Below are positions 1 through 56,744 of a stretch of 56,744 bases of DNA, one piece after another (within the stretch, counting starts at the first letter, position 1; the number at the start of each line of letters is the position of its first letter). The stretch is from assembly GCA_035546175.1 (NCBI GenBank), contig DASZWW010000467.1, positions 1 through 56,744 of the forward strand, given 5' to 3'. A model generated the notes under the pieces. It made no database searches. It was given only the letters and a program-made list of their open reading frames with translations, and was not told the origin of the DNA. The position numbers and the translations under genes are program-made. The DNA is from Polyangia bacterium. Its GTDB lineage: Bacteria > Myxococcota_A > Polyangia > Fen-1088.

Positions 1-179
1 GCGCCCGACGCGCCCGCCGCGCCCTGCGAGCCCGACGCGCCAGCGGCGGCACCCGCGGCGCCCCCCGACGCGCCCGCTTGCCCGGGGCTCTTCGGGCCCG
101 CCCCACCGCCGCCGCAAGCGGCCAGGAGACCGAGGGCGAGCAGCGCCAGCGACTGAACAAGGGGCGATCGAATCGTCAT
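1..179 (-). CDS. Lipoprotein, N-terminal fragment (gene continues past the left window edge)
   Basis: Minus-strand ATG at 179..177 with purine-rich GAGGTGAAG directly upstream. Reads MTIRSPLVQSLALLALGLLAACGGGGAGPKSPGQAGASGG..., i.e. a signal peptide with lipobox (LLAAC) and then a Gly/Ala/Ser-rich linker. The frame stays open to position 1, so it is absent from the ORF track. Confidence 0.5.
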   Translation of the reverse strand, partial: MTIRSPLVQSLALLALGLLAACGGGGAGPKSPGQAGASGGAAGAAAGASGSQGAAGASG

Positions 180-264
180 CTTCACCTCGGGGTGAGGTCC
201 ATGCTAGGCGCAACGACCGCGCGCCGCCGCGCATCGCGCGCCGCCCGCGTGCAACGCCCGCCGT

Positions 265-840
265 TCAGCGCCGGCCGCGCTCGAACTTCGTGATCTCGGC
301 GTCCTGCGACAGCAAGAACTGCAGCTCGTCGATGCCGTTCAGGAGACAGTAGCGCGAGAACGGATCGACCGAGAACCTCGCCGTCGAGCCGTCGGGGAGC
401 GTCACCGTCTGCGCCTCGAGCGAGACGGTGACCTCGGCGCCCGGCGTGGCGAGCAGCTTGGCGTGCGCCGCGCCGTCGACGACGATGGGCAAGAGGCCGT
501 TCTTGAGCGAGTTGTTCTTGAAGATGTCGGCGATCGAGGTGCTGACGACGGCGCGGAAGCCGTAGTCGTAGAGCGCCCACGGCGCGTGCTCGCGCGACGA
601 GCCGCACCCGAAGTTGTCGCCCGCGACGAGCACGCGCGCGCCCTTGGCCTCGGGCCTGTTGAGCGCGAAGTCGGCCTTCGGCGTCCCGTCGGCGGCGAAG
701 CGCCAGTCGGAGAACAGCTTCTCGCCGAGGCCGTTCTTGCTCGTCGCCTTGAGGAAGCGCGCCGGGATGATCTGGTCGGTGTCGATGTTCTCCGTCGGGA
801 GGACGACCGTCTTCGAGGTGAACGTCTTGATGGGTTCCAT
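265..840 (-). CDS. leuD: 3-isopropylmalate dehydratase small subunit
   Basis: Last 191 codons of track ORF 265..2256, starting at the internal ATG at 840 ([30 protein letters not shown]...). Carries the [13 protein letters not shown] motif of aconitase-family swivel subunits. Its start overlaps the leuC stop by 1 nt (TAATG). Confidence 0.95.
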
Positions 841-2237
841 TAGACCAAGCTCCGTGCGTCGGTGACCTTGCCGGTGACGGCGGCGGCGGCGGCCGTGAGG
901 GGGCTCGCGAGGAAGGTGCGCCCGCCCGCGCCCTGCCGGCCCTCGAAGTTGCGGTTGCTCGTGCTCACCGCGTACTGCCCGGGCTTGAGCTGGTCGCCGT
1001 TCATGGCGATGCACATGGAGCACCCGGCCTCGCGCCACTCGGCGCCCGCCTCGGTGAAGACGCGATCGAGGCCCTCGGCCTCGGCCGCCCTCTTGATGCG
1101 CTGCGAGCCCGGCACGATGAGCGCGCGCACGCCCGGCGCCACCTTGCGCCCCTTGAAGATCGTCGCCGCCGCGCGCAGGTCGGACAGTCGCGAGTTCGTG
1201 CAGCTGCCGATGAACACGACGTCCACCTTGTGGCCGAGCAGCGGCTCGTCGCCCTTGATGCCCATGTAGGCGAGCGCCTTCACGTCGCTGGCGCTCGCGG
1301 GGGCCGGCACCTTGGCGCCGATGGCCATGCCCATGCCCGGGTTGGTGCCGTAGGTGATCATGGGCTCGATGGCGGCCGCGTCGAACCTCTCCTCGCGGTC
1401 GTAGGTGGCGCCGGGGTCGCTCGGCAGCTCGCGCCACTTTGCGACGGCCTCGTCCCACGCCGCGCCCTGCGGCGCGCGCGGGCGGCCCTTGAGGTACTCG
1501 AAGGTGATCTCGTCGGGGGCGATCATGCCGGCGCGCGCGCCCGCCTCGATCGACATGTTGCACACGGTCATGCGCTCCTCCATGGAGAGCGCGCGGATCG
1601 CCGACCCGCGGTACTCGATGACGTGGCCCGTGCCGCCGCCGATGCCGAGGCGGGCGATGACGGCGAGGACGATGTCCTTGGCCGTGACGCCCGGCTTGAG
1701 CTGGCCCTCGACGGTGACCGCGAGCGTCTTCGGCTTGTTCTGCAGCAGGCACTGCGTCGCGAGCACGTGCGACACCTCGCTCGTACCGATGCCGAAGGCC
1801 AGCGCGCCGAACGCGCCGTGCGTCGACGTGTGGCTGTCGCCGCAGACGATCGTGTCGCCGGGCTGGGTGACGCCCAGCTCGGGGCCGATGACGTGCACGA
1901 TGCCTTGCCCCTCGGTGCCGAGCGCGAAGAGCTCGATCCCGAAGTCCCGGCAGTTCGTCTCGAGCTGCGCGATCTGCGCGGCGGCGGCGCCGTCGAGCAC
2001 CGGGATCTTGCCCTCCTTGTTGCGCGGCGTCGTGGGCGTCGAGTGATCCATGGTGGCGACGGTGCGCTCGGGGCGGCGCACCTTGAGCTTGCGCTCGCGC
2101 AGCCACGTGAACGCCTGCGGCGAGGTCACCTCGTGGATGAGGTGCAGATCGACGTAGAGGATCGCCGGCGTGTCGGCGGTCGCGGCGCGCACGAGGTGCG
2201 CCTCCCAGATCTTCTCGAACAAGGTCCGTGGCGGCAT
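840..2237 (-). CDS. leuC: 3-isopropylmalate dehydratase large subunit
   Basis: 465 aa. [16 protein letters not shown]..., [11 protein letters not shown] and GSCTNSR aconitase-family Fe-S ligand motifs. Directly upstream of leuD. Confidence 0.97.
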
Positions 2238-2295
2238 GGGCCAACTCTGCCCCCATTCCCGGGGCCGATCTAGTGACAGCTGACGGTCTCCATCG

Positions 2296-2310
2296 TTAAG
2301 TTATACTTAA
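2296..2310. promoter_or_regulatory. LysR-type regulator binding box (T-N11-A dyad)
   Basis: TTAAGTTATACTTAA is a perfect inverted repeat TTAAGT-N3-ACTTAA that embeds T-N11-A. It is an AT-rich island in the 84-nt leuC/LysR divergent intergenic, 11 nt upstream of the LysR ATG. Confidence 0.55.
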
Positions 2311-2321
2311 CGGTCGCGGCC

Positions 2322-3218
2322 ATGGACATGTCCCTCATCCCCGCCTTCCACGACGCCCTCGTCGTGGCCCGGACCGGCTCGGTCGCCGAGGCGGCGCGCC
2401 GGCTGCACAAGACCCCGTCGGCGGTCTCGCAGCAGATCCGGCGCATCGACGCGCGGTTCGGGGTCTCTCTGTTCGAGAAGGCCGGACGCGGCATTCGCCT
2501 GAGCGCGGCCGGCGAGGCGATGCTCGCCAGCCTGACGCGCCTGTTCGACGAGGCCGACTCGCTCGAGACGGCCCTGCGCGAGATCACCGCCGCGCGGGTC
2601 ACGTCGCTGCGGATCGCCGCCAGCGACTACCTCGGCGAGGCGCTCCTGCTCCCCGTGCTGCGGCGCCTCGTCGCCGACGGATCCCCCCTCCGCTTCGAGC
2701 TCACGACGGCGAACTCCATCGAGGCCGGCCGCCTGGCGGCGGAGGGCCACGTCGACGTCGCGGTGGTCAGCACGGAGCGCGCCGTCACGGCCTCGGAGAT
2801 CCCGCTCGGCGAGCAGCGCTTCTTCTGGATCGCGCCCGCCGCGGGGAGGGGCCAGCGCCGCGCCGCGCCCGCGCCGCTGCGGGCCCGCCTCGCGCGCGAG
2901 CCGCTGCTCCGCCTGGGCGCGGGCAGCCAGGGCCGTCGCGTGCTCGACGAGTACCTCGGCCGCCTCCGCCTGCGCCCCCTGTCGACGATCGACGTGCCGA
3001 GCGTGTCGCTCATCCTGTCGTACGTGCGGCAGGGGCTGGGGATCGGGCTCGTCCCCGGCCTGGCGCTCCGCGCCGATCGCCGGGACCACCTCTTCGTCGA
3101 GGCCGCGGACGTCCCCCCCATCGACGTGCGCCTCACCTGCCGTCCCACGCTCAAGCGGACGAAGGCGGTCGCGCGGTTCCTCGACGGGCTCGTCGAGGAG
3201 GCGCGCCGCGCGACCTGA
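2322..3218 (+). CDS. LysR-family transcriptional regulator
   Basis: 298 aa. N-terminal wHTH (GSVAEAARRLHKTPSAVSQQIRRIDARFGVSLFEKAGRGIRLSAAG) followed by a substrate-binding-type C-terminal domain. Divergent from leuCD. Confidence 0.9.
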   Translation: MDMSLIPAFHDALVVARTGSVAEAARRLHKTPSAVSQQIRRIDARFGVSLFEKAGRGIRLSAAGEAMLASLTRLFDEADSLETALREITAARVTSLRIAASDYLGEALLLPVLRRLVADGSPLRFELTTANSIEAGRLAAEGHVDVAVVSTERAVTASEIPLGEQRFFWIAPAAGRGQRRAAPAPLRARLAREPLLRLGAGSQGRRVLDEYLGRLRLRPLSTIDVPSVSLILSYVRQGLGIGLVPGLALRADRRDHLFVEAADVPPIDVRLTCRPTLKRTKAVARFLDGLVEEARRAT

Positions 3219-3228
3219 GCGGGGTCGC

Positions 3229-4800
3229 CTACGCGACGCGGGAGGCGGCGGCCCGGGCCCGCGCCAGGGGCAGCTCGAGGGCGTCGGCCAGCGCCGCGGC
3301 CGACGCCTCGATGATGTTCGGCGAGACGCCGATCGTGCTCCAGCGCTCCTCGCCGCGCGCCGCCTCGATGAGCACGCGCGTCTTGGCGCCCGTCGCGGCC
3401 TCGGGGTCGAGGATGCGCACCTTGTAGTCGGCGAGGTGCACCTCGCGCACGAGCGGAAAGGCGTCGTTGAGGGCCTTGTGGAAGGCGCCGTCGAGCGCGT
3501 GCACGGGGCCCGTGCCCTCGGCGACGGTGTGCACGATCTCGTCACCGATGCGCACCTTGACCGTCGCCTCGGCGAACATGCTGTTGCCGCGCCGCCGCTC
3601 GGAGATCACGACGACGTCGAGCACCTCGAAGGGCGCGACGTACCCCGCCTGGTAGCGCCGCGTGAGCAGCTCGAAGGAGCCCTCGGCCGCCTCGAACTGG
3701 TAGCCCTGGTTCTCAAGCTCCTTGATGCGCCCGACGAGCTCGCGCTCGCTCCCCTTGGCGTCGATGCCGAGCTCGCTGGCGCGCATGCGGACGTTGCCGC
3801 GGCCCGAGAGCTCGGAGACGACGATGTGCCGCCGGTTGCCCACGCGCTCGGGCGCGACGTGCTCGTAGCTCGACGTCACCTTCTCGACGGCGGCGACGTG
3901 GGCCCCGCCCTTGTGCGCGAAGGCCGAGCGCCCGACGTACGGCGCGTGCGCGCGCGGCCGGATGTTGGCGATCTCGCTGACCGTGCGCGACAGCTCGGTG
4001 AGGCGCGCCAGGTGCTCGTCGGGCACGCAGCGGCGATCCATCTTGAGCTGCAGCGCGGGGATGATGGAGATGAGGTTGGCGTTCCCGCAGCGCTCGCCCC
4101 AGCCGTTCATCGTGCCCTGCACCTGCGTGCAGCCGGCCTCGACGGCGGCGAGCGCGTTCGCGACGGCGAGGTCGCCGTCGTTGTGCGAGTGGATCCCGAG
4201 GCGCGTGGGGATGTGCTTGCGCACGACGCCCGTGACCTCGGCGACGAAGCTCGGCAGGCTGCCGCCGTTCGTGTCGCACATCGTGACCCAGTCGGCGCCG
4301 GCGTCGGCGGCGGCCTTGACGGCCGCGAGCGCGTAGCGCGCGTCGAGGCGATACCCGTCGAAGAAGTGCTCGGCGTCGTACACCACCTCGCGCCCCGCCT
4401 TCTTGAGGAAGGCGACGCTGTCCGCGATCATCGCCAGGTTCTCCTCGAGCGTCGTCTCGAGCACCTTCGTGACGTGCAGCGTGGACGACTTCCCGAAGAT
4501 GCAGACGACGGGCGTGTCGGCCTCGACGAGGGCGCGCATGTTGACGTCGTCCTCCGCGCGCACGCCGGCCTTGCGCGTGCTGCCGAACGCCGTGAGCTTC
4601 GCGTGCTTGAGCCCGAGCGACCGGGCGCGCCGAAAGAACTCGATGTCCTTGGGGTTCGACCCCGGGTATCCGCCCTCGATGAAGTGAATGCCGAACCCGT
4701 CGAGGAGCTTGGCAATCTTCAGCTTGTCCTCGACCGAGAGGGAGAGGCCCTCACTCTGCGTCCCATCACGCAGCGTGGTGTCGAAGAGGTGGATATTCAT
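3229..4800 (-). CDS. cimA: Citramalate synthase-type (CimA / LeuA-family) enzyme
   Basis: 523 aa. MNIHLFDTTLRDGTQSEG...IEGGYPGSNPKDIEFF is the N-terminal signature I associate with the long CimA clade (Geobacter-type) rather than classical LeuA. It has a DRE-TIM barrel plus a C-terminal regulatory domain. Assignment within the family was not verified by search. Confidence 0.8.
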   Translation of the reverse strand: MNIHLFDTTLRDGTQSEGLSLSVEDKLKIAKLLDGFGIHFIEGGYPGSNPKDIEFFRRARSLGLKHAKLTAFGSTRKAGVRAEDDVNMRALVEADTPVVCIFGKSSTLHVTKVLETTLEENLAMIADSVAFLKKAGREVVYDAEHFFDGYRLDARYALAAVKAAADAGADWVTMCDTNGGSLPSFVAEVTGVVRKHIPTRLGIHSHNDGDLAVANALAAVEAGCTQVQGTMNGWGERCGNANLISIIPALQLKMDRRCVPDEHLARLTELSRTVSEIANIRPRAHAPYVGRSAFAHKGGAHVAAVEKVTSSYEHVAPERVGNRRHIVVSELSGRGNVRMRASELGIDAKGSERELVGRIKELENQGYQFEAAEGSFELLTRRYQAGYVAPFEVLDVVVISERRRGNSMFAEATVKVRIGDEIVHTVAEGTGPVHALDGAFHKALNDAFPLVREVHLADYKVRILDPEAATGAKTRVLIEAARGEERWSTIGVSPNIIEASAAALADALELPLARARAAASRVA

Positions 4801-4882
4801 GATGTTCTCCTGCGGCGCCGCCGGCGGCGGAATCCCGAAGCCTAGGGGAGTCGGACGCCGATCTCAACATCTGAACAAAGGC

Positions 4883-5086
4883 TCAGGGAAGGCCGCCGGG
4901 CTTCATGCCCTCGGGCTGACAGCGCGCGGCGCAGCGCGAGTCGACGGTGCAGACGAAGGCGCTCGGGCAGGCGAGGCTCGCGCACGGATCGCCGCAGGCG
5001 TTCGAGGTGTTCGCGACCGGAACGGTCGCGCACCCCGCGACGCCGCCGAGCATCCCGAGGACCAGCGCCACCCAGAGCGTGTTCAT
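4883..5086 (-). CDS. Small Cys-rich lipoprotein (67 aa)
   Basis: Internal ATG at 5086 of track ORF 4883..5518. MNTLWVALVLGMLGGVAGC (signal peptide plus lipobox) is followed by 7 further Cys in 48 residues. Confidence 0.6.
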   Translation of the reverse strand: MNTLWVALVLGMLGGVAGCATVPVANTSNACGDPCASLACPSAFVCTVDSRCAARCQPEGMKPGGLP

Positions 5087-5116
5087 GGCCGGAACGGTAG
5101 CGCGTGACCGCCCGTC

Positions 5117-5809
5117 GTGCGAGTGTCGGCGCGCACAGCGATGAGCCCCGAGACGCCGCCGACCCCGAGCCGCGTCGTGCACCACGGCGAAGCGGTGGAG
5201 TGGCTGCGCGCGCGCGGGCGGCTCGCCGGCTGCAGCGTCGTGACGTCGCTGCCGGACGTGTCGGAGGTGCCGGCGCTGGACCTCGCGGCATGGACGCGCT
5301 GGTTCGAGGACACGGCGGCGCTCGTCGTCGACGCCGTGCCCGACGACGGCGTCGCCGTCTTCTTCCAGAGCGACATCAAGCGCGGGGGGACCTGGATCGA
5401 CAAGGGCGCCCTCGTGCAGCGCGGGGCCGAGCGCGCGGGCGCGCGCCTGCTGTTCCACAAGATCGTGTGCCGCAAGCCGCCCGGCGCCGTGACCTTCGGG
5501 CGCGCGGGCTACTCGCACCTGCTCGCCTACTCACGGGGCGTACGCCCGCGTCCCGAGCGCGCGACGGCCGACGTGCTCGCCGACGCCGGGTTCATGCCCG
5601 GGACGAAGGCCATGGGCGTGAACGCCTGCCTCGACGCGTGCCGCTTCGTGCTGCGCGAGACGGCCACCCGCATCGTCGTCGACCCGTTCTGCGGCTACGG
5701 CACGGTGCTGGCCGTCGCGAACGCGCTGGGGCTCGACGCGATCGGCGTCGATCTCTCGACGCGCATGTGCAAGAAGGCGCGCGCGCTCGCCGTCCAGCTC
5801 GGCCCCTGA
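5117..5809 (+). CDS. SAM-dependent methyltransferase, N4/N6 DNA-methylase-like fold (beta-class motif order)
   Basis: 230 aa from GTG 5117 (alternative ATG 5141). C-terminal DPFCGYGTVLAVANALGLDAIGVDLS resembles the SAM-binding motif I (DPFxGSGT). The upstream VVTSLPDV sits where the catalytic (D/S)PP(Y/F) motif would be. Confidence 0.6.
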   Translation: MRVSARTAMSPETPPTPSRVVHHGEAVEWLRARGRLAGCSVVTSLPDVSEVPALDLAAWTRWFEDTAALVVDAVPDDGVAVFFQSDIKRGGTWIDKGALVQRGAERAGARLLFHKIVCRKPPGAVTFGRAGYSHLLAYSRGVRPRPERATADVLADAGFMPGTKAMGVNACLDACRFVLRETATRIVVDPFCGYGTVLAVANALGLDAIGVDLSTRMCKKARALAVQLGP

Positions 5810-5810
5810 G

Positions 5811-6506
5811 TCAAGCGCTCTTCGGCCTCGTGATGTCGGGCGGGCGGCCGTAGGCCGGGACGGCCCGCTCGAGATCGTCGGACTCGCCTCGCGCGAGGCG
5901 CGGCAGCGCGAGGGCGCCGATCGAGAGGGCCGACGGGCCCTCGACCGAGATCACCGTCGCCCCCGACCCGAGCGCCGCCGCGTGGCGGTCGGCGCCGTTC
6001 CCGGCCACGACCGCCGCGGGGAGCTCGGCGACGCGCGACGCGAGCGCCTCCGGCATCAGGCGCCAGGGCTCGCCGCCGGGCGCGATCACCGGCCCGTCGA
6101 GCGCGCACGCGAAGGCGTAGACCTCGCCCTTGCCGGCGTCGATGCAGGGCACGACGAAGCGCGTCCCGGGCGGCGCGCGACGCGCGATGTCGAGCGCGAG
6201 CGCCTGGAGCGAGGACACGAGCAGCAGCGGCGCGCCCGTCGCGAGCGCGAGGCCCTTGGCGACGGCCAGGCCCACGCGCAGCCCCGTGAAGCTGCCCGGG
6301 CCCGCGCCGCAGGCGATGCCCGCCAGCGCCTCGGGCCGCGCCCCCGCGCTGCGCAGCACCTCGTCGACGAGCTTGAGGACGTGCTGCGAGTGCCGCTCGG
6401 CCGTCGCCTCGGCGCCCGCGATCGCCTGGGCCGCCCCGTCGAACAGGGCCACGCGCGCCGTGGGCGTCGACGTGTCGAGGCAGAGGACGCGCTTGGGTGA
6501 CGTCAT
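5811..6506 (-). CDS. tsaB: tRNA t6A37 threonylcarbamoyl-transfer protein TsaB (YeaZ)
   Basis: Last 231 codons of track ORF 5811..8150 from the ATG at 6506: MTSPKRVLCLDTSTPTARVAL...GPGSFTGLRVGLAVAKGLA. ATGA overlap with the rseP stop. Confidence 0.9.
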   Translation of the reverse strand: MTSPKRVLCLDTSTPTARVALFDGAAQAIAGAEATAERHSQHVLKLVDEVLRSAGARPEALAGIACGAGPGSFTGLRVGLAVAKGLALATGAPLLLVSSLQALALDIARRAPPGTRFVVPCIDAGKGEVYAFACALDGPVIAPGGEPWRLMPEALASRVAELPAAVVAGNGADRHAAALGSGATVISVEGPSALSIGALALPRLARGESDDLERAVPAYGRPPDITRPKSA

Positions 6507-8164
6507 CGAGGCAAGAGGTATCGCACGACGTCGTTGCGGAGGGCGAAGATCATGAGCGTCCCCACGATGACGAGGCCCACGTACGACGCGATCTCGCGCG
6601 CCCGCGGCGACGGCGGCCGCCGCTTGAAGAGCTCGAGCGTGAAGAAGACGAGCAGGCCCCCGTCGAGGATCGGCACGGGCAAGAAGTTCAGCAGGCCCAG
6701 GTTGATGCTGATGAGGGCCATGAGCCAGAGGTACTGATCGAACCCCTGCTCCGCCGCGACGCCCGCGACGTAGCCGATCATGATGGGCCCGCCGAGCGTC
6801 GTCAGCGGCACGCGCCCCCGCACGATCTCCGCGAAGCCGTGCACCATGGCCAGGATGATCTGCCCCGTGCGCTCGACCGAGTGCCCCACGGCGTAGCCGA
6901 AGCGGTTCGTGATGGGCACGGGCGCCTCGGTCTTCCAGGCGAGGCGATTGAGCGCGCCGAAGACGAGGTGCTGCGCCTGCTGGCGGTAGGCGTCGACCTC
7001 CTCGCGGGCCTCCTGCTTGAATGTCGCCTCGTGGCGCTGGCCGCCCGGCGAGAGCCAGCTGATGTGGAACGTGCGATCGGGCGCGGCCGCCAGGCGCTCG
7101 CGCAGCAGGTCCCAGTGCGGCAGCGGCTCGCCGTCGAGCGCGAGGATCTGGTCGCCCCGGCGGATCCCGATGGCGTCGGCCGGGCTGCCGGGCTCGACCG
7201 AGTAGACGAAGAGCTCGGCCGAGACGATGCCCGTCTCGTAGTGCCGGCGGCCGGCGGCGTCGAAGACGGGCACGGGCACGACGACGGCCGCGCCCGGCTG
7301 CTGGAGCTCGACGTGCGCGAAGGGCAGGGCCGAGTAGCCGCCGCGCAGGTAGTTGAGCCGCAGCGGCGACGCGCCCACGCGGTCGATGGCCTTGGCGAAC
7401 TCCGTCCACGTCGCGACGGGGACGCCGTTGACCGCGGTGACGAAGTCGAACGTCTTGAGGCCCGCCTGCGCCGCCGGCGAGCTCGGATCGAGCACGCCGA
7501 TCTCGGGCAGGTGAAAGCGCGGCGAGACGCCGATCCAGCCGACCCGCTCCTTGGTCCGCAGCTGGCCCGCGCGCTCGATCTGCACGGGCGTGACGTCGCG
7601 CTCCTCGGCGTCGGTGCCGCGGCGGATGCCGAAGCGCATCGTCTTGCCGGCGTTCTCGGCGATGACGCGCTCGAGCTCCTCCCAGTAGCGGATGACCTGG
7701 CCGTCGACGGTCTCGACCTTGTCTCCGGGGAGCAGCCCCGCCGTCGCGGCGGGCAGATCGGGCAGCACGGTGCCGATCGTGGGAGGCAGCAGCGTGCGCT
7801 GGCCCGCGTAGTGGACGAAGTAGATGAGCAGCGGGAGCAGCAGGTTGAAGATGGGGCCCGCGACGACGATCGTGTAGCGCTGCCAGAGCGGCTTCGCGGC
7901 GAGGGCGCGCCACCGGTCGACCGGCGGGATGGGCTCGGACGGGTCCTCGCCGAGGAGGCGCACGTAGCCGCCGAGGGGGACGAGCGAGAGCTGGTACTCG
8001 GTCTCGCCCCGCGTGAAGCCGAACAGGCGCGGCCCGAAGCCGAGCGAGAAGCGCAGCACCTTGACGTCGAAGAACTTCGCGAAGACGAAGTGCCCGAGCT
8101 CGTGCACGAGGATGAGCACGCCGAGCAGGGCCACGACCGCGGCCGTCCACAGGAGCAGATTCAC
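6503..8164 (-). CDS. rseP: RIP site-2 metalloprotease RseP (M50 family, PDZ domains)
   Basis: 553 aa. The N-terminal TM helix carries HELGH, the middle contains PDZ-like segments (GLLPGDKVETVDG; GIRRGDQILALDG), and the C-terminal TM region matches M50 proteases. Confidence 0.93.
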   Translation of the reverse strand: MNLLLWTAAVVALLGVLILVHELGHFVFAKFFDVKVLRFSLGFGPRLFGFTRGETEYQLSLVPLGGYVRLLGEDPSEPIPPVDRWRALAAKPLWQRYTIVVAGPIFNLLLPLLIYFVHYAGQRTLLPPTIGTVLPDLPAATAGLLPGDKVETVDGQVIRYWEELERVIAENAGKTMRFGIRRGTDAEERDVTPVQIERAGQLRTKERVGWIGVSPRFHLPEIGVLDPSSPAAQAGLKTFDFVTAVNGVPVATWTEFAKAIDRVGASPLRLNYLRGGYSALPFAHVELQQPGAAVVVPVPVFDAAGRRHYETGIVSAELFVYSVEPGSPADAIGIRRGDQILALDGEPLPHWDLLRERLAAAPDRTFHISWLSPGGQRHEATFKQEAREEVDAYRQQAQHLVFGALNRLAWKTEAPVPITNRFGYAVGHSVERTGQIILAMVHGFAEIVRGRVPLTTLGGPIMIGYVAGVAAEQGFDQYLWLMALISINLGLLNFLPVPILDGGLLVFFTLELFKRRPPSPRAREIASYVGLVIVGTLMIFALRNDVVRYLLPR

Positions 8165-8180
8165 GCGCGCGCCCTCCGCG

Positions 8181-9934
<1,754 letters not shown>

Positions 9935-9938
<4 letters not shown>

Positions 9939-10855
9939 CTCGCCGTCTCCGAGGGCGCGACGGCGGCCGCCGCGCGCGCCCGCACCCGCGCCGCCTCGTG
10001 CGCGTGGAAGCGCGCCGTCTCCTCGGCGACGAGCTTGGCGTCGGCGGCCGCGACCGCCTCACGGACGAACTGCCGCTCCCGCGCCGACATGACCGACCAC
10101 GACCCCAGCGTGTACCCGCCCGTCCAGAAGAACACGATGTCCCAGGTATAGCGCGGACAGACGAGGAGGGAGAGCGGCGTCGTCGTGAGGAAGGCGATGA
10201 GCAGCCACTTGGCGTGCCAGATCTGCTTGCGGCCGTGGTGGCTCATGAACGGCAGGTTGGAGAGCTCGGCCCAGGCGATCGCGAAGACGAACGGGATCCC
10301 CAGCCACAGGCCGCCCGGCAGGCGGCTGAAGATCGCCGAGTTCACGTAGCTGAGGAGCAGGAACGAGGCGACGTTGCGCGGCAGCCCGACCCACGCGAAG
10401 TCGACGGAGACGGGCCGCACCGTGTTGCGGGCCTGGCGGACGGTGGCCACGAGCACGAGGACGGCGGCGAGCAGGAGCCCGATGGCGTCGGCCACCTCCG
10501 CGCTGACGCCGAGGCGCTGCCCCGACTGCGCGTAGAGCCCGTAGACGACGAAGGCGGGCGCGACGGCCTGCGCGACGAAGTCCGCCGCCGTGTCGAACTC
10601 GGCGCCGAAGCGGTTCCCGCCGCGCGTGGCCCGCGCCACCAGGCCGTCGACGCAGTCGGCCGCGTAGCCGGCCAGGAACGAGTACGAGCCCCACAGCGGG
10701 TGCCCCTTGATGACGAAGTACACGCCGAGCACGCCCGACAGCGCGTTGATCGACGTGAAGACGTCCTTGAGCCCGAACATGCGCCGGGCGCCCAGCGGGA
10801 TCTCTCCGCCGGACACCCCCGCGCCTGTCACGCCGCGATCGGCCGCGTCCTGCAC
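9935..10855 (-). CDS. CDP-alcohol phosphatidyltransferase (PssA/Pgs-like)
   Basis: Perfect D-x2-DG-x2-AR-x8-G-x3-D-x3-D motif ([26 protein letters not shown]) and multiple TM helices. GTG start at 10855 (alternative ATG 10780, [16 protein letters not shown]). About 55-aa Ala/Arg/Glu-rich C-terminal tail. Confidence 0.85.
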
Positions 10856-10864
10856 GCCTGGTTT

Positions 10865-13423
10865 TTACGTCTTGAGGTCGGCGTCGTCCACCGGCGCCTT
10901 CTGGGCGGCGGCGGCGGCGATGGTCGCGACGGGGCCGGTCGAGCCGGTCGGGGGGGCGCGCTCGTCGAGGAGCGCGAGCGCGACGGCGAGCGCCCGCTTC
11001 GTCTTCTCGGTCGTCTTCTCGTCGCCGCGGATGCGCTGGTAGGCGCGCACGAGCTGGTCCTCGTACTCGGCGACCTTGGCCTCGAGGGCGCCCAGGCGGT
11101 CGCGGCTCTGCGCGAGCCGCACGTCGCGGTCGCCCAGCTCGGCGCGCGCGGCGTCGAGGTCCGCCTCGAGCCCCGCGAGCCGCCGGTACGACTGATCGAG
11201 CTCCTGCGCGCGCGCCGCCAGCTCGCCCTCGGCCCGCGCCGCGCGCGCCAGCGCCGCGTCGTAGTCGGCGCGGTGCTTCTCGGCGAGCTCGGTCTTCTCC
11301 GTGAGGTGCCGGCGCTCGAGCTCGGTCACGCGCGCGTGGTGCTCCTCGTCGCGCGCCTGCAGCTCGGACCGACGCCGGCCCTCGGCCGCCTCGAGCTCGG
11401 AGACGCGCCGCGCCTCCTGCTCGGCGACGTCGCGCTGGCGGCGCTCCTCGCGGGCGGCCAGCTCCTCCTCGTTCCGGCGCCCGAGACCGAGGATCTCGTT
11501 GCGGTGGTCGCGCTCCTTCTGCTCGGTGAGCGCCTCGTACGCTTGCCGCTCCGAGGCGAGCTGCGCCGCGTGCTCGTCGCGCAGGCTCGTGATCGCCTTC
11601 TCGTGCTCGCGCTTGAGCTTGTTGACCTCGCTGGCGAGGCGCTCGCCCGAGGTCGCCTGCTCCTCGAGCAAGCGCCGCTGCAGCGTCTCCGTCTCGGCCT
11701 TGTGGGCGGCGTCGAGGCGCGCCAGCTCCGCCTGGTGCGCGGCGTCCTTCGAGGCGTCGGCGAGCGCCCGCTCCTCGCCGAGCTTCCCGATCTCGGCGCG
11801 CTGGTGCTCCTCGAGCTCGACGACCTGGCTCTCCATCTCGGTGCGCAGCCGGTCGATCTCGGTGCGCGCGCGCGCCTCGTCCTGGGCGATGCGCTTCTTG
11901 AGGCCGTCCACCTCCTCGTGCGACTTGCGCAGCTCCTCGTGCGCGCCGTCGAGCCGCGCCTTGAGCCCCTTCTCGCGCTCGACGGACTTCTCGCGATCGA
12001 GCGCGAGCTCGGCCACCTTCTCGTTGGCGGCGACGAGGCTCCTCTCGAACCCGAGCGTCTTCTCCTCCAGGTCGCGCCGCCCGCGGTCGAGCTCGCGCAC
12101 CTTGTCGCGGTAGTCGAGGATCTCGCGCTCCTTCGCGTCCATGCCGTCGCGAAGGTCGAGGATGTCCTTCTCCTTCTTGTTGATGATCTCGCGCAGCCCC
12201 AGGAACTCGCGCTCCTTGGAGAAGGTCGCCGACTGCGTGAAGCGCTCGCGCGCCTCCTCGAGCTCGCGGCGCAGCGTCTGGCGCTCGCCCTCGAGCGAGT
12301 GAATGCGCGCCTCGAGCTCGGCGTTCTTCGCCTCGAGCTCGCGCGCGCGGACGTCCTCACGCACGACGGGGATGCCGAGCGAGGCGACGCCGCCGTCGCG
12401 ATCGCCCACCGACGTCACGTCGACGCCCACGTCCTCGGGCTGCGGGACGTCGATGTCCTCGACGCCCATGGCGTCCACCGTCGCGTACGCGTCCGACCCC
12501 ATGCGCTCGGGCCCGAGCTCCGGCCCCAGCGTCTCGCCCGTGCGGTAGGCGTCGGGATCACTGATGACCGTCGCGTCGGCCTCGGCGTCGCCCTCGGGCC
12601 GCAGCGCATCCGCCGGGAGCGCCTGATCCTTGCCCACGGCCGTCGTCACGGTCGCCTGGTCTTCCCACCCGACCGCCGAGGGCAGGTCGTCGTCGTTCCA
12701 GAGGTTGCGCAGGTCGACCATGTCGCTGCCGCCCGTCGGGCCCTCGGGCGTGCCCGCCTCGAGCGCCGCGAACGCCGCCTGCGTCTCCGGATCGAACTTC
12801 TCCCCCTCGAAGGGCGAGGCCGGCTCCCCGTCCGCCGCCACCGGCGCGGCGTGCTCGCCGTGCGTGTCCTCCTCGGGCATCGCCTGCGGGCCCGAGGCGC
12901 CCGTGCGCACCCCGGCGAGCGCCTGATCCTCTTCCGAGTCGCCGTCGTCGGAGCTGGCGATGATGGCGATGTCCTCGTCGTCCGCGATGACGATGTCGGC
13001 GTCCATGTCGAGCTCCTGGACGTCCATCTCGTCGGTCTTCTGCTTGCCGCCGAGACCGACGAGCGCGTCGAGCTTGGCGACGACGTCCTTCATGTCGAGG
13101 GGCTTGAGCAGGTACTCGTCGGCGCGCGACTTCAGCTTCTTGTGCTGCTCGAAGGTCGCGAGCGTCTCCTCCGACGAGATGAGCACCAGCGGCACCTCGC
13201 GCAGGCTCGGGCTGCGCTTGAGCTTGTTGCAGATCGCATAGCCCACCTTGCGCGGCTCGACGGACAGGATGATGAGCGCCGGCTTGTGCGAGCGTCCCCA
13301 CTCGATGGCCTCGTCCCCGTTCGGGATGCTCTCGATCGAGAACCCGTAGGGCTGCAGCTCACGCCGGATCTGATCCACGGTCGCGCTGTCGGGTTCGATG
13401 CACAGCAAGATACGCTCGGCCAT
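10865..13423 (-). CDS. FrzS/AglZ-family pseudo-receiver + long coiled-coil protein
   Basis: ATG at 13423 preceded by AGGAGG (the track start at 13450 is less likely). N-terminal receiver fold MAERILLCIEPDS...ALIILSVEP...ADEYLLKPLD, with Ser at the phospho-acceptor Asp position. Then an acidic linker and about 450 aa of E/R/A/L heptad-like coiled coil. Confidence 0.8.
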   Translation of the reverse strand: MAERILLCIEPDSATVDQIRRELQPYGFSIESIPNGDEAIEWGRSHKPALIILSVEPRKVGYAICNKLKRSPSLREVPLVLISSEETLATFEQHKKLKSRADEYLLKPLDMKDVVAKLDALVGLGGKQKTDEMDVQELDMDADIVIADDEDIAIIASSDDGDSEEDQALAGVRTGASGPQAMPEEDTHGEHAAPVAADGEPASPFEGEKFDPETQAAFAALEAGTPEGPTGGSDMVDLRNLWNDDDLPSAVGWEDQATVTTAVGKDQALPADALRPEGDAEADATVISDPDAYRTGETLGPELGPERMGSDAYATVDAMGVEDIDVPQPEDVGVDVTSVGDRDGGVASLGIPVVREDVRARELEAKNAELEARIHSLEGERQTLRRELEEARERFTQSATFSKEREFLGLREIINKKEKDILDLRDGMDAKEREILDYRDKVRELDRGRRDLEEKTLGFERSLVAANEKVAELALDREKSVEREKGLKARLDGAHEELRKSHEEVDGLKKRIAQDEARARTEIDRLRTEMESQVVELEEHQRAEIGKLGEERALADASKDAAHQAELARLDAAHKAETETLQRRLLEEQATSGERLASEVNKLKREHEKAITSLRDEHAAQLASERQAYEALTEQKERDHRNEILGLGRRNEEELAAREERRQRDVAEQEARRVSELEAAEGRRRSELQARDEEHHARVTELERRHLTEKTELAEKHRADYDAALARAARAEGELAARAQELDQSYRRLAGLEADLDAARAELGDRDVRLAQSRDRLGALEAKVAEYEDQLVRAYQRIRGDEKTTEKTKRALAVALALLDERAPPTGSTGPVATIAAAAAQKAPVDDADLKT

Positions 13424-13556
13424 CGGGTCCCCTCCTAAAGGGCCGCCCATACTACCAAAATCCCAGCGAAAATACGGCGGGATCCGCCCGAGGGCGCGTC
13501 AGGATCGTGGCCGTCTCGAGGCCGCGGGCCGCCCGGGAGGGCCCGGCGTCAGGGCG

Positions 13557-14333
13557 TCAAAACGTGGCCGCGGGCGCCTGGGTCTTGAAGCTCGCCGTCA
13601 CGAGGCGCGTGAGCGCCTCCTCGTCGAGGTCGGACGTCACGACGTAGCCGAGGCCGCGATCGTGGTAGGCCGCCGTCGTCACGCCGGGGCCCGTATCGAG
13701 GTAGATCTCGCGGCCATTGACGAGGCGGCGGTCGGGCGCCTCGATCGCCTCGTCGCGCGAGTCGAACACGAGGTAGGCCACGCGGTGGCCGTTGCGCCCG
13801 CGCGCGACGATGTAGGCCGCGGGGCGCTCGCGCACGTTGACGAGCCGGCCGCCCTGGCAGTTGCCGTCCGCGAGCGTGGGCGGCGGCACGGGGAAGTCGA
13901 CCCGACCCCGGAACCACGACGCGATCGACTGGCAGTCCGAGGCCGTGATGTCCATGGGCAGCTCGGCCTGGTAGGTCCACTGCGCCTGCTGCAGCACCAT
14001 CGACTGCGAGTGCCGCACCGTCCCCGTGATGGCGACGAGCAGCACGGCGGCCACCCCGGCGGGCACGAGCCTCGGGTGCGTCTGCCAGAACCAGCGGCGC
14101 GGCGCGATCTCGCGCGCGTTCAGCAGCGCGCCGATGCGCACGCGCAGCGCGGGCGGCACCGGCGGCCGCGGCAGGTGGGCGCGCACGGCGGCCTTGAAGC
14201 GCGCCTGCAGCCGGCCGCGCGACGCGCAGGCCGCGCACTCGCCGAGGTGGCGCTCCAGCTGCTCGCGCTCCGAGCCCGCGAGCTCGCCGTCTCCGTAGGC
14301 GTGGAGCACCGGCTCGGCCTCTGCGCAGGTCAT
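13557..14333 (-). CDS. Anti-sigma factor (zf-HC2, single TM)
   Basis: Last 258 codons of track ORF 13557..15074 from the ATG at 14333. H-x3-C-x2-C motif (HLGECAAC), one TM (LVPAGVAAVLLVAITG) and an extracytoplasmic domain. ATGA overlap with the sigma gene stop. Confidence 0.85.
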   Translation of the reverse strand: MTCAEAEPVLHAYGDGELAGSEREQLERHLGECAACASRGRLQARFKAAVRAHLPRPPVPPALRVRIGALLNAREIAPRRWFWQTHPRLVPAGVAAVLLVAITGTVRHSQSMVLQQAQWTYQAELPMDITASDCQSIASWFRGRVDFPVPPPTLADGNCQGGRLVNVRERPAAYIVARGRNGHRVAYLVFDSRDEAIEAPDRRLVNGREIYLDTGPGVTTAAYHDRGLGYVVTSDLDEEALTRLVTASFKTQAPAATF

Positions 14334-15016
14334 GAGCTCCCGCTCTCCTTGCGGCGGCGGTACGCCGCCATGTCCACCGGGGCGCTGGCCTTCATGCTGG
14401 CGTTCATGGATGAAGGCGCGGGCGCGACGTCCGCGTGCGAGCCGTCCTTGATGATCCCCTGCTCTACCGCGTACGCGTAGAGCTGCTGCTGCAGCAGCTT
14501 GCGCCCGCGGTAGAGCCGGCTCATCACCGTGCCCGCGGGGCAGTCCATGATCTCGGCGATCTCCTTGTACGAGAAGTCCTCGAGGTCGGCCAGGATGACG
14601 GCCATGCGGAAGTCGGAGGGCAGCGCGGCCAGCGCCTTCTCGACGTCGCCCGACACCATGTGACCGAGCAGGGCGCTCTCCGCGTCGGACGGCTCGGTGC
14701 TCGCGCCCGCGATGAACTGCTCGACGTTCGCCGGCGAGGCCTCGGCCTCGTTGAGGACCTCGTGCTCGCGCTCGCGCTCGCGGTAGCGGTTGCAGAAGAC
14801 GTTCGTGAGGATCCGGAAGAGCCAGGCCTTGCAGTTCGTCCCCGCCTCGAACGTGTCGAAGAACCGGTAGGCGCGCAGGAGCGCGTCCTGGACCAAATCC
14901 TCGGCGTCCTTCTCGTGGCGGGTCATCCGCAGCGCGGCCGCGTAGAGGGCCGGCAGATGAGGCAGCGCCTCCTTCTCGAAGTCGGAGGGCGCCGGGCGTT
15001 TCCTGAACAGAGCCAT
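14330..15016 (-). CDS. ECF (sigma-24 type) RNA polymerase sigma factor
   Basis: 228 aa. Region 2 (DAEDLVQDALLRAYRFFDTF...AWLFRILTN) and region 4.2 (EIAEIMDCPAGTVMSRLYRGRKLL), followed by a C-terminal extension of about 45 aa. Confidence 0.92.
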   Translation of the reverse strand: MALFRKRPAPSDFEKEALPHLPALYAAALRMTRHEKDAEDLVQDALLRAYRFFDTFEAGTNCKAWLFRILTNVFCNRYREREREHEVLNEAEASPANVEQFIAGASTEPSDAESALLGHMVSGDVEKALAALPSDFRMAVILADLEDFSYKEIAEIMDCPAGTVMSRLYRGRKLLQQQLYAYAVEQGIIKDGSHADVAPAPSSMNASMKASAPVDMAAYRRRKESGSS

Positions 15017-15038
15017 GGGTCGGTCTAATTACGAAAAC

Positions 15039-15061
15039 ACGCTCTTCGGGGATTCTATTCC
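15039..15061 (-). promoter_or_regulatory. Candidate ECF-type autoregulated promoter (GGAAT-N15-CGT)
   Basis: On the minus strand, GGAATagaatccccgaagagCGTgtt lies 23-45 nt upstream of the sigma factor ATG and resembles the GGAAC-N16/17-CGT ECF architecture. Pattern match only. Confidence 0.25.
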
Positions 15062-15161
15062 ATGATCCCGTCACGCGCCGCGTCGACCACGCCCGGACGG
15101 GCGAGGCACAAGTGGCCGTCAGGGCGCCCGAATCTCGCTACGAAGGTCGCGCCGGGCGCGT

Positions 15162-18191
<3,030 letters not shown>

Positions 18192-18325
18192 GTCGGACGA
18201 ATCCTGACCCGGGGCGGCGAGGCCGGCGAGGGCGAGGTACCTTATTTCGCGAGGGGGCCTGGCGCAAGCGCGGGCGTCCCTGCCGTCCGTGCCTATTTTA
18301 TTCCTCGAACCGGGAGGGACTGGGC

Positions 18326-18568
18326 ATGGCGTTCGGGGTGGGCTTCAGCGAGGTGCTCTTGATCCTTCTCATCGCCCTCGCGGTCTTCGGCTCGACGAAG
18401 CTGCCGGGAGCCGACAACCTGCTGCGGCGGCTGCGCGGCCCCGACCCCATGCGGACCCGCTCCTACGGCTCCGCCGCCGCGCGCTGGACGTTCGTCGACT
18501 GGATGCTGCTCGCGGCGACCATCGCCCTCGCCGGCGCGCTGGCGCTCTCGTACGCGCCGGGGCGGTAG
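18326..18568 (+). CDS. TatA/E-like small membrane protein with an extra C-terminal TM helix
   Basis: 80 aa. ATG preceded by GGGAGGG (7-nt spacer). [28 protein letters not shown] resembles the TatA TM-hinge (FG..KLP). A second hydrophobic helix [17 protein letters not shown] follows. Divergent from secA. Confidence 0.5.
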
Positions 18569-18584
18569 CCCTCGCGCGGCGACC

Positions 18585-19814
18585 TCAAACCGGCGGTCGG
18601 AGGCGCCACTCGGGGGTGAGGAGCTGCCCCACGGCGACGCCCGCGTAGACGATGGCGAGGACGAGGGCGTAGAGGAGCACGATGGGCAGCAGGTCGGCGT
18701 AGGCCAGGACCATCCACGCGAAGATGAAGAAGTCGCGCTTGCCGATCATGAGGATGGCCTTGAGCGGGCCGGTGCCGGCGCCGCTCATCGACTTGAGGCT
18801 CTGGCCGTAGGCGAACCACCAGCGGATCTTGAGGACCTCTCCACCCTCGCCCTGCTTCACGAGCTCGCGGTAGGCGACGACGTTGTAGAAGAGCAGCATC
18901 GCCGCGGCCGCGAGCGCGACCTTCATGTCGCCGAAGGAGCCGCCGTTCAGGGCCGCGAGGACGTTGCCCGCCTTCAGATCGCGGAAGTCCCCCAGGGGCG
19001 CGCCGCGCCGCCAGAGCGCCACGCCGATCGCGAGGACGTAGGCGACGTTGAGGAAGTCGTCGACGATGGTGTCGAGCCACTCGCCGAAGCCGGTCTGCTG
19101 GAAGCGCAAGCGCGCGAGCTCGCCGTCGCAGCCGTCGAGGATCGACTGCACCTGCGCGAGCACGAAGCCCATGAGCACGCTCTCGTAGGTCCCCAGCGAC
19201 ACGAGGAAGGCGCCGTAGAGCCCGATCAGGCCCGCGAGGAGCGTGATCATGTTGGGCGTGAACGGCAGGTTCACGAGCAGGTACCGCGTGAGCCGGAACG
19301 AGATCTTCTTGTTGATGAAGCGCGCGACGATGCCGAGGTCGCCGCGCATCAGATCATCGAACAGGGCGTCCTCGGCGGCGCGGCGCGAGGCCCGGTCGAC
19401 GACGCGCGTCCCGCGGTCGAGGCGGTTGCCCTGGACGCGGACGACGTCGACGCCCGTGACGATCGGGTCGTCCAGCTGCGCCTTGAGCTCGCTGACGAGC
19501 GCGCCGGGGTTCTGCGTCTCGCGCACCTCGACGTGGGGCGGCAGGCGCTTCGGCAGCCGCACGCTGCCGTCGCTCACGATGGTCACGCGGACGTCGCGCA
19601 GCTTGGCGATCTGGCGGAGCGCGCGGTCGACGACGCGCAGGCCGCCGACGCGCATGGCGGCCCCGCGGGCTTCTTCGCGGGTCGCGAGGAGAATGACGGG
19701 GACCACGGCCTCGGGGGCCAATCGTGCCACGACTCCCGGCAGCTCTGCAGCCATCACGCGGTTCGCGAGGCTGATGGGGCTGACTCTTTCGATCATGCGG
19801 ACCACACCCTCCAA
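18585..19814 (-). CDS. CDP-alcohol phosphatidyltransferase fused to a degenerate nucleotidyltransferase-like N-terminal domain (IPCT/DIPPS-like architecture)
   Basis: Perfect DGCDGELARLRFQQTGFGEWLDTIVDD motif in a 6-TM C-terminal half. The N-terminal ~170 aa (VVPVILLATREEARG...VGGLRVVDRALRQI) has the nucleotidyltransferase beta-alpha pattern but lacks the G-x-G-x-R loop. The track start is TTG 19814; ATG 19796 (GGAGG 11 nt upstream) is more likely. Confidence 0.85.
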   Translation of the reverse strand: MEGVVRMIERVSPISLANRVMAAELPGVVARLAPEAVVPVILLATREEARGAAMRVGGLRVVDRALRQIAKLRDVRVTIVSDGSVRLPKRLPPHVEVRETQNPGALVSELKAQLDDPIVTGVDVVRVQGNRLDRGTRVVDRASRRAAEDALFDDLMRGDLGIVARFINKKISFRLTRYLLVNLPFTPNMITLLAGLIGLYGAFLVSLGTYESVLMGFVLAQVQSILDGCDGELARLRFQQTGFGEWLDTIVDDFLNVAYVLAIGVALWRRGAPLGDFRDLKAGNVLAALNGGSFGDMKVALAAAAMLLFYNVVAYRELVKQGEGGEVLKIRWWFAYGQSLKSMSGAGTGPLKAILMIGKRDFFIFAWMVLAYADLLPIVLLYALVLAIVYAGVAVGQLLTPEWRLRPPV

Positions 19815-19819
19815 AACGC

Positions 19820-19833
19820 CCCTTTCGAAAGGG
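19820..19833. repeat. Perfect 14-nt palindrome CCCTTTCGAAAGGG
   Basis: Self-complementary 14-mer in the 69-nt gap between the kinase stop (19884) and the CDP-alcohol transferase start. On the minus strand it is followed by GCGTTTTGG. Confidence 0.6.
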
Positions 19834-19883
19834 CTAGGCTCCTTACTTTCCGGCGGGAAGCATGCCAGTGGATCGCGCCGGCC

Positions 19884-20564
19884 TCAAGAAGGAACCGCGC
19901 GCAGGAGCGCGTTCTCGACGGCCCGTGGCAATCGGCTCGTTTCGCGCCGCAGGAGACGAGGCCGCTCCCAGTGCTCGTTGTCGACGACCACGTCGGCGCG
20001 ACGCACGGGGTCGAAGGCGGCCCGGTAGGCGCGCTGGGCGGGGAAATACCGGTTGTTCATCCGATGTTCGACGACGTCGCGCGACCGGCCGCGCGCCATG
20101 TCCCGGGCCAGGATGCGGCGGCGCGCCTCGCCCTCGCTCACCTCGAGCAGGACGAGGGCCCCTTCGGCCGCGGCGCGCGCGCGGAGCGGGAAGACGCCCT
20201 CCACGAGGGCGACGCGCGCGTCGCCGAACTCGAGCCGCTCCTCGCCGTCGAGCACCTCGCGCGACGCATCGAAGCGGGGGATCGACGCGGCGGGCGCGCC
20301 GGCGAGGAAGCGGCGCAGGCAGTCGTCGAGCAGCGCGAAGTCGTAATAGCGCTCGTAGTAGACGGCGGCCTCGTCGGCGCCCGGGGTCAGCGCGCCGAGG
20401 GGGCGCCGGAAGTCGTCGACGCGGAAGACGAAGACGGGGGCGCCGCTCTCGTCCTCGCAGGCGGCCGCGAGGGCGCGCGCGAAGCGCGACTTCCCGCTGC
20501 CGTCGAGGCCGTCGATCACGACGAGCGAGCGCTCGTCGGGGGAGACGATGGCGCGGTCGCTCAC
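19884..20564 (-). CDS. P-loop kinase, uridine-kinase/PRK-like fold
   Basis: GTG at 20564 (VSDRAIVSPDERSLVVIDGLDGSGKSRFAR...), with Walker A GLDGSGKS. It is the last 226 codons of track ORF 19884..20864. GTGA overlap with the upstream IMPase stop. Confidence 0.75.
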   Translation of the reverse strand: MSDRAIVSPDERSLVVIDGLDGSGKSRFARALAAACEDESGAPVFVFRVDDFRRPLGALTPGADEAAVYYERYYDFALLDDCLRRFLAGAPAASIPRFDASREVLDGEERLEFGDARVALVEGVFPLRARAAAEGALVLLEVSEGEARRRILARDMARGRSRDVVEHRMNNRYFPAQRAYRAAFDPVRRADVVVDNEHWERPRLLRRETSRLPRAVENALLRAVPS

Positions 20565-21382
20565 GGGACGGGCAGGCAGGGCGCCATCACGCGCAGCACG
20601 AGCTTGTGGCAGTGCCCGTTGCTCGCGGCGCTGCCACGCGGCCGGAAGAGATCGGGCTGGTTGTAGCGGAACGCGACGCCGTCGCCGTTGGTGACCGTGC
20701 AGCCGGCCTCGCGCATGATGACCTCGGGCGCGCAGGTGTCCCACTCCTGCTCGGAGGGCGAGAGGTTGAGCACGGCGTCGAGGTCGCCGCGCGCCAGCGC
20801 GATGTGCTTGACCGAGGCGCCGAGGCGCACGGCGCGGTCGCTCATGCCGGCGGCCGCGAGGCACTTCGAGAGGCCGTCGTCGAGGTTGAGGCGCGAGACG
20901 CCGATGCGGATCTGCCCGGGCGCGCTCAGCGTCGAGGCCTTGAGCGCGCGCGTCTGGCCGCCACGCTCCTCGAACGCCCCGCCGCCCTTGACGGCCCAGG
21001 CGAGAGAGCCGGTCGGGGGCTGGTAGACGACGCCCAGGACCGCCTCCTCGTCGACGGCCAGCCCGATGTGGACGCAGAAGTCTCCCGTGCGGGCCACGAA
21101 GTCGCGCGTGCCGTCGAGCGGGTCGATGATCCAGCAGCGGCGCTTCTCGAGCCGCGTGCGGTCGTCGGGCGACTCCTCGGTGAGGATGGCGTCACCGGGG
21201 AAAGCCGCGGCGAGCCGCGTCGTGATGGCGGCGTTCGCCTCGAGGTCGGCGGCCGTCACGGGCGACTTGTCCGCCTTCGTGTCCACGCCGATCTCGGGCC
21301 GGGCGTAGTGCCGCATGATGATGTCGCCGGCCTCGCGAGCCGCGGCCTTCGCGACCTCGAGCTCTTTTTGGTACTGCTCCAC
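20561..21382 (-). CDS. Inositol monophosphatase / CysQ-family phosphatase
   Basis: 273 aa. DKSPVTAADLEAN, WIIDPLDGTRDF and EWDTCA motifs of the IMPase/FBPase-fold Mg-dependent phosphatases. Confidence 0.88.
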   Translation of the reverse strand: MEQYQKELEVAKAAAREAGDIIMRHYARPEIGVDTKADKSPVTAADLEANAAITTRLAAAFPGDAILTEESPDDRTRLEKRRCWIIDPLDGTRDFVARTGDFCVHIGLAVDEEAVLGVVYQPPTGSLAWAVKGGGAFEERGGQTRALKASTLSAPGQIRIGVSRLNLDDGLSKCLAAAGMSDRAVRLGASVKHIALARGDLDAVLNLSPSEQEWDTCAPEVIMREAGCTVTNGDGVAFRYNQPDLFRPRGSAASNGHCHKLVLRVMAPCLPVP

Positions 21383-21411
21383 GGTGCCGGGAGACTACCA
21401 GTTCGCGGGGC

Positions 21412-22455
21412 TCACCGCCCGCGTTGCGCGGCCGAAATTGCCTCTTTATAGAGGGGGATCACGGCGCGCACCGAGTAGGCGGCCTCGACCCGGGCCCGCG
21501 CTCTCTCGCCCACGGCGCGGCGGAGGGAGGGATCCTCGACGAGGCTCACGATGGCGCTCTCCCAGCCGGCGGCGTCGTCCGGCAGGAAGCCGTCGACGCC
21601 CTCCGTGACGACGTCGCGGTTGGCGCCCACGGGCGAGGCGACGCCGGGGCGGCCGAGCGCCATGTACTGGATGAGCTTGTAAGCGCATTTGCCGCGCTCG
21701 ATGGGACCGTCGGGCAGCGGCATGAGGCCGATGTCGATGCGCGCGAGGTCCTCGATCTCGGTCTCGGGCCGCCAGGGCACGTACTCCGGGCGCAGCGGCG
21801 CGAGCTCGGCCGGCGGCGGCCTGTTCGAGATCGCGACGAAGCGGGCGCCCGTCCGCTCGAGCGCGCGGCGAAGCCCCGGCAGCGCGTGCATCAGCTGCCG
21901 GTAGTTCATGTCGAGCCCCGTCCAGCCGACGACGACGTCCTTGCCGCGCGTGTCGCGCGGCTTCTGGTAGGCGTAGCGATCGGCGTCGACGGCCGTGGGG
22001 ATGATGGTCGTCTTGCCGGGAGCGCCGGCGCGGGCCGCGAGGTAGGGGTTGCCGGCGATCACGCGATCGGCGAGGGCCACGAGCGCGGGGAACTTTCGCC
22101 GGTTCGAGCGGCGCTCGAAGATCGCGTCGTCGAAGTCGAAGATCGCCCGGCGGCCGCGCGCCGCGAGGCGCTCGAACCACGTCGTCGGCAGCTCGGTCAT
22201 GGGGCGCTGGAAGAAGATGACGTCGTCGTCGCGCAGATCGCGGAGGTGGCTCCAGCGCGAGAGCGCCGCCAACGGCACGTAGAGCGGCCGCGGCAGGCTG
22301 AGCGGCCACGGCAGCCGGGTGTCGCCGTAGACGCTCGGCCGCGGCACGCGCACGTCGCAGGCGACGCCCTCGGCCTCGAGGGCGCGCGCGATGACGAAGC
22401 CGCGAGCGCGCGCGGCCGGCACGCGCTCGCCCTGCACGAAGAAAACGACCCTCAC
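21412..22455 (-). CDS. Glycosyltransferase (GT-B fold, group 1)
   Basis: GTG at 22455 (VRVVFFVQGERVPAARARGF...). The C-terminal half has KCAYKLIQYMALGRPGVASPVGANRDVV, typical of GT1/GT4 donor-binding domains. GTGA overlap with the flippase stop. The N-terminal part of track ORF 21412..23796 is off-frame junk. Confidence 0.8.
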   Translation of the reverse strand: MRVVFFVQGERVPAARARGFVIARALEAEGVACDVRVPRPSVYGDTRLPWPLSLPRPLYVPLAALSRWSHLRDLRDDDVIFFQRPMTELPTTWFERLAARGRRAIFDFDDAIFERRSNRRKFPALVALADRVIAGNPYLAARAGAPGKTTIIPTAVDADRYAYQKPRDTRGKDVVVGWTGLDMNYRQLMHALPGLRRALERTGARFVAISNRPPPAELAPLRPEYVPWRPETEIEDLARIDIGLMPLPDGPIERGKCAYKLIQYMALGRPGVASPVGANRDVVTEGVDGFLPDDAAGWESAIVSLVEDPSLRRAVGERARARVEAAYSVRAVIPLYKEAISAAQRGR

Positions 22456-24011
22456 GGCGCCCGCCGCCCGAAGAGCCTGCGCACGATGCCGACGATGAAC
22501 TTGCGCTCCTCCTCGCCGGGCTTGAGGACGAGGAGCGCCGCCGGGTAGACGACGAGGCCGGCGGCGACGACGAGCGCCACGCGAGCCTTCGGGGCCATGG
22601 GGATCGCGCGCACGGCGAGCTCGGCGAGGAGGGCGACGCCCGCCGCGAGGAAGGGCTTGGCGAGCGCGCGGTTGAAGGGGTGCACGCGCTCGAAGATCCA
22701 GGCCTGCGCGACGATCGTCCCGAGGAGCAGCGAGGTCGAGATCAGCGACGCCACGGCCGCGCCGGTGACGCCGTGGCGCGGGATCAGCAGGAACGAGAGC
22801 CCCAGGTTCACGCCCGCCGCGACGAGGTTGTCCCAGAAGAAGACGCCCGAGCGCCCCGACATGACGATCACGTAGCCGGTGAGCCCGAGGACGCCGTTGA
22901 TGACGTGCCCGCAGACGAGCAGGCCCATGGCCGTCACGCCCGAGGCGTAGGCGGGGCCGTAGAGCCACAGGAGGGGCTCGCGCAGGGCGAGCAGCGTGAG
23001 GGCGATGGGCGCCGAGGCCGAGGCGACCCAGCGGGTCATGAGCGCCAGGTTGTAGCGCAGACGCTCGCGGTCCCCCTGATGGAGCGCCTCCGACATCATG
23101 GGGGCGGCGATGCTGTCGAACGCGTAGCGCATGCCGGCCACGGAGCGCCCCAGCTCCTCGGAGGCGGCGAACACGGCCACGGCGGCCGCGCCCGAGTACC
23201 CGCTCAGGATGAAGACGTTGGCGCGCTGGAGGATGCCGTTCATGAACTCCGAGGCGCCGAGCGGGATGGCGAAGCGGATGACGCCCTTGTGACCGGGCGC
23301 GCGCAGCGCCTGGCGCAGGCGGCCCCGCCCGAGCACGGCGCTGGCCGCGATCCAGGCGAACGTCGCGAGGACGAGCGTCGAGGTGCCGTGCGCCGCGGCG
23401 GCGCCGTACACGTCGGGCCGCAGCAGCCAGACGATGATCGTGATCGCGATGAGCAAGAACGGCTCGGCGATCCCGCGAATGAGCAGGTTCGGGCGGGTGA
23501 CCTTGGCGGCGAGCGTGGCGGCCATGAGGACGAGCACGAGGCCGCCGCCCAGCACCGTGGGCGCCAGCAGCGGCAGCACGACCGCGTAGGCCGGGTTGCG
23601 CCACCAGCGCACGAAGAGCGGCGCCCCGAGCGCGAGGGCGAGCGAGAGGAAGAGCAGGAAGCCGCCCGACAGCCGCAGGGCGCTCCCGAGCGCCTGCGTC
23701 TCTTCGCGCGTCTCGCCCACGGCGCGGTGGGCGGCCACGAACTTGAGCATCGCCTTGTCGCCGCCGGCGATGCCCGCGCGCATGAGCACCTCGCACAGAT
23801 CGGCGCCTGTCCGGTAGATGCCGTACGCCGTCTGGCCGAAGAGGCGCGCGACGAGCACGCGGTGGAGCGGCATGAGCCCCTGCCCCACCATGGCGAGGAT
23901 CTGCGAGAAACCCGAGCGCGCGGCGTGCGCGGCGTCGTCCGAGCGGCTGACGGCCGCGGGCGCGGCCGCCGCGCCTGCGGCGGCTCCGACTTCATTGGAC
24001 CCCGTCGTCAT
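22452..24011 (-). CDS. Polysaccharide/oligosaccharide flippase (MOP superfamily, Wzx-like)
   Basis: ATG at 24011 (MTTGSNEV...). About 519 aa with roughly 12-14 hydrophobic helices and the composition of polysaccharide biosynthesis (Wzx/MurJ-type) proteins. ATGA overlap with the asnB-like stop. Confidence 0.75.
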   Translation of the reverse strand: MTTGSNEVGAAAGAAAAPAAVSRSDDAAHAARSGFSQILAMVGQGLMPLHRVLVARLFGQTAYGIYRTGADLCEVLMRAGIAGGDKAMLKFVAAHRAVGETREETQALGSALRLSGGFLLFLSLALALGAPLFVRWWRNPAYAVVLPLLAPTVLGGGLVLVLMAATLAAKVTRPNLLIRGIAEPFLLIAITIIVWLLRPDVYGAAAAHGTSTLVLATFAWIAASAVLGRGRLRQALRAPGHKGVIRFAIPLGASEFMNGILQRANVFILSGYSGAAAVAVFAASEELGRSVAGMRYAFDSIAAPMMSEALHQGDRERLRYNLALMTRWVASASAPIALTLLALREPLLWLYGPAYASGVTAMGLLVCGHVINGVLGLTGYVIVMSGRSGVFFWDNLVAAGVNLGLSFLLIPRHGVTGAAVASLISTSLLLGTIVAQAWIFERVHPFNRALAKPFLAAGVALLAELAVRAIPMAPKARVALVVAAGLVVYPAALLVLKPGEEERKFIVGIVRRLFGRRAP

Positions 24012-25981
24012 GGCGCCCCCGCGGCCCGCGCGACGGGCCGCGCGGCGTCCTCGCGCGCGATGCGCTCCGCCGTGGCCGCCGCTTCGCGCGCGAAGGCGGC
24101 CCGCCCGTCGACGAGCTCGCGCTGCCAGGTCTCGAGCACGATGAGGTTCCACAGCCGCTCGCCATGCTCCTCGCCGGCGCGGTGCCGGTCGAGCAGCTCG
24201 GCCACGGCCTCGGGCCGGAAGAGCCCGCGCGCCCGGGCCGCGTTCGAGAGCAGCGTCTCGCGCGCGAAGCCGTGCAGGCGGCCGCGCAGCCACGGTCCCG
24301 TGGGCAGCGCGAAGCCCTTCTTGCGGCGGCCCACGATCTCGGCGGGCACGAGGTCGGCGAACGCGCGCTTGAGGATGTGCTTGCCCCTCGCGCCGCGCAG
24401 CTTGAGCCGCCCCGGCAGCGCCGCGCCCAGCTCGACGACGTGGTGGTCGACGAGCGGGGCGCGCGCCTCGAGGGCATGGGTCATGCTCGCGACGTCGACC
24501 TTGGCGAGGATGTCGTCGGGCAGGTAGGTCCCGACGTCGAGGTCCTGCAGACGGCTCACCGTGTCGGCCGCGCGCGAGGCGCCGAGGAGCGTGGCGAACG
24601 AGGCCGCGGCGGCGTCGCGCTCGAAGCGCCGCGCGAGCTCGGGCGTGTACAGCGCGCCCTTCTCCGCCGCCGAGAAATGGCAGACGAAGCGCAGGTAGCG
24701 CGAGGCCTCGTCGGCGCCGAGGCGCGCGCCGTACTCGCGCACCCAGCGCGCCTTGCGGCCGGGCACCGCCGAGAGCGCGGCGGCGACGCCGCGGGCGAGC
24801 GGCGCGGGCAGGGCGCGGAGGCGCGCGGCGACGTGCGCCCACACGTAGCGCCGGTAACCGCCGAAGGCCTCGTCGCCGGCGTCGCCCGAGAGCGCGACGG
24901 TGACGTGCCGCCGGGTCATCTCGCAGAGGTAGCGGGTGGGGACGGCCGAGGTGTCGCCGAAGGGCTCGCCGTGGTGGCGCACGATGGAGGGCAAGAGGCC
25001 CACCATGTCCGGCTCGACGACGAGCTCGTGGTGGTCGGTGCGCCAGCGCTCGGCGACGAGGCGCGCGTACGGCAGCTCGTCGTCCTCGCGGCCTCCCTCC
25101 TTGAACCCGACGGAGAACGTCTTGACGGGCGCGCTCGACGCGCGCGCCATGCAGGCGACGACGATCGACGAGTCGATGCCGCCCGAGAGGAAGGCCCCGA
25201 GCGGAACGTCCGACATGAGCCGCGAGCGCACGGCCTCCTCGACGGTCTCGCGGACGCGGCGCGCGGCCTCCTCTTCCGAGACGTCCGCGAGCGTCGGCGC
25301 GAACGAGATCTGGTAATAGCGCCGCAGAACGGGGCGCTCGCCGGGGCGCACCTCGAGGGTGTGGCCCGGCGGGAGCTTGCGGACGGCCTCGTAGATCGTG
25401 CGGGGCGCGGGCACGTACTGCAGCGCGAGGTAGGCGTCCAGCGCCTCCATCGACAGGTCCGTCGGCGTGCGCTCGTCGGCGACGAGCGCGCCCAGCTCCG
25501 AGGCGAACACGAAGCCGTCGGCCCGCTCGCAGTAGAAGAGGGGCTTCTCCCCGAACCGATCGCGCGCGAGCAGGAGCTTGCCCGCGCGCGCGTCCCAGAG
25601 CGCGAAGGCGAACATGCCCCGCAGGTGCTCGGGCGCGCGCGCGCCGACCTCCTCGTAGAGGTGCGCCACGACCTCGGAGTCGCTCCCGCTCCTGAAGCGG
25701 TGGCCCTTGGCGATGAGATCGGCGCGCAGCTCGGCGTGGTTGTAGATCTCGCCGTTGACGACGATGGCGATCTGGCCGTCCTCGTTGGTCATGGGCTGCC
25801 GGCCGGCCTCGGACAGATCGATGATCGAGAGGCGGCGGTGCGCGAGCGCCACCGGCCCCGCGCGGAAGAACCCATGACCGTCGGGCCCGCGGTGCACCAT
25901 GGCGGCGGCGAAGCGCTCGGCGGCGCCCGCGGGCGGGGCCTCCGCCAGGCGCGGCGCGAGCGCGCCCGCGATCCCGCACAT
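24008..25981 (-). CDS. asnB: Asparagine synthase (glutamine-hydrolysing) family amidotransferase
   Basis: ATG at 25981. MCGIAG (Cys2 nucleophile), RGPDG, and the PP-loop SGGIDSS. About 657 aa. TAATG junction with the upstream GT4 gene. Confidence 0.92.
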   Translation of the reverse strand: MCGIAGALAPRLAEAPPAGAAERFAAAMVHRGPDGHGFFRAGPVALAHRRLSIIDLSEAGRQPMTNEDGQIAIVVNGEIYNHAELRADLIAKGHRFRSGSDSEVVAHLYEEVGARAPEHLRGMFAFALWDARAGKLLLARDRFGEKPLFYCERADGFVFASELGALVADERTPTDLSMEALDAYLALQYVPAPRTIYEAVRKLPPGHTLEVRPGERPVLRRYYQISFAPTLADVSEEEAARRVRETVEEAVRSRLMSDVPLGAFLSGGIDSSIVVACMARASSAPVKTFSVGFKEGGREDDELPYARLVAERWRTDHHELVVEPDMVGLLPSIVRHHGEPFGDTSAVPTRYLCEMTRRHVTVALSGDAGDEAFGGYRRYVWAHVAARLRALPAPLARGVAAALSAVPGRKARWVREYGARLGADEASRYLRFVCHFSAAEKGALYTPELARRFERDAAAASFATLLGASRAADTVSRLQDLDVGTYLPDDILAKVDVASMTHALEARAPLVDHHVVELGAALPGRLKLRGARGKHILKRAFADLVPAEIVGRRKKGFALPTGPWLRGRLHGFARETLLSNAARARGLFRPEAVAELLDRHRAGEEHGERLWNLIVLETWQRELVDGRAAFAREAAATAERIAREDAARPVARAAGAP

Positions 25982-27150
25982 TACGTCAGCCCCTTGGCCG
26001 CGAGGAGCCCGTCGTAGAGCCGCACCGTCTCCTCGAGGACGCGGTCGACGCTGAAGGTCGCCGCGACGTTGGCGCGGCCGCGCGCGCCCATGGCGCGGCG
26101 CTCGTCCGCGCTCTTGGCCAGCATGCGCCCGAGCGCCTCGGCGAGCGCGTCGTGATCGAAGGTCGGCGCCTCGAAGCCGCTCTCGCCCGGCAGGACGATG
26201 CGGTCGATGTTGGCCGCGTGCGAGACGACGGCGGGCAACCCGCAGGCGTGCGCCTCGAGCACGGCGTTCGGCAGCCCCTCGAAGAGCGAAGGCATGACGA
26301 GCACGTCGGCCGCTTGATAGAGCGACAGCATCTCCGTCACGGTGCCGAGGAAGCGCACGACGTCCGTGAGCCCCAGCCAGCCGAGCACGCGCGGCAGCAC
26401 CGCCGAGTAGAGACGGTCGCGGTTGCGCCCCGCGAGGAGCACGCGGACGTTCGCCGGCAACCGCCCGCTGCGCCGCAGCTTCGCGAGCGCGAGCGCGAGC
26501 CCGATCTGGTGCTTCTGCAGGCCCACGCGGCCCGGGAGCAGGAGCGCGATCTCCCCCGGCGCGATCTCCCAGCGCGCGCGCGCCGCCGCCCGCTCGTCGG
26601 GGGTCGGCGGCCGGAACCGCTCGAGGTCGATGAAGTTGTGGAGGATCTGCACCTTGTCGGGCGACACGCCGGCGAGATCGACGAGCTCGCGGCGCACGCC
26701 CTCCGAGTTGGCGATGACCCGGTCGCTCTTCTGCGAGAGCCACCACTCCGTCGCGAGGTGCATGACGTGCATCGCGCGGCTGCGCACCGCCGTGACGACG
26801 ACGGGCACGGCGGCCCGCCGCGTGGCGAGCCGCGCCCAGAAGTTCGCCTTGTCGCGGTACGAGTGCAAGATGTCCGGCTTCTCTTGCTGCAAGACCTCGA
26901 CCAGCTTCCGCAGGCCGCGCGGCCCCATCTTCGGCGCGCCGAGCACGTGGCGCGGCTCGCCGGGCGGCAGATACTCGCGGTAGTGGACGACGTCCTCGTA
27001 GAGGCACAGCGTCGGCTCGAAGCGCGGCGGCAGCCGCGTCATGAGCTCGAGGATCTGCCGCTCCGCCCCGCCCTGCTGCAGGTTCGGGATGAACAGCAGA
27101 ACCTTATGGCGCTTGCCCTCCGCCGCTGTCACGCCCCCGGTCATTAGCAC
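25981..27150 (-). CDS. Glycosyltransferase family 4 (GT-B)
   Basis: 389 aa (GTG 27150, alternative ATG 27144). KVLLFIPNLQQGGAERQ N-terminal signature and the E-x7-E motif FEGLPNAVLEAHACGLP. Confidence 0.88.
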   Translation of the reverse strand: MLMTGGVTAAEGKRHKVLLFIPNLQQGGAERQILELMTRLPPRFEPTLCLYEDVVHYREYLPPGEPRHVLGAPKMGPRGLRKLVEVLQQEKPDILHSYRDKANFWARLATRRAAVPVVVTAVRSRAMHVMHLATEWWLSQKSDRVIANSEGVRRELVDLAGVSPDKVQILHNFIDLERFRPPTPDERAAARARWEIAPGEIALLLPGRVGLQKHQIGLALALAKLRRSGRLPANVRVLLAGRNRDRLYSAVLPRVLGWLGLTDVVRFLGTVTEMLSLYQAADVLVMPSLFEGLPNAVLEAHACGLPAVVSHAANIDRIVLPGESGFEAPTFDHDALAEALGRMLAKSADERRAMGARGRANVAATFSVDRVLEETVRLYDGLLAAKGLT

Positions 27151-27165
27151 ACGCGCCCCGCCTGG

Positions 27166-27888
27166 TCATGACCACACGCCGTGGCGCAGGGCCTCCTCGG
27201 CGCGATCGCGCTCCTCGGGCAGGTCGACCTCGAGCCAGCCGTAGCCGCTGATGTCGCGGCACGCGGGCGGGCCATCGGTCGTCGCGAGGCGCGCGAGGAT
27301 GCGTTCGACGTGGATGGCGCGGCCCTCCTCGGCGAGCGCGGCGTCGGCCGTCGCCCAGTAGCGGGCCCACGCCGCCGCGGGGATCTTGGTCATGCCGACG
27401 TACCCCGCGTCCCAGGTCTCGAGGGTCTTGGCGATGCGCCGCACGCGCCCCGAGGCGTCACGCTCGACCTTCATGTCGTCGGGGCCGAGCGTCCGGTCGG
27501 TGTCGATGAAGGCGGTGACGTCCTCGGCGGGCCTGGCGGCGATCTCGGCGATCGCGGGCCGGTAGATGTGGTCGACGTTCATGACCAGCAGCTCGTCGTC
27601 CGCCGCGAGGCGGGGCCGCGCCGTCATGAGCGACACGAGGTTGCCGTCGCGGAAGGCCTCGTTGCGCAGGAGCGTCACCGGCAACGCGCGGCGCGCCACC
27701 TCGGCCTCGACGAGCTCGTAGCCGTAGCCGCCCACGACGACGACGTCGCGCGCGCCGGCGCGGCGCGCGAACCGCACGGCGTAGGCGAGCAGCGGCTCGC
27801 CCCCGACGGCGATGAGGGCCTTGGGGAGCCGCTCCGTCAGCGACCCGAGCCGGCTCCCGAGCCCAGCCGCCAGAAGAACCGCTTGCAT
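27166..27888 (-). CDS. Phospho-alcohol/sugar-phosphate nucleotidyltransferase (LicC / IPCT-like)
   Basis: 240 aa. MQAVLLAAGLGSRLGSLTERLPKALIAVGG (G-x-G-x-R loop). The overall layout resembles CTP:phosphocholine-type cytidylyltransferases (N..F..GN..SL, MNVDHIY, WLEVD). The substrate cannot be inferred from sequence alone. Confidence 0.8.
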   Translation of the reverse strand: MQAVLLAAGLGSRLGSLTERLPKALIAVGGEPLLAYAVRFARRAGARDVVVVGGYGYELVEAEVARRALPVTLLRNEAFRDGNLVSLMTARPRLAADDELLVMNVDHIYRPAIAEIAARPAEDVTAFIDTDRTLGPDDMKVERDASGRVRRIAKTLETWDAGYVGMTKIPAAAWARYWATADAALAEEGRAIHVERILARLATTDGPPACRDISGYGWLEVDLPEERDRAEEALRHGVWS

Positions 27889-27980
27889 GGCCTCTCTCTA
27901 CCTCCAAAAAGTGCGCGAGCGCGGCTTCGCCGCGCGGAGCGAAGGGGACAGGTCAGCGAGCGGAAGCGAGCCGACCCCCG

Positions 27981-28733
27981 TCAGAACAGCTCGGGGAGCG
28001 CCGCGAAGCGGCGGATGACCGGCACCCGCGGAAAGCGCAGCGTGAACCGCTCGGGCGAGAACGTCGTCGCGAGGCCCACGAAGGGGATGCCCTCGCGCTC
28101 GGCGATCTCGCCGTCGTGCAGCGAGTCGCCCACGAAGAGCATCTCCTGGCGGCCGACGCCGAACTTGCGCGCGCTCGCGTCGATGTGCGGCCGGCCCTTG
28201 GCGAGCCCGTCGCCGAACCCGAGCACGAGGTCGAACGGAAAGCCGGCGTTGCGCGCGAAGGTCTCGACGTTCGCGACGCCGTTGTTCGAGGAGACGGCGA
28301 TGCGCACGCCCTGGCCGCGCAGGCGCTCGAGCGCCCGGCGCGTCTCCTGCGGCATGCGGATGACGTCGCAGCGGGCGGGCTTGCGGCCCTCGAAGAGGTC
28401 CGACGCGCCCTGGTTGCGCGGGTCGCCGGGGTAGATGTCCTCGAGCTGCTTGATGAACGGAAGGCCGCAGGTCGCGAGGTAGAGCTCACGCGCGAGGATG
28501 CGCGGCGTCCCGTAGACCGACTCCATGACCTCGGTCGCCAGGTCCGCGAGGGTCGGCATGCTATCGATGAGCGTGCCGTCGAGGTCGCAGAGGAGGACGC
28601 GCGGCAATGGCAGCGGACCGAAGGCCCGGACGGGCGCTACGACGGGAGCAAAGCTGGGTGGAGCGGCGACGGGACCGACCGACATGGAGAGTAAACAAGA
28701 GCAATGCCCGCGCCACCGGGACTGCGCTCCCAA
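27981..28733 (-). CDS. HAD-superfamily phosphatase (phosphoglycolate-phosphatase-like subfamily)
   Basis: DxDGT motif (LLCDLDGTLIDS), SSNN motif II region and GDSLHDGEIA motif IV. The track start is TTG 28733; ATG 28685 (MSVGPVAAPP) is an alternative. Confidence 0.85.
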   Translation of the reverse strand: MGAQSRWRGHCSCLLSMSVGPVAAPPSFAPVVAPVRAFGPLPLPRVLLCDLDGTLIDSMPTLADLATEVMESVYGTPRILARELYLATCGLPFIKQLEDIYPGDPRNQGASDLFEGRKPARCDVIRMPQETRRALERLRGQGVRIAVSSNNGVANVETFARNAGFPFDLVLGFGDGLAKGRPHIDASARKFGVGRQEMLFVGDSLHDGEIAEREGIPFVGLATTFSPERFTLRFPRVPVIRRFAALPELF

Positions 28734-28887
28734 GTATTCGCAATCATTTGACGAACTGGATACCTAAGGGTGTGAGGTGTTAGCTTTTGAACAGCCCCGC
28801 CCGTTAGGTTTCCGACACCAGGGCACATGTAGGCGAACCAGGTGACGGAATGGCGTGCCCGCCGTCAGGCGGCCGTCTGTGGCGCCG

Positions 28888-30285
28888 TCAGGCGCCCACG
28901 ACGATGAGGAACCGCCAGCTCTTGGCCTCGATGCCGTAGCCGGCGTCGACGCCCACGAGCGGCACGGCGACCGAGCGCAGGAAGAAGCGCAGACCGCCAC
29001 CGACGTCGTTGTGGATGCTCTGGTTCCACGAGAAGCCGTAGCTGTTGTCCTGCGGGAAGTTGCGCATGTCGGGCGTCTGGCGCGTCCCCATCACGTAGTT
29101 CGTGTTGTTCGGGTCGAAGGGGTTCTCGCGGAACCAGATCGCCTGCACGTCGTAGAAGCCCAGCGCGCGGAAGTCGAGCGACCCCACCGAGAACAGCGGG
29201 AAGTGATACTCGACCTTGCCGCCGAGCTGCGTGTCGCCGCGGAACTGCTGGGTGAGGTAGCCGCGCAGGTTGGGGCCGCCGGCCGTGTTCTCGGCCCAGA
29301 GCGGCAGGTTGTGCCCCGCCGTCGCGCCGAGGAAGTAGATGAGGTTGTGCGACCTGAAGAACTTGATGCCGTGCTCCCAGCTCGCGCCGGCGCGCCAGTA
29401 GGTGAAGTCGCTCTTGAAGTCGGGGCTGGCGTAGTCGAGCGCCGCGCTCAACGCCGTGCCGTGCATGACGGCGAACTCCCGCGCGCGGAAGTCGAACGTC
29501 AGCGACGCGCGGCCGATGCCGACGACGCCGCCCTTCGTCGAGTCGACGGGCTGGCGCACGCCCGTCGCGGGATCGAACGTGCCGTCGTAGTTGAAGTTCT
29601 CGATGTGCCAGGCGACCTGGGTCTTCACGCGCCGGAGCCAGGCGACGCCGAGCGCGCCCTCGAAGCCGTACGAGAACAGGTGCGTCTCGCGCAGCTCGAG
29701 CGGGTCGGAGAGCACGACGTCGTAGTTCGCGTTCGAGTAGTTCTGGTACTCGGGGATGACCTGCTTCTGGATGAGCCCCTGGACCTGCCAGTAGATCCAG
29801 CTGCCGAAGAAGGCGGGATCGCGGTAAGCGAGCGTCGCGCCCGAGTCGATCGTCGCGAGCCGGCCGCCGATGGCGAGCTGCTTGCCGCGGCCGAAGAGGT
29901 TTCCGTGGACGAACAGCAGGCCGATCGACTTGTTGTTCGCCGACCACGACGCGGTCGGCACGGGCGCCCAGGGGAACTTGTCCTTGACGGAGATGTTCAC
30001 CCGGACGCCCTCGCCGTGCGGCTCCCACCACACGTTCACGTCGGCGAAGAGCCCCGTCGTGTTGAGGCGCTCGCGGACCTTGTCGAGCGTGTCGGCCTCG
30101 AGGATGTCGCCGTGCGCGATCCCCGCGATGGAGCGCACCGTCGACTCCTCGGTGCGCTGGTTGTCCAGCACGCGGACGTCGACGATCGTCTCGCCGATGG
30201 CGAGGGCGCGCGAAGGCACGCCGACGAGGCACACGACCACCACCGCGAGCGCGAGGACGACCCGTCGGGACCGGCCCCGCGCCAT
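28888..30285 (-). CDS. Omp85-family outer-membrane protein with a single POTRA domain
   Basis: MARGRSRRVVLALAVVVVCLVGVPSRALA signal peptide (ATG 30285; the track start 30345 is less likely). One POTRA-like unit (IVDVRVLDNQRTEESTVRSIAGIAHGDILEADTLDKVRERLNTTGLFADVNV), then a beta-barrel with an aromatic-rich alternating pattern and a bacterial surface antigen (D15)-like C-terminus. Confidence 0.8.
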   Translation of the reverse strand: MARGRSRRVVLALAVVVVCLVGVPSRALAIGETIVDVRVLDNQRTEESTVRSIAGIAHGDILEADTLDKVRERLNTTGLFADVNVWWEPHGEGVRVNISVKDKFPWAPVPTASWSANNKSIGLLFVHGNLFGRGKQLAIGGRLATIDSGATLAYRDPAFFGSWIYWQVQGLIQKQVIPEYQNYSNANYDVVLSDPLELRETHLFSYGFEGALGVAWLRRVKTQVAWHIENFNYDGTFDPATGVRQPVDSTKGGVVGIGRASLTFDFRAREFAVMHGTALSAALDYASPDFKSDFTYWRAGASWEHGIKFFRSHNLIYFLGATAGHNLPLWAENTAGGPNLRGYLTQQFRGDTQLGGKVEYHFPLFSVGSLDFRALGFYDVQAIWFRENPFDPNNTNYVMGTRQTPDMRNFPQDNSYGFSWNQSIHNDVGGGLRFFLRSVAVPLVGVDAGYGIEAKSWRFLIVVGA

Positions 30286-30442
30286 CAAGCAAAGCTCGGG
30301 CATGGGACAAGGATATCGGCGCGGCGGGCATTCGTAAATGTCCACTCTGCGCCCGGGTGTTCGGGGGTGGGACCAACGTCACTCCGTGTCCGTCGAGATA
30401 CCGCCCCCATCCCGCGGAAACCCTGGTAACGTTGGCCGGCCC

Positions 30443-32995
30443 ATGGCGTCTTCCCACTCGCCCAACGGCGGCCGATATCACAATTGGGTCGCGGGGCGGC
30501 CGGTGCTCGTCCTCGTGCTGTCGCTCCTCGTGGGCGCCGCCGGCGCGTTTCTGGCCTCGAAGCTGAAGCTCAAGACGGCGTTCGCCGAGCTCTTGCCGAG
30601 CGACGACCCCGGCGTCGTCGCCCTCACCCGCACGCAGGCCCGCATGGGCGACCTGTCGCTGCTGCTCATCGGCGTGCGCTCGCCCGACCACGACGCGAAC
30701 CTGCGCTACGCCGAGGAGCTGACCAAGCGCCTGCGCGAGATGCCGCCGACCGTCGTGCAGCTCGCGACGTACAACGTGCGCGATCTCAAGCAGTTCTTCG
30801 AGAAGAACAAGTGGCTCTACGCCTCCGAGGACGACCTCGAGTCGATCCGCGACCGCCTGCGCACCGAGATCTCCAAGCGCAAGAACCCGCTCTTCGTCTC
30901 CCTGGGCGACGAGGAGCCGCTCGAGGACATGCAGAAGCGCATGGAGCACAAGGACGGGCTCGACGAGCGCTTCCCCGGCGGCGTCTTCGAGAGCAACCAC
31001 GGCGAGTACGTCTGGATCGCGGCCCTGCCGCCGGGCGGGCTCTTCGCGGACAACGCCGGCGAGGGGCTCTTCAAGGCGGCGCACAGGCTCCTCGAGGAGG
31101 TGCCGCCCGAGAGCTTCCACCCGAAGATGCGGGCCGAGGTCTCCGGGCCCATCGCGACGGCCATCGCCAGCCGCGAGGCCGTCGAGCGCGACATCCTGTG
31201 GGTCACGGTGACGTGCCTCGTCGTCGTGGCCCTCTCGATCGGGCTCTACTTCCGGCGCCTGCGCGCGATCCCCCTCACCGGCGTGCCGGCCATGATCGGC
31301 GCCATGGTGGCCTTCGGCGTGGCCGAGCTGGCCTTCGGTTACCTGAACTCGTCGACGGCGTTCCTCGGCTCGATCATCCTCGGCAACGGCATCAACTACG
31401 CGATCGTCGTCATGTCGCGCTACGAGGAGGAGCGCGCCCGCGGCGCCAGCACCGACGAGGCCCTGCGCGCCGCGCTGGCCGGCACGTGGCGCGGGACGCT
31501 CGTGGCGTCGATCTGCGCGTCGGCGGCGTACGCGTCGCTCATGGTGACGAGCTTCCGCGGCTTCTATCAGTTCGGCGTCATGGGCGCCGTCGGGGCGCTG
31601 TTCTGCTGGGCGGCGACCTACACGGCGCTGCCGGCGATGCTCGTGCTGCTCGATCGCCGCGAGAAGGGCCGCGACGTGCGGGGCCGCGCGCCGCTCGACC
31701 TCGGGCCGCTCGCGCGCCTGCTGGGCCGCCATGGCGCCACGGTGTCGGCCGTCATCGCGGTCCTCGCCGTGACGTCGCTCTACGGCCTCACGCACTTCCT
31801 CAAGGACCCCTTCGAGTACGACTTCCGCAAGCTCAACGCGAAGCTCAACACGACCGAGGAGGCGAAGGAGTTCGGCAAGAGCGTCGACAAGCTCTTCGGC
31901 CGCTGGCCGTCGCCCACGATCGTGCTCGCGGACTCGGTCGACGAGGTCGAGCCCATCAAGAAGACGATCCGCGCGCAGGACTTCGCGCAGGCCCAGCGGC
32001 AGCCCGACCCCAAGGCGCCCGGCGCCGAGGTCATCGGGCAGATCGTGACAATCTACGACCTCCTGCCCGGACCGCCCGACGTGCAGGAGCGGAAGCTCGC
32101 GCTCATCAAGGACATCGACAAGCTCAAGCACGACAAGGCGCTCTCGCTGCTCGACGACGACGAGAAGAAGAAGCTCGACAAGATCGATCCGCCGAGCGAC
32201 CTGCGCGAGCTCAAGCCCCTCGACCTGCCGCCCATCGCGCGCCGGCCGTTCACCGAGGTCGACGGCACCGTCGGGCGCGTGGTGCTCGTCTACCCGCCGG
32301 AGAAGGGGCTGTCGGTGTGGAGCGGGCGCGACCTCCTGCGCATCGCCTCGGTGCTCCAGTTCCTGCACCTGCCCGAAGGGAAGGTCGTCGAGACCTCGGG
32401 CTCGGCCGTCGTGTTCGGGGCGATGATCCGCTCCGTGCTCCACGACGGGCCCATCGCCACGACCGTCTCGCTGCTCGCCGTGCTCGTGCTCGTGCTCGCG
32501 ATGATCCGCCCCGTGCGCGCGGCGCTCGTGGCGGTCGCCATCCTGCTGCTCGGCGTGACGCTCATGGTGGGCAGCGCGGGCTGGGCGCGCGTCCACGTGA
32601 CGTTCCTGAACTTCATCGCCTTGCCCATCACCTTCGGCATCGGCGCCGAGTACGTGCTCAACGTCGTGACCCGCTACCGCGAGGAGCGGGACATCCTGCG
32701 CTCCGTCGTGTCGACGGGCGCCGCGGTCGCGCTGTGCTCCTGGACGACGATCGTCGGCTACGGTTCGCTGCTGGCGGCCCGCAACCAGGCGCTGCAGGGC
32801 TTCGGCGCCATGGCCATCCTCGGCGAGATCTCGTGCCTCTCGGCGGCCATCGTCGCCCTGCCCGCCTTCGTCATCTGGAGCCAGGGCCGGCGCGCCACGA
32901 ACGGGGCCTCGGGGCGGGCCCAGCCGGCGCCCGGCGCGCTCGGCGAGCCGCCCGTCGAGCCGAGCTCGCTCAGCGCCCCAAGCGCCAGCGAATGA
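30443..32995 (+). CDS. RND-superfamily exporter (COG1033 / MMPL / HpnN-like)
   Basis: ATG at 30443 (MASSHSPNGGRYHNWVAGRPVLVLVLSLLVGAAG). About 850 aa with two TM bundles separated by large soluble domains and the typical ELLPSDDP N-terminal loop. Divergent from the Omp85 gene. Confidence 0.85.
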   Translation: MASSHSPNGGRYHNWVAGRPVLVLVLSLLVGAAGAFLASKLKLKTAFAELLPSDDPGVVALTRTQARMGDLSLLLIGVRSPDHDANLRYAEELTKRLREMPPTVVQLATYNVRDLKQFFEKNKWLYASEDDLESIRDRLRTEISKRKNPLFVSLGDEEPLEDMQKRMEHKDGLDERFPGGVFESNHGEYVWIAALPPGGLFADNAGEGLFKAAHRLLEEVPPESFHPKMRAEVSGPIATAIASREAVERDILWVTVTCLVVVALSIGLYFRRLRAIPLTGVPAMIGAMVAFGVAELAFGYLNSSTAFLGSIILGNGINYAIVVMSRYEEERARGASTDEALRAALAGTWRGTLVASICASAAYASLMVTSFRGFYQFGVMGAVGALFCWAATYTALPAMLVLLDRREKGRDVRGRAPLDLGPLARLLGRHGATVSAVIAVLAVTSLYGLTHFLKDPFEYDFRKLNAKLNTTEEAKEFGKSVDKLFGRWPSPTIVLADSVDEVEPIKKTIRAQDFAQAQRQPDPKAPGAEVIGQIVTIYDLLPGPPDVQERKLALIKDIDKLKHDKALSLLDDDEKKKLDKIDPPSDLRELKPLDLPPIARRPFTEVDGTVGRVVLVYPPEKGLSVWSGRDLLRIASVLQFLHLPEGKVVETSGSAVVFGAMIRSVLHDGPIATTVSLLAVLVLVLAMIRPVRAALVAVAILLLGVTLMVGSAGWARVHVTFLNFIALPITFGIGAEYVLNVVTRYREERDILRSVVSTGAAVALCSWTTIVGYGSLLAARNQALQGFGAMAILGEISCLSAAIVALPAFVIWSQGRRATNGASGRAQPAPGALGEPPVEPSSLSAPSASE

Positions 32996-33203
32996 CCCCC
33001 GAGGTCATGAGGATCAGCAGGATCCCGAAGATGAAGTGGATGACGCCGAAGAGCAGGTGATTGCGGCGCGCCCGGGCGCGCGCGGGCGTCTCTTCGGCGA
33101 GCTCGCGGTCGGGGCGGCGCCGGCCGAGCACGAGCGCGCGCGCCGCGCCGAAGACGGCGAGGAACCCGCCGATGGCGTAGAAGAAGACGGGAGGGATGCT
33201 CAT
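32970..33203 (-). CDS. Small two-TM membrane protein (77 aa)
   Basis: ATG at 33203 within track ORF 32970..33758. MSIPPVFFYAIGGFLAVFGAARALVLG ... LLFGVIHFIFGILLILMTSGVI gives two hydrophobic helices around a basic loop. ATGA overlap with the rny stop. Confidence 0.6.
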   Translation of the reverse strand: MSIPPVFFYAIGGFLAVFGAARALVLGRRRPDRELAEETPARARARRNHLLFGVIHFIFGILLILMTSGVIRWRLGR

Positions 33204-34768
33204 CAGCCGGCGACCTCGGTGGCCTTGAACTCGCGGATCACGGTGACGCGAATCTGCCCCGGAAACCGCATCTCCTGCGAGATCTTTTTGGCGACGGCCG
33301 CCGACAGGTCGACGGCGCCCAGGTCGTCGACGCGGTCCTCCTGGACGTAGATGCGCACCTCGCGCCCGCCCTGGACGGCGTAGGCCTCGGTGATGCCGCG
33401 GAAGCCGCGCGTGATGCGCTCGAGGTCCTCGAGGCGCGAGGCGTAGCTCTCGTCGAGCTGACGGCGCGCCCCCGGCCGGGCGCCCGACATGGCGTCGGCG
33501 GCGGCCACGAGGTAGGCGTAGGGGCTGTTGAACGGCTCGTCGGTGTGGTGGGCGCCGATGGCGTTGGCGACGAGCTCGCTCTCGCCCAGCCGGCGCGCGT
33601 AGTCGGCGCCGATGACGGCGTGGGAGCCGTCGAGCTCGTGCGTGAGCGCCTTGCCGATGTCGTGCATGAGCGCGGCGCGGCGCGCGAGCTTGAGGTCGAG
33701 GTCGAGCTCCTCGGCCATCATGCCGCACAGGAAGCCCGCCTCGATGGCGTGCTTCCACTGGTTCTGCGTGTAGCTCGTGCGGTAGTTGAGGCGGCCCACG
33801 AGGCGCACGATCTCGGCGTGGGCGGGCGGGATCTCGAGCGCGCGGAAGGCGCGGCGCCCGAGGTCGTCGAGCTCGACCTCGAGCTGCTTGCTGATCTCAC
33901 GCGCGCCGCGCTCGACCTCGCCGACGTCGGCGCCGAGGCGCGGGTTGCGCAGGAGGCGCGCCAGGCAGCGGCGCGCGACCTCGCGCCCCACGCCGTCGAG
34001 CCCCTCGAGGCGGATCGCGTCGCGCGTCTCGACGAGCGACAGCGTCACGCCCGCGACGGCGCCGATCGCCTGCAGGTTCGCGTCGCCCGGGCCGGCGACC
34101 GCCTCGGGCGCGAGCCCCGGCGGCAGCGGGATGACGGCGTGGAGGCGCTCGGTGAGGTAATGCCCCGAGAACCGCCCGACGGCGATCCCCATGACGCGCT
34201 TCGCGTCGCGCGCGGCCTCGTCGACGGGCGCGTGATCGGCGGCGCGCACGGCCTGCGCGGCGTGCATGCGCGCGTCCTCGAGCTCGGCCTCGGCGAGCGC
34301 GCCGCGCGCCGCCTCCGCCGTCTCGCCGGCCTCGCGCTCGAGCGCCGCCCGCGCGCCGCGCTGGAGGTCTGCGACCTCCTCGCGGAGCCGCGCGGCCTCC
34401 GCCTCGAGCTCCACGGCGTGCTGCTTCTGCGCCTCGGCGCCCGCGCGCGCCGCCGCGAGCCGCTCGGCCGCCGCGGCGAGGTCCGCCTCGCGCCGGGCGA
34501 GGCGCCCCTCGATCGTCTGGAGCTCCGCCTCGCGCACCTGACAGAAGGACTCGAACGCCGACACGCGCCCGCGGCCCTCCTCGCGGCCCGCGATCTCGCC
34601 GGCGCGCAGCGTCTCCTTGCTCTCCTCGGCGCCGGCGGCGCGGATGGCGTCGGCGACGTGCCGCACGCCGGCCGACCACGCCTCCGCCTCGCGCAGCGCG
34701 ATCCGCTTGCCGAGCAGCACGCCCGCCGCGACGACGAAGAACAAGCCCATGACGGCCCCGAGCCACAT
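33203..34768 (-). CDS. rny: Ribonuclease Y
   Basis: 521 aa. N-terminal TM helix, coiled-coil region, KH domain and HD domain (LMHDIGKALTHE, GAHH). Confidence 0.95.
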   Translation of the reverse strand: MWLGAVMGLFFVVAAGVLLGKRIALREAEAWSAGVRHVADAIRAAGAEESKETLRAGEIAGREEGRGRVSAFESFCQVREAELQTIEGRLARREADLAAAAERLAAARAGAEAQKQHAVELEAEAARLREEVADLQRGARAALEREAGETAEAARGALAEAELEDARMHAAQAVRAADHAPVDEAARDAKRVMGIAVGRFSGHYLTERLHAVIPLPPGLAPEAVAGPGDANLQAIGAVAGVTLSLVETRDAIRLEGLDGVGREVARRCLARLLRNPRLGADVGEVERGAREISKQLEVELDDLGRRAFRALEIPPAHAEIVRLVGRLNYRTSYTQNQWKHAIEAGFLCGMMAEELDLDLKLARRAALMHDIGKALTHELDGSHAVIGADYARRLGESELVANAIGAHHTDEPFNSPYAYLVAAADAMSGARPGARRQLDESYASRLEDLERITRGFRGITEAYAVQGGREVRIYVQEDRVDDLGAVDLSAAVAKKISQEMRFPGQIRVTVIREFKATEVAG

Positions 34769-34797
34769 TCCCCGCCTACTTTAGCAAGGACGGCCGC

Positions 34798-35796
34798 TCA
34801 AGGGCACGTGTGGGGCTGCGCGGGCAGCGCGCAGGGGGTCATGGCGTCGGCGCAGCGGAGATCGCCGAGGCACTCGATGCCGAGCTCCTGGCACGGTCCG
34901 CCCGCGCCGGACAGGGCGACGCAGACGCCGCTCGCGCCGTCACAGGCGGCGAAGGCGACGCACGACTGGTCGGACACGCGGCAGGGCGCGCCCACGGGCA
35001 CGCGCGGCAGGCAGGTCTTCGACGTGGGGTCGCAGTACGTCGTGGGGTCGTCGCAGGGCGTGGCGAGGGAGAGGTCGCAGGCAGCGCCGGGCGCGGCGAG
35101 GGCCGCGCACGTCCCGTCGGGCAACGTCGACGAGGGGACGCACGCGAGGCCGCCGCCGCAGGCGCCGTCGCCGCAGGGCGCGCCGGCCGTCGCGGGCAGG
35201 GCCGTGCAGAGGGCCGACGCGGGGTCCTGCGCCTCGAAGGCGCAATACGCCGAGGGCTCGCAGAGCGGGGAGAGCGTCAGGAGAATGCCGGCGGCGTCGC
35301 CGCACGAGGCGCCCACGGGCTTGGGCTCGGGCGGGAGCGCGCACGAGCCGCCGCAGGCCACGCCGCCTCCGCGCGACGGATCGCACAGCGCGGGCGGGGC
35401 GCACTGCTCGTCGGCGCCGCAGGCGCCCCCGACGGGGACGCGGCCCCGGAAGGCGGCCTGGAAGCGCTGCCTCGAGCCCGTGCTGGCCGCGAGGCTGGTC
35501 GAGGCGGTGAGCCCGCAAGGCGTGGCCGTCACCCCGTCGACGAGGGCCTGGCCGCCCTGAGGGCTATAGGCGACCTTCCCCGAGGCGAGGTCCGCCGCGA
35601 GCTGCGCCGACACGGGTGAGCTTGTCGCGCCGAGGCAGGTGTCGAGGTCGGGCATGCGGCCGCAGCGCACCTCGCGCGCGCAGATCGCCTGGTGCCACTC
35701 GGCCTCGATCTGCGCCTGCGGGATCGCCGGGCCGCTCCCGCAGCCCGAGCACAGCAGAACGAACACGACGCCGAGACGACCCGCCTCCGAATGCAT
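34798..35796 (-). CDS. Cys-rich secreted lipoprotein
   Basis: ATG at 35796 (GAGGGGG 8 nt upstream; track GTG 35811). MHSEAGRLGVVFVLLCSGC lipobox, then about 40 Cys in repeated C-x-G-C / P-C-x-D contexts, typical of myxobacterial disulfide-rich repeat proteins. Confidence 0.75.
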   Translation of the reverse strand: MHSEAGRLGVVFVLLCSGCGSGPAIPQAQIEAEWHQAICAREVRCGRMPDLDTCLGATSSPVSAQLAADLASGKVAYSPQGGQALVDGVTATPCGLTASTSLAASTGSRQRFQAAFRGRVPVGGACGADEQCAPPALCDPSRGGGVACGGSCALPPEPKPVGASCGDAAGILLTLSPLCEPSAYCAFEAQDPASALCTALPATAGAPCGDGACGGGLACVPSSTLPDGTCAALAAPGAACDLSLATPCDDPTTYCDPTSKTCLPRVPVGAPCRVSDQSCVAFAACDGASGVCVALSGAGGPCQELGIECLGDLRCADAMTPCALPAQPHTCP

Positions 35797-35856
35797 GTCT
35801 TGCCCCCTCACCCGACCCTCTCCCGCGGACGGCAGAGGGAGACTCTGACTCGGCCT

Positions 35857-35896
35857 GGCCCAAACAGGGCGTTCAGCCCTGGCCCAAACAGGGCGT

Positions 35897-35904
<8 letters not shown>
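35857..35904 (-). repeat. Exact tandem duplication (2 x 24 nt), each copy forming a CAGGGC-UGAAC-GCCCUG hairpin followed by UUUGGG; spans the stop codon of the giant TPR gene
   Basis: 35857-35880 and 35881-35904 are identical (ggcccaaacagggcgttcagccct). The TGA at 35899..35897 lies in the loop of the gene-proximal hairpin. Possibly a weak double intrinsic terminator. Confidence 0.8.
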
Positions 35905-46396
<10,492 letters not shown>

Positions 46397-46516
46397 TGAG
46401 GTCCTCCAGATGTCGGATCGAATCCGGCGCTGACGCGCGACGAGACGAGTTACACGAACAACGAGCCGAACCGCTTCGCACCTAACCCTGCGAAACGGTA
46501 GAAAATCGGGAAGAAA

Positions 46517-46541
46517 TTTATATCACGCGCCATCGAGTCAA
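46517..46541 (-). promoter_or_regulatory. Candidate sigma-70-like promoter for the giant TPR gene (TTGACT ... TATAAA)
   Basis: On the minus strand, TTGACTcgatggcgcgtgaTATAAAttt lies in the lowest-GC part of the 374-nt intergenic. The spacer is only 13 nt for TATAAA (15 nt for TAAATT), so this is weak. Pattern only. Confidence 0.2.
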
Positions 46542-46711
46542 AAAACAGGAAAAGCGCGTCGATTCCACACACTTCCGCCGCCTACACACGCCCACAACGG
46601 GTCCCGCGCGGCCTTCCGCCCCGCGCGATCGCCCGCGCTAATTCTTAGAACCCCGCGCCCCGCCGCAAGGGCCCACGCACGCGCTCGTTCCGCGCGCCAG
46701 CGAGCCAGTCC

Positions 46712-46750
46712 CCAAAAACAAAAAAGGCGCGGCTCTCGCCGCGCCTTTTC
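46712..46750 (-). terminator. Rho-independent terminator downstream of the TPR-lipoprotein gene
   Basis: Minus strand GGCGCGGC-gaga-GCCGCGCC is a perfect 8-bp GC stem with a 4-nt loop. It is followed by TTTTTTGTTTTT and starts 25 nt after the TAG at 46771. Confidence 0.85.
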
Positions 46751-46770
46751 GCCGTCGAGGGCGGACCGGC

Positions 46771-47679
46771 CTACGGCCCGGACAGGGCGTACAGCTTGTC
46801 GTTGGCCGCCTTCACGTAGTTGCCGTCGGCCGACTTGCCGCCATTGGTGACGAACTTCTGGAGGTACTCGCGGGCCTTGTCCTTCTGGTCGTTCCCGTGG
46901 GCCTCGTCGTACCAGTCGGAGTAGGCCATGCCGGCGTTGTAGAGGGCGTCATAGAGCTCGGGGTCGAGGTCGATCGCCTTCTTGAACTCCGTCGTGGCCT
47001 GCTCGTACTGCTTGAGGTTCTTGAGCGCCAGCCCGTAGCCGTTGTGGCACTCGCCGTCGTCGTCCTTGGCCGTCACGCAGCCCTGGAAGACCTGGGCGGC
47101 CTCCTTGTTGAAGTCGTAGTCGAGGTACAGGTACCCGAGCGCGACGTACGACTTCGAGAAGCGCGGGTTCGCCTCGATGGCGCTGCGGAGCGCGTCGTCC
47201 GCCTCCTTCGGGTGGTCGAGCACCTTGCGCACGAGGCCGAGGCGCCACCAGGCCTTGAAGAGCTTCGGGTCGGCCGCCGTGGCCGCCGCGAACGCCTTCT
47301 CGGCCTGGTCCAGCTTCTTCTGCTCGAAGTACGCCTCGCCGAGGTCGTACTGGAAGTTGGCGTTGTTCGGCGAGTGCTGCACGGCCTGCTCGAACGACTC
47401 GATGGCCTTGTCCCACTTGCGCTGCTTCTGGAAGACCTTGCCGAGGTTGTAGTACGCGATGTCGTACGACGGATCGGTCTGGATCGATTGCTTGAGATCC
47501 TTCTCGGCCGAGTCGTAGAGGTTGTTCTTGAACTCGTCGGCTCCCTTGTTGGCGAGCTCGATGGCCTTGATGCGCTCCTGGCTGCAGACGAAGCCCTCGC
47601 AGGCCGGGAGGATGAAGGCGATCGACAGGACGACCGCCTGAGGATGAACGAGACGACGAGCCAACTTTGCCAGCTTCAT
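46771..47679 (-). CDS. TPR-repeat lipoprotein (302 aa)
   Basis: ATG at 47679 within track ORF 46771..49128. MKLAKLARRLVHPQAVVLSIAFILPAC (signal peptide plus Cys), then about 6 TPR units (AYYNLGKVFQKQRKWDKAIESFEQAVQHSPNN...). Lies 2 nt after the stop of the FHA/TonB-C gene. Confidence 0.85.
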   Translation of the reverse strand: MKLAKLARRLVHPQAVVLSIAFILPACEGFVCSQERIKAIELANKGADEFKNNLYDSAEKDLKQSIQTDPSYDIAYYNLGKVFQKQRKWDKAIESFEQAVQHSPNNANFQYDLGEAYFEQKKLDQAEKAFAAATAADPKLFKAWWRLGLVRKVLDHPKEADDALRSAIEANPRFSKSYVALGYLYLDYDFNKEAAQVFQGCVTAKDDDGECHNGYGLALKNLKQYEQATTEFKKAIDLDPELYDALYNAGMAYSDWYDEAHGNDQKDKAREYLQKFVTNGGKSADGNYVKAANDKLYALSGP

Positions 47680-47681
47680 GT

Positions 47682-49871
47682 TCACTCTCCACCGCCCGCG
47701 GGCGTGAGGACGAACGGGTACGAGACGATGACGATACCGCCGCCGAGGGGCTTCGGGAACTCCCACCGGCGAACGGCCTGGACGGTGCAGTTCTCGACGC
47801 GCGCGTTGCCCATCGTCGAGTTCTGGAGCACCGAGGCGATGACCTGGCCCGACGCCGCGATGGTGAACTGCACCATGATGCGGCCGCCGAGGTCCGGCTT
47901 CTTCGTGAGCTCCTGCTCGTAGCAGTACTTCACCTCGTTGATGTGGCGCCGGATGATGCGGCGGATGATCTCCTTGTCGAGCGAGCCGCGGACGGCCGCC
48001 GTGCCGGGGATGACGTCGGGCGCCTTCGCGCGACGGCCGCCGAGGCCGCCGGCGCCGCGGCCGTAGCCGGAGCCGTTGCCGCCGCCGCCGCCCTTGCCGA
48101 TCGTGCCCAGGTTGCCGAGGCCGATCGTGCCCTCGCCCGTGCCGCCGCCGCCCGAGCCCGTGCCGACGAGGCCGAGGCCGCCGACGCCGTAGGCCTCGCC
48201 GATCTGGTTGCCGATGAGGCCGCCGAGGACGTCCTCGGCGTCGGTGCCGAGCGCGGAGTCGCGGCCGAAGATGCTGGCGATGTGCGAACCCTCGTTCATC
48301 TTGAGGACGCCGAGGATGCCGGCGTTCTTGGCCTGCTCCTCCGCGAGCTTCTTGGCGAGGTGCGGATCCGGGTTGTCCTTCGGACCCTTGAGGCCGTACA
48401 GACCCTCCTTGTTCTTGGAGGTCTTCTTGCCCATCTTGCCTTCTTCGCCCTTGTGACGCTTGCCCTTGCCGCCCTGCTCCTCGTTCTTCTTCGACTTGAG
48501 CCACTCGGGGATGTCCTCTTCCTTCTCCTCCGGCGGCTTGATGAGGAACTTCACGAAGCGGTTGTCCGAGTTGAAGAGATCGAGCGAGAGGGACTTCGGA
48601 TCCGGCGGGACCGAGAAGATCATGAGGAGGAACAGCAGGAGCGCGACGCTCGAGCCGACCGTGTAGATCTGCTCGTCCCAGCGCCAGGTGAGGAACGGCA
48701 CCTCGAGGGCGCGCGGGCGGTTCGTCGCCGAGACGAGGAACGACGACTCGCCGCAGTCGAGCTTGGCGCGCGCGCCCTGCGGGAGCGAGAAGCTCGAGCC
48801 GCGCTGGGCGATGAACTGCTGCAACGGATAGAGCTGGTTGTCGACGTAGACCTCGCCGGTCATGCGCGGGGTGACGTTGACGACGTAATCGGCGCCCGTG
48901 GCCGCGACGAGCGGGTGCGAGGGGGACGGCACGTACTCGGGCGACACGGGCGCGTCGACGTCGGCGTCCGAGCCGATGATGAAGTTCGGGCTCGACTTGC
49001 CGCGCCGCTTGAGGCCCATGTACACGAGCGCGATGCCGGCGGCGATGCCGCCGAACACGAGGACGTCCGGCCCCTCGGACCGAGACTTCCACGGGAAGCT
49101 CTTGGCCTCCTGGCCGCCCGCCGTCCACTGCTCGAAGCGGGCCTTCTCGGCGCCGACGTCGACCGCCGTCGCGACGAACGTGATGAGGCCGACGAGCGCG
49201 AGCCCGAGGCCGGCGTACAACATGGTCGTGCCCTGGCGGTGCTTGCTCTGACCCTCGGGGTTGAAGAGGTGGCGCGTGCCGGTGACGACGCCGCGGTAGA
49301 CCGACTGCACCTCCATGGCGCGCGAGCCGTCCATGACCTCGACCTCGGCGCTGGCGCCGCCGCCACCTCCGAAGCCGCCACCGCCGCCCGGCGGGGGCGC
49401 GTAGCCGCCGCCCTGGCCAGGGGCCGCGAACTGCGCCTGGGGCGGCGACGGGACGTAGCCCGGAGGCGGCGCGAACCCACCCGGAGGCGGCGCGATGCCG
49501 AGGCTCGTCTTCTGACCGACGCGAGGCGCGGCCGCCGGCGGCGGCGTCAGCCCGGCCTCGGCCGCCAGGAACGTGACGTGCACGCGGCTGTCGCCGAACA
49601 TGATCTCGTCACCCGACTGGAGGCGCGTCTTGCTGATGCGCTCCCCGTTGACGAGCGTGCCGCGCGTCGAGCCGAGGTCTATGATGTGGATCTCGTCGGG
49701 ACCCGTGACCTCGATGACGGCGTGCATGCGCGACACCGTCTCGTCGTCGATCCGCAGGTGCGACGAGGCCAGCTTGCCGACCTTGATCACGTCCTGGGCG
49801 AGGGTCTCTTCGCGAACGAGCGCGTCCCCCTTGTAGATCTCGAACTTGATGGGGACCTTCACGTCGGCCAT
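47682..49871 (-). CDS. FHA domain / 3-TM / Gly-rich / TonB-C-terminal-domain protein, GltG(PglI)-like
   Basis: 729 aa, GGAGA SD. N-terminal FHA (VGKLASSHLRIDDETVSRMHAVIE...IIDLGSTRGTLVNGERI), a Pro/Gly-rich linker, TM segments at about residues 216-237, 269-287 and 403-421, a Gly-rich tract, and a C-terminal TonB-like domain (IRRHINEVKYCYEQEL...GRIMVQFTIAASGQV...AVRRWEFPKP). Confidence 0.88.
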   Translation of the reverse strand: MADVKVPIKFEIYKGDALVREETLAQDVIKVGKLASSHLRIDDETVSRMHAVIEVTGPDEIHIIDLGSTRGTLVNGERISKTRLQSGDEIMFGDSRVHVTFLAAEAGLTPPPAAAPRVGQKTSLGIAPPPGGFAPPPGYVPSPPQAQFAAPGQGGGYAPPPGGGGGFGGGGGASAEVEVMDGSRAMEVQSVYRGVVTGTRHLFNPEGQSKHRQGTTMLYAGLGLALVGLITFVATAVDVGAEKARFEQWTAGGQEAKSFPWKSRSEGPDVLVFGGIAAGIALVYMGLKRRGKSSPNFIIGSDADVDAPVSPEYVPSPSHPLVAATGADYVVNVTPRMTGEVYVDNQLYPLQQFIAQRGSSFSLPQGARAKLDCGESSFLVSATNRPRALEVPFLTWRWDEQIYTVGSSVALLLFLLMIFSVPPDPKSLSLDLFNSDNRFVKFLIKPPEEKEEDIPEWLKSKKNEEQGGKGKRHKGEEGKMGKKTSKNKEGLYGLKGPKDNPDPHLAKKLAEEQAKNAGILGVLKMNEGSHIASIFGRDSALGTDAEDVLGGLIGNQIGEAYGVGGLGLVGTGSGGGGTGEGTIGLGNLGTIGKGGGGGNGSGYGRGAGGLGGRRAKAPDVIPGTAAVRGSLDKEIIRRIIRRHINEVKYCYEQELTKKPDLGGRIMVQFTIAASGQVIASVLQNSTMGNARVENCTVQAVRRWEFPKPLGGGIVIVSYPFVLTPAGGGE

Positions 49872-49940
49872 GGCTGTCTCCTACGGGCTTCGGTTGGGAA
49901 GCCGCCTGAAGGCCGTCGTGACTTTGAACCGGAACGCGGT

Positions 49941-49983
49941 GCGGTGCACCGCGGGAGGGTCCGGGAACCCTCTCAGGGTTCCC
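49941..49983 (-). other. Two RNA-structure elements in the 114-nt intergenic: 12-nt palindrome GCGGTGCACCGC and a 9-bp perfect hairpin GGGAACCCT-gag-AGGGTTCCC
   Basis: The hairpin at 49963-49983 starts 2 nt after the TAG of the small secreted protein gene and has no following U-tract. The palindrome is at 49941-49952. Confidence 0.6.
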
Positions 49984-49985
49984 GT

Positions 49986-50267
49986 CTAGACGTCCTCAAG
50001 CGACTTCAACATCTCGGGAATGAAGTCCTTGCGGATTTCGATGAGGCTGGAGTGCTCCGTCTTCTTCAAGGAGTTGACCAGCTCTCCGTCGGGACGCTGC
50101 AGGTCGCCTTCGACCATGTCGTCCTCGAAGTCATAGACGGTCTTCGCCTTGTACTGCACGCCGTCGTCTGCCCCCCCGCCGGCGGCCGGCTTGGGGTCAG
50201 CGGCGAAGGCGCGGCTCGAGGTTGCCCCGATGAGTCCGAGAAGAGCCATTCCAATGACGAGCTTCAT
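49986..50267 (-). CDS. Small secreted acidic protein (93 aa), at the GltF position
   Basis: ATG at 50267 preceded by AAGGAG (the track start 50312 is less likely). MKLVIGMALLGLIGATSSRAFA signal peptide. Mature part contains TVYDFEDDMVEGDLQRPDGELV. Confidence 0.7.
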   Translation of the reverse strand: MKLVIGMALLGLIGATSSRAFAADPKPAAGGGADDGVQYKAKTVYDFEDDMVEGDLQRPDGELVNSLKKTEHSSLIEIRKDFIPEMLKSLEDV

Positions 50268-50352
50268 GTCGCTTCTCCTTACGGGGTAGCCCTGTCGCGT
50301 GTGTTCAGACAACCGACAGGCTCCCCGGTTCCGCTAAATCTTACTCCCACTG

Positions 50353-50412
50353 AAAAAAAGTGGCGCCGCCCGATCCCGAGGTCGTGGGACACGGAGGACC
50401 TGACGCGGCGCC
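50353..50412 (-). terminator. Terminator/attenuator-like structure inside the operon
   Basis: On the minus strand, GGCGCCGC (50412-50405) pairs with GCGGCGCC (50369-62) around a 35-nt loop with an internal AGGTC/GACCT stem. It is followed after 2 nt by T7 (50359-50353) and starts 8 nt after the GltE-like stop. Confidence 0.4.
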
Positions 50413-50419
50413 CCCGACG

Positions 50420-52147
50420 CTACTTCTTCTTTCCCTTCTTCTTGCCCTCGGCCGGCGCGGCCGGAGCGGCGTCGCCGGTCCCAGGAGCGGGCGGCGCGCT
50501 GGCGGCCGGCGGCTCGGTGCCGGGCTTGGCGTCGGCGGGCTTGGCGTCCTTGTCGCCCTTGTCCGCCTTGGCCTTGTCGGCGGCGGCCTTCTCCTCCGCC
50601 TCCTGCTTCTTCATCTGCTCTTCCATCTGCTTCTGCTGCTCTTCGGCCTTCTTCTGCATCTCCTCGGCCTCGGCCTGCATCTTCGCGGCCTCGTCGAGGG
50701 CGACATAGATCTCGTCGATGTCCTTGATGCGCTTCTCGGCGTCCTTCTTGATCGCGCCGGGCGTCGAGCTGGAGGCGTGGGAGAGGAACTGGCGGTAGTA
50801 GTCCTGCGCCTTGTGGAGCGCGGGCTTCTGGCCGTCCTTGTAGTCCTGGTAGAGGAGGCCGAGGTTGTAGTAGCTCGACGGGTTCGACGAATCGAGCTTC
50901 TGGGCCGCGAGGTACTGCGTCTCGGCGTCGTCGATCTTCTTGTTCCCGCGCAGCGCGACGCCGAGGCCGATCGAGGCCTCGTAGTTCTTCGGCTGCATCT
51001 TGAGCGCCTCGCGGAAGTTCTCCTCCGCCGTCGTGTAGTCGCGGTTGTTGAGCGAGAGCGCCGCCAGGTTGAGCCGCGCCTCCGCCAGGTTCGGATCGAG
51101 CGCGACGGCCTCCTTGAACTGCTTGATGGCCGGGCTGATGTTGGCCTTCTTGAGCTCGACGAGGCCGAGCGTGTTGCGCACGACGGCGAGCTGCTTCTTC
51201 ATCTCGGGCGTCACGCCCGTGCCGGCCTCGCGGACGTCCACGGCCTTGACGCCTGCGTCGTCGTCGTCCTTGTCGGCCTTGCCCTTGCCCTTGCCCTTCC
51301 CCTTCCCCTTGCCCTTGGCGTCGGCGGCGTCGTCGTTGGCGGCGCCGGCCTTCTCCTCCTCGAACTTGCCGGTCGCGATCTCGTCCGCCTTCTTGATGGC
51401 CTGGTTGCCGACGAGCTTGGCCATCTCGAGCATGTTCATGTCGTAGTAGATGAACGCCAGCGTCGAGAACGCCTGCAGGTTGTTGCTGTCGATCGCGAGC
51501 ACCGTGCGCAGGTTGCTGACGGCCGACTGCACGTACTGCTTCTTCTCGGCGCCGTCCGCGCGGTGGGCCTTGTCGCGCAGGATCTGCGCGAGGTTGTTGC
51601 GCGCCTCGACGGTGTGGAGCGGATCGACGTTGATCGCCTCGTTGAAGAGCGCCTCCGCCCGGCTCGTGTCGCCGTTCTTCCAGGCGATGTAGCCGAGGTT
51701 GGCGATCGCGGGGCCGTACTTCATGCCCTTCCAGACGCTGACGGCCGCGTCCTCGTCGCCGCACTCCTGCAGCACGGCGCCCTGGTTGAAGCGCGCCTCG
51801 AGCAGGTTCGGGTTCTCGTCGGCGGCGCTCTTGAAGTCGCTCGCGAGGCTGCGGCACTCAGAGCCCGAGAGCCCGTTCTTCCTCGAGGCCTGGTACTTCT
51901 GAACGGCCTTCTCGAAGTCGGCGCGGGCGTCGGCGCTGATCTGCCGCTTGGCCTCCTTCGGGATGATCTCCGCCGAGTTCGGCTTGGTCTCACCCGGGGT
52001 GAGGTCGTTCTCGCTGCCGGCGCTCTGCGAGGACGGCACCTGCGTCGAGCCGCAGGCGGCGAGCCCCGCCGCGAGCCCCCAGGTCAGGCCGAGGAGGCCG
52101 AGGCGCGTGGTGTTGAAGCTCAGGCTGCGGATGGCGTTGGTCTTCAT
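50420..52147 (-). CDS. TPR-repeat lipoprotein, GltE(AglT)-like
   Basis: 575 aa. MKTNAIRSLSFNTTRLGLLGLTWGLAAGLAAC lipobox, multiple TPR units, an internal (KG)6 tract, and a C-terminal Lys/Glu/Ala-rich tail ending in KKKGKKK. Confidence 0.85.
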   Translation of the reverse strand: MKTNAIRSLSFNTTRLGLLGLTWGLAAGLAACGSTQVPSSQSAGSENDLTPGETKPNSAEIIPKEAKRQISADARADFEKAVQKYQASRKNGLSGSECRSLASDFKSAADENPNLLEARFNQGAVLQECGDEDAAVSVWKGMKYGPAIANLGYIAWKNGDTSRAEALFNEAINVDPLHTVEARNNLAQILRDKAHRADGAEKKQYVQSAVSNLRTVLAIDSNNLQAFSTLAFIYYDMNMLEMAKLVGNQAIKKADEIATGKFEEEKAGAANDDAADAKGKGKGKGKGKGKADKDDDDAGVKAVDVREAGTGVTPEMKKQLAVVRNTLGLVELKKANISPAIKQFKEAVALDPNLAEARLNLAALSLNNRDYTTAEENFREALKMQPKNYEASIGLGVALRGNKKIDDAETQYLAAQKLDSSNPSSYYNLGLLYQDYKDGQKPALHKAQDYYRQFLSHASSSTPGAIKKDAEKRIKDIDEIYVALDEAAKMQAEAEEMQKKAEEQQKQMEEQMKKQEAEEKAAADKAKADKGDKDAKPADAKPGTEPPAASAPPAPGTGDAAPAAPAEGKKKGKKK

Positions 52148-52150
52148 GAT

Positions 52151-55100
52151 CTACTTCCCCGCCTTGGTCTGAACGGCCTCGGAGAGCTCCCCGACGACCG
52201 GCGTCGGCGACATGTTCGTCGAGACGTAGCCGGCCTCCGGCTTGACCTCCGACGCCAGCGGGTACTCGGAGGGCTTCATCTGGTTGAGCTCGCGCTCGCA
52301 GAGCCGCGACCACTCGTTGTACCAGGACTGCTCGGTGGCGGCCTTGAGGCACTTCTCGAAGCCGTCGACGGCCTTCGCCTCGATCGGCTCGGCCTTGTCC
52401 TCGAGCGCGTCGCAGAAGATCTCGCGCGGGCGGTTGCCCCACTCGTCCTGCTCCTTGAGGTCCTTCGGGATCTCGGCCGTGTAGAGCTGGCCCGCGAAGT
52501 CGCTGTAGATCTGGCCGACGCGGGCCGCGGACGCGATCGTCCACTGCGCCTGCTTCATGCCGAAGACGTCGAGGTACTGCGTGCGCGCCTTGTCGAGCGC
52601 CTTGGCCTTCTCGTCGAGGTAGGCGTTGAACTTCTTGCCCGACTCCTCGGCCTTCTTCTTCTTCGCGGCCGCCTTCTTGGGCGTGTCGTACGAGGAGGGC
52701 TGCTGGAAGTCGAGGCCCTCCGGGAACTTGATGCGCAGGAACGCCTCGTAGGAGACCTCGGCGATGTAGAACGCCGAGCCGGCGACGGCGTACGCCGCCG
52801 AGCCGGCGCGCGCCTCGACGTCCTTGCCCGTGATCTTCGAGGCGGCCGCGCCCTTGTTCCAGATCTTGAGGACGGCCGCGAAGTGCTCCTGCGCCTTCGC
52901 AGCCTGGGCCTTCTGGCGGTCGAAGAGGGTGATCTTCGACTTCGTGGGCGGGCCGCACTGGGTGCGCGACTTCTCGTGGACCTTCTTGCCCTTCTTGAGC
53001 TTGCGGTTGAGGTCGGCGAGGACCTTCTGGCGGCCCGTCGCGGTGACGCGCTTGATCTCGAGGCAAGCGCCGTCCTCGGACGACTTGGGGCACGAGGCCT
53101 TCCAGGCCATCTCGCCGAGGCGGAAGTGCGCGAGGATCTGGCGATCAGGCCCGCCCTGGGCGCCCCAGAGCTTGAGGTAGCTCTCGAGGTGCTTGGCGAG
53201 CTCGTCGTAGCGCTTGTCCTTCTCGTAGACGTCGGCCATCTGGAAGTACACGCCGGCGGCGTCCTGCGGCTTCCGCTTGCCGTAGAACTCGACGTACGAC
53301 TTCATGTCGGAGAGCGCCTTGTCGCTCTCGCCGAGCCCGATGCGGAAGGTCGTCGCGTTGCCGAGCGCGTCGTTGGCCTTCTTCTCGCCCGGGAACTTCG
53401 TGGCGAAGTCCTCGTAGTTCTCGGCCGCCTTCGAGTAATACGCGAGCTGGTGGTAACCGGCCGCGACCCGGAAGAGCGCCTTCTGCGCGAGCGGATCCTT
53501 CGGGTGGTCCTTGATGAGCTCGAGGCGCGCCTTGAGCGCCTGGCCGACGAGGTGCGCGTTCTGGAAGCACTGGCCGGCGTTCCAGAGCCGCTCGGCGTGC
53601 TTCGGGTGCTCCGGCAGCGACTCCGCCGAGGCGAGCATCGAGCGCCCGCACTCCTTGAAGTTGTGCAGCTTCTCGAACTCGCGGCCCTCGAGGTCGTACG
53701 AGTCGCTCTTGAGCGAGATCATGTCCTTGCCGAACTGCGGGTCCTGCATGAGGCACTGCTTGTCGAGGAACTTGTCGACGTTCGCGAGGACGTCCTTCGT
53801 CTTGCCCTGCGCGTTCAGCGAGTCGAGCAGCAGGTTCGCCGAGTACAGCGACAGGCCGTCCGGATCCGGACAGTGCTTGTCGACGATCTCCTGGAAGAGG
53901 GGCGCCGCCTCCGCGAAGTGGTTGTACTCGTAGAAGATGCGCGCGCGACGGTACATGATCGTGACCGTCTCCTTCGCGTCGGGGACGTACTTGAGGTACG
54001 TGTCGAAGGCGTTGATCATCTTCTGCTGGTACTCGGGGATCTTCATCGGCTCGAGCTTGGTGATCTCCTTGCCGCCCTCCTTCTTCTCCTTGCGGTCGTT
54101 CTCCACCGCCTCGCGCTGCTCGTGGTCGTCGACGTTGAGGGCGTTCTTCCAGGCGAGGACGGCCGCGTAGGCGGCGTCCTTGACGTACTTGCCCTTGGGG
54201 TTCATCTCGACGACCTTCGTGTACTGCTCGGCCGCGTCCTTCCAGTTCTCGAGCGTCCACAGGAGCTCGCCGTAGTAGAAGGACATGTCGTACGCGTCCT
54301 TGTCCGACGGGAAGTGGTCGAGGAAGACCTTGTAGACGTACTTGTCGAGCGCGTAGGTGTCGGAGTTCTTCGTGCGCTGCGCCTCCTTGTGCCAGATGAG
54401 CGCGAGCTCCTTGGCCGTGTCGTGGAAGGCGTTGCGGCACTCCTCCATCTGGTCCTTCTTCACGCCCTGCTTCATCTCGCCGACCTTGTCGTAGACGGCG
54501 CCGAGGCGCTCGATCTCCTGGACCTGGTCGCGCTTGCTGCCCGACGACAGCGTGTTGCGCACGATCTTGTTCTGCCACTCGCAGATGCGCGGCGAGTCCA
54601 TGTTCATGGAGATCACCTTGCGGTACACGCGCGTCGAGTCGGGGAACTTGCCCTGCTCCCAGTAGAGCTCGGCGAGGGCCTCCATCATCTTCGGCGCGAA
54701 GTCGCCGCCCGTGCGCTGGAAGAACTCCCAGGCCTTGTCGGGGCCGCCGACGTGCGCGTAGGCCTTGACGATGTCCTTCTTGGCCTCCTTCTGGAGCGCC
54801 TGCTTCTGGGCGGCGTTGACGTTGACCTTGCCCTCCTGGGTCATGCGCACGACGCCCACGAACGTCTCGAGGGCCGTCTTGTAGTCGCCCATGTTCACGT
54901 AGCACCACCCCTTCTTGTAGACGGCGTAGGGGTAGACGCTGGACTTGGGGAACTGCTCGACCTTCTCGTAGAACTTGAGGGCCGCGTCCATGTCGGCCTT
55001 GTCGAAGTAGAACTCGGCGAACGACAGGTACGCGTCGGGGATGTACTTCGAGTTCGGGTAGTCCTTGATGAGGCGGAGGAAGAACTCGCGGGCCTGGTCC

Positions 55101-55723
55101 TCCTTCTTCACCGACGTGAGGAGGTAGGCGAGCTTGAAGAGCACCTCGTCCATGCGCTCGTACTTCTTGAACTTGGTCGCCTGGATGTACGACTTGACGG
55201 CCTCGAGCAGCCACTTCTGCTGCAGGTCCTCGTAGCCCTTCTGCTGCTTCTGCAGCGTCGCCTTCTGCGCGGGGGGCGCGTCGAAGATCTTCTGATCCAG
55301 GCCGCGCGCGCTCGAGAAGTAGAAGCGCTGCTTGTCGGCGTAGAGCTCGGCGAGCCGGAAGTGAAAGTCGGGCTTCTGAGGATCGTCGTCCTGCGTGACC
55401 GCGATGAGCCGGCGCATCTTGATGATCTGCTGGTCGACGATCTTCTGGATCTCCGACTGCTTCTGGAAGATGAACTGGTCGACGGTGATCGTCGGGCCGG
55501 TCTCCTTCTTCTGGGGCGGCGGCGCCTGCGGCTTCGTCAGGTTCGTCTGCTGCGTCCCCTGGATCTCCTTCTCTTGCTTCTGATACCGAGCCTTGCCGCT
55601 GTTGGCGGGGGTCGTCTGCTCGCCGGCCGCGCGCGCGAGAGAGGGGGCCGCCGTCAGCGCGGCCAGGGTCGCGAGCGCGGCCGCGCGCGCGAGAGCTCTC
55701 AGGGACCGGATCTCACTCGTCAT
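52151..55723 (-). CDS. Large secreted TPR-repeat protein, GltD(AgmU)-like (about 1,190 aa)
   Basis: ATG at 55723 (GGAGAAG upstream). MTSEIRSLRALARAAALATLAALTAAPSLARA signal peptide, then TPR/helical repeats throughout. The upstream 86 codons of track ORF 52151..55981 are Arg-rich junk. Confidence 0.85.
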   Translation of the reverse strand: MTSEIRSLRALARAAALATLAALTAAPSLARAAGEQTTPANSGKARYQKQEKEIQGTQQTNLTKPQAPPPQKKETGPTITVDQFIFQKQSEIQKIVDQQIIKMRRLIAVTQDDDPQKPDFHFRLAELYADKQRFYFSSARGLDQKIFDAPPAQKATLQKQQKGYEDLQQKWLLEAVKSYIQATKFKKYERMDEVLFKLAYLLTSVKKEDQAREFFLRLIKDYPNSKYIPDAYLSFAEFYFDKADMDAALKFYEKVEQFPKSSVYPYAVYKKGWCYVNMGDYKTALETFVGVVRMTQEGKVNVNAAQKQALQKEAKKDIVKAYAHVGGPDKAWEFFQRTGGDFAPKMMEALAELYWEQGKFPDSTRVYRKVISMNMDSPRICEWQNKIVRNTLSSGSKRDQVQEIERLGAVYDKVGEMKQGVKKDQMEECRNAFHDTAKELALIWHKEAQRTKNSDTYALDKYVYKVFLDHFPSDKDAYDMSFYYGELLWTLENWKDAAEQYTKVVEMNPKGKYVKDAAYAAVLAWKNALNVDDHEQREAVENDRKEKKEGGKEITKLEPMKIPEYQQKMINAFDTYLKYVPDAKETVTIMYRRARIFYEYNHFAEAAPLFQEIVDKHCPDPDGLSLYSANLLLDSLNAQGKTKDVLANVDKFLDKQCLMQDPQFGKDMISLKSDSYDLEGREFEKLHNFKECGRSMLASAESLPEHPKHAERLWNAGQCFQNAHLVGQALKARLELIKDHPKDPLAQKALFRVAAGYHQLAYYSKAAENYEDFATKFPGEKKANDALGNATTFRIGLGESDKALSDMKSYVEFYGKRKPQDAAGVYFQMADVYEKDKRYDELAKHLESYLKLWGAQGGPDRQILAHFRLGEMAWKASCPKSSEDGACLEIKRVTATGRQKVLADLNRKLKKGKKVHEKSRTQCGPPTKSKITLFDRQKAQAAKAQEHFAAVLKIWNKGAAASKITGKDVEARAGSAAYAVAGSAFYIAEVSYEAFLRIKFPEGLDFQQPSSYDTPKKAAAKKKKAEESGKKFNAYLDEKAKALDKARTQYLDVFGMKQAQWTIASAARVGQIYSDFAGQLYTAEIPKDLKEQDEWGNRPREIFCDALEDKAEPIEAKAVDGFEKCLKAATEQSWYNEWSRLCERELNQMKPSEYPLASEVKPEAGYVSTNMSPTPVVGELSEAVQTKAGK

Positions 55724-55821
55724 AGTTGGCTTCTCCACGGAATGAATTTCTCCACGGTGAATCTGACGTCGTCCTACGTGACGCTGGACTGGGGGACTTT
55801 GATGGGGGCTTGCGGTGGACG

Positions 55822-56744
55822 CTACGGGGACGGAGCCGGCGCGGCCTCGCCGCCCGGAGCGGGCGCGGCGGCCTCGCCCGTCGACGGGGCGCCCTCGGGC
55901 GCGTTGTGCTGGCACTTGTTGCCGATGCGAACCCTGTAATAGCCGAGCTCGTCGCGCCAGTACTCGCCGGTGAACGGCCACATCTGGTGCTCGTCGTCCA
56001 CGCGGATCTCCTCGGCGCGCTTGGCGTTCGGGCCCTGGACGAGCTGCTGCTCCTGGATGACCTCCTGCTCGAGGGCGCCGCGCTGGCCCTGCAGGATCTC
56101 GTACTCGATCTTGATGACGCGCTTGATGAGCTGCGCCAGCTCGTCGGTGAGGCGGATGATGCGGCGGCGCGCGAGGTCACCGGCCTCGTTGACGGCGAGC
56201 GAGCGCTGCAGCGTCAGGTCCGCGAAGACCGTCTGCGCGATGTTCGTCGACTTCCACGCGGGCTCGGCCTTGTCGTGCTGCTTGAGCTCGCGGTCGAGCT
56301 CCTCGACGTACTGGAAGCGCTTGACGAGCGAGAGGTCGCCGAGGACGCCGCGCGCGGCGCGCTCGACCTGCTCCGGCAGGCCCGAGGTCCCCTTGCGGAT
56401 CTTCACGGCCATGTCGTAGAGGGCCGCGTTGTCCGTCTGGGACATGACGAGCTTCTTCAGCTCCTGGAAGACCTGCGGGTAGATCGCGTTGAACTCGTCG
56501 ATGGCCTCCTCGGCGCGGTCGTAGAGGCAGTTGTAGAAATAGATCGTCGCCTTGACCGAGAGGCCCTCGGCCACCGACTCCGGCTTGATCGTGTTCTCGA
56601 AGTACGGCGCCTGGATCGTGTGGATGTTGCCGAGCGCCTTCGAGTAGCCCTTCTGCTTGAGCATGAAGTTCGCCCACGACGACTCGAAGAGGCTGTTCGC
56701 CCAGTCGTACGACTCGGGCGACACGCGGTCGAAGTACTTCGCGG
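55822..56744 (-). CDS. TPR/helical-repeat protein with coiled-coil C-terminus, 5'-truncated by the window edge (possible GltC/NfsC-like)
   Basis: The frame stays open to 56744 (AKYFDRVSPESYDWANSLFESSWANFMLKQKGYSKALGN...), so the track GTG at 56724 is not the true start. C-terminus WPFTGEYWRDELGYYRVRIGNKC plus a Pro/Ala-rich tail. The identity as GltC-like rests on position only. Confidence 0.8.
   Translation of the reverse strand, partial: AKYFDRVSPESYDWANSLFESSWANFMLKQKGYSKALGNIHTIQAPYFENTIKPESVAEGLSVKATIYFYNCLYDRAEEAIDEFNAIYPQVFQELKKLVMSQTDNAALYDMAVKIRKGTSGLPEQVERAARGVLGDLSLVKRFQYVEELDRELKQHDKAEPAWKSTNIAQTVFADLTLQRSLAVNEAGDLARRRIIRLTDELAQLIKRVIKIEYEILQGQRGALEQEVIQEQQLVQGPNAKRAEEIRVDDEHQMWPFTGEYWRDELGYYRVRIGNKCQHNAPEGAPSTGEAAAPAPGGEAAPAPSP

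Follow-up and report, generated by a model that had tools for sequence, protein, structure and literature searches.

The minus-strand genes at 35897-56742 of a 56,744-nt stretch of DNA (hereafter, the window) from an uncultured soil Polyangia bacterium (Myxococcota) are confirmed, on sequence grounds, as a cluster for the Glt ("gliding transducer") envelope-spanning machine of myxobacteria. The region very probably codes for modules of an Agl-Glt-type gliding transducer, namely those of the periplasm, the inner membrane and the cytoplasmic scaffold, in the gene order typical of the class Polyangia. This is an additional member of a known system, the gene order of which was tabulated for Sorangium cellulosum already in 2011; modest novelty lies in X, an unnamed TPR lipoprotein representing a conserved, cluster-specific family, and in gltG, which encodes a three-helix membrane variant. 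Gene content, domain architecture, best family matches and conserved synteny were each demonstrated in the analysis, and the features concerned are as follows:

55822-56742, minus strand: gltC-like gene, partial; C-terminal 306 codons only, 5' end outside the window
52151-55723, minus strand: gltD-like gene; 1190-aa secreted TPR protein, single coding frame
50420-52147, minus strand: gltE-like gene; 575-aa TPR lipoprotein, lipobox LAAC
49986-50267, minus strand: gltF (cglF)-like gene; 93-aa secreted acidic protein with a signal peptide and a net charge of -6
47682-49871, minus strand: gltG-like gene; 729 aa, Pfam FHA (E=1.3e-18) and TonB_C
46771-47679, minus strand: X; 302-aa TPR lipoprotein, ILPAC lipobox
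46721-46750, minus strand: intrinsic terminator-like hairpin; 13-bp stem with 8 G-C pairs, then a T-run
46397-46720, minus strand: intergenic region 5' of gltI; AT-rich stretch (TTGACT...GATATAAAT) and GGAGGA Shine-Dalgarno, read directly
35897-46396, minus strand: gltI (agmK)-like gene; 3499-aa cytoplasmic TPR giant

Four of the seven products have Glt models as their best NCBIfam matches (GltC, GltE, CglF and GltG, CglF being GltF; PMC4488436), and the remaining three, D, X and the giant, fit the cluster by size, domain type and position. This bears out the original prediction of a Glt/Nfs-like trans-envelope cluster, in which all sizes, coordinates and domain calls were correct. The suspected GltC-like gene upstream of gltD matches NF033756 (GltC) with E=1.7e-50 over profile positions 346-620 of 622, and its full-length ortholog in related locus L001 (561 aa, bearing a Sec signal peptide) does so with E=2.9e-87. 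The gltE-like product, which has an insert of KG repeats and a tail rich in K, E and A, matches NF033758 (GltE; E=4.8e-39, 134.5 bits, cut-off 225); the gltF-like product matches NF033764 (CglF; E=6.2e-25, 87.1 bits, cut-off 90); and the gltG-like product matches both the GltG model (E=1.4e-127, 426.9 bits, cut-off 650) and NF033768, the AgmX/PglI C-terminal domain (E=3.3e-32). As all four scores lie below the curated equivalog cut-offs, they fall short of establishing strict orthology to the Myxococcus proteins. The gltD-like product begins with a Sec (type I) signal peptide ending in ...SLARA and followed by AG, with no lipobox cysteine; its profile matches are to TPR families only, its size agrees with GltD (1191 aa) and sce2915, and colinear orthologs occur in 51 of 57 loci at 27-89% identity. 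The giant occupies a single unbroken frame (GC3 0.97-0.98) from a GTG start preceded by the GGAGGA Shine-Dalgarno, with TPR family matches along its entire length and a net charge of -129; homologs follow X in 48 loci (33-88% identity), and the Sorangium genes at the equivalent place, sce2920/21, are given as homologs of MXAN_4863 (Luciano et al., 2011, Table S3). The putative GltD and GltI assignments are drawn only from TPR content, size, position and this published Sorangium table. Signal peptides or lipoboxes are present on the expected periplasmic components, the giant having neither, and third-position GC frame analysis supports a single minus-strand reading frame for each gene.

The genes are closely spaced, with intergenic gaps (in nt) of 98 for C-D, 3 for D-E, 152 for E-F, 114 for F-G, 2 for G-X and 374 for X-I. 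A terminator was found only 3' of X, where one had been anticipated between X and the giant: the hairpin (GAAAAGGCGCGGC-GAGA-GCCGCGCCTTTTTTGTTTTT) is the top site of the terminator scan and was also read directly. The interval at 46397-46720 is a possible candidate promoter serving gltI alone; a consensus promoter scan called no promoter there.

Among related loci, C-D-E-F-G occur in sequence in 51 of 57. The nearest relatives are Polyangia MAGs (70-95% identity), and the same arrangement recurs on a 1-Mb contig: C(561)-D(1182)-E(573)-F(91)-G(729)-X(294)-I(3498). Judged by gene order, C-D-E-F-G-X, terminator, I is the usual Polyangia arrangement and no oddity. The proposal of an 'intermediate or alternative organisation' therefore overstated the novelty of the locus, since this normal order is the one published for Sorangium So ce56. 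No gltA/B was found within 10 kb upstream of the cluster in the two relatives inspected. A stator (TolQ-like) gene is likewise missing from the window, and 159 of 160 related loci have none within 10 kb of the cluster.

The C-D-E-F-G order and domain types are shared with the Nfs sporulation machine (nfsA-H, MXAN_3371-3378; C-D-E-F-G correspond to MXAN_3373-3377), and the cluster might accordingly move spore-coat polymer in sporulation, rather than serve gliding. Scores below the Glt equivalog cut-offs would suit such a role, the comparison having been made without Nfs-specific models. In the tabulated nfs operon, however, A and B precede C, an H homolog follows G, and X and homologs of I, J and K are missing, whereas a gltI-like giant is linked in 48 of the related loci; this linkage favours the motility (Glt) type over the sporulation type. 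Further, relatives of the window lack A/B directly 5' of C, unlike nfs, and the gltI-containing Polyangia cluster was matched to G1 genes by Luciano et al. (2011). We regard the sporulation reading as highly improbable.

A Glt-type cluster could also be an expanded 'core complex' (GltC/D/E/G with a TolQR-like motor) that serves the envelope in some role other than motility, as in Geobacter or gammaproteobacteria. The Group B genes C, D, E and G also occur in non-gliding bacteria; GltH, GltJ and GltK are essential for Myxococcus gliding, yet the window's cluster lacks GltH and GltJ, and all three are unlisted for Sorangium or Haliangium (Luciano et al., 2011, Table S3). The host lineage is also uncultured, with gliding predicted from its genes. 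Against this, the Group A genes gltF and gltI, restricted to myxobacteria and Bdellovibrio, are present, and core complexes hold motor genes inside the cluster, unlike that of the window. Sorangium, Nannocystis and Plesiocystis, all cultured Polyangia with this cluster, are classical gliders, which also counts against a non-motility function, and we consider that alternative quite improbable relative to a gliding transducer.

Within the gliding-transducer cluster, the gltG-like product is distinguished by its membrane topology. Its N-terminal FHA domain is followed by two extra hydrophobic helices (214-242 and 267-288) and a second FHA-like region; next comes the canonical TM helix (400-425), which a linker rich in Gly joins to the TonB-C-like AgmX/PglI domain; with helices counted across homologs, there are three here versus one in M. 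xanthus GltG. In the GltG tree, genes linked to X and I occupy most clades.

X begins 2 nt past the gltG stop in the window (2-3 nt in the window and L001); the two genes are predicted to be co-transcribed and are probably translationally coupled. An X homolog lies directly after gltG in 52 of 67 loci, including in Plesiocystis, Enhygromyxa and Sandaracinaceae/Polyangiales genomes, and gltI follows downstream in 48 of the 52 X-positive loci versus none of the 15 scored X-negative. X matches no specific NCBIfam family; its top match is PilW (E=3.2e-27), with Tgl and GltE level at ~54 bits. Its AlphaFold2 model (pLDDT 89.7) comprises 15 helices, forming ~7 TPR pairs and a capping helix. The PilW match, the annotation of X homologs in source records as 'Tfp pilus assembly protein PilF', and a fold that is only a generic TPR superhelix would each be compatible with X standing outside the machine, either as a PilF/PilW/Tgl-type pilotin for a type IV pilus secretin or as a general TPR lipoprotein placed here by chance. 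This is unlikely, given that PilW (95.6 versus 154 bits) and Tgl (54.5 versus 225) score far under their cut-offs, that the terminator comes only after a tightly abutting X, that linkage to gltI separates X-positive from X-negative loci, that X keeps its place behind gltG across Nannocystaceae, Sandaracinaceae and Polyangiales even where identity drops to ~30%, and that the family owns a conserved N-terminal motif (R36/N44/G46, alongside a conserved Cys).

Myxococcus xanthus serves as the model from which we infer the interactions, the motor, the motility function and the role of X, with mechanistic roles drawn from PMC3169522 and PMC11761067. GltG would be an inner-membrane protein whose cytoplasmic FHA domain docks onto the giant TPR scaffold GltI, while its membrane helix and adjacent FHA-like domain would touch a TolQR-like proton channel, AglRQS, the genes for which would lie at another locus. 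In the periplasm, the tail and TonB-C-like domain of GltG may wrap GltD, the secreted TPR protein presumed to be the pillar of the machine, to which GltE (a lipoprotein), GltF and GltC would attach, connecting it with an outer-membrane platform. X, on the periplasmic side, is proposed as an extra, Polyangia-specific adaptor of the Glt machine, and may assume part of the GltK/GltH outer-membrane assembly or anchoring role known from Myxococcus.

In M. xanthus, the machine is split between G1, gltD-E-F-G-H-(agmV region)-I-J, and G2, gltK-B-A-C. Component types are equivalent, including an FHA/TM/TonB-C-like G, a lipoprotein E, a small secreted F and a giant cytoplasmic TPR I, as is the relative order D-E-F-G...I. 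As originally predicted, the TPR lipoprotein X occupies the slot of the beta-barrel GltH, and GltJ was not found 3' of the giant in the window, where the neighbours are a Cys-rich lipoprotein and RNase Y; the listing for Sorangium and Haliangium likewise omits both GltH and GltJ, and Luciano et al. (2011) infer that GltH and GltK were gained late, inside the Myxococcus lineage. The window's GltI is ~630 aa shorter, and its GltD lacks a lipobox Cys, whereas mature M. xanthus proteins are numbered from Cys1 (PMC11761067). The adjacency of gltC and gltD is likewise real, and has an explanation: gltC is directly 5' of gltD also in Anaeromyxobacter, Sorangium, Haliangium, Geobacter and nfs, and this is the ancestral 'core complex' order, from which the M. 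xanthus split is derived. Anaeromyxobacter joins the G1 and G2 genes in one locus, gltK-B-A-C-D-E-F-G-H ... I-J, and differs from the window in having K, B and A upstream, H rather than X behind G, a further six genes ahead of I, and J behind it. In Haliangium ochraceum, a 296-aa TPR protein (Hoch_5625) follows Hoch_5628 (F) and Hoch_5627 (G, 767 aa), and from the published table it is likely the counterpart of X, although Luciano et al. (2011) filed it as a GltE homolog and C-D-E are listed at other loci. Sorangium So ce56 differs in that its gltI is annotated as two genes (sce2920 and sce2921; 1774 and 2081 aa) versus the single 3499-aa ORF here, and its gltA/B-like genes lie six genes upstream, versus none within 10 kb in the two relatives of the window; its aglRQS genes are located away from the cluster. 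Order and sizes otherwise agree (sce2914-2918: C 568, D 1289, E 497, F 90 and G 681 aa; Luciano et al., 2011, Table S3), and one unlisted gene, sce2919, fills the slot before gltI, a position which suggests that it is the Sorangium counterpart of X.

The cluster at the end of the window was originally predicted to belong to the Glt/Nfs family, and this reading proved right: the best NCBIfam matches of four of its genes are GltC, GltE, CglF and GltG. At a G+C content of ~70%, mechanical ORF lists of the window are crowded with spurious frames; genes were called here by third-position GC analysis, with a single clear coding frame per gene, and under these frames the coordinates, sizes and descriptions predicted for the cluster genes all held. 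They lie on the minus strand throughout, from 35897 to the window end, in the order C-D-E-F-G-X-I, where X is a TPR lipoprotein gene:

55822-56742 (-): gltC-like gene, partial; GltC is its best NCBIfam match
52151-55723 (-): gltD-like gene, 1190 aa; type I signal peptide, TPR
50420-52147 (-): gltE-like gene, 575 aa; lipobox LAAC, GltE is its best NCBIfam match
49986-50267 (-): gltF-like gene, 93 aa; secreted, acidic, CglF is its best NCBIfam match
47682-49871 (-): gltG-like gene, 729 aa; N-terminal FHA, hydrophobic helices, TonB-C-like end
46771-47679 (-): X, 302 aa; lipobox LPAC, TPR
35897-46396 (-): gltI-like giant gene, 3499 aa; TPRs throughout, without signal peptide

From gltC to X the intergenic gaps are 98, 3, 152, 114 and 2 nt, and a canonical hairpin (13-bp stem and T-run) follows X at 46750-46721. 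The 374-nt spacer between X and the giant holds an AT-rich stretch, and a GGAGGA ribosome-binding site precedes the GTG start of the gltI-like gene, for which a transcript of its own, from a putative promoter in the spacer, is possible. GltJ (ZnR-GYF-TM-TonB-C-like) does not follow gltI, where a Cys-rich lipoprotein gene and then RNase Y are found instead; it could be encoded elsewhere in the genome. The predicted lipoprotein occupying this slot of the Myxococcus gltJ, directly 3' of gltI (34798-35811, minus strand; 337 aa, LLCSGC lipobox), matches no Pfam or NCBIfam family. At 35854-35905 the gltI stop codon is overlapped by a perfect 24-bp direct repeat of 2.2 copies (CCTGGCCCAAACAGGGCGTTCAGC), each unit holding a short palindrome (GCCCTGTTTGGGC, minus strand). 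In the gltE-like gene, a tandem repeat at 51277-51317 (6-bp unit, 6.8 copies) encodes a (KG)n low-complexity insert, KGKGKGKGKGK, which together with a long K/E/A-rich tail ending in KKKGKKK makes the window's GltE ~100 aa longer than that of M. xanthus.

The partial gltC-like gene covers the last 275 positions of the NCBIfam GltC profile (E=1.7e-50), and a full-length ortholog of it reaches E=2.9e-87. The best NCBIfam matches of the 575-aa protein, GltE (E=4.8e-39), and of the 93-aa protein, CglF (E=6.2e-25), which is GltF (PMC4488436), complete the set of GltC, GltE and GltF homologs of the Agl-Glt transducer. The 729-aa protein matches Pfam FHA (E=1.3e-18), NCBIfam GltG (E=1.4e-127) and the AgmX/PglI C-terminal domain NF033768 (E=3.3e-32), and by these models and its hydrophobic helices it combines the cytoplasmic FHA domain, membrane helix and periplasmic TonB-C-like domain of the transducer's GltG. 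As each of the four scores is lower than the curated equivalog cut-off that defines strict orthology to the Myxococcus proteins (172 bits against 450 for GltC, from a partial gene; 134.5 against 225 for GltE; 87.1 against 90 for CglF; 426.9 against 650 for GltG), these are clear family members, not close Myxococcus orthologs. The 1190-aa protein is a putative GltD (a secreted TPR protein of ~1200 aa), which it fits in size, signal peptide, TPR content and position between gltC and gltE; in NCBIfam and Pfam it matches generic TPR models and no GltD-specific one, and the source for its homology to MXAN_4870 is the Sorangium table of Luciano et al. (2011). The 3499-aa giant likewise matches generic TPR models and no GltI-specific one; with TPRs throughout, no signal peptide and a conserved linkage to the cluster, it is a candidate for GltI, a cytoplasmic TPR giant of ~4000 aa, and the Sorangium genes in its position are listed as homologs of MXAN_4863 (Luciano et al., 2011, Table S3). 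Mainly because this linkage of gltI is conserved, we are fairly confident that this is a motility (Glt) cluster and not one of the Nfs type. In the nfsA-H operon A and B lie upstream, an H homolog follows G and GltI is lacking, whereas in the window X and a gltI-like giant follow G; the Nfs pattern of A/B 5' of C, H after G and no GltI is not found here.

Soil metagenomes and MAGs labelled Polyangia contain many GltG homologs of 70-95% identity. The locus of a 92%-identical GltG (L001, on a 1-Mb JGI contig) has the same order as the window, C(561 aa)-D(1182)-E(573)-F(91)-G(729)-X(294)-I(3498), and 5' of its gltC stand a divergent small Cys-rich lipoprotein gene, YCII, UPF0102, rplS and trmD; the cluster thus begins at gltC. 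No gltA/B was found in the 2.4 kb 5' of gltC in this locus, nor gltA/gltB within 10 kb 5' of gltC in two further related loci (L083 and L098), where rimM-trmD-rplS and unrelated genes lie. Placement of gltA/B just 5' of gltC, as in nfs and Anaeromyxobacter, was not found in these three upstream stretches, and none of the relatives inspected has beta-barrel genes 5' of C as nfs has. The small Cys-rich predicted lipoprotein (154-196 aa) divergent from gltC recurs in relatives, even at loci without X and gltI; the homologous position lies beyond the window's right end:

L001, 1520-2005 (-): small Cys-rich lipoprotein
L083, 8320-8910 (-): small Cys-rich lipoprotein
L030, 1911-2375 (-): small Cys-rich lipoprotein
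L059, 1699-2187 (-): small Cys-rich lipoprotein

It was considered as a candidate GltK, has no NCBIfam match and is not recognisably GltK.

Conservation of gene order was assessed by scanning one genome per GTDB species with an 8-sequence GltG alignment (a 25-sequence alignment was too divergent), yielding a sample of the 79 best-scoring loci, almost all of the Polyangia type and with no Myxococcus or Sorangium DNA among them. The sample includes Plesiocystis pacifica, Enhygromyxa salina, a Nannocystaceae isolate and Sandaracinaceae, Kofleriaceae and Polyangiales MAGs, and no named Myxococcus GltG or NfsG was among the 10 representative GltG homologs (~640-680 aa) looked up. In tblastn searches with the window's seven proteins against these best 79 loci and L001, the C-D-E-F-G order is kept at 51 of the 57 loci with enough upstream sequence, and an X homolog lies within 3 kb 3' of gltG (median offset ~200 nt) at 52 of 67. 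A gltI homolog then follows at 48 of these 52 loci and at none of the 15 scored X-negative, from which it appears that X travels with gltI. In a neighbor-joining tree of the GltG C-terminal region, loci with both X and I occupy most clades; nine loci without either form one separate clade, and a few other X- or I-negative loci are scattered. A second class of loci (L030, L033, L035-L037, L039, L041, L045, L049 and L059) keeps the C-D-E-F-G order with no X or gltI 3' of it, and most of its GltG proteins fall in a separate clade and have a single TM helix. L030 (Kofleriaceae) shares the trmD-rplS upstream context with the window's clade, and L045 alone in this class has a TolQ-like gene, ~6 kb downstream, which was the single match of a TolQ tblastn search of the window and 160 related loci.

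The start codon of X lies 2-3 nt past the gltG stop (in the window and in L001), with a terminator 3' of X only, and the position of X is kept down to ~30% identity across three Polyangia orders. All 53 X orthologs with a readable N-terminus have a Cys at the signal-peptide end; 38 of 55 have a canonical lipobox, most other readable orthologs (Polyangiales/Sandaracinaceae) having an atypical -1 residue (AGNC, GGTC), and an R...N.G motif C-terminal to the Cys is at least 94% conserved among 39 aligned mature sequences. The coupling spacing to gltG, the kept position, the co-occurrence with gltI, and the Cys with its motif together argue that X is more than a random TPR neighbour. They have to be weighed against the main rival explanation, that X is a PilF/Tgl-like pilotin with no link to gliding. 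Its best NCBIfam match is indeed PilW, and database labels of its homologs read 'PilF' or 'TPR protein'; the PilW score is 95.6 bits against a cut-off of 154 and the Tgl score 54.5 against 225, with GltE also at ~54 bits, such that X falls outside the PilF/PilW/Tgl pilotins by the TIGR02521 and NF033762 cut-offs. The sequence is near consensus TPR, and a PDB sequence search returned only designed consensus TPRs and OGT, which are generic matches. An AlphaFold2 model (pLDDT 89.7) predicts a superhelix of ~7 helix pairs and a cap, with 8-repeat consensus TPR proteins as its best fold-search matches. Recent duplication of GltE as the origin of X is unsupported, as the similarity to GltE (26-30% identity to the window's own, E=4e-10) is no better than that to PilW or Tgl. 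Identity with 'agmV' (MXAN_4864/65, between gltH and gltI in M. xanthus) is ruled out; that region is a 1151-aa ORF pair, similar to nothing and regarded as non-genes. In the literature searched, X is the sole cluster component without a name.

The second feature of note is GltG itself. The canonical TM helix of the window's protein (residues 400-425) is preceded by an FHA-like region, and between this region and the N-terminal FHA lie two extra hydrophobic helices (residues 214-242 and 267-288); M. xanthus GltG is described with one membrane helix. Among 58 full-length GltG homologs in related loci, three helices are predicted in 24 and one in 25, placing the three-helix variant in ~40% of the Polyangia homologs examined. 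As the helix number remains odd, the C-terminus stays periplasmic, and the extra hairpin might add stator contacts.

By M. xanthus genetics and a 2025 AlphaFold model of the complex (PMC3169522; PMC11761067), GltG would be the inner-membrane hub, its N-terminal FHA binding GltI, the TPR scaffold in the cytoplasm, at repeated sites, its membrane helix and adjacent FHA-like domain binding AglRQS, the proton-driven motor, at its AglR pentamer, and its periplasmic linker and TonB-C-like domain wrapping GltD. GltF would bridge GltG, GltD and GltC, and GltC would extend to the outer-membrane GltA/B platform. Apart from the motor and the outer-membrane barrels, all of these are encoded in the window; in Sorangium, too, motor and barrels are encoded away from the cluster (Luciano et al., 2011). 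X would be a periplasmic, membrane-anchored TPR adaptor of the Glt complex and may take on some of the assembly or anchoring that GltK and GltH provide, two proteins with no homologs listed for Sorangium or Haliangium. A bolder joint reading, which we hold tentatively and consider rather unlikely, is that X, a TPR superhelix (~7 repeats) anchored by its Cys, with a conserved N-terminal motif peculiar to it, translationally coupled to gltG and co-inherited with gltI, would be an unnamed Polyangia-wide Glt subunit replacing the Myxococcus-specific GltH and/or GltK in the outer-membrane module; with the three-helix GltG, this would give Polyangia gliders a machine wired differently from that of M. 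xanthus.

A scan of the window revealed neither a TolQR-like motor nor any of gltA, B, H, J and K; in the GltH slot after gltG there is no beta-barrel, the gene there encoding a predicted all-helical TPR lipoprotein, and the outer-membrane platform GltA/GltB, GltK and CglB were likewise not found in the window. Rfam and tRNA scans of the window gave no matches, and exact look-up found no identical entries for its GltD, GltE and GltG. The remaining genes are housekeeping (leuCD, cimA, tsaB, rseP, hflX and secA), together with an ECF sigma factor, an Omp85/RND pair and an EPS-type cluster. In the stretches 18585-21382 and 27166-27888 (minus strand) are genes for a CDP-alcohol phosphatidyltransferase (IPCT/DIPPS-like), a CysQ/inositol-monophosphatase-like enzyme, a small kinase and an NTP-transferase; between these stretches, at 21412-27150, lies a cluster encoding two GT4 glycosyltransferases, a Wzx-like flippase and an AsnB-type amidotransferase, and the whole may constitute a pathway for an inositol-phosphate-containing lipid or polysaccharide. 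The divergent pair of an Omp85/BamA-like protein (485 aa; 28888-30345, minus strand) and an HpnN/MMPL-type RND transporter (885 aa; 30338-32995, plus strand) suggests a lipid-export module. A 229-aa ORF without family match (13549-14238, minus strand), directly 3' of the ECF sigma factor gene (14330-15016, minus strand), is probably the cognate anti-sigma factor.

The model system for bacterial focal-adhesion gliding, the Agl-Glt machine, has been dissected solely in Myxococcus xanthus. An abundant uncultured soil Polyangia lineage carries a Sorangium-type version of it, in which gltC is contiguous with gltD-G, a further conserved TPR lipoprotein is present, gltI possibly has a transcript of its own, and the cluster lacks gltH and gltJ; this assignment can improve the annotation of MAGs in which these genes now carry the names 'TonB family protein', 'PilF' or 'TPR protein'. 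Two small leads remain, lipoprotein X with its conservation and the three-helix GltG variant, and are features of interest for gliding outside Myxococcus. The three differences from M. xanthus that the original prediction took as a possible intermediate or alternative organisation (a TPR lipoprotein in the GltH slot, no GltJ, and gltC next to gltD) are real; their novelty does not stand, since this is what is already known outside the Myxococcus lineage. For Sorangium cellulosum So ce56, the entries in Table S3 of Luciano et al. (2011) run from sce2914 (C) through 2915 (D), 2916 (E) and 2917 (F) to 2918 (G), skip sce2919, and give gltI as sce2920 and sce2921, with gltA/B-like genes six genes upstream, two aglRQS sets ~70 genes away, and no homologs of GltH, J or K. 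In Haliangium, F is Hoch_5628, G is Hoch_5627, and the 296-aa TPR protein Hoch_5625 is filed as a GltE homolog (Luciano et al., 2011); neither sce2919 nor Hoch_5625, which hold the position of X, is mentioned in the main text of the literature searched. Anaeromyxobacter carries K-B-A-C-D-E-F-G-H...I-J at one locus, and the same authors view C, D, E and G as an ancient linked core, GltH and GltK as late acquisitions, and GltH as a late gain of the Myxococcus lineage (Luciano et al., 2011). The window's C-D-E-F-G-X-I arrangement is not unusual, being the usual one for its class and already tabulated; the split of gltC from gltD in M. xanthus is the derived condition, and the system is a known one, not a new kind.
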